From: Macrostomum lignano
Lineage: Eukaryota
Assembly (NCBI GenBank): GCA_002269645.1
Contig: NIVC01001608.1
Coordinates: forward strand, 62,001 to 126,000
Direction of reading: 5' to 3'
DNA: 64,000 nucleotides
The notes under the pieces were generated by a model. That model saw only the letters and a program-made list of their open reading frames with translations, had not been told where the DNA came from and searched no databases. Shown one piece after another: positions 1 to 64,000 of this stretch (positions are counted from its first letter, which is position 1; each line of letters begins with the position of its first letter). The position numbers and the translations under genes are program-made.

Positions 1-1652
1 AATGTGATTTTTAAAAGTAAAGAAAGAATTGGATTTTAAGAAAATGTGCTGTTTTAATTGTTTTCCTTGAACTATTTTTGCTCCTTGCTTATTGGGCACC
101 CCGAAGGGGGGCCGCACTAGATTGCTAGTTATAAACTTAAAGGAACAAATGCAAGAGCAGAAGGAGGGGCGGGGGAAAGGAAAGGAAAAAACTGACATAA
201 ATGTGGCCAGGATGGCCATATAAATATTTGCAATGAAAATGCCGATGCAGGGTGAAAACAGTGGGACAGAGAATGGGGCAACTGGCGGGTCAACCGGAGG
301 AAAGAGAGCCCACGTGTAGGGTCAATGCAAGGATTCCCGCAGAAAATAGGTAAAACAAAAATTAAAACACAGGATGGGGCAACGAGGGGAACAGCCACGG
401 GAACAGGGACAGGACCGGGGAAACAACCAAGGGGCAGGCCACGGACAGGGGACGGAACGGGAAAAGGGTTTCGCAGAAAGTTTATGCCAAAATGAACAGT
501 CACAAAACTCCGTGGTAGACCGTACTACCACACTATTCCTACTATCTCTCAGTCCTGGGCATTCTCTGGATCAGAAGGTCATGGCTTTACGCGTTTTCCC
601 TGCCTTGAGGCGATCTTTCCTATCCTAAGGCAGTTTTTCCTGCCCTGAAGCGGTTTATACCCTCTCCAAGGTTACTGCCCTGAGGCGATTCTTGTTTCTT
701 AGCGGTCTTCTAGTAATACTCCCAATTTGGGGCTTTATACTCTAAGAAATAACTCAATTTGAACAACTGCTTATTAAATTTGCTTGAAGTCAAATGACAA
801 TTCAAGAAGATGCCTTTCTTGGCCTGCTTCGGGGGCATTTTAATACCATATTTTCTAAGAAATAGATTGTTCGGGTACATACTACACTGCGTCAAAATTA
901 AAGATGGAATTTTTGGAATTTTTGCTCACATTTCTAGCAAAATGGCACAAGTCTTAGACTTAGGCCTAAAGATTTATGTATATAAGTAGTAGGCTGGGTC
1001 ATTCCATGAAAGGGTCCCATCATATTTTTGAACTTTAAGTACTTATAACTTCTGAACCATAATAGATAGAACAAAACTGCAAAAAGTAATGCTTTTTGCA
1101 GTTTTGAGTGCCTCCCTCTAAGTGAAGCTTCTAAGCTTCTAAGTGAAGTGATGCTTTTTGTAGTTTTTGTAGTTTGTAGTTGCCTCCCTCTAAGTGAAGG
1201 TCTAGCTACGTCTACATTGCAATGTCAATTAGCATTTTTTGCTTGATACGGTTGTTCATTGCCACTTTTGCACAATGCCAAACATTTGTTCTTGACTTAC
1301 GACACCTTGAGCTTGTGGAATTCATCTGGTGATAACTTGGAGATGTCCAAGATGTCAAACTCAACATAGCCATTTATGGCAAATTGCAAGCCTATAGCGA
1401 CATGCACTAGGTTGCATAATACAGCTATTAGAACACCTAGGATATCTATTTGGAGCTCTAGAGGCCACATTGTGATTAGGCCTGTCAGAAAAATACAGTT
1501 GCACTGCACCACTCTGGCAAAGCCATCTGGCTGCAAATGCCTTCGACAATCCAATGGAGCATGTTCCAGCAAGAGCTAGAATAACATGTCTTAAAATAGA
1601 AAAGGCTACCTTAGACACTGGGCCTGCCTTAGCTTTTGGAACCATGCCACAG

Positions 1653-1804
1653 CCAAGGACAACTTGATAACTCAGGACCGGATACGGATACGCATACGCA
1701 TCCGCATACGGATGGGCCATAGAACAATGCTTTTAAACGAGCCTCATACTTTTTTCGCCATGAATTGGCTCGTTTCCGGTCCTGAGTTATCAAGTTGTCC
1801 TTGG
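1653..1804. mobile_element. 152-bp MITE-like element with perfect 30-bp terminal inverted repeats and a 6-bp target-site duplication
   Basis: ccaaggacaacttgataactcaggaccgga (1653-1682) is the exact reverse complement of 1775-1804. ccacag is duplicated at 1647-1652 and 1805-1810. Short ggatac/gcatac repeats lie inside. Confidence 0.85.
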
Positions 1805-2832
1805 CCACAGCTCCATCTAGACACCTAGCTCCATAGACAAAAAGGTGATCTAATATGCTAAGTAACCGCAATAGACTATGTGCCATTAGGAGTCAAAACT
1901 TTTTAGGGTGAGCACAGCCTCACATTACGAAATCTACAGTGCACGGTATTTCCAAGAGGAATTAGTGCGACTGACCAAATGAATGCCAGGGATTGCCTGA
2001 TGGGATAACCATCTACTGTGGTCTGTATTCAGAGGTTTTCCATCAGAGACTTCCTCTAAAAATCCCCATGGCAGTGGATATGAGCGTGTATTCCCTTTTC
2101 CGCTTTCCATGCCCACCTGATTTGGGAAAGATCTGGGAGTTGACCTGGAACAAGCTCTAATCTAGGTGAAATGTGCCAGGAAATCCACCTAGATCAGGTT
2201 TTCTTCTTCCGAATCAAGCTCCCAGAAAATTGTGATCTGGGTCAAATTTTGTTCATCTGGTCCTCAACCTGGAATTTTTACTGTTTCCAAGCCCAGATTA
2301 CTAATTTCTGGGTGAAGTTTCTGAATGAATTTTTTGACGGGTATTCTGAATTTGGATCTCACAGAAGAAATTGAGAAGGATAACCAACGGTAAAAATGCA
2401 AAAAATTGAAGAAAAAAACACAAGATTTAATACAGCTAAAATACTGCAAAACTATTCGATATGCTGAGCAAAACTTAAAAAACATTGTTAAACCATGATG
2501 ATTGACAGGCAAAGAGGCAAACAAAGTGGCGTTTGGCGAGCAATAGGCGGCAACAGCGCAAAGAAGCATAATGGGGGGGGGGTCAGCAAACAAACCCCAC
2601 AAGCTGCGAGCAATCTTATATTTTTGTTTTGTTTAAAAAAATTGAGTGCAAAGAGTGGCGAATGCGCAAATACTTTTGAATTAATTGAGAAAGAAACATT
2701 TCTATATGTGTTTTGTATTTTGCCTTCTTGCATGACCTGTTTGCTTCATCTGTTTAAACTATTAGTGCATTGATGAAGTCTAATTTGCCAGTCACTCCAA
2801 GAATCACAAACTTATCCGGTTCAATTTTTTGC

Positions 2833-5800
2833 ATGCCTCCTACTAAAGAAACAGACGAATTAAAAGCAGCAGACCGGGCCGATGGCAGGTCGGATACCGC
2901 TGTCGCCGCCGCCTCAGCCGACGCATTGAATGTAACTAGCCGATGCAGCTCCAGCGTCACCTCAGCTAAGCCGTTGCTATTGGATACAGGCGCGTTCGGC
3001 GCTTTGCTAGCCTGCGGCTTTGACGAAGAGATTCGAATCTACAAACTGTCCGATGCGAGGCGGGCACAGCGCGGCGGCCAGGAGCCCAACGCTACCGCCT
3101 CCGCTGCCGGGTTTCTATGGCGCTGGCCGCGCTGGCAACGGCTGGCCGGCGTTCACCGGGCCGCCGTGCGCGACATTCAAGCGTCGCCAAACAGCGAAGT
3201 GCAGCTAGTCAGCTGCGGCATGGACGGCAGACTGGCTGTGTGGAATTATCCTACTGGCCAGGCCGTGTCCGTGATTGAGCTGGGCTGCCCTATTCTGCGT
3301 GTGCTGCCGCTGCTGTCTGCCGACCTCTCCGATGCTGATAATGACGCTCCCGCTTACTATTGCCTGTTGCCTAGCAACCGTCAGGGCAAGCAGGAGTACC
3401 GAGTGACGGCACTCAACAGCCAGGCTTTGAAGCAGAACAAGCCCGGGATGAAATTGATGGGCCGAGTGCTGCCCGACTGTCTATCGCTTGGCCAGAACGG
3501 CCGGTTCCTCGTGTCCGCCAATCGTGGCAATCTGCTAGTTTATCGGCCGTCTCGCCAACGCGTGTACAGCCATTTCGCCTGCGACGGCGCCCGATGCCGG
3601 GTAGTGTCCGTGGCCGCCCATCCGAACCAACGTTCGGCCGCGGTCGGCCTGTCGAACGGTCGAATCTTGATTATGCACGGCCTGTTCACCTCCGGCCGGC
3701 CAGTGTCCACTCTGTTGCAGTGGCATTTTCGGCCAGTGTCCGGCCTGGCCTACGCGTCCGACGGTTGCGCCCTGTACAGCGGCGGGGAGGAGGCCGTCCT
3801 GGTGAAATGGGACACCAGCCCGGAGGCCGGCGAAGCGACCGGCAATCGAGCTTTCCTACCCCGCCTCGGCGCTAGAATTGTTGGCGCCGTCTGCGGACCG
3901 ACCGGCCAGGCGGCTGCGGCGGCGGTCTTATCGGACAACAGCGTGCTTGTGCTAGACTCCAATATGGGATTAGTCGGCGGGCTCAACGGCGGCGTGCAAG
4001 TCGGCGCCGACGTTGACGGAGCTCCTGACGAGCAGCAGCAGCAGCAGCAGCTCGGCCTGCTGCGCGACCCGCTAACCGAGTGCGTTGCCATGCCAGGCCA
4101 AGCTGGCGTAGTTCAATTCTACTCTGTGTCCGAGCAGCGCCACCTCGGCTGTCTGGACGTGGCTAAGGCCAATTATACTGCGGTAGAATCGGCTGTGGTT
4201 TCCAAGGTAACGCCGGCCAGAGTTGAAGCGGCCGCGTTCTCCGACGCCGGCGCTTGGTTAGCAACGTTCGACCGGCGGGATGACGGGCGATACCCGCCGG
4301 AGCTGCGGCTTCGGCTGTGGCTGCGGCAGTGCCACCGGCCGCTGGTCAAATCCGAGGTCGGGGACGTCAACGGCGAGACCGACGCTCTCTTTGAGCGGCT
4401 GGCATTCAGCCAGTGCAGCGAAGAGCGACTCGCTCATTGCATTGTCGGCATGGCGTTTCAACCGTGCGCAGGCGAGCGCAAGCTCGTTTGCTCGTTAAGC
4501 GACGGCAGCCTGGTGTGCTGGACTCGCCAGGAGCGAGTGCGGCATCTGGCCGAGCCTGGCCGACACACCGACTTCGCCTCGTTCTGGACGGTGCGTGGCA
4601 TCTCGGGATTGTGGGTCATGGAGTTTCAAAAGTCATGGTTAGTGGGACATGAACCTCCAATGGTCATAGTTAGTGAGTCATGGACCTTCGATGGTCATAG
4701 TGGGTCATTGACTCTTGATGGTCATAGTTGGTCATGGAGATCTGATAGTCGTAGTTTGTAGATTATAAAATTACGAGTATAATTGATATTGGCCGTGAAG
4801 TTTTTTATAATAGCAGATTGCTAGATCAACAAAACGTTTTTCGAAAGCATTGGGTTATTTTTTTAGCTCGTATAGGGTAATGAATTTATAATTGTGACTG
4901 ATAGTGCTATCTACTTGTAATGAGTTGTGGTTATTATGCTATCCTACTTAAATGCATTCCAGATAACTCGCACCTGGCGCCTGGGCCACAGTTTCACCGG
5001 CGGCCCATTAGCATTTGATCCTACCGGCCGCTACCTGCTCACCTGTCACCAATCGCAGGCCTGCGCAGCCGTTTGGAGCACCTGCAATCTCGCCAGACCG
5101 CCGGCTTTGTTCCGCCTGTTCGATGGCGCCGCACAGACGGCCGGCAGTCAGCTGCTGGCATTCTGCTCAATGTGGGACAGCGGCCAATCGGTTGTCGTCT
5201 GCGGCCGGGACAGGCTGAGAGTTTGGGACCAGCAGAGTGGTCGCCGGCTAGCCGAGGCTCGCCTGACAGTGACATCGGCGGCCGAGGATCACAAGTCCGG
5301 CATGCTGATTCTGCTGTGCGCCGCTGAACAGGCCCTGCTAATGCTGCACAGCTGCGAGCCTGGCCAGCTCAGCCGGATTCGACTCAACTGCCCCTCGGAG
5401 CCTGTCAATCTCTGCGTGACCGAGGACACGTTCGTGTTTATGACTCGCGATCGTCGACTGTTTGTATATCCCGAGCCTGCGGCGGCTGCCGTTGCGGCTT
5501 CGGTCGAAAACGAGGCGACAACGGCAGCGGCTGCGACTAAGGCGGAGCTGGAAGCCGAATCGGCCGCGGCGGCCTCGTTGCTAGGCAGGGTGTTCGGCCG
5601 GCGTCAGGCCGGCCTGCTAGGCGGCGCGCAGCTGGCCGATCCGGGCGCCGCTTTGGAGGCTCGCCTGCGCCTGTTCACCGAGTCGGACGCGTTCGCGGCG
5701 CCCAGTTTGGCGCGATTCGTAGCCGGCAATCTGGAGCTGGTGCGGCGCCGCCTGCTGGCTGAGGACGGCCTGACTGGGGAGGGAGAGGAGCAGGCGGAAC

Positions 5801-6429
5801 AGTTGGGAGACGGCTTCGTCAGGCGGGCTGGGGGAGGCTTCGGCAAATCGGGGAAGAAGAGCAACGACGATGCCGAATCTGAGGAGGACGATGTCGAATT
5901 GTCGGCCCCGACGATGAAAAATGGCGATGCGGCCGAGCCGGAACTGTCCGAGGCGGTGTTCGACCGGGTTCTGTGCCACTGCCTGGCCAAATTCAGCAGT
6001 TCTGGCAGCCGTCTTCCCAGCCTGCGTCAGGTGCAACGTCGCCGGCGACAGAATCGGCGCCGACTACGCCGCGCCGCCGAGAAGATTGCCGTCGCCGCTG
6101 CTGCCGTTTCCAAGCCTGCAGTCCCAGCTGAACCCATCGCCCAGCCAGATGATGCGGACGAACTGAACCAATCGCAGCAGAATATCGATACGGCCGACAC
6201 CGAGTCTGATCTGATCGTCGTGTCGGCGACTATGGCCACGCCGCGTGCTGGCGGTAATGGCAGCGAAGACGAGGACGATGATGAAGAAGACGACGCGTCT
6301 GTCCAGCGTCACAGGCCGGCGAAACGACACGCCAACGGTGAACTGGCCGTGGACCTCGACGAGGAGTCGTCCTGCAGCGGCCGATCGTCGGTTAACAAGC
6401 GGAGCCGGCGTAGAAAAATTGCTGCTTGA
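2833..6429 (+). CDS. WDR75: WD repeat protein 75 (UTP17/NAN1, SSU processome). Exons 2833-4590 and 4963-6429, about 1074 aa
   Basis: Motifs AAHPNQRSAAVGLSNGRI, LQWHFRPVSGLAYASDGCALYSGGEEAVLVKW, FLPRLGA and GVVQFYS match remembered WDR75 motifs. Phase-0 GT(4591)..AG(4962) intron joins the ORFs 2770 and 4927. The start at ATG 2833 is a best guess. Confidence 0.9.
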
Positions 6430-7627
6430 ACGTGAATGAACCTATGACCTTTATTGACCTGGCACGATTTTGCTGTCTGTTTGTTATTGTCGGCACGTCA
6501 TACGACATTTCTCTGCGCTAGATTCGCTCACTGATGAATCATTGCGGATTGGACAAAAATGAAATCGGTATGAGAATTGAGCGGGAAAAACAGAAGCAAC
6601 CGCTCTCGAATCATGCGTACTCTCTTTGGCCCTCAATTTCTGTCGGCATTTAGCATTGGAATAATAAAATCGCTGCTGCGTTTCAATTATCTTCTCTGTT
6701 TTTATTTTTTAAGGGTTTGACATCTCATAGTTTGTTTTAGGTTAGAGCACAGATGCTAAAATAACTTTATGGGCCACTCGGGCATATATAATCAGTAAAA
6801 CAGCTTTCTACTTTTCAGTTCAGTAGCGAAGAAGAATACATAAGCTATTTTATAAAACATAGACAGCTGAAACGACTCTGATAAGTTTAGAAGCCCAAAG
6901 CTTGCAGGCGTAATCAGCTTGCTAATTGGTTCAGCAATAATGTACATTAGCCAGTCCACTGAAATGTACATGGCAGCTTTAGGCTGGAATTCCAAGAACG
7001 GCAAAAAATTGGGGTGGGGCGGGGGGTAGTGTGGAAAGGCGCGGTTGGAGGGTTTAAGCTTGTGGTAAGAGCCTTGTCTTTAATAATACATTAAAATGCT
7101 TCTGTTAAACTTATTACTGACAGTAGCTTACACGCAAATGTGCTGAGTGGCCCATCTAGTTATTCTAGTATTTGTGAGTTAGAGGCAGTTTGTAGGTTCC
7201 CTTGGATTGGAATATTTCGCTTTATAGATTGTTTTTCGCTACATATCGTTAATTCTAGTTACACCAATGAGGTTAATAACTGAATTTAGGTATTCCAGAT
7301 TTGGACTGAATTTTCCTCTTTTCATCTTGTTGAATATTTAAGCTGAGTTTTACGCCGAGGCGTTGATCGAATGTCGGATTTTTCATTTTCGCAACCTTAG
7401 TTAGCTTTTCTCGCTTTAACTGACTAAGCTGTCAGCCTTAAACAATTAGCTCCCTTCCCTGCCTCAAACAAAGTTCGAATGACAAATGTAGTTATTTTGT
7501 TAATCTACTGAATTTCAGGCGACAGATTTCAATCAATAAACCGATAATGAGCTACATATACTACTAATATGCACTAGCCTCGGTTCAATCTAACAAATAA
7601 AAAGTAGCACAATCTGAACTGTCAATA

Positions 7628-10600
7628 ATGAGAGTGCCAGCCGTGCAGCACAGTGGACAGCCAGTTGCTGGTCAGAGATCGGATGTTCAATGCATATTTT
7701 ATTGCATATTCCATCACGAGGCTGGGCCAAAAATCGAGGTGCAAGAGCCGGCGGATTTCATAGTGAAGGAAAGCTTTGACAAGGTCAGCCGCTATCTGAT
7801 TACTAAGACGGATTTTGACAATCGATTCATCTGGTTGGACGCGTTTGGATCCCGGATTATGGGCTGTGCTCAGTGCATCGAGGATAAGCGGTATAAACGG
7901 AACGCTATGCACTTTAACATCGGCCTGGTTATCAGTATGGACTGTCAGGTTGGAATCTGCACTATTGCTATGCCTTTTGTCTTTTGGTTTGAAAAGTTCT
8001 GTTTGGACCACTGATACTAGAATAACCAGATAATTAAATTTGTGAAAAAATCGGAGCATCTACTTTTTCAGTAGTTTATGCGCAGTGTCATTTCAAAATT
8101 AAATTTGGCAACTAAAATTTCCTTTCCTTCTTTGGAAGCATATGTGATTAATAAATGAACAACAGACATTTAACTCCATGTACACAAGTGAACGCAACAC
8201 GAACGAAACTCATCCTAAGGGGCAGGCCCAATCTAGCTCAGCCAATGAGAGAGCAGTAAAAAGAGAGATCAAAGTCAGACAGACGTAACTCAGCGTGGGG
8301 GCAGGCTTAATCTAGCTCAGCCAATGAGAGAGCAGTAAGGAGAGAGACCAAAGTCAGACGCAAGCAGGCAGGATGATTTTTCAACGAGCCAACGGTTACC
8401 CCTACAAATACAAAAAAAGTTAAATTAAGAGACCTCCTACTAACAAAAGTAACAAAAATAATTAAAATTGAATCTCTTGTGCGTGCACAAATGGTTTCTA
8501 ATACAAGAGAGGGCTCGGGGATCGGCAACTCCGCTATCTATCCGACCCTCTGGTCCATTGAAACTTCGTGGTAATAGCAATCCGTTAGGGTTTATGCCGA
8601 TTCTACTGTCAACTCTCCACTCACGACTTCACTCTTATCTACTTTCCTTTCTTGTCTTCCTTCTCATTTCTTCTCTGATCTGGGCCGCATCCTTGTGATG
8701 GATTCCTTATCTGGCCCGTTTATCGACCCCTGGTCTAGCTGAAGTTGCTACTATTAGCAGTATGTTAAACCCTTTTTGTTCACCCGTAGGTGCCAGTCAA
8801 ATACGAGCTGATTGTGAGAAAGCTTGGCCGCTACTTTCACAGCCTGGAGGTTGAGACCGCATTCCTATCCGACCCGGACGCCCAGACCAAACTGCTTCCT
8901 GTACTGACCAGCATTCGAGCCAGTCTTAACGGGCCCGGCTCCTGCAAGCTGCAGGTGTTGCCAGGCAGATCTTTGGAGCTCTTTCTGAAACCGGCCGCGC
9001 CTTTAGAGGCCGCCGCAATGCCGCAGGATTTTGAGGTTTGTTTATCTGCCTTGCTGATCGATTGCTACTTATTTAAATGCCATATTATTGTTTACCAACT
9101 ACTGGTCCCTGTGTGTCACTAATTATCTAGTACTGTTCTCTTAAATGTCAACTACTGTGACGAATTGATTGCACCAATGTCTGCTTCCTGAAGCTGTCAC
9201 CAGCATCTGACACTATCATCTGTCACCAGCATCTATCACCATCATCTGTCACCAGCATCTATCACCATCATCTGTCACCATCATCTGTCACCAGCATCTG
9301 TCACCATCATCTGTCACCAGCATCTGTCACCATAACAACAACAACAACAGAGTACGCTGCCAGATCACAAAAGCAGCGTCAGATGGCGCGCTTCAAAGCT
9401 TGGGCGCGAACAAAAGCCGCACCGCCGGCAGAGTCCGGGGCGCCGGCGTCAGCCAGCAGACAGTCGACGTAGCGCCGAGTCCTCGCCTGTCCCCGCCGGT
9501 AGGGTGCCTGCAACGTAAGTAGCAGCACCTCCTGCACCGGCTCCGGGCAGTAGGCCTCGGCGCGGATGACGTGGCCTGCCAGCTGGAGTCGCCGACGGCG
9601 CAGCAGATCGCTAGGACGGGCCAGGCCGGCGCGATGATAGAGCGCCGTGTTGGTGACTCGCTCGTTGCCGATCTTGAAGGCGGCGCGCAGCAGGCCAGCG
9701 TGCGCCGCGTCGACTTGAGCCTCGAGCGAGTCTGTCAGCGTCCAGTCTCGGCGTTGTATAACAGGACGGTCTCGATCACCGCCTGGAACAGCGCCGCCCT
9801 CTGGCGGTCCGGTAGGGCCTCGGACTGCAGGACTGACCTTATAGAACGAAAGGCAGCCCAAGCAAGTCCTCGGCGACGCCGCAGATCCTCGCGGACGTCG
9901 GGAACCAGACCGCCGAGGTAGACGAACTGCTGACATCTTGGAAGCTCACTCGCCTGTCCGTCAGCGCCTCGGCAGAAGATTGCAGCCTCGGTGTCGTCCG
10001 GCACGCATAGCACGACGGTCTTCTGCGTGTTGACCACCAGGCCGACGCTCGCCGCAACGGCAACCAGCCTATCCAGCTGTCGTTGGGCGCCCTCGACGGT
10101 CGAGGACAGCAGGGCGAGGTCATCGGCGTAGCCAAGCACGCTGAGCCGTCTCTCCGGTTGGCGTCGACCCACGCGTCGCCGCAGCAGGAAGCCGTCGTCG
10201 TTGGAAGGCAGAGCAGTCCGTAGCACCCAGTCAAGCACCAGAATAAACGGCGCTAGCGTATCTCCCTGGAGCACCCCGGAGGATGTCTCGAAGAAATCCG
10301 ATAGGCCGTCTGGTGTTGAGACAGCAGCCGTCGTGCCGTGGTACAGCGCCATGACAGCAGAAATCAGCAGCTCTGGCACGTTGTACGCACGGAGCACCTC
10401 TGGGAGCGCGTCCCTCACGACCGAGTCGAAAGCCTTCCTGAAATCGACGAAGATCAGGATCAGGGTCAACTGGCGGATGCGCGCCTCCTCGATGACTCGT
10501 CGAAGAGCCAGGATCTGCGTCACTGTGCCGCGATGGGGCCGGAATCCGTTCTGCTCAGGTCGCAGGTACGGGTCCAGCACAGGCTGTAACCGCGATAGCA

Positions 10601-13482
10601 GCATGCGGTTGAACAGCTTCGCGGCGCAGGACTCACCATCGTCGCCATCGACAGATCCCCGACAGATCCCGAGTCCCGACAGATCCCCGACAGATCACCA
10701 TCGACAGATGTCACCATCATCTGTCACCAGCATCTGTCATCAGCATCTGTCACCAGCATCTGTCACCAGCATCTGTCACCAGCATCTGTCACCATCATCT
10801 GTCACCATCATCTGTCACCAGCATCTATCACCATCATCTGTCACCATCATCTGTCACCAGCATCTGTCACCATCATCTGTCACCAGCATCTGTCATCAGC
10901 ATCTGTCACCATCATCTGTCACCAGCATCTGACACTATCATCTGTCACCATCATCTGTCAGTCACCATCATCTGTCACCAGCATCTGTCATCAGCATCTG
11001 TCACTATCATCTGTCACCAGCATCTATCACCATCATCTGTCACCATCATCTGTCACCAGCATCTGTCACCATCATCTGTCACCAGCATCTGTCACCATCA
11101 TCTGTCACCAGCATCTGTCATCAGCATCTGTCACCAGCATCTGTCACCAGCATCTGTCACCATCATCTGTCACCATCATCTGTCACCAGCATCTATCACC
11201 ATCATCTGTCACCATCATCTGTCACCAGCATCTGTCACCAGCATCTGTCACCAGCATCTGTCACCATCATCTGTCACCAGCATCTGTCATCAGCATCTGT
11301 CACCATCATCTGTCACCAGCATCTGACACTATCATCTGTCACCATCATCTGTCAGTCACCATCATCTGTCACCAGCATCTGTCATCAGCATCTGTCACTA
11401 TCATCTGTCAACAGCATCTGTCACCAGCATCTGTCACCAACATCTGTCACCATCATCTGTCACCAGCATCTGTCATCAGCATCTGTCACCAACATCTGTC
11501 ACCATCATCTGTCACCAGCATCTGTCATCAGCATCTGTCACTAGCATCTGTCACCAGCATCTGTCATCAGCATCTGTCACTATCATCTGTCAACAGCATC
11601 TGTCACCAGCATCTGTCACCAACATCTGTCACCAGCATCTGTCACCATCATCTGTCACCATCATCTGTCACCAGCATCTGTCACCAGCATCTGTCACCAT
11701 CATCTGTCATCATCATCTGTCACCATCATTTGTCACCATCATCTGTCACTAGCATCTGTCACCAACATCTGCCACCAGCATCTGTCACCATCATCTGTCA
11801 CCATCATCTGTCACCAGCATCTGTCACCATCATCTGTCACCAACATCTGCCACCAGCATCTGTCACCATCATCTGTCACCATCATCTGTCACCAGCATCT
11901 GTCACCAGCATCTGTCACCAGCATCTGTCACCATCATCTGTCACCAGCATCTGTCACCATCATCTGTCACCAGCATCTGTCATCAGCATCTGTCACCAGC
12001 ATCTGTCACCAGCATCTGTCACCATCATCTGTCACCATCATCTGTCACCAGATCTGTCATCTGTCACCATCATCTGTCAGTCACCATCATCTGTCACCAG
12101 CATCTGTCACCATCATCTGTCAGTCACCATCATCTGTCACAGCATCTGTCACCATCATCTGTCACCAGCATCTGTCACTATTATCTGTCACCATCATCTG
12201 TCACCAGCATCTGTCACCATCATCTGTCACCAGCATCTGTCACCAGCATCTGTCACTAGCATCTGTCACCAACATCTGCACCAGCATCTGTCACCATCAT
12301 CTGTCACCAGCATCTGTCACAGCATCTGTCACCATCATCTGTCACCAACATCTGCCACCAGCATCTGTCACCATCATCTGTCACCATCATCTGTCATCAT
12401 CATCTGTCACCAGCATCAAACATCAGCATCTGTCACCGATTCAATCCGGCAGGTGCCAGTTCTGGTTGGCCGGTCTCCGCCAGTCAAGACAGACATTGTC
12501 ACCAGCCTAATCCTGCCCTACATTGACGGAGTCTCGCACGTCGCTAAAATAGCCTGCATGGCCGACGTAGACAAGAGCATAGTGAAAACCTGCCTGCAGA
12601 ATCTCTGCAGCCTGCACGCTGTCAGATTCCTGCCGCTGACCCTGTACTCTGACTCTTACGCCTGTCTGACCGGACTGCATAGGCTCGTGTCCGATCCCAG
12701 ACTGGGCCAGCTCTGCCAGGAAGCTGTCACACTGTCTAACAAGGTGATGCTCGCAATTCATCTGCGCTCTACACCCGGGTATCTAGAGATCTCCAGCGAA
12801 TCATATCCCATCTCTATAGAATCCTATTTCATCTCTGTAGAATCCGTTTTCATCTCTATTGAATCTGATCCCATCTCTATAGAAACCGATCCCATCTCTA
12901 TAGAATAATATCCCATCTCTATAGAATCTGATCCATCTCTATAGAATCTGATCGCATCTCTATAGAATCCTATCCATCTCTATAGAATCCCATCTTATCT
13001 CTATAGAATCTGCCCCTATCTCTTGAGAATCTGTCCCCTATCTCTAGAGAATCGATAGGCACATGTCTAGAGGATGTCTACTCATCCTCAATCGCCCACC
13101 ACCCCGCTCCCGAACGCAGGAGCGAACGCCCAGCATCGGGCGGCTGTTCCGCTTATTCTCGTGCATGTCGCCGGGCTCCACTCTGAAAGACCTGCTGACC
13201 CTGCACAGCGGCCTGGCAGCGAATGTAGACGTGCTCAGATTAGTGCAGTTCGGCCTGCTGCACTGCCTAATCCGGCGGGTTAGCGCCTATCCGGTTCGGC
13301 TGCACTGGAGTCAAACCGGATCGGCTGACTGCTCTGTCGGGCTAAGAGGAACCGACCAGCTGAACCGGCTGCTAGACGGATACCGGTCTATGGATGAGAT
13401 CTGCGCCAGCACGGGACTGAGCCGGCAGATGGTTGAAGAACGACTAGAACGGGATTCACTTGTGGTGGTTATAAGACGTTGA
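7628..13482 (+). CDS. NPRL2: GATOR1 subunit NPRL2. Exons 7628-7948, 8790-9035, 12453-12743, 13120-13482, about 406 aa
   Basis: CIFYCIFHHEAGPKI, CIEDKRYKRNAMHFNIG, ILPYIDG, LVQFGLLHCLIRR and SMDEICASTG match NPRL2 motifs. All three introns are GT-AG and phase 0, and the frame is continuous. Confidence 0.93.
8218..8370. repeat. Two-copy direct repeat (about 89-bp spacing) in NPRL2 intron 1
   Basis: ggggcagg..aatctagctcagccaatgagagagcagtaa..agagaga.caaagtcagac occurs twice. Confidence 0.7.
9190..12440. repeat. 13-bp-type minisatellite (catctgtcaccag/catctgtcaccat), interrupted by an RTE element
   Basis: Tandem catctgtcac-ca(g/t) units at about 9190-9333 and about 10700-12440 in NPRL2 intron 2. 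Confidence 0.95.
9334..10632 (-). mobile_element. 5'-truncated RTE-clade non-LTR retrotransposon (RT domain plus C-terminus), frameshifted
   Basis: RT motifs QNGFRPHR, FVDFRKAFDS, GVLQGDTLAPF and YADDLALL in ORF 9735-10604. A 1-nt frameshift at YNAET/WTLT leads into ORF 9379-9936 (RRRRLQLAGHVIR). (TTG)n 3' tail at about 9334-9349. Possible 7-bp TSD tcaccat (9327-9333 and 10633-10639). Confidence 0.93.
12780..13055. repeat. atctctatagaatc-type minisatellite in NPRL2 intron 3
   Basis: Repeated cccatctctatagaatc units. Confidence 0.85.
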
Positions 13483-13644
13483 GTAGCTTTTATTGCATTG
13501 CTTGCCATTGATTTGATACATCTGCCAATAGCTGTTGGCGCAGTCAGGTTGTCTATGGTTAGAAGCATCAAGCTCGAAATGAGTAGCTATAGACTGTAAA
13601 TTCGATATGATGCAATCGTATATATTACTGACATAACTGCTGAG

Positions 13645-14085
13645 AGTAGCTGGCGCCTCGTCCCACTAATGACAAATATAGCCCTGATCGGTTAATTGGC
13701 TGGCGCCTCGAACTAATGTACAAATATAGCCCTGATCGGATCTAATTGGCTGGCGACACTAATGTACAAATATAGCCCTGATCGGATCTAATTGGCTGGC
13801 GCCTCCCCCATCCCCCACTAATGTACATATATAGCCCAAGTCTTCACTTTTAGCTTAACTGTCAATGCTTGTAGCCTTTAGGTGCCCGCTTGATTAACTG
13901 CTAATTCTATCCCAACAGTACAGCCTTGGTCATGCTCGTTTAGCCCAATCAGCCGCCTTCGCCCCCCCCACTAATGTACATTAGCCCTGATCGTACGCGG
14001 CAGCCTCCCCCGGCCCCACGTGCCTGATCGCTATGCGGCGCCTCCCCCATCCCTGGTGTACGGGTCACCTAGCTGGCGCCTGCCA
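13645..14085. repeat. Degenerate, indel-rich tandem repeat of about 45 bp
   Basis: cactaatgtacaaatatagccctgatcggatctaattggctggcg units, increasingly garbled towards 14085. Confidence 0.75.
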
Positions 14086-14086
14086 G

Positions 14087-14307
14087 GGTACAAGCCCTTA
14101 GCCTGGACTGTGCCTGATAAGCCGCAGGCTCTCTACCAGCTTTGCAATTGCAAGTACACGAAGAGCCCACCGCTGTGCGACGGCAGTCATACCAATCTGC
14201 CTTGCCAACTGATGGCTAAACAGGCCGATTGCAATGACAAATCTAATCACGCACAAGATTTAACATTGTGCAGCAGTTGCGGCTGGTGTCCAAAGTTTCA
14301 GTTCTGA
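14087..14307 (+). CDS. CISD3: Last exon of a CISD3/MiNT-like CDGSH iron-sulfur protein; upstream exon(s) not found in the window
   Basis: CNCKYTKSPPLCDGSH fits the CDGSH consensus C-x-C-x2-(S/T)-x3-P-x-CDG(S/T)H. It is followed by a Cys-rich tail (C..C..H..CSSCGW). Acceptor cctgccag at 14086 (phase 1) and stop TGA at 14305. Confidence 0.75.
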
Positions 14308-14359
14308 CGCGTAGCGGTGTAGCAGTATTTTTGTCTCTGATTTGCACAGAATAATGGAG

Positions 14360-16327
14360 TAGAGAGAGCAGAGAAAATAGAGGGGAGCAGAGAGAAGAGA
14401 AGGGAGCAGAGAGAAGAGAGGGGAGCAGAGAGAAGAGAGGGGAGCAGAGAGAAGATAAGGGAGCAGAGAGAAGAGAGGGGAGCAGAGAGAAGAGAGGGGA
14501 GCAGAGAGAAAAGAGGGGAGCAGAGAGAAAAGAGGGGAGCAGAGAGAAGAGAAGGGAGCAGAGAGAAGAGAGGGGAGCAGAGAGAAGAGAGGGGAGCAGA
14601 GAGAAGAGAAGGGAGCAGAGAGAAGAGAAGGGAGCAGAGAGAAGAGAGGGGAGCAGAGAGAAGAGAAGGGAGCAGAGAGAAGAGAGGGGAGCAGAGAGAA
14701 GAGAGGGGAGCAGAGAGAAGAGAAGGGAGCAGAGAGAAGAGAGGGGAGCAGAGAGAAGAGAGGGGAGCAGAGAGAAGAGAAGGGAGCAGAGAGAAGAGAA
14801 GGGAGCAGAGAGAAGAGAGGGGAGCAGAGAGAAGAGAAGGGAGCAGAGAGAAGAGAGGGGAGCAGAGAGAAGAGAGGGGAGCAGAGAGAAGAGAGGGGAG
14901 CAGAGAGAAGAGAAGGGAGCAGAGAGAAGAGAAGGGAGCAGAGAGAAGAGAAGGGAGCAGAGAGAAGTGAAGGGAGCAGAGAGAAGAGAAGGGAGCAGAG
15001 AAGAGAGGGTAGCAGAGAGAAGAGAGGGGAGCAGAGATAAGAGAAGGGAGCAGAGATAAGAGAAGGGAGCAGAGAGAAGAGAGGGGAGCAGAGAGAAGAG
15101 AAGGGAGCAGAGAGAAGAGAAGGGAGCAGAGAGAAGAGAGGGTAGCAGAGGAAAGAGAAGGGAGCAGAGGAAAGAGAGGGGAGCAGAGAGAAGAGAAGGG
15201 AGCAGAGAGAAGAGAGGGAGCAGAGGGAAGAGAGGGAGCAGAGAGAAGAGAAGGGAGCAGAGGGAAGAGAGGGGAGCAGAGAGAAGAGAAGGGAGCAGAG
15301 GGAAGAGAGGGAGCAGAGGAAAGAGAGGGGAGCAGAGAGAAGAGAAGGGAGCAGAGGAAAGAGAGGGGAGCAGAGAGAAGAGAAGGGAGCAGAGGTAAGA
15401 GAGGGAGGCAGAGGAAACAGAGGGGAGCAGAGAGAAGAGAAGGGAGCAGAGGGAAGAGAGGGAGCAGAGAGAAGACAGAGGAGCAGAGAGAAGAGAGGGG
15501 AGCAGAGGGAAGAGAGGGGAGCAGAGAGAAGAGAAGGGAGCAGAGGGAAGAGAGGGAGCAGAGAGAAGAGAAGGGAGCAGAGGGAAGAGAGGGGAGCAGA
15601 GAGAAGAGAAGGGAGCAGAGGAAAGAGAGGGGAGCAGAGAGAAGAGAAGGGAGCAGAGGTAAGAGAGGGAGGCAGAGGAAACAGAGGGGAGCAGAGAGAA
15701 GAGAGGGGAGCAGAGGAAAGAGAGGGGAGCAGAGAGAAGAGAAGGGAGCAGAGGCAAGAGAGGGGAGCAGAGGAAAGAGAGGGGAGCAGAGAGAAGAGAG
15801 GGAGCAGAGGGAAGAGAGGGAGCAGAGAGAAGAGAAGGGAGTAGAGGGAAGAGAGGGGAGCAGAGGAAAGAGAGGGGAGCAGAGAGAAGAGAAGGGAGCA
15901 GAGAGAAGAGAAGGGAGCAGAGGGAAGAGAGGGAGCAGAGGAAAGAGAGGGGAGCAGAGAGAAGAGAAGGGAGCAGAGGGAAGAGGGAGCAGAGATTAGA
16001 GAAGGGAGCAGAGGGAAGAGAGGGAGCAGAGGAAAGAGGGGAGCAGAGAGAAGAGAAGGGAGCAGAGGTAAGAGAGGGAGGCAGAGGAAACAGAGGGGAG
16101 CAGAGAGAAGAGAAGGGAGCAGAGGGAAGAGAGGGAGCAGAGAGAAGAGAGGGGAGCAGAGGAAAGAGAGGGGAGCAGAGGAAAGAGAGGGGAGCAGAGG
16201 AAAGAGAGGGAGCAGAGGGAAGAGCGGGAGCAGAGAGAAGAGAAGGGAGTAGAGGGAAGAGAGGGGAGCAGAGGAAAGAGAGGGGAGCAGAGAGAAGAGA
16301 AGGGAGCAGAGGCAATAGAGGGGAGCA
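14360..16327. repeat. Purine-rich minisatellite of about 19 bp (agagagaagagaggggagc)n, about 2 kb
   Basis: Direct inspection; it produces the spurious LLSAPFSSLC ORFs. Confidence 0.95.
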
Positions 16328-16716
16328 GATGGTTCTGAAAGCCTGTGAAGCCCCTGATCATAATCCCATTTAGCAATAACTCGAACCAGATCCAGATGTC
16401 CTAATCCAGAAAAGAGCAATTCAAATTTAATGCTGATTCAAATTCAGTACCTTTGCTATAATGAAACGATTTTATGAGGTTTGTTTTCATTAATAATTCA
16501 ATAAAATATGGTGCCTTTACACAGCTTTGATTTACAATTGCTTATATCGAATTCAGACTTTAACTAAGCCTCTTAATAATTTCTGATAGTTTGTTAGCGA
16601 TTTATAACCTGGAACTTGATTTATGAGTAAGGCTAAAGTGTTAGTTACATGACTCATCAATGCGAGTATATTTTAGTAACATTAGTGCACGTGCACTATG
16701 ACACACCTGTCCATAG

Positions 16717-18267
16717 GCTACCGGATTAAGCGGCGGCATTGTCCGCCTGTCTCGCCGATCAGTTAACGCAGGCCAAAGCGTTTCCCGCGTGGCAATTCGT
16801 CTGCTATCGTCTGGCAGTCAGCAGCAACAACAACAGCAGGAGCAACAGCAGCAGTCTCGGCCGCCGCTTCATCGCGACCCAGAGCTCGCCCAGCTTCTTG
16901 GCCGAATTGCCAGCCTGGATTTGGCCAAGCTGACGCCGGAGACTCGGGCCCTGCTAGATCGGATCGTTCGAGTTGATCATGCTGGTGATTTAAACAGTTC
17001 GCTGCTTGTGTGTATTTGTGCAACTTTATCGATTCCTATAATGGTCGCAATCTGCAGTTCACAGTTATATCCCGCCATTTATCATTGCATTTATAACTAT
17101 TGACATGATTAATTGAAATTAGGTAAATTCGTCCCTACATATAGTTTCGATAAATCAACCTCTGACTTAGATAAATCCGCCCCTGGTTTAGATAAATCCG
17201 ACCCTGGTTTAGATAAATCCGCCCCTGGTTTAAATAAACCTGCCCCTAGTTTAGATAAATCCGCCCCTGGTTTATATAAACCTGCCCCTAGTTTAGATAA
17301 ATCCGCCCCTGGTTTATATAAACCTGCCCCTAGTTTAGATAAATCCGCCCCTGGTTTAGATAAACCTGCCTCTGGTTTAGATAAATCCACCCCTGGTTTA
17401 AATAAACCTGCCCCTAGTTTAGATAAATCCACCCCTGGTTAAAATAAACCTGCCCCTAGTTTAGATAAATCCGACCCTGGTTTAGATAAATCCGCCCCTG
17501 GTTTAAATAAACCTGCCCCTAGTTTAGATAAATCCGACCCTGGTTTAGATAAATCCGCCCCTGGTTTAAATCCGCCCATAGTTTAAATAAACTAGCCCCA
17601 ATTCCCTGTAAATCCGCCCCTAGTTTAAATAAATCTGCCCCTAGTTTGCATCAATCCGCCCCTGCTGTACATGTTCTCAGTTAAATCTCCCTCTAGTTCG
17701 AACAGATCCACCTGCACCCCAGAGAAACCCGCTACCGGTTCCGATAGATCTGCTCCTATTTCAGTTAAATCCGCCTCAACTTCCGCAGGCGAATTCGGCG
17801 CCGACCGGATCTACGCCGGCCAGCTAGCTGTGCTGGGCGGCACCCCAACAGGCCCGCTGATCCGCCACATGCACGAGCAGGAGCAGGACCATCTGGCCGC
17901 GTTCGAAGCCCTCATCCCGGCGTTGCGCGCCCGACCCACCGTGCTGATGCCGTTCTGGCGTGTGGCCGGCTTCGCTTTGGGCGCCGGCACCGCTTTAATT
18001 GGCAAAGAGGCCGCCATGGCCTGCACTGTGGCTGTTGAAGCCGAGATTCAGGAACACTACAATGCTCAGCTGCGCAGCCTGCTAGCCGATAATCCCGAGC
18101 TACACGCCGACTTAATGCGGGTCATCGCTCGATTCCGCGACGAGGAGGCCGAGCATCACGACACTGGACTACGCGAGGACGCTGAGTCTGCGCCCGCTTA
18201 TCCGGCTTTGTCCGCCGCCATTCGAGCTGGCTGTCGGGTTGCCATCTTCTTGTCGGAGCGGATCTGA
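16717..18267 (+). CDS. COQ7: Ubiquinone biosynthesis di-iron hydroxylase COQ7/CLK-1. Exons 16717-16984 and 17789-18267
   Basis: RIVRVDHAG|EFGADRIYAGQ, EQEQDHL, MACTVAVE, EHYNAQLR, FRDEEAEHHD and GCRVAIFLSERI. Phase-1 GT-AG intron. The Arg/Ser-rich N-terminus looks like a mitochondrial presequence. No in-frame ATG follows the acceptor at 16716. Confidence 0.93.
17140..17665. repeat. 21-bp minisatellite (ttagataaatccgcccctggt)n in the COQ7 intron
   Basis: Direct inspection; gives a 7-aa periodic ORF. Confidence 0.92.
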
Positions 18268-18319
18268 ACTAATTCACAATCAATAAATTCGCAAAAGATA
18301 TTGGTAAATAGCCTTAGAA

Positions 18320-18500
18320 CGATAAAATGCCATAGAAATGCCGGGGAAATTCCATGGAAATGCCAGGGACATTCCATGGAAATGCGGCGAAAATTCCATT
18401 GAAATGCCGAGGGAATTCCAGAAATTCCAAAAATATCCGCGGAAATTCCATGGAAATTTCATGAAATGTCCGCAGAAATTCCAAGAAAAATGATTTTTTA
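18320..18500. repeat. Imperfect repeat built on ttccatggaaat downstream of COQ7
   Basis: Recurring semi-palindromic aattccatggaaat motif. Confidence 0.6.
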
Positions 18501-19039
18501 TAAACCCCACAGACATGCCATTAAAAATCACACGTTTCGTTTACCCAGTTACATGTTGTAGAGAAAGAGTTGTAGTCCAGTGGGTTCGGAGTCAAACGGT
18601 CTAAAGTTGCTCCTTGAATATTTGAATCCTTGAATATTTGGCTATATTTTGTTAACTTACAAGTAGGTATTCCTGTGTAAGCAAATGACCCACAATAATG
18701 AAACCTTTGCTTAGCTTAGACTTAGTTCAAACCGGAAAGTCACCCAGTGCTTTTTATTTGAATTTCTATCTGACTGTTAACCATCTGCTTTTCTTCGAAG
18801 CATTTTGAACAGTTTTGAAATTGTACTTCATTTTCAATAGCTTTGTTATCAGGCTTGTCATAGCCTGAGGCTTAAATATACAAATATTAATCTGCAAAGG
18901 AGTTGTTTATTAAATCGTATTTTTCATTTTCAATTTTGTATCAACAAGAAATAATCTGTCAACATCTAGAATGACGCTCAAACTCCCTCTAGAATCTCAT
19001 TCAATCGCCTTAATAGAGAATAGCCCTCAATGTCCTTTG

Positions 19040-19535
19040 ATAATCGCCCTCGATCTCCTTTGATAATCGCCCTCAATCTCCATTGATAATCGCCCTCAAT
19101 CTCCATTGATAATCGCCCTCAATCTCCATTGATAATCGCCCTCAATCTCCACTGATAATCGCCCTCAATCTCCATTGATAATCGCCCTCAATCTCCATTG
19201 ATAATCGCCCTCAATCTCCATTGATAATCGCCCTCAATCTCCACTGATAATCGCCCTCAATCTCCATTGATAATCGCCCTCAATCTCCACTGATAATCGC
19301 CCTCAATCTCCATTGATAATCGCCCTCAATCTCCATTGATAATCGCCCTCAATCTCCATTGATAATCGCCCTCAATCTCCATTGATAATCGCCCTCAATC
19401 TCCATTGATAATCGCCCTCAATCTTCATTGATAATCGCCCTCAATCTCCATTGATAATCGCCCTCAATCTCCATTGATAATCGCCCTCAATCTCCATTGA
19501 TTAATCGCCCTGAATCTCCATTGATAATCGCCCTG
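19040..19535. repeat. 23-bp minisatellite (ttgataatcgccctcaatctcca)n
   Basis: About 21 near-identical copies ending just before the THADA 5' region. Confidence 0.95.
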
Positions 19536-19591
19536 GATCTCCTTTGAAACAGCAAAACATGGGTAAATATTCCAGCAGTTTCAGCAGTTGA

Positions 19592-21534
19592 ATGCGGTGC
19601 ACCAGACAGATCAGCAGCGGCTGTGTGGCCGAACTTGTCAGCGGTCTGGCTAACTCGGACATCAGTCGCAAAGAGAAGCACATTCTTGTTGGGTACGCAA
19701 TAAAAATCTAACAGTTATATAAAATGTCAAGTTTCTATCCCCGCTTGCTAGCTAATGCGATGATCATTGCAGACGGTTAAAACAATTCCCAGCAGTTGAG
19801 GTTCAGTCGCACTGCCAACAGTTGCTATGCAGCAATGCGAGCTTAGAGACGCTCGTGTCCGCGTTCGAGTACCTGTTGCAAGGAAATTTCGGTCAGTACT
19901 ATTAATTAGTATTGCTTATATGGCTAGCCCATCCTGTGCTTGGTCACAATGGAAAATTAGCATACTGATCACAATGACAGATATGGAGATATGGAGACGC
20001 TAAGAAAGGCTTGAACTTTGATTTCCCAGCAACTCTCCGTTAATACTCACTTGTCATCATCTCGGCATCGGGTGTGGAGCCCTTTGGAGTGGGGGCGGAG
20101 CAGCTACGCGGTAAACGACTCTGACTCTCGCGCCACGACTCTCCCTAGTTCGATTCCGTGCTCGGCCCACCCCCATTCACACAAATGAATGCCAACCCCC
20201 AAGGCACAGAGAGTGTACATGCCTGACGATTAGAAAGTCAGAGCTGCTGTACATCCTGTGTGAGCGTGTGTGTGAGTGTGTGCTTGTCTGCGTACGTACA
20301 GTACAAGGGCGTTTGAGGGGCCACGGCCATCATGTAATTATTTTTTTACTTTACAGTATAATAATAAATAATGATAATAATTGACTACACCTGCCCTAAT
20401 GGGCCAGATGTGCAACCGACAGCTCAGCCGCAGCTATTGCTCAATTACCCCAGCTAAATGCTGGCACCCATTTTTACAGCTGGGTGAACTGAAGCAATGC
20501 AGAGTTAAGTGTCTTGCTCAAAGACACAACTAGTTCCAGTGGGATCGGGAATCGAACCCCCGACCTTCAAGTTGTGAGTCTGCAACTGCAACCCCATGTA
20601 AACAGTATATAAGTATTTGTGGAGTCTTAGCATTCTTCCATGGGTTGTACTAACTGGAGACAGCCCGTATCCATTACCATCGACACTTGAATATCGTTGT
20701 TTTTAGGCTTGCCCGATACCTTCTGTCACAAACTGCTGGATAAAACTGTAATAGACATTTCTGATAGGTAAGTTCATAAAAATCTTATTTTGTGTATATT
20801 AAAGCTTGTAAAAGGGTAGAAAATGGTTAATAGGGAATAAATAAGGGAATAATAGGGAAGAAGGGGGAGCAGAGGGAAGAAAGGGGATCAAAGGGAAGAA
20901 AGGGAATCAGAAGGAAGAAAAGGGAAGAAAGTGGATCAAAGGGAAGAAAGGGGATCAGAAAGAAGAAGGGGGATCAAAGGGAAGAAAGGGGATCAAAGGG
21001 AAGAAGGGGGATCAAAGGGAAGAAAGGGGAATCAAAGGAAAGAAAGGGAATCAGAAGGAATAAATGGGATCAGAGGGAAGAACGGAGGGGATTAGAAGGA
21101 AGAAAGCTTGCCAAAGGCATAAGGAGGAAAATATATCTGGTCAAAGAACAAAGGCACAAAGCTTCCCAAAATGCTCTTCCATTCGCCAGCCCCATCGGCA
21201 GCGCCCGACTGCTCAGAAGCTGCCAGACGGCGCTGAAACTGCTTCGCAGCCTCGGACTTGAGGCGGTGCCCGCCGAAGTAGCGGAGAAGCTCCGGTCAGT
21301 TCTGATTGAACGATTGGTTGGTGAGTTTTGCTTACATAAACATACAGTTTCGATACTCGCTACTTTTACATTAGGGTGCGCAGCTTTATTCACTAAGGAA
21401 GAAAATCTCCACTTCTATACTCGTAATTTGTGCAGATCTGCAGCAGTCTGGCGGATCCGACTGCCTGTGCCTTGCGTACCTGCTGCTCGTGGCTTTGTGC
21501 AGATCAGACCTGCCCAGCCTCACGGTAATTAGCC

Positions 21535-21623
<89 letters not shown>

Positions 21624-24600
21624 GTCTGTCTGTGTCAGCATTGCTTCGCCTCATCCCAATCCCAGCTGCAGTCGCTCACAGGCCAGCCGACAGACCGGGC
21701 AGCAGCCAGCAGCCAACTGGCATTTTGGAACGCCCTCCTCACCCAGGACGCCTACCTGAGTCGTCGCGGTTCCGTCACCCCGAATGATGACGAGGTCCGC
21801 GACAGCAGCTGCTCCATTGACGTTCCCCGTCTTCTCGACTGTCTGCAGTATGCCCTGCAGTTAAATAGGTAGCTTGGCAGTTCAGAATACATGTACATTT
21901 GCCACTGGTCTAAGAACATCGCTGTGTATGCTAATAAAGTCTGCATTGTTTTGCTGTGCTTTCAGCGTTGCTGCCGATCCGCTACTGTTGTCGAAAACGA
22001 TTCTATTATGCTATGAGGCCTTGCTGGCAAGGTGAGTATGTTTCAGCCTAATATACAGTAGACCGCATGCTGTAGTCTAATATAGACCGGATACTGTAGT
22101 CTAATATAGACCGGATGCTGTAGGCTAATATAGACCGGATGCTGTAGTCTAATATAGACCTAATATAGACCGGATGCTGTAGCCCAATATACAGTAGACC
22201 GGATGCTGTAGTCTAATATAGACCGGATGCTGTAGTCTAATATAGACCGGATACTGTAGTCTAATATAGACCGGATACTGTAGGCTAATATAGACCGGAT
22301 ACTGTAGTCTAATATAGACCGGATGCTGTAGTCTAATATAGACCGGATGCTGTAGTATAATATAGACCGGATACTGTAGGCTAATATAGACTGGATGCTG
22401 TAGTATAATATAGACCGGATACTGTAGGCTAATATAGACCGGATGCTGTAGGCTAATATAGACCGGATGCTGTAGTCTAATATAGACCTAATATAGACCG
22501 GATGCTGTAGCCCAATATACAGTAGACCGGATGCTGTAGTCTAATATAGACCGGATGCTGTAGTCTAATATAGACCGGATACTGTAGTCTAATATAGACC
22601 GGATACTGTAGGCTAATATAGACCGGATGCTGTAGTCTAATATAGACCGGATGCTGTAGTCTAATATAGACCGGATACTGTAGGCTAATATAGACCGGAT
22701 GCTGTAGGCTAATATAGACCGGATGCTGTAGGCTAATATAGACCGGATGCTGTAGGCTAATATAGACCGGATGCTGTAGTCTAATATAGACCGGATGCTG
22801 TAGTCTAATATAGACCGGATGCTGTAGGCTAATATAGACCGGATGCTGTAGTCTAATATAGACCGGATGTTGCAGCATGATGGGATGTTTTGTCATAAAG
22901 AATTCATTTTTACCTAAGCAAAACCTTGAATTAAATTGTCAAGATGTCAATCAACTGACGGGGAGTCTTACGACAGTCGCTTGGCCCAGCCGCAGCTGAC
23001 ACAATTGACTCTGGACTATGTGATGGCTAACATGGAATCTCATATCTTTGTGAGGACTACTGTACTGACTAACTTGCCTTGCGTGTCTATTTTGCAGCTA
23101 ACAACACAGATAAAATCGATGTAAACAGTTTATTATTTATTTCAGCTGGTCAAGCACAACTGTTCGGCTATATTCAACTGTCTCGTGCGACTAATTGGTA
23201 CGTGAGATGCTATTTCTTATGTGCAGCTCTGTCACATAAAATTATAAACCTGTCCGACCCACTGCTAAGGTGTCAGGCGGGTTGTGTCAGCTCTGATAAG
23301 CATCTCCTATTCGGCTCCGTACTAACCTCAGTCAATGCTGCTTAACTTGTAGGTCTTATCCGACTGGAGATACTGATTTTTATTAAAATTACTTCTAAGA
23401 CTTGCACTATATAGTAGTAATATAAAAATACTACTTTAAAAAGTATTGATTGTTAAGCTTTTCGTTCTTTTTTATTAGAGTCAGGGGCTGTGTGCACCCT
23501 GGTGAACTTTAAGCGATATTTTCACACAACCGGCAAGAGGCATTGCTGCCGACTCTCCTGAGCAGGCACACAAGCGCGCGGATACGTACGCAGTTAGACG
23601 CGAAGGCACACACTCACACAGGAGTGTACAGCGGCCTTAACTTTATTTATCGTTAGGCATGTACACTTCACTGCGCCTTGGGGGTTGGCTCTCAAGGCCG
23701 TTAATTGCACGAGCAGAGTCAAGCCGAGATTCCAATTTAGTCCCAAATTAATGTGACTGCACTTGGAATCGAGCCTGGGCCGCTGGCACATCAGAGCGCC
23801 GCACTAGACCACAAGGCTATGGTCCTTCTGATTTAAAAGTACTTTTTTATCCGAAGCGTACTACATGTACTTATGAATATAATTATTTGGCTGCTAAAAT
23901 CACTATAAAGATCGCATCAGCGGCTGCTGGGACGCAGTGCTCCGCCGAGTTCACTCTCTCAGCTGGGAGGCCAAGGCCAAATACGCACTGCTACAGGGTC
24001 TGGCGGCTGCGCAGCCCAGACTGGTGCTGACCGCCTGTCCCAATGTGCTCAGGGTTGCCGTGCGACAGAGCCGGGAGCACGTGCTTGGCTACTATGTGAG
24101 CTGCCTTGACTGAGAATCTCCCATCAACTCCCATCGACAATCTCCCATCAACTCCCATTGATAATCTCCCATCAACTCCCATTGAGAATCTCCCATCAAC
24201 TCGATCCCATTGATAATCTCCCATCAACTTCCATTGAGAATCTCCCATCAACTCCCATTGAGAATCTCCCATCAACTCCCACTGATAATCTCCCATCAAC
24301 TTCCATTGAGAATCTCCCATCAACTCCCATTGATAATCTCCCATCAACTTCCATTGATAATCTCCCATCAACTCCCACTGATAATCTCCCATCAACTTCT
24401 ACTGATAATCTCCCATCAACTCCTACTGATAATCTCCCATCAACTCCTACTGATAATCTCCCATCAACTCCCATTGACAATCTCCCATAAACCCCATTGA
24501 CAATCTCCCATAAACCCCATTGACAATTTCCCATAATTACCATAAACCCCATTGACAATCTCCCATAAACCCCATTGACAATCTCCCATAAACCCCATAG

Positions 24601-27600
24601 ACAATCTCCCATAAACCCCATAGACAATCTCCCATAAACCCCATAGACAATCTCCCATAAACCCCATAGACAATCTCCCATAAACCCCATAGACAATCTC
24701 TCATAAACCCCATTGACAATTTCCCATAAACCCCATTGACAATTTCCCATAAACCCCATAGACAATCTCCCATAAACCCCATTGACAATTTCCCATAAAC
24801 CCCATTGACAATTTCCCATAAACCCCATAGACAATCTCCCATAAACCCCATTGACAATTTCCCATAAACCCCATAGACAATCTCCCATAAACCCCATTGA
24901 CAATTTCCCATAAACCCCATTGACAATTTCCCATAAACCCCATTGACAATCTCCCATAAACCCCATTGACAATATCCCATTTCAAGTTTCCAGCAGCTGA
25001 CCAGTGTGACCTATCCCTGTGCCCCTCCCCAACAGGCATCGGACCTGTTCCTGGCTCTGGTGCCCCACTGCGAGTCGCCCAGCACCTGGTTAGACGCTCT
25101 AGTGAAAGGTGTCGACAATGCCTCCGATGGCCATCTGCTGTCCATCCGAGATCATTTCCTGCAGAAGCTGGTCCGCCTCAAACAACCTGAATTTCTTTCG
25201 GCGCTGTGCCAGGCCCAGTATCGCAGTGAGTTCACGACAGTCCAGTTTTCAGTTTTTAATGTACATTTAGATCCATCGCCGCTGAGAATGTACATCGGCT
25301 CAGCTGTATGCTGGAGAAGGCACCAAAAAATGCAATAAAAATTGGGCGGCGGGTTGGGGGTAAAGGTTTGACACGGTCGAATGGTTCAGCTGGGGATGTT
25401 GATGGCCAATTAATTAGTCTTGTCATAAAATACGTTAAAATGCTTCTATATTTAACTTTCTACTGAACGGTGAGTAGCTTAAACGCAAATTTTCCAACTG
25501 AACAATTCTTGTCAACCATAGTATCTGTGGCCGTTAGCTCGTAACAGTATCCTAAATGTCACTGATATTTTCGTGGCGGAATTCATAGCTAAATTTAAAT
25601 ATGGCGAAAAGCACACAAACACACTCGAGAGTCAAAGATCAAAGTTACATCACAAACACATCTCACTGACTCACTGACACTCGAGAGTCAGAGATCAAAG
25701 CTACATCACAAACGCATCTCACTGACTCACTGACACTCGAGAGTCAAAGATCAAAGCTACATCACAAACGCATCTCACTGACTCACTGACACTCGAGAGT
25801 CAAAGATCAAAGCTACATCACAAACGCATCTCACTGACTCACTGACACTCGAGAGTCAAAGATCAAGGCTACATCACAAACACATCTCACTGACTCACTG
25901 ACACTTGAGAGTCAAAGATCAAAGTTACATCACAAACACATCTCACTGACTCACTGACACTCGAGAGTCAGAGATCAAAGCTACATCACAAACACATCTC
26001 ACTGAGTCACTGACACTCGAGAGTCAAAGATCAGAGTTACATCACAAACACATCTCACTGACTCACTGACACTCGAGAGTCAAAGATCAAAGCTACATCA
26101 CAAACACATCTCACTGACTCACTGACACTCGAGAGTCAGAGATCAAAGCTACATCACAAACACATCTCACTGACTCACTGACACTCGAGAGTCAAAGATC
26201 AAAGTTACATCTCAAACACATTTCACTGACTCACTGACACTCGAGAGTCAGAGATCAAAGTTACATCACAAACACATCTCACTGACTCACTGACACTCGA
26301 GAGTCAGAGATCAAAGTTACATCACAAACACATCTCACTGACTCACTGACACTCGAGAGTCAAAGATCAAGGTTACATCACAAACACATCTCACTGACTC
26401 ACTGACACTCGAGAGTCAAAGATCAAAGTTACATCACAAACACATTTCACTGACTCACTGACACTCGAGAGTCAGAGATCAAAGCTACATCACAAACACA
26501 TCTCACTGACTCACTGACACTCGAGAGTCAAAGATCAGAGTTACATCACAAACACATCTCACTGACTCACTGACACTCGAGAGTCAGAGATCAAAGCTAC
26601 ATCACAAACACATCTCACTGACTCACTGACACTCGAGAGTCAAAGATCAGAGTTACATCACAAACACATCTCACTGACTCACTGACACTCGAGAGTCAGA
26701 GATCAAAGCTACATCACAAACACATCTCACTGACTCACTGACACTCGAGAGTCAAAGATCAAAGTTACATCCCAACACATCTCACTGACTCACTGACACT
26801 CGAGAGTCAAATATCAAAGTTACATCACAAACATATTTCACTGACTCACTGACACTCGAGAGTCAAAGATCAAAGTTACATCACAAACACATCTCACTGA
26901 CTCACTGACACTCGAGAGTCAGAGATCAAAGCTACATCACAAACACATCTCACTGACTCACTGACACTCGAGAGTCAAAGATCAAAGTTACATCACAAAC
27001 ACATCTCACTGACTCACTGACACTCTAGAGTCAAAGATCAAAGTTACATCACAAACACATCTCACTGACTCACTGACACTCGAGAGTCAAAGATCAAAGT
27101 TACATCACAAACACATTTCACTGACTCACTGACACTCGAGAGTCAAATATCAAAGCTACATCACAAACACATCTCACTGACTCACTGACACTCGAGAGTC
27201 AAAGATCAAAGTTACATCACAAACACATCTCACTGACTCACTGACACTCGAGAGTCAAAGATCAAAGTTACATCCCAACGCATCTCACTGACTCACTGAC
27301 ACTCTAGAGTCAAAGATCAAAGTTACATCACAAACACATCTCACTGACTCACTGACACTCGAGAGTCAGAGATCAAAGTTACATCACAAACACATCTCAC
27401 TGACTCACTGACACTCGAGAGTCAAAGATCAGAGTTACATCACAAACACATCTCACTGACTCACTGACACTCGAGAGTCAAAGATCAAAGTTACATCACA
27501 AACACATCTCACTGACTCACTGACACTCGAGAGTCAAAGATCAAAGTTACATCACAAACACATCTCACTGACTCACTGACACTCGAGAGTCAAAGATCAA

Positions 27601-30600
27601 AGTTACATCACAAACACATCTCACTGACTCACTGACACTCTAGAGTCAAAGATCAAAGTTACATCACAAACACATTTCACTGACTCACTGACACTCGAGA
27701 GTCAAAGATCAAAGTTACATCACAAACACATTTCACTGACTCACTGACACTCGAGAGTCAAATATCAAAGCTACATCACAAACACATCTCACTGACTCAC
27801 TGACACTCGAGAGTCAAAGATCAAAGTTACATCCCAACGCATCTCACTGACTCACTGACACTCTAGAGTCAAAGATCAAAGTTACATCACAAACACATCT
27901 CACTGACTCACTGACACTCTAGAGTCAAAGATCAAAGTTACATCACAAACACATTTCACTGACTCACTGACACTCGAGAGTCAGAGATCAAAGTTACATC
28001 ACAAACACATCTCACTGACTCACTGACACTCGAGAGTCAAAGATCAGAGTTACATCACAAACACATCTCACTGACTCACTGACACTCGAGAGTCAAAGAT
28101 CAAAGTTACATCACAAACACATCTCACTGACTCACTGACACTCGAGAGTCAAAGATCAAAGTTACATCACAAACACATTTCACTGACTCACTGACACTCT
28201 AGAGTCAAAGATCAAAGTTACATCACAAACACATCTCACTGACTCACTGACACTCGAGAGTCAAAGATCAAAGTTACATCACAAACACATTTCACTGACT
28301 CACTGACACTCGAGAGTCAAATATCAAAGCTACATCACAAACACATCTCACTGACTCACTGACACTCGAGAGTCAAAGATCAAAGCTACATCACAAACAC
28401 ATCTCACTGACTCACTGACACTCGAGAGTCAAAGATCAAGGTTACATAACTTAGGAGTCAGTGACCAGTTGACAACTTTCAAAGGTTGCGAAATAACTGC
28501 CACCATTCTATTTTGAATTTGAACCTGTTGTTCCGTTTGCAGAGCAGCGGCACAGAGCCAGCCGTGTGAAGCTGCTCATACTCAGCGCCGGTTTGAAGCG
28601 AGTTCGACTCGGCGAGAAAGAGTGTGGCATTCTTGCCAGTCTGCTGCGGCCTGCCTGCTTTTGGCTGCACTCTCGGGTAGGTTTGCTCTGCCCGATCTCT
28701 GCTTCGATTCCTCTGCTTCGTGCACGAAGAACTGGCCTTCGGGGGGATGGGGGGAGCTGTACACCCTGTGTGAGCGAGTGTATGTGCGCTTGCATGAGCT
28801 CGGGAGTCAGCGGAACGGGCAGAATTGCCGTCAGAGCTGCTTGTAGGACGACGTCGCCCGCAGCCCTGGGAATATTATATTGCACTGCTTGACAACTAGT
28901 TGTCGCCTTTGCTGTGTCCTCTGCTCTCTCACATCTGATCATCATCTCTTCTCTTCAATGTCTGACATTGTTTTAGTTGTAAACTTGCATATTTACCATA
29001 ATTTGTTTCCTATAGTGGCGTGTTAAATTGGTACATATTGTACATGTAAATCAATTCACTTCCAGACAACCTTGACTGTACAGTGACTCTCTGTCTTCTT
29101 TTTTAGACTAACGGGAAATTGCTGAGATGTCAAGGCTAATGGGCAGAACTGCTGAGATGTCAAAGCTTACGGGGGAATTGCTGAGATGGCAAGGCTTACA
29201 GAGGGGAATTACTGAGATGGCAAGGCTTACAGAGGGGAATTACTGAGATGGCAAGGCTTACAGAGGGGAATTACTGAGATGGCAAGGCTTACAGAGGGGA
29301 ATTACTGAGATGGCAAGGCTTACAGAGGGGAATTACTGAGATGGCAAGGCTTACAGAGGGGAATTACTGAGATGGCAAGGCTTACAGAGGGGAATTACTG
29401 AGATGGCAAGGCTTACAGAGGGGAATTACTGAGATGGCAAGGCTTACAGAGGGGAATTACTGAGATGGCAAGGCTTACAGAGGGGAATTACTGAGATGGC
29501 AAGGCTTACAGAGGGGAATTTCTGAGATGGCAAGGCTTACAGAGGGGAATTTCTGAGATGCCAAAGCTTACGGGGGAATTGCTAAGATGTCAAGGCTGAG
29601 CGGTCAAAAGCTACATGTAGTTTATTAAAAAACTTATTCCATTCTTTGTTTCCTCCCTACCGGGGGCGCCGATTGCCAGTTGTTTTCTAATTGTCCTCTG
29701 GCAAACCTTCTTTGCAGATATCATTTGACGCATTTAATATCTGGTTAAGCACACAGCAGTCAGGCGCCGCGTCCAATACCGATGACAGCTCGCCCAGCGT
29801 TGCTAGGCAGTTACTAAGCAATCAATTCAACTTTTGCAGTGAATTTTTCACCGCCTGGCTTGGCTGCCCTCGCAGCGAAGAGCGGCAACGATTGGCGGCG
29901 ACGTTTCATGCGGTAAAAACCCATTGCAACTACTCGCCATTTGAAATAGAAGTAGTATATTCAATTTTTTATTATAACTTCAGTTTTTAAAGCGAAGCCT
30001 GGCTTGGGTAAAGAGCGGCGTTTTCAATTCCGCGGAAGAAGCGGCGGCCTTCTATACGGTGAGTTGGAATAAACACAGTCTGCTTCAATTTGATTTGTAG
30101 GTGTGTCAATTTTTATCCTAAAGCCGTGCAGTTTCATACGCCAGCTGAGGCGGTTCTGCGGGGTTCTCAGTTTGACAGCGCAGCAGATAGGCGGGGCATT
30201 CTGAGTGATTACCTGTCACTGGTTACCTGGTTTACACCACCTGGTCACTGACATGGCGACAGGATTTGTGATTAAACTCAGATTTAGATGACATTTTGGG
30301 ATAGAGCCAGTAGTATAGATTCGAAATGCCCCCCCCCGCTGAGCAAACGAATAAGTCTCTTGAAAAGGCCATTTTTGTGCCACATGAAATTCCCTAATTA
30401 AGAAAATTGAGGAAGGCAATTATTGGGCTTACAAAGTGCTCACTAGGTTACTTACGAGTAATTAGTAGAATGTAACGAGATGCGTTTCCACCTCAACACT
30501 GTTTAGGATCGCTTGATTCAGCTGTGCCGAACATTGCTCAGTCAACTGCATCCCGGTTGCTCATTTCCTCGACGGAGCAGCATTTTGGAATTGTGCCTGG

Positions 30601-32284
30601 CGGCGCTGCGTTGCGGAATGCGGAGCGGTAACTGCTTGTAGCTGAATAATTGCAGTGCCATTGCGATATGGGATATGCTTGCAGGCAGCCTGTGGAATTG
30701 CTCATGACGTCATAACCATCTGACCACTGGCTTTGTTTGCCTGTCATGTACTTTAAATAGGGTTCGATTTGAAGGCTCCGGAAGATTTATTTAGTAGCCT
30801 ATGAAGTTTCTTTTTTCTAGGCCCTGAAAGCTCATATTACATGTATAGCACCTGAATGTTCCCATTGGAGGCCTTATAGTTCATATTGGAGCCCTAATTG
30901 TTCATCCTGGAGCCCTGAGGGTTCATCCTGGAGCCCTGAGGGTTCATCTTGGAGCCCTGAGATTTCATATTGGAGCCCTAATTGTTCATCCTGGAGCCCT
31001 GAGGGTTCATCTTGGAGCCCTGAGGGTTCATCTTGGAGCCCTGAGGGTTCATCTTGGAGCCCTGAGGGTTCATCTTGGAGCCCTGAGATTTCATATTGGA
31101 GCCCTGAGGGTTCATCTTGGAGCCCTGAGGGTTCATCTTGGAGCCCTGAGGGTTCATCTTGGAGCCCTGAGGGTTCATCTTGGAGCCCTGAGATTTCATA
31201 TTGGAGCCCTGAGGGTTCATCTTGGAGCCCTGAAGTTTCATCTTGGAGCCCTGAGGGTTCATCTTGGAGCCCTAATTGTTCATCCTGGAGCCCTGAAGTT
31301 TCATCTTGGAGCCCTGAGGGTTCATCTTGGAGCCCTGAAGTTTCATCTTGGAGCCCTGAGGGTTCATCTTGGAGCCCTGAGATTTCATCTTGGAGCCCTG
31401 AGGGTTCATCTTGGAGCCCTAATTGTTCATCCTGGAGCCCTGAAGTTTCATCTTGGAGCCCTGAGGGTTCATCTTGGAGCCCTGAGGGTTCATCTTGGAG
31501 CCCTGAAGGTTCATCTTGGAGCCCTGAGGGTTCATCTTGGAGCCCTGAAGGTTCATCCTGGAGCCCTGAAGTTTCATCTTAGAGCCCTGGTGGTTCATAT
31601 TGATTGCAATTGAAGGTTCCCATTAAAGCCCTGAAGGTTCCTATTAAAGCCCTGTAAGGTTCCCATTGGAGCCTTGAAGGTTCCCATTGGAGCCCTGAAG
31701 GTTCCCATTGGAGCCCTGAAGGTTCCCATTGGAGCCCTGAAGGTTCCCATTGGAGCCCTGAAGGTTCATATTGAGCCCCTGAAGGTTCAGTTTTGAAGCT
31801 CTGAAGATTCATATTGAATTCCCTGTAGGTTAGCTGTTCGATTCCCTTAATACTTAATAGACCAGTGATATTCATTGGGTAGTCCGGAAAGTTAATTTCA
31901 TTGGTTTCATTGCATCTTACTGCAATTTTGACAGCCATCGCTAATTTCTCTAGAGGGCAGATCTGCCCTCTCCCGAACCTTAGAAATTCATAAAAAAAAT
32001 CTCTACCTGAAAACAGCGATTCAAATTGGCTGCTGCTTCTTCCAAGTTTTTATTCTGTGTTATCCCACATTTTGCCTTATCATTTTAGACGTCTGCACGG
32101 CCGACTTCGATCCCAGACAGTTGCTAGGCAATTTCAGCGGCGCAGTTGCTGCCCAGATTGCCGACACTTTCGATGCTAATCGGGCTAATGCCGTCCAGCT
32201 GCTGAGCCTCATCATGCAGCCGACTCAGGTGAGTCTTATTTTAAAATAAAAAGCTCTCATAAGCTACTTGCTGCGCACATTTTG

Positions 32285-32377
<93 letters not shown>

Positions 32378-32378
32378 T

Positions 32379-32449
<71 letters not shown>

Positions 32450-32460
32450 TTCTGTCTGTA

Positions 32461-32495
<35 letters not shown>

Positions 32496-35400
32496 GTCTG
32501 TCTGTCTGTCTGTCTGTTTGTGTCTGTCTGTCTATGTGTCTGTCTGTCCGGATCACTCTCACCCGGACCCCTGCCCCGCAGACGGACCTGGCGGCGGCCC
32601 TGGCCAGCTCCGCAGTTTCCATGCACCGCAGCTGGCGGCCGCAGGACGCGCCCACTGCGCACCATCTGTTTGTTGTGCTGACGGAACCGGCTGCGCCCAG
32701 GCAGTGCCGGCTGGCTCTGGCAAAAGCTCTGGGCAAATCTGGTGTAGCTGCTGATGCTTTCGTCGACGATGGGAGTAAAACTCAGCTGGTGGAATGGCTC
32801 ACTGATCAGCTGGAGCAGCAGGTGCGATTCATGCAGAGCCTCACTAATGGGAGAGAGTCCAGTCTAGAATCTCACTAATGAGTCAGAGTCCAGCCTAGAA
32901 TCTCACTAATGAGAGAAAGAGCGTCCAGTCTAGAATCTCACTAATGGGATAGAGTCTAGTCTAGAATCTCACTAATGAGAGAAAAAGAGTCTAGTCTAGA
33001 ATCTCACTAATGAGAGAAAGAGCGTCCAGTCTAGAATCTCACTAATGAGTGAGAGTCCAGCCTAGAATCTCACTAATGGGAGTGAGAGTCCAGTCTAGAA
33101 TCTCACTAATGGGAGTGAGAGTCCAGTCTAGAATCTCACTAATAGCTGAGAGCCTAATCCCGAAACACTCTCAGCAGCATTTCCTAGAAATCGCAGGCGC
33201 GCTGCACCCGCCAACTCGCAGGTTACCGACGCCGAGACCGCCGGCCTTCGCTTTGCCGCCATCCGCTCGCCGATGCACCCGACTCTACACTGCCTGCGCA
33301 GGCTGGCACCATTCTGCAAGGGTTCGTTGTCGCCTCTCCAACTAGCGGAGCGCCTGCTGCTGTTGGCCAAGCGCGCGACCCGCGCCGTCAGCCCTGTGGT
33401 CGCCAGCTCCGCGCCCGAGGGCGGCATCGTTGATGGCGGCGGCGGCAGCGACAGCGGCGGCTTCCCGCTTGGCCCCGGCTTGAGCCTCGAGTCCGGCTGC
33501 TTCGATGCTAACGAAGAGGCGGCTGGGGACCCAGCAGCCAACCTGCCCGAGTTTCTGGTTGTCTGCTGCTGGCGCACCGTCAAGGAGGCCTCCCTTCTGG
33601 TGGCCGAGCTCAGCGAGCGGCACATTCCTGGCGACTGCGGCGCCGAAGGAAGTCAGGAGTTCATTGAGCGGATGGTAGGCAGGCTCATCGATTGATCTTG
33701 GAGGTTAGGGCGAGATCTCGAATCTCGCGAGTCAGGGCGAGATCTCAAATCTTGTCAGTTAGGGCGAGATCTCAAATCTTGTCAGTTAGGGCGAGATCTC
33801 AAATCTTGTCAGTTAGGGCGAGATCTCAAATCTTGTCAGTTAGGGCGAGATCTCAAATCTCAAATTCTGAAATCTCTGTCCAACGGTTTCTTAGTTACAA
33901 AAATGTTTTAAAGAATCTATCCTTCACTGCACCACAACCTTCCTTAGGTGCGGACAATTCACGCCTTCTACAAGGAGTTGTTATTCGACTCGCGTCACCG
34001 CGGCGCATTCGAACTCGCCTACGAAGGCTTCGGCCGTTTTTGCGCCTCCGTCTGGCGCTGCCCGGCCGCGCCTCTCGGCTGCCTGCCCGCCGGCTGGCTG
34101 GCCGAACTCCTGTCCGACTTAGCCGGGCCGCCTGTAGATAGGCTACGCCTCTGCCTGACCCGGCGCTCGGCTGGCCTGCCTTATTACATTTTGGTGAGCT
34201 AGTTGTCGGGATCTATGTTTTTCGACTGTTAAAATTTGCGCGTGTACTTTTAAACAAGTTTGCGTGCACTATTACTCTAGCTAAACCATTTTCGTAGTCT
34301 ACGCACTTGTGTAGAACATGCGCACTTGTGTAATGGTATATCCGCAGTTGTGTAATAGTACATGCGCACTTGCATAAAAGTACATATCTTGCACCCCGAA
34401 CCCGTTCAGGGCATTGTGGCCAGCGAACCGGCCCCGGACAAAAGCGTCGCCCCGGCCGCTCTAAGCAAAGCACTCGATGCCCTCTTAAGCTTGGCAGAAA
34501 CTCGGTCTGGCGAAGACAATGAATTCGTGGTACGGTTTTTATCATTGTTTAGTCTCGGTGGGGCAGAGCAGCTCAACGGTTAGAGTACCCGAGTACCCGA
34601 GTACCCGAGTACCCGAGTACCTGAGAACTAATCATTCGTTCCCATATCTCCCGCCCAGGTGCACGTGTACAACACGCTGCCGGCTCTGTTTGCCGACTCG
34701 CGCGTCGGCCCCGCCACCGGCCAGTGGGTGGCGCCGGCGCTCTGCCGCGCCCTCGACGGATTCGGCGCCAGGAATTGGAGCGTGAGCGGCTGGAGCTGTC
34801 TGTTTTGTGTCTCTTATTTCTGCGGTGGCGGCCTGTTGCTTAGGATAGAAGGCTCCAGGTGTCTTGTCTAATCTTTCTTCATTTCTTTAACGCCCGCATC
34901 TCTGAGCTGCAACGTGGCCGGGGTTCGGTTCCCCGAGAGCAATGCTAGATTAGTTAGTTCGCAGTGGCCGTTGGGGGGGGCGCCTTGGCTGTTGGCCCTC
35001 AAGTCTGTGCTCAGGTGCAGTGACATGTAGCATCCCTTCCCTCTGGCTCCGGGTCGACCTGCAGTCTGCAGCCTCTGCAAACTCAGTTCGTTCCCCACCA
35101 TTTATTAAATACCACCTGCTGGGGAAAAAAACTTCGCTTATATTTATTTCAGCTAATTGCTCAGTTTATGTGGATGTCTCTTCATTTTATATAATAGGAA
35201 TATGCCGTGTTATAAACCTCATTAGCCAGTGCAGCAGCAACTTTTCTTAGTTCTCGCGCCAGGTGTAATTAAAGTTCGTCTAGATTTCTGGATCTTTCTG
35301 CTTTCCTAATTACCGGTGTAATCGGTCATGTACACGGATATGGATCTATGTTGTATGCAAGCCTTTCTAATTGGTGTTTAAGGCATTGTTCCACTGTGTC

Positions 35401-38400
35401 TTTTTTATCTGTACTATTTTCTTTAGCCCTTTGTCTAACACAATTCAAACGTATTTTACTGTGACCTCCTGTATCCTCTTTCTCTCTCCCCTTCATCTGC
35501 AATTCTTTGTTTGTCTGTCTTGCACACACACACTCTCTTCGTCTCTCTTCCCCTCTCCCTTCATCTCTCCCTTCCCTCTACCTAAATCTCTCTCTTCCCC
35601 TCTCCCTTCCCCTCTCCCTTCATCTCTCCCTTCCCTCTACCTAAATCTCTCTCTTCCCCTCTCCCTTCCCCTCTCCCTTCATCTCTCCCTTCCCTCTACC
35701 TAAATCTCTCTCTTCCCCTCTCCCTTCCCCTCTCCTTAATCCCTCCCTTTCCCTCTCTCGTCATGTCTCCCTTCCCATCTCTTCTCCCTTCCCCTCTCCC
35801 TTCATCTCTTTGCTTTCCTTCTGTCTCTGTTCTTGTATTTAAAGAAAGAATGTTTGCCCCAATAATTAAAAGTTATTTGCTAATCGAAATGTTTTAATGC
35901 CCCCACATTATCCTAATTGAGAATCCTGCTCTTAACGCAGGTGAAAGCAACGGCATTCAAGACTGTCTGATGCCCTACAGTCTCCTTAATCCTTTAATCC
36001 CTTCCTTCGCTATTCCGCGTCTCTTCTTACCTGGTTTGCTTGCAAAAGAGCAAAACTGCTACATTTTTCTCTATTTTTATCATTCGAAGAAGCATCATGC
36101 TTGCCCGAATTTTGTGTTATTAAATTTTTTCCTATTGATTGAAGTCCGAAACCGCCACCCCCCCCTCCCCCTGTGCAGATCCGGAACTCCTGCACCCGCC
36201 TATTCAGCTCGCTGTTTGTGCGAATTTTTGGCGTCACCCGTTGCCGCGAGGAGACCAGCAAGAAGAATGTGTGCGTGCCGCCTTGAATGCCTGGCATTGC
36301 TATCATATTTCCAGGCTGATTTATTAGCTTTTCTGTAATAAAACCTCACTCTCTCTCTCTCTCTTTCGGTTAGAATATTTTCACGGATAGGCTTAGCCTT
36401 TTTCGACTTTTTTTTCTGAAGTCACTTCGAGCTCTGATAGTAATATTTATCATAATCCTTCTGTTGACTAACTGTCGTTGTTGCGCGGAATCTCCTCTAC
36501 TTTACCCCGATACCGTGACAAGAATCATTAAAAAGTCATTGCAAACAGCTCACTACTCTAGTGACTCTGGGACCATTCTTGTGAATTTTTAACGACTCAA
36601 ACGCCCAAGAGTCGTTTCAAAGTCTCACACAATAAAACGCTTCAAAGTGACTCTTAGGCGACTCTTTAAAGACTTTTGGAGACTTGTACACCGTGGCATC
36701 TGGTCGTTTTAGAGTCGTCTGGAGTCACTTCTTTTCTATTGCAAGTATTGCTCTAGCTGTTCAAAAATCGCTCTACCTGTCTAAAAATTCCTATAGCTTT
36801 CTAGGAATCGCTCTAACTTTCTAAGAATTGCTCTAGCTTTCTAAGAATCGCTCTAGCTGTAAGAATTACTCTAGCTTTCTAAGAATCGCTCTAGCTTTCT
36901 AAGAATCGCTCTAGCTTTCTAAGAATCGCTCTAGCTGTAAGAATTACTCTAGCTTTCTAAGAATCGCTCTAGCTGTAAGAATTACTCTAGCTTTCTAAGA
37001 AACGCTCTAGTTTTCTAAGAATCGCTCTAGCTTTCTAGGAATCGCTCCAGCTTTCTAAGAATTACTCTAGCTTTCTAAGAATCGCTCTAGCTTTCTAAGA
37101 ATCGCTCTAGCTTCCTAAGAATCGCTCTAGCTTTCTAAGAATCGCTCTAGCTTTCTAAGAATCGCTCTAGCTTTCTAAGAATCGCTCTAGCTTTCTAAGA
37201 ATCGCTCTAGCTGTAAGAATTACTCTAGCTTTCTAAGAATCGCTCTAGTTTTCTAAGAATCGCTCTAGCTTTCTAAGAATCGCTCTAGCTGTAATAATTA
37301 CTCTAGCTTTCTAAGAATCGCTCTAGCTCTAAGAATCGCTCTAGCTTTCTAAGAATCGCTCTAGTTTTCTAATAATCGCTCTAGCTTTCTACAAATCGCT
37401 CTAGCTTTCTGAGAATTACTCTAGCTTTCTAAGAACCGCTCTAGCCTTCTAAGAATCGCTCTAGCTTTCTAAGAATCGCTCTAGCTTTCTAAGAATCGCT
37501 CTAGCTTCCTAAGAATCGCTCTAGCTTTCTAAGAATCGCTCTAGCTTTCTAAGAATCGCTCTAGCTTTCTAAGAATCGCTCTAGCTTTCTAAGAATCGCT
37601 CTAGCTGTAAGAATTACTCTAGCTTTCTAAGAATCGCTCTAGTTTTCTAAGAATCGCTCTAGCTTTCTAAGAATCGCTCTAGCTGTAATAATTACTCTAG
37701 CTTTCTAAGAATCGCTCTAGCTTTCTAAGAATCGCTCTAGTTTTCTAATAATCGCTCTAGCTTTCTACAAATCGCTCTAGCTTTCTACAAATCGCTCTAG
37801 CTTTCTGAGAATTACTCTAGCTTTCTAAGAACCGCTCTAGCCTTCTAAGAATCGCTATAGCTTTCTAAGAATCGCTCTAGCTTTCTAAGAATCGCTCTAG
37901 CTTTCTAAGAATCGCTCTAGCTGTAAGAATTACTCTAGCTTTCTAAGAATTACTCTAGCTTTCTAAGAATCGCTCTAGCTTTCTAAGAATCGCTCTAGCT
38001 TTCTAAGAATCGCTCTAGCTGTAAGAATTACTCTAGCTTTCTAAGAATTACTCTAGCTTTCTAAGAATCGCTCTAGCTTTCTAAGAATCGCTCTAGCTGT
38101 AAGAATTACTCTAGCTTTCTAAGAATCGCTCTAGCTGTAAGAATTACTCTAGTTTTCTAAGAATCGCTCTAGCTTTCTAAGAATCGCTCTAGCTGTAAGA
38201 ATTACTCTAGCTTTCTAAGAATCGCTCTAGCTGTAAGAATTACTCTAGCTTTCTAAGAATCGCTCTAGCTTTCTAAGAATCGCTCTAGCTTTCTAAGAAT
38301 CGCTCTAGCTGTAAGAATTACTCTAGCTTTCTAAGAATCGCTCTAGTTTTCTAAGAATCGCTCTAGCTTTCTAAGAATCGCTCTAGCTGTAATAATTACT

Positions 38401-41400
38401 ATAGCTTTCTAAGAATCGCTCTAGCTCTAAGAATCGCTCTAGCTTTCTAAGAATCGCTCTAGTTTTCTAATAATCGCTCTAGCTTTCTAAGAATCGCTCT
38501 AGCTTTCTACAAATCGCTCTAGCTTTCTGAGAATTACTCTAGCTTTCTAAGAACCGCTCTAGCCTTCTAAGAATCGCTCTAGCTTTCTAAGAATCGCTCT
38601 AGCTTTCTAAGAATCGCTCTAGCTTTCTAAGAATCGCTCTAGCTGTAAGAATTACTCTAGCTTTCTAAGAATTACTCTAGCTTTCTAAGAATCGCTCTAG
38701 CTTTCTAAGAATCGCTCTAGCTTTCTAAGAATCGCTCTAGCTGTAAGAATTACTCTAGCTTTCTAAGAATTACTCTAGCTTTCTAAGAATCGCTCTAGCT
38801 TTCTAAGAATCGCTCTAGCTGTAAGAATTACTCTAGCTTTCTAAGAATCGCTCTAGCTGTAAGAATTACTCTAGCTTTCTAAGAATCGCTCTAGCTTTCT
38901 AAGAATCGCTCTAGCTTTCTAAGAATCGCTCTAGCTTTCTAAGAATCGCTCTAGCTGTAAGAATCGCTCTAGCTTTCTAAGAATCGCTCTAGCTTTCTAA
39001 GAATCGCTCTAGCTTTCTAAGAATCGCTCTAGCTGTAAGAATTACTCTAGCTTTCTAAGAATCGCTCTAGCTGTAAGAATTACTCTAGCTTTCTAAGAAT
39101 CGCTCTAGTTTTCTAAGAATCGCTCTAGCTTTCTAAGAATCGCTCTAGCTTTCTAAGAATCGCTCTAGCTTTCTACAAATCGCTCTAGCTTTCTGGGAAT
39201 TACTCTAGTTTTCTAAGAATCGCCCTAGCCTTCTTCGAATCGCTCTAGTCCTAAATGCTGACAAGCAGCACGCAAAAACCTACGCACGAATGCACTGTCC
39301 AGACTATCCAGTACCTCGCCGTACTTGCACCTTTTTTAGTCTGTCAACCTCTGTGTTTTTCCATCGCTATCGAGGCATGTACGAGTATTTAAAGAGCCGA
39401 CTAGAATTCGCCATTCGATCTATGGAATCCGGGTAAGTATTGCTACTTTTTATTATCTGAAGGTGCTTTAAGTGCGGCTTGGCATTTGTCTGCGTCAGCC
39501 AATCTTGGAATATAATTTGGCACATTTTTAAAAAACAATTTTTACAGTGCCCTGACGCCCGAGCTATTTCCGATCCTCCTGCTGTTCTCCCGCCTGACTC
39601 CGCCTGTGAAGGAGACCTCAGCGGTGCACGACGGCGGCTTGGACACCGGCGTATTTGTGCCGCTCATTATTGCGTGAGTAGTGAATATAGCACCTGTATG
39701 TACATCTGAATATAGCACCTGTATGTACATCTGAATATAGCACCTGTATGTACATCTGAATATACACCTGAATGTACGTCTAAATTTAGCTCGTAAAAAT
39801 GAATATATCTCTGAATATAAACCTGAATATTTAGTACACGCCTGTATGTTAACTGAATATTATGAGTTAACCCGCAACCCCACCAGCAGCAAAAGGAAGG
39901 CAAAGGCAGCGGGTTGGCAGCGAGCACAAAGCAGCGACGAGGTGGGGAAGGCGACCCCTTCGTATGTTGAATTTATTTTGCGCATTACACGGGCGTACGT
40001 CGAATTCGAAATTGATCGATAAAACCGGGGAGAATAAAACAAGAGAGTTAAAAAAAAATCTGAGCACTTGCACACAGACGGTCAAGCCAGAAAATACTGG
40101 GTTTAAGAACCCCCGGCACGCGGCGGAGGGGGGGCGGAGGAGAGGTGGGCGAAGGGGGTGGGGTGAGGTTAACACACTTTACACTGAGGCCCACGGAGCA
40201 GGCCTAGTGTAAAGTATAGACATTATTACGACTTTCGGTCGACATTTCTACGAAAATTAAATACTTGTACCATTTTAAACGGCCTTGGTCGCTCGTTATC
40301 GTCGAAGCCTTGCTGCCACTGATGCGTGAACAGCATAAGTACTATACGCGTGCGACTCAAAAGGCGTGCGTCGAAAAAATTTGTTACATCAGGGTGTCCG
40401 GGAAGCCAACTCGTCTCTGAATGGGTCGAGTCATTAAATAGTAGCATGATTACGTCAAGCGACATCCACGACCGGGTGTTTCTGGGGGCAATGTGCGAAC
40501 AGTGGAACGGCTCAGATTACTTGTAAACGCCAGCTCTGCAGTCAAAGAGACAGTTGGACAGAGGCTGGCATCAAAATCCGCTTGAATGGCCTCCATCCGC
40601 CCGAAACGGAAGCTTGCTGAAGAGTCGGCACTGATTGCAACGAAGCGTGAAGCCGTCTTCAGTCAGTCTTTTTCTTAGTTCCAGGAATAGGCCATTTGGC
40701 AGAGCTGCACCATGAAATCTATTTTCATTCTGGTGCTGTTTACCGTGAAGTTTAATTCCTACTAAATTTACATGGCCTTGATCGCGTTAATCATTCTCCA
40801 CGTTGCTTGCTCAAAGTCTGTCGATGTGGCGACTGACTGGCAGCTTTCGGCACTCTGATTTTCTGCTGCCGACGTGAATGAGCCCGAGTTTGATGGCTGC
40901 GGACACCATTTATAAATAGACTTGCGCTGGTTTAAAGATGGCGTTGTTTAGATCGGCTGGTCTCGTTCTGGCATAATAAGCTGTCGCAAGAGCCATCGGA
41001 CAGACACCACGCCACCGTCAAACTAGTGCAGGAAGCGGGGACGGGGACATCTGATAACGAAATCAAAGCCGTTAAGCTTCTCCAAAGATGATACGGCATT
41101 TGCCTGTCCACGGGAAATGTAGAGATGGAAATATTCAATACAAAGATCCTGTGAGAAAATTCACTAAAACACGATTGCGTAGTTAATGAACTTACGCCTG
41201 ACAAGTCAGACATGCGTACTGGAATGTTTGCGGTTAAGTAGTGTCACGTCTGGTGCGAATACCAGTTGATCTGCAACCTGCACCCCCGCTTCATTTTGTT
41301 CGACGTGAGTTACACAAGAGAGTAGCGGCCTCCTGTAGATAGCGGTCTTACAAGTCGATTATCAACTTTTGAAAGTTGCTGAAACGCAGACAAAAAGCGG

Positions 41401-44400
41401 TACAACATATAGCAACTTTCGGTCCGACTTTCGTGTCTTAAAAGTCGATAAAAATTGTTAAAAATCTGGTTTAGAAACGAATAAAAACAAGAAACATCGA
41501 TGCTATTGCGACAATGGTGGTGTAGAATGTATTTTTCATGGAAGTTTGTTAATATTGCCATCAATTATCGACGATAATCGTTCATTAAAACGCAGGTTGT
41601 TTAATGTCACTAGTCGATATGGACTTGACATTATACGATATATCGCATAGTTTAAGTTTTGAAAGAGATTAGCAACGAGTAGTTAAATTAGAACGGGTAA
41701 TTCACTAGTCATTGTCTAGACTCATTCGAGGTACGAATAACCGTGCACTTATCTTGACATTATTTTGTACTTTTCGAGTCAACTGTGAACGATGATTAAA
41801 CCAATTTAAAAAAAAATTACAGACAAGCTGATGTAGCACATTTCTCTCAGTCAGCGAAAGCCAAATCTGCATCCTGTAACTGAGGATATTGAATGACAGA
41901 TTTTTCAATAAATGATCCTGCAGAATCCACAGCGTAGAGCATTGGAGATGCAAAGAAGTTGCTTTTTTAGCGTACCTGTGACGCGGAAATTCAAGTCTAT
42001 TCTCTTTTGTACTCATCTGCTTTTACTCCTCTTGGCCAGGTATTTTTTGTGTATTTTCTGCTTTCAGCCACACTATCTCTCCCAGAATCGGAAGGAACTT
42101 GTCGTGTGTGTTGGACTGGAAATCGCTATTATGTAAAAATAGTAGTACACAAGATGACATTGGAAGACGTCTGGCCAGCTGTAAGGTAACCAAGGCAACA
42201 ACAGCTAGCTTATGATACAGCCGCTGCAATACAGCTGTGTAGAGCATGCACAGTGCTTTGTGGGTATGGCTGCAACCCCCCCCCCACCCTGCATTTCTAC
42301 TGCATGCCTGTCTTTAAAATCAATTTAAGATTCAAATGTAAGAACTGGGGTCAAGGGTCGTAGTGCTCCGGTGCCTGGATAGAAGCTCAAACTTACTCAA
42401 CATTTTCTGTCTCCTCGTGTACTTAAATTTCCATTGCTTTTTTTACCTGGCCTGTCACTTGTCCACAAATCCATCCATTTGGAATGACAGTGTGTGCATT
42501 TTGGGATTGCTAATTTTGGAAGCTCCACCTGTCTTAGTAAGTGAATTAGTTCAACAATTCACTTGCGGCTCCTCTAAGACAATATCCGCCCAGCCTCCGA
42601 TCTTGACTCCAGGGAGCCTTTGACTCCAGTGGTTCCAGTGGACTCTCTTGAAAGCCAGGTTTGCCCTAAGCAAACCAACTTGACATGGAATTCTATTAGA
42701 GGGCCTCGAGCCTGAACAAGCGTGCGCACTTACTTGACGAACTTGGTCGAACTTAGGAGCTTAAGTAGGCGCTTTCTCTCTATCACGGGCCTGTCATTCG
42801 TTAAGTGCATCCGAAGTTTTCTTGACGAATAAGAGTCTTGGGGAGGGGGAATGGGGAATAGGGCATCAATGTTGCTCACGTGTATGGCTATAAGGCTGTA
42901 TATGTATATCAGCTGCCTAATAGCAGGCCACAGACCACACCCCCGCAAGTATCGGACACAACTGACCGGCAAAATACCATCGCAATAGGCGCGATATCAA
43001 ACAGCCAGCCAGCAGCAAGATAACGCAGCTCAGCTGCCTCTCCACCGGCAATGCCCTGGTCGCCTGATCAGCGCAGCGAGATGCTGCAGCGCTACCTGAA
43101 CGATTCTTACCTGGACACCCTGCTCGACTTGCAGGTGGACTGCCTGGTGGACAGCTCCAGTCTCGACTGCGCCACGGCCACCGTGCTCGGCTTCCTGGCC
43201 GGCGCCGTGGTCCCGGTGGCCGTTGCCATGGGAACGGTGGGCAACCTGCTCACGGTGCACGTGATCTTTCGTCGAATTCGTCAGCGAACTCGGCTGCATT
43301 TTTACCTGGCCTGCATTGCGCTGTCGGACTGGGGCAACCTCATCTGCTGGGGCCTGGGCTGGCAGGTGCTGGCCAAGGGGCTGCCCTGGCTCTCCGGTGG
43401 CCGCGTTGGGATAATTATCCCCAACATGTCGGACGGCATGTGCCGCGGCTTCCGGTTCGCGCACAACTTTTTCCACGCCCTGTCGGCCAACTGGTTTCTG
43501 CTGATGACGCTGGACCGTCTAAACGCCCTCTATCGGCCGCTGAAGGCGCGCTCGCTCAGCCTCCGCTCGGCGGCCAAGGCGGCCACCGGCGCCTTCGTGG
43601 CGACCATCGCCATGGCCGGCCCCGTGCCGGCATTCTGGGGCTGGCATCGCCTGGTGCAGGGCGGCGGCGGCCGCATCGCCTGCCTTCCAGTGCCGTTCTA
43701 TGGCGACTCCGTGCGTCTGTGGACCATCTTCTCGACCGTGTTACTGCTGCAGCCGCCCAGCCTCCAGATGCTGGCCGTGTCAGTGTGCAACAGTCTTCTT
43801 CTTGTGCGGCTTTGCCGTCTTCGCCGCTCCTCGGGCAACTTCTTTGGCGGTAATGCGGACACCAGGCGGCACGGAGGCACCAGACGACTCGGGCGCAGCT
43901 CTAGACGACACGGCGGCGCCAGACTGGCAGCGGCGGAGGAACTGGCGCCGACTCTGGTTGTAGTGGCGCTTTCCGTTGTCTTTCTGATGTGCGGCCTGCC
44001 CGTGTGCGCCGTTGGCTTCGTCGTCATGCGCCGGACCGTCTTTGGCGACGAAAGCGACAACGATAGCAGCATCGGTGGAGGCGGCGTTATGGGCCTTCGC
44101 TCAGTGTACAACATCAGCGACATCGGCCAGATTCTGATCCTCGTAAATCAGTCCATCAACTGGGCGGTGCTGCTGTGCAGGGATCGCCAGTTTCGTTCGG
44201 AATTTTTAGCCGTAGTAACGCTTGGTCGCTGCGTCAGGTCAGCGGACGGGAGCGAGCAGATGACCAGCTGGCCGCTGCGAGAGCGGATGGGACGGCGGCG
44301 GGAGGATCGGCTCACAGTGGCCACTGCGTTGCTGTAATTTCCCATTGTAGCAAGAGCAACACCTGCATGGCAAGCATGAGCAGCAGAAAGACCTGTATAA

Positions 44401-47020
44401 AAAACCTGTATAAACAATACTGAGCAACACCGTGTCAACATCAGCAACGAAATAACAATATGAGAGACATGAGCTACAGACTTGTGTTAAGGACTTGCGA
44501 TCTGTTATCCGTATGAACCATTCAGATGATCATGTTAAATAGCAGAGAATACTTGATTCTTTTTGCTTCTAACAATCCTGCAAACAAGCCTAGCAAGTGG
44601 AGCAGTTTTCAAACATGTTGGCGCAGCTCAGAACTCGAATTTCTTTTGGTTTTTTTTGTTGAAATTTGCCTCGAAGACTTGGATAAGACGCGGATTAAGA
44701 GGGTGTGCCACTGTGTATTCAACTGGGCACAGGTGTACAACTATGCAGTGTTTACTTTCACTCTCCGTCGGAGGATTTAGTCAGAAATTGATCAGTGCAA
44801 GTGCGACAAGGCGCGACAATTGGAAATGTGACGGATTAAAAGCAAAAAGAAAAGGAGAATTCCTTTCCAGCTGATTTGCTAACTAGATTGCAGTAGCATT
44901 CGTTGCATTGGTGAGTTTCTGCTCACTTTGCCAAATGCAAGCATCAGAAATTGTTTGCGCAAATTTCTCATACTTGTACAAAGACATTTGTGTCTTCTTT
45001 GGCTTTGGAAATATCTCGGCCTGGCAGAGCTATCAAGTGTATCTGTTAAACGTCTTAAAACGTCGGAAAAATAAGTTGCATATTCTTTGCTAACGGACAC
45101 AGTAACAAGCTAGTCGCTAACCATGAAATGGTCGCAGGCTTTTCGGGAAATATTTTTGGGAGACTTGTCAGACTTCTTAAGCAGTTAGGAGCAGCATGTT
45201 TGAGGACTACGAAGACATCAATTCCTGGAAATGTGGCCTTGGATCTTCTCGCAAAATGTCCAAGGTTTGCTGCAATTATTGGGAATACATGGCTAATCGT
45301 ATCTCCAAAGGATGTAGTCACTTCTTGAAGTTCCGTGTACAGCATAATTCATCTGTATCTTAAAATCGTCTTTCGACAAGAAGAATTCAGAACAGCCTAA
45401 CTGTGATTGGTAGGAAGTTTTGCTAGCAGTCATTTCATATTCTAAAGTAAAAGTACAGCTTGAGTTGATCTGGAACTTGGAACTAACAGTAGTGCAAACA
45501 GTATACATAGCCAATAAAACCACTTGTACTTTATTTTGCTCTGTGTGGTTGGACTATACCGTCTCAGACCCGTTCGAAGCTTCTGCAATGAGTACTAGTA
45601 AGCCTATGCTTTAGACATCTCGAGCTGTCTGGACTAAATTTGCAAGGATACTCCATGGGATTTGGGATGGCACTGTGGCAGGGATTTAGGAAAAAATTGC
45701 ATTTTGCAATTCAACCTAGAGAAGACGCCTCTATGATCCCCAAATCTGCCATCGACCTTGACAGCTGCGGTTCCAGCCCCATGATCCGCGTCCGGCACCT
45801 CTCGGCTCGCGCCCTGGTAGCCGTGGTGCCCGGACACCAGCTGGCCGGATTAGCCGAGCGCATCATCATCTGCGGCCTGCGCCCAACATTTGGCGCCAAC
45901 CAACTGCACGGCGCCCTGCTGCAGTTGGCCGCCGCGGCCGCCGAACTGGCTCCGGCGCTGCCCGGCCGCGAGGAGCGCCAGTCCGTGTTCGGCCGCCTGG
46001 CCGGCCTTTGCCTCGACCGCCTGGATTGGCTGGCCCTGCCGTCCGGTTGCTGTCCGACTTTGGCCGCCGCCTACGCCAGGGCGCTCCGGGCCCTGCTCAG
46101 GCCGCTGGCTGCCGAGCCCGTCCTGCGGCTCCTGCAGGCGTCCGACGGCCGCCTGGCCCGACTGATTGGCAGGCGGCTGCACGACGACCCGGCGACATTT
46201 CTGGCGTCAGCCGAGTCGGCTTGGCCAACAATTCTGGACGAGCCTGACGGACCGGACATGTTCGCCGCCTGCACGGAGCTGGCTTGCGAGCTGCTGCGCG
46301 CGCTGGGCCAGCGGTCCGCTGTTGGCCACGTGCCCGACTTGGCCAGCTCTGCCGCTGCGGGCCTGCTGCTCACCTGGCTGGAGATGCCGGCGCCCCGCTG
46401 TGCAGAGGTCTGTTGGATTGCGCCTCAGAATCCTGGTGTTTGTGTCCGCGTGTCTGCCTGTCTATTTATATTTGTGTGTCTGCCTGTCTATTTGTGTCTG
46501 TGTGTCTGCCTGTCTATTTGTGTCCGCGTGTCTGCCTGTCTATTTGTGTCCGCGTGTCTGCCTGTCTATTTGTGTCCGCGTGTCTGCCTGTCTATTTGTG
46601 TCCGCGTGTCTGCCTGTCTATTTGTGTCCGCGTGTCTGCCTGTCTATTTGTGTCCGCGTGCCTGCTTTGATGGCCTTATGTTTCTGTGTGTGTTTGTCTG
46701 TCCATGTGTCTGTCTCTGCCTGTCTATTTGTGTCTGTGTGTCTGCCTGTCTATTTGTGTCTGTGTGTCTGCCTGTCTATTTGTGTCTGTGTCTCTGTGTG
46801 TCTGCCTGTCTATTTGTGTCTGTGTCTCTGTGTGTCTGCCTGTCTATTTGTGTCTGTGTGTCTGCCTGTCTATTTGTGTCTGTGTCTCTGTGTGTCTGCC
46901 TGTCTATTTGTGTCTGTGTGTCTGCCTGTCTATTTGTGTCTGTGTGTCTGCCTGTCTATTTATGTCTGTGTCTGTCTGTCTATTTGTGTCCGCTTGTCTG
47001 CCTGTCTATTTGTGTCTGTG

Positions 47021-47053
<33 letters not shown>

Positions 47054-47704
47054 GCCTCCGTTGGTCTGCTTTACTTCTAGTCAGTCTATTTTTCTATGCT
47101 ATCCTGTCGCGCCTGTCATCTTAGTGTCAGCCTGTCACATCATAATTTTCTGTCTGTTTCCGCATACGCAAGTGCATGTTGCATCCTTTCTCTCAGCCGC
47201 CGCCAGGCAGTCATGTTGCATTTGGATCAGCGATCGATAGAAGCTGATGCAGTGTCGTGGAAGATTTTCGGTAGGATTCTGGCCTCTTTAAGACTTTCCC
47301 GAGCTGCTAGGATCAATGAAACGCGAACTAGGGATTGAGGAACTGTAAGAACTGGGTTGGCCAACTCGCGTGACTTACCGGATAGTGCATCGATTGGGGT
47401 TTGAAAGTAGCTTTTCTCACTTTTTACTCGGCATTCAAATCGCTGTATTCGAACCTCGGGGATGGCGGGCTAAGCGGTGTCAGGTTACGCTTTGAATCTG
47501 CGCAGCATTTCGATTTACCATGGAATTTTTTCCTTCGATTTCTTGTTAAATATTCTGTTCAACAGAGGGTCCGTCCGGTAAGCAGGTGTTTTATGTACGC
47601 AAAATTCATGGGTGATCCAATGCTAATTCTCCAAAACAGAATGCACTGGCTTTTTTGTCTTACTGCATACTGTTTTTATTACATGCCCCCGTGTCTGCCT
47701 GGCA

Positions 47705-47796
<92 letters not shown>

Positions 47797-47824
47797 GACT
47801 GTCTGTGTTAGTGTCTGCCTGGCA

Positions 47825-47906
<82 letters not shown>

Positions 47907-47924
47907 GTTAGTGTCTGCCTGGCA

Positions 47925-47990
<66 letters not shown>

Positions 47991-48048
47991 TCGTCTGTCT
48001 GTCTGTCTGTCTGTCTGTCTGACTGTCTGTGTTAGTGTCTGCCTGGCA

Positions 48049-48108
<60 letters not shown>

Positions 48109-51100
48109 GACTGTCTGTGTTAGTGTCTGCCTGGCAGTCTGCCTGTCTGTCTGTCTGTCTGTCTGTCTTATCCATGCCACTGCCATATTTGCAATTCCAG
48201 TGCTCCCCTCTCCCCCCCCCCGCAGATCCAGATTTCCACTCTCCACTGGCTGCTGCACGAGTCGCCCCGCTGTCCCCTGCAGTTCGGCCTGCTGTCCAAC
48301 CCCGGCCTGGCCGCCTGCTGTCTCCGTCTGCTGCGCGGTCCCGGCCGGCCGGCCAACTCCGCCCTTGCCGGCCTGGCCGCAGAGTTTCTCGCCAGCTCGC
48401 TCGACCAGCCCGGCCGGCTGCGCGGCCGCCAGCTGATTGCCGAGGAGCGACAGCTGCCCTGCCGGCTGGAAGAGCTGCTGAGCCTGTTGGGAGATTCTCC
48501 AGCCGCCGGACCTTGTCTTCGACTGCGGATCCGCCTGCTTGCCGGCGATGGCGACGGCTGCGGCCGGCTACTGCTGCGGCTGGCCGGCTTCGATCAGCCC
48601 GACCGGCTGCGGCTGGCCGCTGCGCATGCGCTGCGCGACTTCTGCCGTCGCGCCAGCATTGGCCTGTTGACTGCCGAGCCGTGGGAGTGGAGCTCGGATA
48701 AAGGAGAGGCCGAGTTCGGTAAGCCCGACTGAGAGCTTGTGAATTTTCTAGCTTGTGAATCTTCTAGCTTGTGAATCTTCTAGCTTGTGAATCTTCTAGC
48801 TTGTGAATCTTCTAGCTTGTGAATCTTCTAGCTTGTGAATCTTCTAGCTTGTGAATCTTCTAGCTTGTGAAGCTTGGAGCTTGTGAAGCTTGGAGCTTGT
48901 GAAGCTGGGAGCTTGTGAAGTTTCCAGCTTGTGAAGTTTCCAGCTTGTGAAGTTTCCAGCTTGTGAAGCGCCCCCTTTTGTCCGGTTTGTCTGACTGATC
49001 AAGGAAGGGTGTCTTTTCTCGGTTTTACTCGTATTTTGACTTTCGTCTCTCGTCCCGCTTTTGATAATTTAAGTGGACTGGCTGGACCTTTGGGAAGCCG
49101 CCGTCACCGGCCTCATGGACGACTGCGAGGAGGTGTCCGCTGAGGTCTGCGCCTGCGTGTCCGACCTGGCTGGCTGGGGTGAGGACTGAATGAGGGAGAG
49201 TAGGACGGAAGGGGAGATGGAGACTGTGAGAAGCAGAGTGAGATGCAGAAAGTCGGGAGAAGTCGAGTGTGATTAGAAGAGTGAAATGGGACTTGAGAGG
49301 AATAGAATTCGGCGCAATCATAAGAATAAAACAGGGGAGAAGTAGAGTGAAACTGGATAGAAGTAGAGTTAAGCTGGAGAGAAGTAGAGTTAAGCGGGAG
49401 AGAAGTAGAGTTAAGCTGGAGAGAATTAGAGTTAAGCGGGAGAGAAAAAGAGTTAAGCTGGAGAGAAAAAGAGTTAAGCTGGAGAGAAGTAGAGTTGAGC
49501 GGGAGAGAAGTAGAGTTAAGCGGGAGAGAAGTAGAGTTAAGCTGGAGAGAAGTAGAGTTGAGCGGGAGAGAAGTAGAGTTAAGCGGGAGAGAAGTAGAGT
49601 TAAGCTGGAGAGAAGTAGAGTTAAGCTGGAGAGAAGTAGAGTTAAGCGGGAGAGAAGTAGAGTTAAGCTGGAGAGAATTAGAGTTAAGCGGGAGAGAAGT
49701 AGAGTTAAGCGGGAGAGAAGTAGAGTTAAGCTGGAGAGAAGTAGAGTTTAGCTGGAGAGAAGTAGAGTTAAGCTGGAGAGAAGTAGAGTTAAGCGGGAGA
49801 GAAGTAGAGTTAAGCTGGAGAGAATTAAGAGTTAAGCTGAAGAGAAGTAGAGTTAAGCGGGAGAGAAGTAGAGTTAAGCTGGAGAGAAGTAGAGTTTAGC
49901 TGGAGAGAAGTAGAGTTAAGCTGGAGAGAAGTAGAGTTAAGCGGGAGAGAAGTAGAGTTAAGCTGGAGAGAATTAAGAGTTAAGCTGGAGAGAAGTAGAG
50001 TTAAGCGGGAGAGAAGTAGAGTTAAGCTGGAGAGAATTAGAGTTAAGCGGGAGAGAAGTAGAGTTAAGCGGGAGAGAAGTAGAGTTAAGCTGGAGAGAAG
50101 TAGAGTTAAGCGGGAGAGAAGTAGAGTAAAGCTGGAGAGAAGTAGAGTGGAATAAGAAAATAGCAGTAGGAAATTTGCGATGCTCAAAGAGCCAGACAGA
50201 CAGGCTAATCACGATAGCAGTTCTTGCTGTTATATCGAATGCTTTATCAGTTCTCAATTTCCATATTTATCCCGCCCAGTTGAGCCGGCCTGCCAGTCAA
50301 AGTGTCTGGACTGGCTCATCGACCGTCTGGCCGCTCGCCGCGGTCCGCCCGGCTGGTCCGATGCAATCGCTGACCGCCTGCTGGCCTGGCTGCTGGCCGG
50401 ATTCCAAGTTGAGCAAGTTGAGGCCAGCATTGCCGAGGTGAGGCCGTTTGCTTGGCGATTAGATTGGAAGGCCCTTCAAGATCCGCTCCCCTCCCCAATG
50501 AGATCCGCCCCCTCCCCATGAGATCCGCTCCCCTCCCCAATGAGATCCGCCCCCTCCCAATTAGACCCGCCCCCTCCCTAATGAGATCCGCTCCCCTCCC
50601 CAATGAGATCCGCCCCCTCCCCATGAGATCCGCTCCCCTCCCCAATGAGATCCGCCCCCTCCCTAATGAGATCCGCTCCCTCCCCAGTGAGATCCGCTCC
50701 CTCCCCAGTGAGATCCGCTCCCTCCCCAATGAGATCCGCCCCTCCCAATTAGACCCGCCCCCTCCCTAATGAGATCCGCTCCCCTCCCCAATGAGATCCG
50801 CCCCTCCCCAATGAGATCCGCTCCCTCCCCAGTGAGATCCGCTCCCTCCCCAGTGAGATCCGCTCCCTCCCCAGTGAGATCCGCTCCCTCCCCAATGAGA
50901 TCCGCCCCCTCCCAATTAGACCCGCCCCTCCCTAATGAGATCCGCTCCCCTCCCCAATGAGATCCGCCCCCTCCCCATGAAATCCGCTCCCCTCCCCAAT
51001 GAGATCCGCCCCCTCCCAATTAGGCCCGCCCCCTCCCTAATGAGATCCACCCCCTCCACAATGAGATCCGCTCCCTCCATAATGAGATCCGCCCCCTCCA

Positions 51101-52569
51101 CAATGAGATCCGCCCCCTCCACAATGAGATCCGCCCCCTCCACAATGAGATCCGCCCCCTCCCTAATGAGATCCGCCCCCTCCCTAATGAGATCCGCTCC
51201 CTCCCCAGTGAGATCCGCTCCCTCCCCAGTGAGATCCGCTCCCTCCCCAATGAGATCCGCCCCCTCCCAATTAGACCCGCCCCCTCCCTAATGAGATCCG
51301 CTCCCCTCCCCAATGAGATCCGCCCCTCCCCAATGAGATCCGCTCCCTCCCCAGTGAGATCCGCTCCCTCCCCAGTGAGATCCGCTCCCTCCCCAGTGAG
51401 ATCCGCTCCCTCCCCAATGAGATCCGCCCCCTCCCAATTAGACCCGCCCCCTCCCTAATGAGATCCGCTCCCCTCCCCAATGAGATCCGCCCCTCCCCAA
51501 TGAGATCCGCTCCCTCCCCAGTGAGATCCGCTCCCTCCCCAGTGAGATCCGCTCCCTCCCCAGTGAGATCCGCTCCCTCCCCAATGAGATCCGCCCCCTC
51601 CCAATTAGACCCGCCCCCTCCCTAATGAGATCCGCTCCCCTCCCCAATGAGATCCGCCCCCTCCCCATGAAATCCGCTCCCCTCCCCAATGAGATCCGCC
51701 CCCTCCCAATTAGGCCCGCCCCCTCCCTAATGAGATCCACCCCCTCCACAATGAGATCCGCTCCCTCCATAATGAGATCCGCCCCCTCCACAATGAGATC
51801 CGCCCCCTCCACAATGAGATCCACCCCCTCCACAATGAGATCCGCCCCCTCCACAATGAGATCCGCCCCCTCCACAATGAGATCCGCCCCCTCCACAATG
51901 AGATCCGCCCCCTCCACAATGAGATCCGCCCCCTCCACAATGAGATCCGCCCCCTCCACAATGAGATCCGCCCCCTCCACAATGAGATCCGCCCCCTCCC
52001 TAATGAAATCCGTCCCCAATGAGATCCGCCCCTCCCTAATGAAATCCGTCCCCAGTGAGATCCGCCCCCCTCCACAATGAGATCCGCCCCCTCCCCAGTG
52101 AGATCCGCCCCCTCCACAATGAGATCCGCCCCCTCCCCAATGAGATCCGCCCCTCCCCAATGAGATCTGCCCCACGAAAGCCGCCCCAACCCATTCAACC
52201 AACTCGCAGGCCAAGCCGCTTCGCTTATTCGATCGAAGCGAGCTGAACATCTGCTGGGACTCCCTGATGCTTTTCCGCCGTCTGGCTGACCGTCTACTGA
52301 CCTCGCCTTCGCCTGCCATCGCCGTGACTGCAGGCTGTCTGCGGCGACTGTCCGATCGGCTGGCCAAGGCGGCCACTGTGGCTTCGGCCAAATCCGTCTG
52401 GCCGGACCCCACCCGCCAGCCGTCTGCCTTCAACGAGGCTTCTCAGACGGCTGCGCGACTCCGGCTGGCTAGACGGTTACTGACAGCTCTGGGGTCTGGC
52501 GATGGGGGACACTGGGATGCTGAGCTGCAGTCTCCGTATAAGGCTTATGTCCAGTGTGGCTGGGATTAA
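19592..52569 (+). CDS. THADA: THADA/TRM732 armadillo-repeat protein, 29-exon model of about 1748 aa
   Basis: Diagnostic motifs [75 protein letters not shown] and LFDRSELN. Exons: 19592-19692, 19773-19891, 20707-20767, 21190-21320, 21436-21524, 21639-21868, 21966-22031, 22977-23049, 23146-23197, 23911-24095, 24994-25225, 28543-28676, 29718-29912, 29993-30058, 30507-30627, 32089-32228, 32582-32821, 33222-33674, 33948-34193, 34410-34529, 34659-34781, 36179-36270, 39340-39432, 39548-39673, 45765-46407, 48226-48718, 49074-49178, 50280-50437, 52210-52569. The total of 5247 nt is frame-consistent. The first 3 exons and the 3' end are less certain. Confidence 0.9.
20091..20300 (+). mobile_element. 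tRNA-derived SINE fragment (family A)
   Basis: tRNA-like head with B box gttcgattcc (about 20148-20157). The body shares about 110 bp with the element at 23464-23825. Confidence 0.65.
20358..20597 (-). mobile_element. CORE-SINE (MIR-like core) with tRNA head and (TTA)n tail
   Basis: The minus strand reads ggttcgattcc (B box), then gttgtgtctttgagcaagacacttaactctgcattgcttcagttcacccagctgtaaaaatggg, which parallels the MIR core as remembered. AT-rich (tta)n tail at about 20358-20380. Confidence 0.75.
20830..21135. repeat. Purine-rich minisatellite (gggaagaaaggggatcaaa)
   Basis: Direct inspection. Confidence 0.8.
21535..21632. repeat. (TCTG)n microsatellite filling THADA intron 5
   Basis: Runs almost to the acceptor at 21638. 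Confidence 0.95.
22060..22870. repeat. 24-bp minisatellite (taatatagaccggatgctgtagtc)n
   Basis: 8-aa periodic antisense ORF; includes an internal block duplication. Confidence 0.95.
23464..23825 (-). mobile_element. tRNA-derived SINE, near full length (family A body, different head)
   Basis: The minus strand starts ggaccatagccttgtggtctagtgcgg (A box) ... ggctcgattcc (B box) and ends cagcccctgactctaataaaaaag. The core is shared with 20190-20298. Confidence 0.7.
24110..24975. repeat. Two adjacent related minisatellites (24-bp tgataatctcccatcaactcccat, then 23-bp tgacaatctcccataaaccccat)
   Basis: The unit switches at about 24480. Confidence 0.93.
25622..28445. repeat. 56-bp satellite array, about 50 copies
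   Basis: Unit cactcgagagtcaaagatcaaagttacatcacaaacacatctcactgactcactga; the period of 56 was measured at 25622/25678. Confidence 0.97.
29120..29590. repeat. 31-bp minisatellite (gagatggcaaggcttacagaggggaattact)n
   Basis: About 13 near-identical copies with degenerate edge copies. Confidence 0.95.
30880..31790. repeat. 21-bp minisatellite (ggagccctgagggttcatctt)n and a variant
   Basis: Direct inspection. Confidence 0.95.
32283..32548. repeat. (TCTG)n microsatellite in THADA intron 16
   Basis: Ends about 30 nt before the acceptor at 32581. Confidence 0.95.
32840..33145. repeat. Minisatellite of about 30 bp (ctagaatctcactaatg...gagtccagt)
   Basis: Direct inspection; variable-length units. 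Confidence 0.85.
33705..33860. repeat. 27-bp minisatellite (agttagggcgagatctcaaatcttgtc)n
   Basis: About 5 copies. Confidence 0.9.
35540..35820. repeat. CT-rich low-complexity tandem repeat
   Basis: Repeated ctctcccttccctctacctaaatctctct units. Confidence 0.8.
36770..39250. repeat. 20-bp minisatellite (ctttctaagaatcgctctag)n with an 18-bp variant, about 2.5 kb
   Basis: Direct inspection; variant patterns recur in higher-order blocks. Confidence 0.97.
43051..44337 (+). CDS. Intronless class A (rhodopsin-like) orphan/peptide-type GPCR, 428 aa, nested in THADA intron 24
   Basis: Seven hydrophobic segments. TM1 GTVGNLL, TM2 [11 protein letters not shown]1 Cys (MCR), TM3 DRL with P ([10 protein letters not shown]), TM7 NQSINW. 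GC-rich open frame. Confidence 0.88.
   Translation: MPWSPDQRSEMLQRYLNDSYLDTLLDLQVDCLVDSSSLDCATATVLGFLAGAVVPVAVAMGTVGNLLTVHVIFRRIRQRTRLHFYLACIALSDWGNLICWGLGWQVLAKGLPWLSGGRVGIIIPNMSDGMCRGFRFAHNFFHALSANWFLLMTLDRLNALYRPLKARSLSLRSAAKAATGAFVATIAMAGPVPAFWGWHRLVQGGGGRIACLPVPFYGDSVRLWTIFSTVLLLQPPSLQMLAVSVCNSLLLVRLCRLRRSSGNFFGGNADTRRHGGTRRLGRSSRRHGGARLAAAEELAPTLVVVALSVVFLMCGLPVCAVGFVVMRRTVFGDESDNDSSIGGGGVMGLRSVYNISDIGQILILVNQSINWAVLLCRDRQFRSEFLAVVTLGRCVRSADGSEQMTSWPLRERMGRRREDRLTVATALL
46440..47055. repeat. TCTG/TGTG-derived compound repeat
   Basis: gtgtctgcctgtctattt units grading into (TCTG)n. Confidence 0.9.
47690..48168. repeat. (TCTG)n blocks punctuated by gttagtgtctgcctggcag
   Basis: The spacer motif recurs about 4 times. 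Confidence 0.92.
48732..48968. repeat. 16-bp minisatellite (agcttgtgaatcttct)n
   Basis: Starts about 15 nt after the donor at 48719. Confidence 0.92.
49340..50150. repeat. 21-bp minisatellite (gagaagtagagttaagctgga)n
   Basis: Direct inspection. Confidence 0.95.
50480..52172. repeat. C-rich minisatellite of about 21 bp (aatgagatccgccccctcccc)n with higher-order duplication
   Basis: ORFs at 50935 and 51625 begin identically, so a block is duplicated about 690 bp apart. Confidence 0.95.
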
Positions 52570-52574
52570 CTGCA

Positions 52575-53190
<616 letters not shown>

Positions 53191-53713
53191 TTCAGCTGGA
53201 TCATGCGCTATCACTTTGATTGTCTTTGCTATCCTGTTCGGCCAATGTGTCAGGTTTCTTACCATTTTTCAATGCTTGATTTTTCCGGCTATTCGGTTAG
53301 TCACGAGAAGTTTCTGGCTCAGTGCATTTTGCCACATGACCAAGACTTCACGATAAAATACACGCTGTATAATGAAGTGCTTTCTCTCTGGTGTTTTGAA
53401 TTTTATGACAAATCAAACCGTTTCACTTTGCATTGGACTTTACTGGATCAGACCTGGCCCGACATAGCAAGCAGTAGGCCCATTCCGCGGCCCCCGAGCG
53501 CGCACACAAATGCGTACGCACTAGGGGTATTAGGGACGGCAATTTGTTTGGGGTACCCCTAGCCGAACCTCGTACCAATACGCGAAATACGGCGATTTTT
53601 GTGTTACTCTCATTGGAAACATTTTTGGCGCCGACGTAAGCTCAAATATGAATGAAAAATGAAAAATGGAAATGCCAGGTATAGTCAGCAATAAGTCTCT
53701 CAGTGGTAGGCCT

Positions 53714-54625
53714 CAGGGGCGTCGCCATGGATTGTTTGGTGGGGAGGACAAAGCGAAGAATTCTACATATACATGTACATTATTTTCAGAATCGGTATTG
53801 TCAGCGCTCATTTTGGCGCCGCAGGCACTCATTTTGGCTCCGCAGACACTCATTTTAGCGCCGCTGGCACTCATTTTGGCGCCGTAGGCACTCATTTTGG
53901 CGCCGTAGGCACGCATTTTGGCGCCGAAGACACTCATTTTGGCGCCGCAGGCACTCATTTTGGCGCTGCAGGCACTCATTTTGGCGCCGTAGGCACTCAT
54001 TTTGGCGCCGCAGACACTCATTTTGGCGCCGCAGGCACTCATTTTAGCGCCGCAGGCACTCATTTTGGCTCTGCAGGCACTCATTTTGGCTCCGCAGGCA
54101 CTCATTTTGGTGCCGGAGGCACTCATTTTAGCGCCGCAGACACTCATTTTAGCTCCGCAGGCACTCATTTTAGCTCCGCAGGCACTCATTTTGGCTCCGC
54201 AGGCACTCATTTTAGCGCCGCAGGCACTCATTTTGGCTCTGCAGGCACTCATTTTGGCTCCGCAGGCACTCATTTTGGTGCCGGAGGCACTCATTTTAGC
54301 GCCGCAGACACTCATTTTAGCTCCGCAGGCACTCATTTTAGCTCCGCAGGCACTCATTTTGGCGCCGCAGGCACTCATTTTAGCGCCGCAGGCACTCATT
54401 TTGGCTCTGCAGGCACTCATTTTGGCTCCGCAGACACTCATTTTGGTGCCGGAGGCACTCATTTTAGCGCCGTAGGCACTCAATTTAGCGCCGCAGCCAC
54501 CATATTATGTTGCCCTGAAGCAAAATTATTGATTTTCATAACGGGTCACAATATTGGGTGGGGGGATAGCTTTTACTAGCAGGGACGTGTCCACCCGCCC
54601 CCCTCCCCCGGTGGCAATGCCCCTG
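53714..54625. mobile_element. Non-autonomous DNA transposon/MITE with CAGGGGC termini, 11-12-bp TSD and an internal 21-bp tandem array
   Basis: Left end caggggcgtcgcca versus reverse-complemented right end caggggcattgcca (12/14 match). gtggtaggcct is duplicated at 53703-53713 and 54627-54637. (gcaggcactcattttggcgcc)n at about 53800-54490. Confidence 0.8.
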
Positions 54626-55030
54626 TGTGGTAGGCCTGATATAAAACAAGTGCTGTGTTCAAAGCTTTTAATCACACAGCTGTAAGCTGGTAAGAGTAAT
54701 TAGTTATTTTCAATTAAATTAATTAAACTAAGCTCATACTGACGGCTGATGTATTATGATTGATAAAGAATAGTTTATTTATAAATTGCTGACTTCAAGG
54801 ACTAGTCCAATTATTCCAATTATTTTGAGGATAATTTCTATTTTACAATACGTTCGCACTAAAATTCGCGTCTTTTTCAAATTTCTCTACTGTCAGTAGA
54901 GTGTATGAAATAGTTTCATTTTGTTTTGCCAGCTGAATAAATAACTGGCCCAGTTTACTGACCCAGTGCCTATTACAAATTAAATGCTTATATATCACAC
55001 CGCGACTCCCCTCAGCCAGCGCCCGATAGA

Positions 55031-55102
55031 GCCGTGATCGTATAGTGGTTAGTACTTCTCGTTGTGGCCGAGACAACCCAGGTTCGAATCCTGGTCACGG
55101 CA
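55031..55102 (+). tRNA. tRNA-His: tRNA-His (GTG)
   Basis: GCCGTGATCGTATAGTGGTTAGTACT-TCTCG-TTGTGGC-CGAGA-CAAC-CCAGG-TTCGAAT-CCTGG-TCACGGCA. 72 nt, all stems pair, canonical eukaryotic His scaffold. Confidence 0.96.
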
Positions 55103-55130
55103 GATCTCGATCGTCTGATGGGCGCTTAAA

Positions 55131-55137
55131 TTTTTTT
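55131..55137 (+). terminator. Pol III T-run terminator for tRNA-His
   Basis: T7 run 29 nt downstream of the tRNA 3' end. Confidence 0.7.
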
Positions 55138-55299
55138 AATCCAGCTGAGAGAGTTTAATAATTAAAATACTTTTTTATTTCGTTTACGCAAAATTGGAAT
55201 ATAAAATGCCGTTTCTATTATCAACAAAACTATCTGGGCCCGAAGACTCACTCCGAAAAGTTATATAATTAATCTGATGCATTGCGAGAATGGAGCTCG

Positions 55300-55390
55300 C
55301 GCTGGCGCCCCCGGTGCTGGTGCCCCCGGTGCTGGCGCCTCCGGTGCTGGCGCCCCGGTGCTGGCGCCCCCGGTGCTGGTGCCCCCGGTT
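55300..55390. repeat. GC-rich 15-bp tandem repeat (gctggcgcccccggt)
   Basis: About 6 copies. Confidence 0.8.
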
Positions 55391-56156
55391 ACAGATCATT
55401 GTTTACGCCAAAGATGGTCAAAATTAAAAGTTAAATGCAATTATTCTAGAAGCAATCTCACGAATACTTGGATCTGCGAGTTGCAATCATTAACTTTCAA
55501 AGAGAGCAGGACCCCACAAGCAGTGTCGCTTATGCAAACACCTGTGCAATGTATCTAGTCGAATGCGTTAGTGTTTGATAAGCGAAGCGGCAATACTTTT
55601 TGATCTCCTTAGCTGTCATCTCAAAGTCCCGCTGCTGCAGTATGTTGGCAGACAAGCAAGCCATAGCCTCAGCGCTGCTCCGCTCTGCTCACCTGAAAGC
55701 TTTTAACTCAAACACGCTCGTCAGACCGGAAACACGTGCCAATCCAATGCGCATAAATTCTGTGGCCTAGAAGCCCAGTCTCGAGAGCAGAGGACCAGCT
55801 CAGCCTGTCGGAGGAGGGCGCCGAGGGTTGGTCAGGATGCGACCTCAGCTGCATCTGTGACCGGGACTGACCTGACCAGGCACTGACAGCTGACCGGAAC
55901 TCTGACTCGTGATTGCATAATACTACTGTTGATAATGAAATTTACTAATCAGTTTTACTAAATAAAAAAATGTAACAAAAAATGCGCGCGTATTGAATAA
56001 CAATTCAGAAAACTATGACTTAATTTTATTCATTTTATTTTATTTCTTCAAGTTACAAATCAGTGGAGTACTTTCTAATTGGAAATTTTCAGTTAGGCCA
56101 GTTTCCGATTGAAAGTACATGTACACTGGAGAGAAAGAGCGAGAGAGTGGGGAATT

Positions 56157-56236
56157 TCATCATCACCATCATCATCATTATCATCATCTTCAGTATCATC
56201 ACCATTATCATCTTCAGTATCATCACCATGATCATC

Positions 56237-56313
<77 letters not shown>

Positions 56314-56340
56314 TATCAGCACCATGCAGCATCATCATCA
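56157..56340. repeat. (CAT)n microsatellite
   Basis: Direct inspection; source of the spurious poly-H/I/D/M ORFs. Confidence 0.95.
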
Positions 56341-57007
56341 ATTCTCGCAACATGCCCTAAGAAGCGGAATTTCCATCTCTTGATCCGATCCACAAAGCCT
56401 TCCCAGTTTTCTGCAGATTGAGTCTTATTCTCCTTCCAGGAAATTCCCAGAATCCTTCTGTACGTCTTTATCTCGAAAGCTCTCAGGAGCAGAGAAGATT
56501 TAGCGCTAAAAAACTACTGAAAACCTCCCTGATGCATTTTTGCAGCGAAATTTGCACGGTCCAGTGAGCTGTTATATAGTTCGTATTGCTACTCAGCTAG
56601 GCATACTTGACAAACACTTTGATAAGAATATGAAACATTTGATGAAAGCAAGCACTTATCATTTGGGGGGGGGGGGTAAAACAAGGAAATCAACACACAT
56701 TCACCTAAATGTGACGCTAATTGGCTCACAAAAACGAGCATCTGATGTACATGCGAGCCAACTGGCTAGCCCTTGTCGCAATGTACGGTTATAGTCAATG
56801 TACACTCTGCCTTCTAGCTTTTTATCTATTTTACGATATCTAACCTCGCTTAGCCCTCCCCGCCGCCAGCTATTCCGATTGGCCATCAGCCCTTAATTGG
56901 TTTATTATCGATAGACATCAAGTTTCTGCGCGGCCCGATCTTGCCAGTAACTGACCACTTTATTTCACATTGCAAAGCGCCTGTAACTGCTGAGTCAACA
57001 CTTGGCC

Positions 57008-60000
57008 ATGCTACTAGCTTATCCGCAGTTGCTGCTGCTGCTGCTGCAGTTGGCTCCCGGACCAGTCCGCGGGGAGTTCTGGGACTCCGAGTTCGTGAAC
57101 AAGCTGTACAGCTTCGTGCGCTACAAAGGCTACTTCGTGTCGCTGTTCCAGCACGCGACCAAGCCTGATCACTTCTTCTACACCCCGCTGGTGCTGCTGG
57201 ACAAAGAGAGCGGCCAGTCCTTCTATAATTACCTGCGCGGAGTACAGGAGGTGGACTTCACCGTGCTCATGAGCACGGATGGCCTGCGGGCGGAGGTGCT
57301 GCAGCACCTGGTAGCTGATAAACGGGTCAACTCTCCACACGTTCAGCTCATACCGATGGAGACGGTCAGGTTTACCTTTGCCAGCGCTCTACGACGGGGC
57401 AGCATGAAGCTGGACTTGGAGACCACGGCGGTGCCTAACAACCACCTGCCGAACAGCCTGCCTATCAAGTTCTATTCGTTCGGGCAGTCGGAGGCGCGAA
57501 AGTTTATGGCGGCGGTGCGAGAGCACCCGGCTATACTGGACCAGCTGGTGCTGGAGTACACCATCACTCAGCAGAGGAGCGCGGAGAAACAGGTGCGGGA
57601 GCTGGCTGATTGGCGTAGGGGTTGGGATTGAGATAAGTGGGGACAGGGGAGAAAGAGACATGAGACGGTGAGACAGAGAAAGCAGAGAGGGAGACATGAG
57701 AGAGGAAGACGGGAGAGGAGACAGGAGAGAGAGACAGGAGACGGGGGACATGAGAGAGGGAGACCGGAGAGGGAGACAGGAGAGAGGAGACAGGAGAGAG
57801 GGAGACAAGAGGGAGACAGGAGGGGGACAGGAGAGAGGAGACAGGAGAGAGGGAGACAAGAGGGAGACAGGAGGGGGACAGGAGAGAGGAGGCAGGAGAG
57901 AGGAGACAGGAGAGAGGGAGAAATGAGAGAGGAAAACAGGAGAGGGAGACAGGAGAGAGGGAGACAAGAGAAAGACAGGAGAGAGGAAGACGGGAGAGAG
58001 GGAGACAGGAGAGAGGAAGACGGGAGAGAGGGAGACGGGAGAGAGGGAGACAGGAGAGAGGGAGACAGGAGAGAGGGAGACAGGAGAGAGGGAGGCAGGA
58101 GAGAGGGAGACAGGAGAGAGGGAGAAATGAGAGAGGAAAACAGGAGAGGGAGACAGGAGAGAGGGAGACAAGAGGGAGACAGGAGAGAGGAAGACGGGAG
58201 AGAGGGAGACAGGAGAGAGGGAGACAGGAGAGAGGGAGGCAGGAGAGAGGGAGACAGGAGAGAGGGAGACAGGAGAGAGGGAGACAGGAGAGAGGGAGAC
58301 AGGAGAGAGGGAGAAATGAGAGAGGGAGACAGGAGAGAGGGAGACAGGAGAGAGGGAGACAGGAGAGAGGGAGACAGGAGAGAGGGAGACAGGAGAGAGG
58401 GAGACAGGAGAAAGGGAGACAGGAGAGAGGGAGACAGGAGAGAGGGAGGCAGGAGAGAGGGAGACAAAATGGAGCACCACTGCACACAAAGTGCCGCCGT
58501 CCCCCAGGTGGAGATCAAGGCGGAGTACATCGCCAGCACGGCCCTGTTCGCCAAGCTGACCACCATGACGGCCCCCGGCACAGTCCGCTACCTGACTGCC
58601 CACGACGCCAACGCGATCGCCAGCCAGAGCTACTCCAGCATCCGGGCCCGAGTGGTCCGCAGTCAGGAGTACATCGAAGGCCCGGACGAGGTCCGCCTAA
58701 CCGAGCTCATCCAGCAGCTGCTCACCAGAAATGCCGCCACCTGGTCGCAGCTGAACGAAGCCGCCAGACAGTCGGTGTTCTGGGACCCGACGTTCGCGCG
58801 ACCGGACGAGGTCAGCCACCTGTTGAACCGGGTCTACGAGCGCGAGTCCGGCACGGACAGGCGGCTGAAGGTCAGCGAAGATCAGCGCCAGCTGCTGGAG
58901 ACCCAGTCGGCTCAGTCCACCGCCTGCTACATATTCAAGTGCGAGGGCGACAGCTCCGAGTCCAGCCGGAGGCTCGACACCAGACAGAGGCTGACCGAGG
59001 AGGAGATGAAGCAGTTTCTCAACGAGAGGCAGCTGGAAGTTGAGTACACTGGCCGGCTGTTTGTAGTGAAAAACATGAAGCTGTTCAGAGTCAACACGGC
59101 CGAGTTTCAGTCCGGACAGACCATCGCCACCTCGTCTGTGCAGGTGCGCGATTCCCGCCGGCTTGGGGATTGGGTTGCTGGAAACGGGATCTAGGGGGTG
59201 GGATACCTCTGGGATGGGATATCTCTGGGATGGGATATCTCTGGCATGGGATATCTCTGGGATGGGATACCTCTGGGATGGGATACCTCTGGGATGGGAT
59301 ATCTCTGGAATGGGATATCTCTGGGATGGGATATCTCTGGGATGTGATGTCTATGGAATGGGATATCTTTGGGATGGGATATCTCTGGGATGGGATATCT
59401 CTGGGATGAGATACCTCTGGGATGGGATACCTCTGGGATGGGATATCTATCAGATGGGATATCTATGGGATGGGATATCTGAGGTGTATGGGATAACCAT
59501 CAGATGGGATATCTGAAGGGTATGGGATAACCATCAGATGGGATATCTAAGGGGCTGAGTTACTAATTGGATGAGATAATATGAGATACCATGAGATACC
59601 AGGCGGGTGGGGTCTAAAGCAATAGAAAACTCGGGAGTAGCGAATTCGCAGGATATCAGTTATCTAAGATCAAGACGCAACACAATGTTCACTCCGCAGG
59701 TGACCAAGAAGCAGGAGCTGCACACCTTGAAGCTGAAGACGGATCCCGAGCTGCCCGGTGACAGCACGGCGGTCAGCCGAGCTGCCTGCCCCAGCGCGCC
59801 CTACACCTACAAGGGCTGCTACGAGGACAGCGCCACCGCGCCTGATCTGAACGGATTCAACTATCAGTCCGCTGACATGAAGGTTTGCTGGGGAGTGAGC
59901 GTTCTGTTGTGGGAGTGGCTGGCAACCAATTCTTAACCATGGCAACCCATTCTCAGCCATAACAACCAATTCTCAGCCATAGCAACCAATTCTGCGCCAT

Positions 60001-64000: not shown

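What the first reader, a model, noticed from the sequence alone, without database searches (positions are those of the whole stretch)
16700..16990. COQ7 has no genomic start codon: candidate initiation on the AUG at the end of the flatworm spliced leader
Seen: the COQ7 frame is open back to 16717 and is blocked by an in-frame TAG (16714-16716) that is also a good 3' splice acceptor (cctgtccatAG). The exon starts in phase 0 (GCT ACC GGA...) and the first in-frame Met lies deep inside the di-iron domain. Adding one Met gives MATGLSGGIVRLSRRSVNAGQSVSRVAIRLLSSGS, an Arg/Ser-rich, acid-free mitochondrial presequence as COQ7 requires. Known: flatworm spliced leaders end in AUG, and that AUG can act as the initiator. 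Inference: this CDS is completed only by trans-splicing, so ab initio annotation would truncate it and lose the targeting peptide. The nearby strong donor ATGA|GTAAGG (about 16623) is phase 1 and out of frame.
Basis: partly seen in the sequence, partly recalled or inferred. Interest (0 to 1): 0.8.

Follow-up and report, generated by a model that had tools for sequence, protein, structure and literature searches.

The report
Flatworm COQ7 gene lacking its own ATG
The COQ7 (ubiquinone synthesis) gene of the flatworm Macrostomum lignano has no start codon in the genome and most likely takes it from the AUG ending the trans-spliced leader, a mechanism known in flatworms since 2006, so this is a useful annotation fix rather than a discovery.

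Summary
The window is Macrostomum lignano scaffold NIVC01001608.1. COQ7 has two exons, 16717-16984 and 17789-18267. Its frame is closed by TAG 16714-16716, whose AG is a 3' splice acceptor, and exon 1 starts in phase 0. The first in-frame genomic ATG (17869) lies inside the di-iron domain, after the first iron ligand.

- The M. lignano spliced leader ends in ATG.
- The RNA-seq-based GenBank annotation found no start codon in any of four gene copies (all marked 'partial').
- GenBank names COQ7 as gene 2 of a multi-gene transcriptional unit.
- GC content jumps from about 0.35 to 0.60 exactly at 16717.
- 16717 is the only phase-0 acceptor between the in-frame TAG and the annotated CDS start at 16738.
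- No credible upstream exon carries an ATG with a phase-0 donor.
- Adding one Met gives an N-terminus that looks like a mitochondrial presequence.
- In sister scaffolds the upstream CISD gene has the same ATG-less, phase-0 start at a consensus trans-splice acceptor.

I could not reach any read or cDNA joining the leader to 16717. The GenBank CDS starts 21 nt downstream of the acceptor, for unknown reasons.

Initiation on the leader AUG is established in flatworms (Cheng et al. 2006) and has been noted for Macrostomum. This is a new member of a known kind, of modest interest.

The parts
16697..16716 (+). 3' splice (trans-splice) acceptor region ctatgacacacctgtccatAG. Its last three bases, TAG 16714-16716, are the in-frame stop that closes the COQ7 frame upstream.
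   Evidence: Identical in all four genomic copies. GC content jumps from 0.37 to 0.59 at 16717.
16717..16984 (+). COQ7 exon 1. It starts in phase 0 (GCT ACC GGA...), has no in-frame ATG, and ends in phase 1 at donor CTG|GTGATT.
   Evidence: 100% identical to GenBank PAA65892.1 from 16738 onward.
16717..16818 (+). Codons for residues 2-35 (ATGLSGGIVRLSRRSVNAGQSVSRVAIRLLSSGS), the putative mitochondrial presequence once a Met is added.
   Evidence: In the first 35 residues (leader Met included) there are 5 Arg and no Asp or Glu. The first acidic residue is at position 43. The amphipathic moment is 0.68, reached by 18 of 2000 shuffles. An R-3 cleavage motif RLL|SS lies at residues 29-31.
16819..16854 (+). 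CAG/CAA repeat encoding QQQQQQQEQQQQ, a linker between the presequence and the catalytic domain that is absent from the 11 other animal COQ7 proteins aligned.
16985..17788 (+). Intron 1 (GTGATT...CCGCAG), which contains a 21/42-nt tandem repeat at 17142-17664.
17789..18267 (+). COQ7 exon 2, including the TGA stop at 18265-18267.
17869..17871 (+). First in-frame genomic ATG (M118). Starting here would delete helix 1 and iron ligand E92.
18282..18287 (+). AATAAA polyadenylation signal, 14 nt after the stop codon.
16623..16632 (+). Decoy ATGA|GTAAGG: an ATG followed by a strong donor, but in phase 1, so out of frame with 16717.
14366..16329 (+). 19-nt purine-rich satellite (104 copies) filling most of the CISD-COQ7 spacer (presumed outron or intercistronic region).
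   Evidence: The spacer is 2409 nt, or 445 nt once the repeat is subtracted.
14083..14307 (+). Truncated CISD (zf-CDGSH) gene upstream. Its intact paralogue is GenBank gene Mlig014096g1, in the same transcriptional unit as COQ7 (g2).

Best explanation
The COQ7 pre-mRNA of Macrostomum lignano is SL trans-spliced at the AG ending at 16716. It is probably made as part of a polycistronic unit with the upstream CISD gene. The 35-nt spliced leader (...TTATTGCATG) is joined to GCTACCGG..., so its 3'-terminal AUG becomes the first AUG of the mRNA, in frame with the ORF. Translation from that AUG gives a 249-aa protein: an Arg/Ser-rich, acid-free N-terminal mitochondrial presequence, a poly-Gln linker, and a complete di-iron COQ7 domain.

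Shown: the gene structure, the absence of a genomic start codon, the phase, the species, and the leader sequence (from the literature).
Inferred: that the leader is joined at 16717, and that ribosomes start on its AUG.
For: 1. Species and leader. The window is 100% identical to M. lignano NIVC01001608.1. The M. lignano SL is CGGTCTCTTACTGCGAAGACTCAATTTATTGCATG, and 30-39% of genes are trans-spliced, with enrichment among conserved genes (PMC8629364 and PMC5730564).
2. No genomic start. TAG 16714-16716 is in frame, there is no in-frame ATG before 17869 (M118), and iron ligand E92 lies upstream of it.
3. Public annotation. It was built from RNA-seq, SL-read peaks and poly(A) reads. It leaves the CDS 5'-partial in all four copies and names it Mlig014096g2, with CISD as Mlig014096g1. 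That marks COQ7 as the second gene cut out of one transcriptional unit.
4. Position of the 5' end. The annotated CDS reaches up to 16738, so the mRNA 5' end is at or before that point. Of the two AGs between the in-frame TAG and 16738, only the one ending at 16716 (exon start 16717) is in phase 0.
5. Composition. GC content steps from 0.30-0.37 to 0.59-0.62 exactly at 16717.
6. No alternative exon. The best ATG-plus-phase-0-donor candidates within 3.1 kb upstream score 4.7, 2.9 and -1.6, against 6.65 for the real donor, and none has GT[G/A]AG. Each of the 8 ATGs in the 316 nt upstream opens only 9-26 codons on an unspliced RNA.
7. N-terminus. The Met-extended N-terminus has presequence features at the very end of the protein. 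All 11 aligned animal orthologues carry N-terminal extensions before the domain.
8. Neighbouring gene. In the sister scaffolds the CISD CDS starts exactly at cttcAG|GCC, which matches the TTNCAG trans-splice consensus. It is phase 0 and ATG-less.
9. Spacing. Repeat-adjusted spacers of 445 and 636 nt meet the <1 kb operon criterion of PMC8629364.
10. Mechanism. Initiation on the flatworm SL AUG has been demonstrated experimentally (Cheng et al. 2006, as cited in PMC9851317, PMC3510090 and PMC12582326).
Against: - I could not obtain any read, cDNA or protein showing the leader joined at 16717.
- The acceptor CCATAG does not match the [T/C]TNCAG motif, which is found at 44% of M. lignano trans-splice sites.
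- The GenBank CDS starts at 16738, 21 nt downstream of the proposed junction, at no recognisable signal. So the annotation does not itself place the 5' end at 16717.
- The four copies are too similar for conservation to discriminate between signals.
- The presequence call rests on simple features, not on a trained predictor.
Confidence: 0.8

Rival explanations
1. A small upstream exon ending in, or just after, an ATG is cis-spliced to 16717 and supplies the Met. Candidates are ATG|GTGCCT at 16508-16510, ATG|GTTCTG at 16329-16331, and ATGAAACGATTTTATGAG|GTTTGT at 16461-16478.
For: These sites exist and are phase 0. They are conserved in all four copies, but so is almost everything else. The two bare ATG|GT sites would give exactly the same protein as the leader AUG.
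Against: Their donor scores are 2.9, -1.6 and 4.7, against 6.65 for the gene's real donor. None has the GT[G/A]AG found at 65% of M. lignano donors. They lie in 30-37% GC sequence with no coding character. The RNA-seq-guided annotation found no such exon in any copy and left the CDS partial.
Confidence: 0.07
2. The mRNA, trans-spliced or not, is translated from a non-AUG codon in exon 1 (for example ATT 16738 or CTG 16747) or from the internal AUG at 17869.
For: The GenBank CDS happens to begin at ATT 16738. Near-cognate initiation exists in eukaryotes (PMC9851317).
Against: Starting at 17869 removes ligand E92 and helix 1, so the product could not be an active COQ7. On an unspliced RNA, several upstream AUGs with short ORFs precede the frame. 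If the leader is attached at 16717, its AUG is first and in frame, so scanning ribosomes would meet it before any near-cognate codon. GenBank marks the CDS 'partial', not as ATT-initiated.
Confidence: 0.05
3. This copy is not a working gene. It would be a decaying paralogue of a neopolyploid genome, and the missing ATG would reflect degeneration.
For: M. lignano carries many duplicated scaffolds. Two of the four copies have 1-nt deletions that break the frame (L004 in exon 1, L003 near the C-terminus). The CISD gene next to this copy is truncated.
Against: The window copy and L002 encode identical, uninterrupted proteins with all six iron ligands invariant. The only coding difference between them in exon 2 is synonymous (17934, CGA/CGG). 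The ATG-less start is identical in all four copies, including the intact ones. Both frameshifts fall in CCC runs, which is typical of long-read assembly errors.
Confidence: 0.05

Closest known systems
[quoted passage not shown]
   Same: The SL ends in AUG. The first coding exon starts in phase 0 directly at the trans-splice acceptor. No genomic AUG can give the conserved N-terminus. [quoted passage not shown] In E. granulosus several mitochondrial proteins are among those with an in-frame SL AUG.
   Different: The species is a free-living macrostomorph, not a neodermatan parasite or a planarian. The SL junction for this gene is inferred here, not observed. COQ7 was not named as such a case in any paper I could read.
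M. lignano SL trans-splicing and operons (Wudarski et al. 2017, PMC5730564; Ustyantsev and Berezikov 2021, PMC8629364)
   Same: The genes form a same-strand cluster, NPRL2-CISD-COQ7-THADA. Repeat-adjusted spacers are under 1 kb. COQ7 is annotated as gene 2 of a transcriptional unit. COQ7 is a conserved gene, the class enriched among trans-spliced genes.
   Different: In what I could read of those papers, neither mentions use of the SL AUG as a start codon (no hit for 'start codon' in that sense or for 'initiat'). The acceptor here is TAG rather than the enriched TTNCAG.
COQ7 / CLK-1 / Cat5 5-demethoxyubiquinone hydroxylase (Pfam PF03232)
   Same: The full-length domain is present at 51-64% identity to other animal COQ7 proteins. 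The ligands E92, E122, H125, E174, E210 and H213 are invariant. There is an N-terminal extension before the domain.
   Different: The pre-domain region is longer (79 aa) and has a poly-Gln insert. The start codon is not encoded in the gene.
Macrostomum cliftonense and M. hystrix annotation practice (Wiberg et al. 2023, PMC10468722)
   Same: [quoted passage not shown]
   Different: This is a general remark. No individual genes that depend on the SL AUG were analysed.

Membership tests
SL-AUG-initiated trans-spliced mRNA (flatworm slORF) | The organism has an SL RNA whose exon ends in AUG. | tested here: met
   The window is M. lignano NIVC01001608.1. The published SL ends ...TTGCATG (PMC8629364). 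The SL gene itself is not in the window.
SL-AUG-initiated trans-spliced mRNA (flatworm slORF) | A 3' splice acceptor lies at the 5' end of the first coding exon. | tested here: met
   ccatAG|GCT at 16715-16717, with a GC step at 16717. It does not match the most enriched TTNCAG motif, which is present at only 44% of sites.
SL-AUG-initiated trans-spliced mRNA (flatworm slORF) | The exon begins in phase 0, so the SL AUG is in frame with the main ORF. | tested here: met
   Of the two AGs between the in-frame TAG and the annotated CDS start (16738), only the one giving exon start 16717 is in phase 0.
SL-AUG-initiated trans-spliced mRNA (flatworm slORF) | No genomic in-frame AUG can produce the conserved full-length protein. 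| tested here: met
   There is an in-frame TAG at 16714. The first in-frame ATG is 17869, inside the domain. No credible upstream ATG exon exists. GenBank marks the CDS 5'-partial in four copies.
SL-AUG-initiated trans-spliced mRNA (flatworm slORF) | SL-containing reads or cDNA are joined at that acceptor. | not testable with these tools
   No RNA reads were available. The only indirect support is that the gene is 'g2' of a transcriptional unit cut by the TBONE pipeline.
SL-AUG-initiated trans-spliced mRNA (flatworm slORF) | Translation actually starts at the SL AUG. | not testable with these tools
   This needs ribosome profiling, N-terminal proteomics or reporter assays.
COQ7 / CLK-1 di-iron hydroxylase (PF03232) | A full-length match to the family profile above the curated threshold. 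| tested here: met
   224.5 bits against a cut-off of 23.5, covering profile positions 2-169 of 169.
COQ7 / CLK-1 di-iron hydroxylase (PF03232) | The six carboxylate and histidine iron ligands (E, ExxH, E, ExxH) are present. | tested here: met
   E92, E122, H125, E174, E210 and H213 are invariant columns in a 12-sequence alignment.
COQ7 / CLK-1 di-iron hydroxylase (PF03232) | An N-terminal mitochondrial targeting sequence is present. | tested here: inconclusive
   Heuristic features fit: 5 Arg, no acidic residues, an amphipathic moment reached by 18 of 2000 shuffles, and an R-3 motif. No trained predictor or import assay was available.
M. lignano operon (Ustyantsev and Berezikov 2021 criterion) | Same-strand neighbours with a repeat-adjusted intergenic distance under 1 kb, and a trans-spliced downstream gene. 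| tested here: inconclusive
   The distance criterion is met: 445 nt for CISD-COQ7 and 636 nt for COQ7-THADA after subtracting tandem repeats, measured CDS to CDS. The genes share a transcriptional-unit name. Trans-splicing of the downstream gene was not observed directly.

The most novel reading that the evidence does not exclude
Obligate dependence on the leader AUG is common in Macrostomum, not a curiosity. Two consecutive genes of one transcriptional unit, a CISD3-like iron-sulfur protein gene and COQ7, both lack genomic start codons and begin in phase 0 at trans-splice acceptors. If this holds genome-wide, it would place SL-AUG initiation at the base of rhabditophoran flatworms. It would also mean that many of the '5'-partial' proteins in the M. 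lignano GenBank annotation are in fact complete once one Met is added.
Probability: 0.5. Interest if true: 0.4.

Novelty: new member of a known kind. Interest (0 to 1): 0.27.

Why it matters
- Annotation. The public COQ7 entries of M. lignano (PAA65892.1, PAA80474.1; UniProt A0A1I8JPP7) are partial or mis-fused. Adding the leader-encoded Met gives a complete 249-aa precursor with its targeting peptide.
- Method. In flatworm genomes, a conserved ORF that opens in phase 0 at an AG and has no ATG should be completed with the SL AUG rather than truncated. slORFfinder (PMC9851317) was built for this class.
- Biology. For such genes, trans-splicing is required to create the ORF at all, not just to cap the mRNA. 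The mechanism itself has been known since 2006, so this case does not open a new question.

Tried and rejected
- Direct transcript evidence. Exact look-ups of M+COQ7, COQ7 without Met, five SL read-through variants of COQ7, and three equivalent variants for CISD found nothing among 15 billion proteins. Supplements of PMC5730564 and PMC5816591 hold no entry for Mlig014096, Mlig004773, Mlig006855 or COQ7. PMC8629364 has no supplements held. Cheng et al. 2006 is not held.
- SL RNA gene in the window: none within 3 mismatches. Rfam finds only a tRNA.
- Conservation among the four copies, to tell functional from non-functional upstream signals: the copies are about 99% identical in the 420 nt upstream, so the comparison is uninformative.
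- UniProt A0A1I8JPP7 starts exactly at ATGLSGG. I rejected this as proof, because stop-to-stop ORF calling would give the same start, the TAG stop and the AG acceptor being the same bases.
- Alternative acceptors. AG|C at 16731 is phase 2 and leads into a stop. The CAG codons of the poly-Gln tract (16822 onward) are phase 0 but lie downstream of the annotated CDS start and would delete the presequence.
- A TATA-like TATATTTTA at 16667 as a promoter for an unspliced mRNA: such an RNA would carry only short upstream ORFs and no productive AUG.

Full report
**Identity of the window.** The predicted protein is 100% identical to GenBank 'hypothetical protein BOX15_Mlig014096g2, partial [Macrostomum lignano]'. 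Window 10738-24000 is 100% identical to scaffold NIVC01001608.1 of assembly GCA_002269645.1 (Mlig_3_7). Window position 1 corresponds to record position 62001.

**The observation.**
- Frame-1 translation of 16600-17010 reads ...HTCP*ATGLSGGIVRLSRRSVNAGQSVSRVAIRLLSSGSQQQQQQQEQQQQSRPP...RVDHAG. TAG 16714-16716 is in frame, and its AG forms the acceptor ccatAG|GCT.
- Exon 1 is 16717-16984, with donor CTG|GTGATT in phase 1. The intron is 16985-17788 and is full of a 21/42-nt tandem repeat. Exon 2 is 17789-18267 and ends in TGA. AATAAA follows at 18282.
- The spliced ORF matches Pfam COQ7 end to end (E=8e-67, residues 80-246).
- In an alignment with 11 animal orthologues, the six iron ligands (E92, E122, H125, E174, E210, H213; numbering includes the added Met) are invariant.
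- The only ATG in exon 1 (16979) is out of frame. The first in-frame ATG is 17869 (M118), downstream of ligand E92.
- The gene therefore has no genomic start codon able to give an active enzyme.

**Where the start codon could come from.**
- (a) An upstream cis exon. I listed every ATG in 13600-16716 whose open frame reaches a GT in phase 0. There are 13 such pairs. The best is ATG16461...GAG|GTTTGT (score 4.7). The gene's real donor scores 6.65. None has the GT[G/A]AG seen at 65% of M. lignano donors. All lie in 30-37% GC sequence. The strong donor ATGA|GTAAGG at 16623 is phase 1 and reads into a stop.
- (b) An unspliced mRNA. Each of the 8 ATGs in the 316 nt upstream opens only 9-26 codons.
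- (c) The spliced leader. The M. lignano SL is CGGTCTCTTACTGCGAAGACTCAATTTATTGCATG (PMC8629364). Joined at 16717, its terminal AUG is the first AUG of the mRNA and is in frame.

**Indirect evidence that 16717 is an SL acceptor.**
- Annotation method. The Mlig_3_7 annotation was built from RNA-seq. Transcriptional units were cut into genes by the TBONE pipeline, using peaks of SL-containing reads and poly(A) reads, and ORFs were then called by TransDecoder (PMC5730564).
- Annotation result. COQ7 is 5'-partial in all four genomic copies (PAA65892.1, PAA80474.1, PAA80468.1, PAA46263.1). It is named Mlig014096g2, and the upstream CISD gene is Mlig014096g1. Two genes were thus cut out of one transcriptional unit.
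- Position of the 5' end. The annotated CDS begins at 16738, so RNA evidence reaches at least that far. Two AGs lie between the in-frame TAG and 16738, and only the one giving exon start 16717 is in phase 0.
- Composition. GC content steps from 0.30-0.37 to 0.59-0.62 exactly there.
- Spacing. After subtracting tandem repeats, the spacers are 445 nt (CISD-COQ7) and 636 nt (COQ7-THADA), below the 1 kb used to define M. lignano operons.
- Gene class. Trans-spliced genes make up 30-39% of M. lignano genes, and conserved genes are enriched among them.

**A parallel case next door.** In the three sister scaffolds (L002-L004) the CISD CDS starts exactly at ctTCAG|GCC, a match to the [T/C]TNCAG trans-splice motif. 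It is in phase 0. The 22 open codons upstream hold no in-frame ATG, and there is none inside the CDS until near the C-terminus. That gene also seems to need the leader AUG (MADNSKEPP...). NPRL2, further upstream, has its own ATG. The THADA ATG sits 7 nt after a tttcAG.

**The N-terminus.**
- With one Met added, residues 1-35 contain 5 Arg, 9 Ser/Thr and no acidic residue. The first Asp or Glu is at position 43.
- The best 18-residue amphipathic moment is 0.68, reached by 18 of 2000 shuffles.
- An R-3 processing motif (RLL|SS) lies at residues 29-31.
- All 11 aligned orthologues have N-terminal extensions before the conserved LDRIIRVDHAGE.
- Because a presequence must be N-terminal, the protein probably starts at 16717 or within a few residues of it. 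These are heuristics, not a trained predictor.

**What is missing or unexplained.**
- I could not obtain a read or cDNA with the leader joined to 16717.
- The GenBank CDS begins 21 nt downstream of the acceptor, at no recognisable signal, whereas the CISD CDS begins exactly at its acceptor. I cannot explain this.
- UniProt A0A1I8JPP7, from the older assembly, starts exactly at ATGLSGG. Stop-to-stop ORF calling would give the same start, so this proves nothing.
- The acceptor is CCATAG, not TTNCAG, although that motif is present at only 44% of sites.
- The four copies are too alike for conservation tests.
- Two copies carry 1-nt deletions in CCC runs. These may be assembly errors.

**Comparison with what is known.**
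- Use of the flatworm SL 3'-terminal AUG as initiator methionine was shown by Cheng et al. (J Biol Chem 2006). [quoted passage not shown]
- In E. granulosus, 143 of 187 SL-bearing clusters are full length when the SL ATG is used, and SL-AUG use is conserved among Neodermata (PMC3510090).
- All reported flatworm SLs end in ATG (PMC12582326).
- A dedicated tool, slORFfinder, exists for this class.
- For Macrostomum, Wiberg et al. [quoted passage not shown]
- In the M. lignano trans-splicing papers I could read, I found no discussion of SL-AUG use.

**Verdict.** This COQ7 is a new, well-formed example in a macrostomorph of a known mechanism. Its value lies in correcting the annotation. Interest is modest (0.27).

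Noticed in passing
L002:4248-4646, L003:4398-4796, L004:4216-4614 (paralogous scaffolds); window remnant 14083-14307: The CISD3-like zf-CDGSH gene upstream of COQ7 also lacks a genomic ATG. Its GenBank CDS (Mlig014096g1, 'partial') starts in phase 0 exactly at the consensus trans-splice acceptor ctTCAG|GCC, making it a second SL-AUG candidate (MADNSKEPP...). In the window copy only 74 of 132 residues remain, and the 5' part with the acceptor is replaced by other sequence (window 13654-14047).
   Followed up: partly
window 16738 (GenBank CDS start) against 16717 (acceptor): The GenBank COQ7 CDS starts 21 nt downstream of the acceptor at ATT, with no splice or start signal there. The same offset appears in three copies. 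The cause is unknown; it may be a 5'-incomplete transcript model or a leader-trimming artefact.
   Followed up: partly
window 14366-16329: A purine-rich 19-nt satellite (GAGCAGAGAGAAGAGAGGG, about 104 copies, 89% matches) fills the CISD-COQ7 spacer. It gives the strongest GC and AT skew in the window.
   Followed up: partly
window 17142-17664, 18325-18483, 19019-19547: Further tandem repeats lie in the COQ7 intron (21/42/63-nt units) and in the COQ7-THADA spacer (11/22-nt units and a 23-nt unit in 23 copies). This fits the reported repeat inflation of M. lignano intercistronic regions.
   Followed up: no
L003 (window-equivalent 18193) and L004 (window-equivalent 16878): Two of the four COQ7 copies have single-base deletions in CCC runs that shift the frame. 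This explains the odd GenBank proteins PAA80468.1 (altered C-terminus) and PAA46263.1 (181 aa). They are either long-read assembly errors or decaying paralogues.
   Followed up: partly
window 19578-19594: The THADA/DUF2428 gene's ATG (19592) lies 7 nt after tttcAG, which matches TTNCAG. If the leader is joined there, its AUG is out of frame with the main ORF and would open a reading frame that runs across the main ATG.
   Followed up: no
window 43051-44337 (+): An intronless 428-aa ORF with an ATG start matches rhodopsin-family 7TM receptors (E about 1e-12). It lies on the same strand, apparently inside the long THADA gene, whose C-terminal TPR_Trm732_C match is at 45640-47124.
   Followed up: no
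window 9735-10604 (-), 2770-4761 (+), 55031-55102 (+), 61213-62286 (+): Other features seen: a reverse-transcriptase ORF on the minus strand within the NPRL2 region, where GenBank lists no NPRL2 gene for this copy within the 10 kb upstream of COQ7 that was retrieved; a WDR75-like WD40 ORF; one tRNA gene; and a WSC-domain ORF.
   Followed up: no
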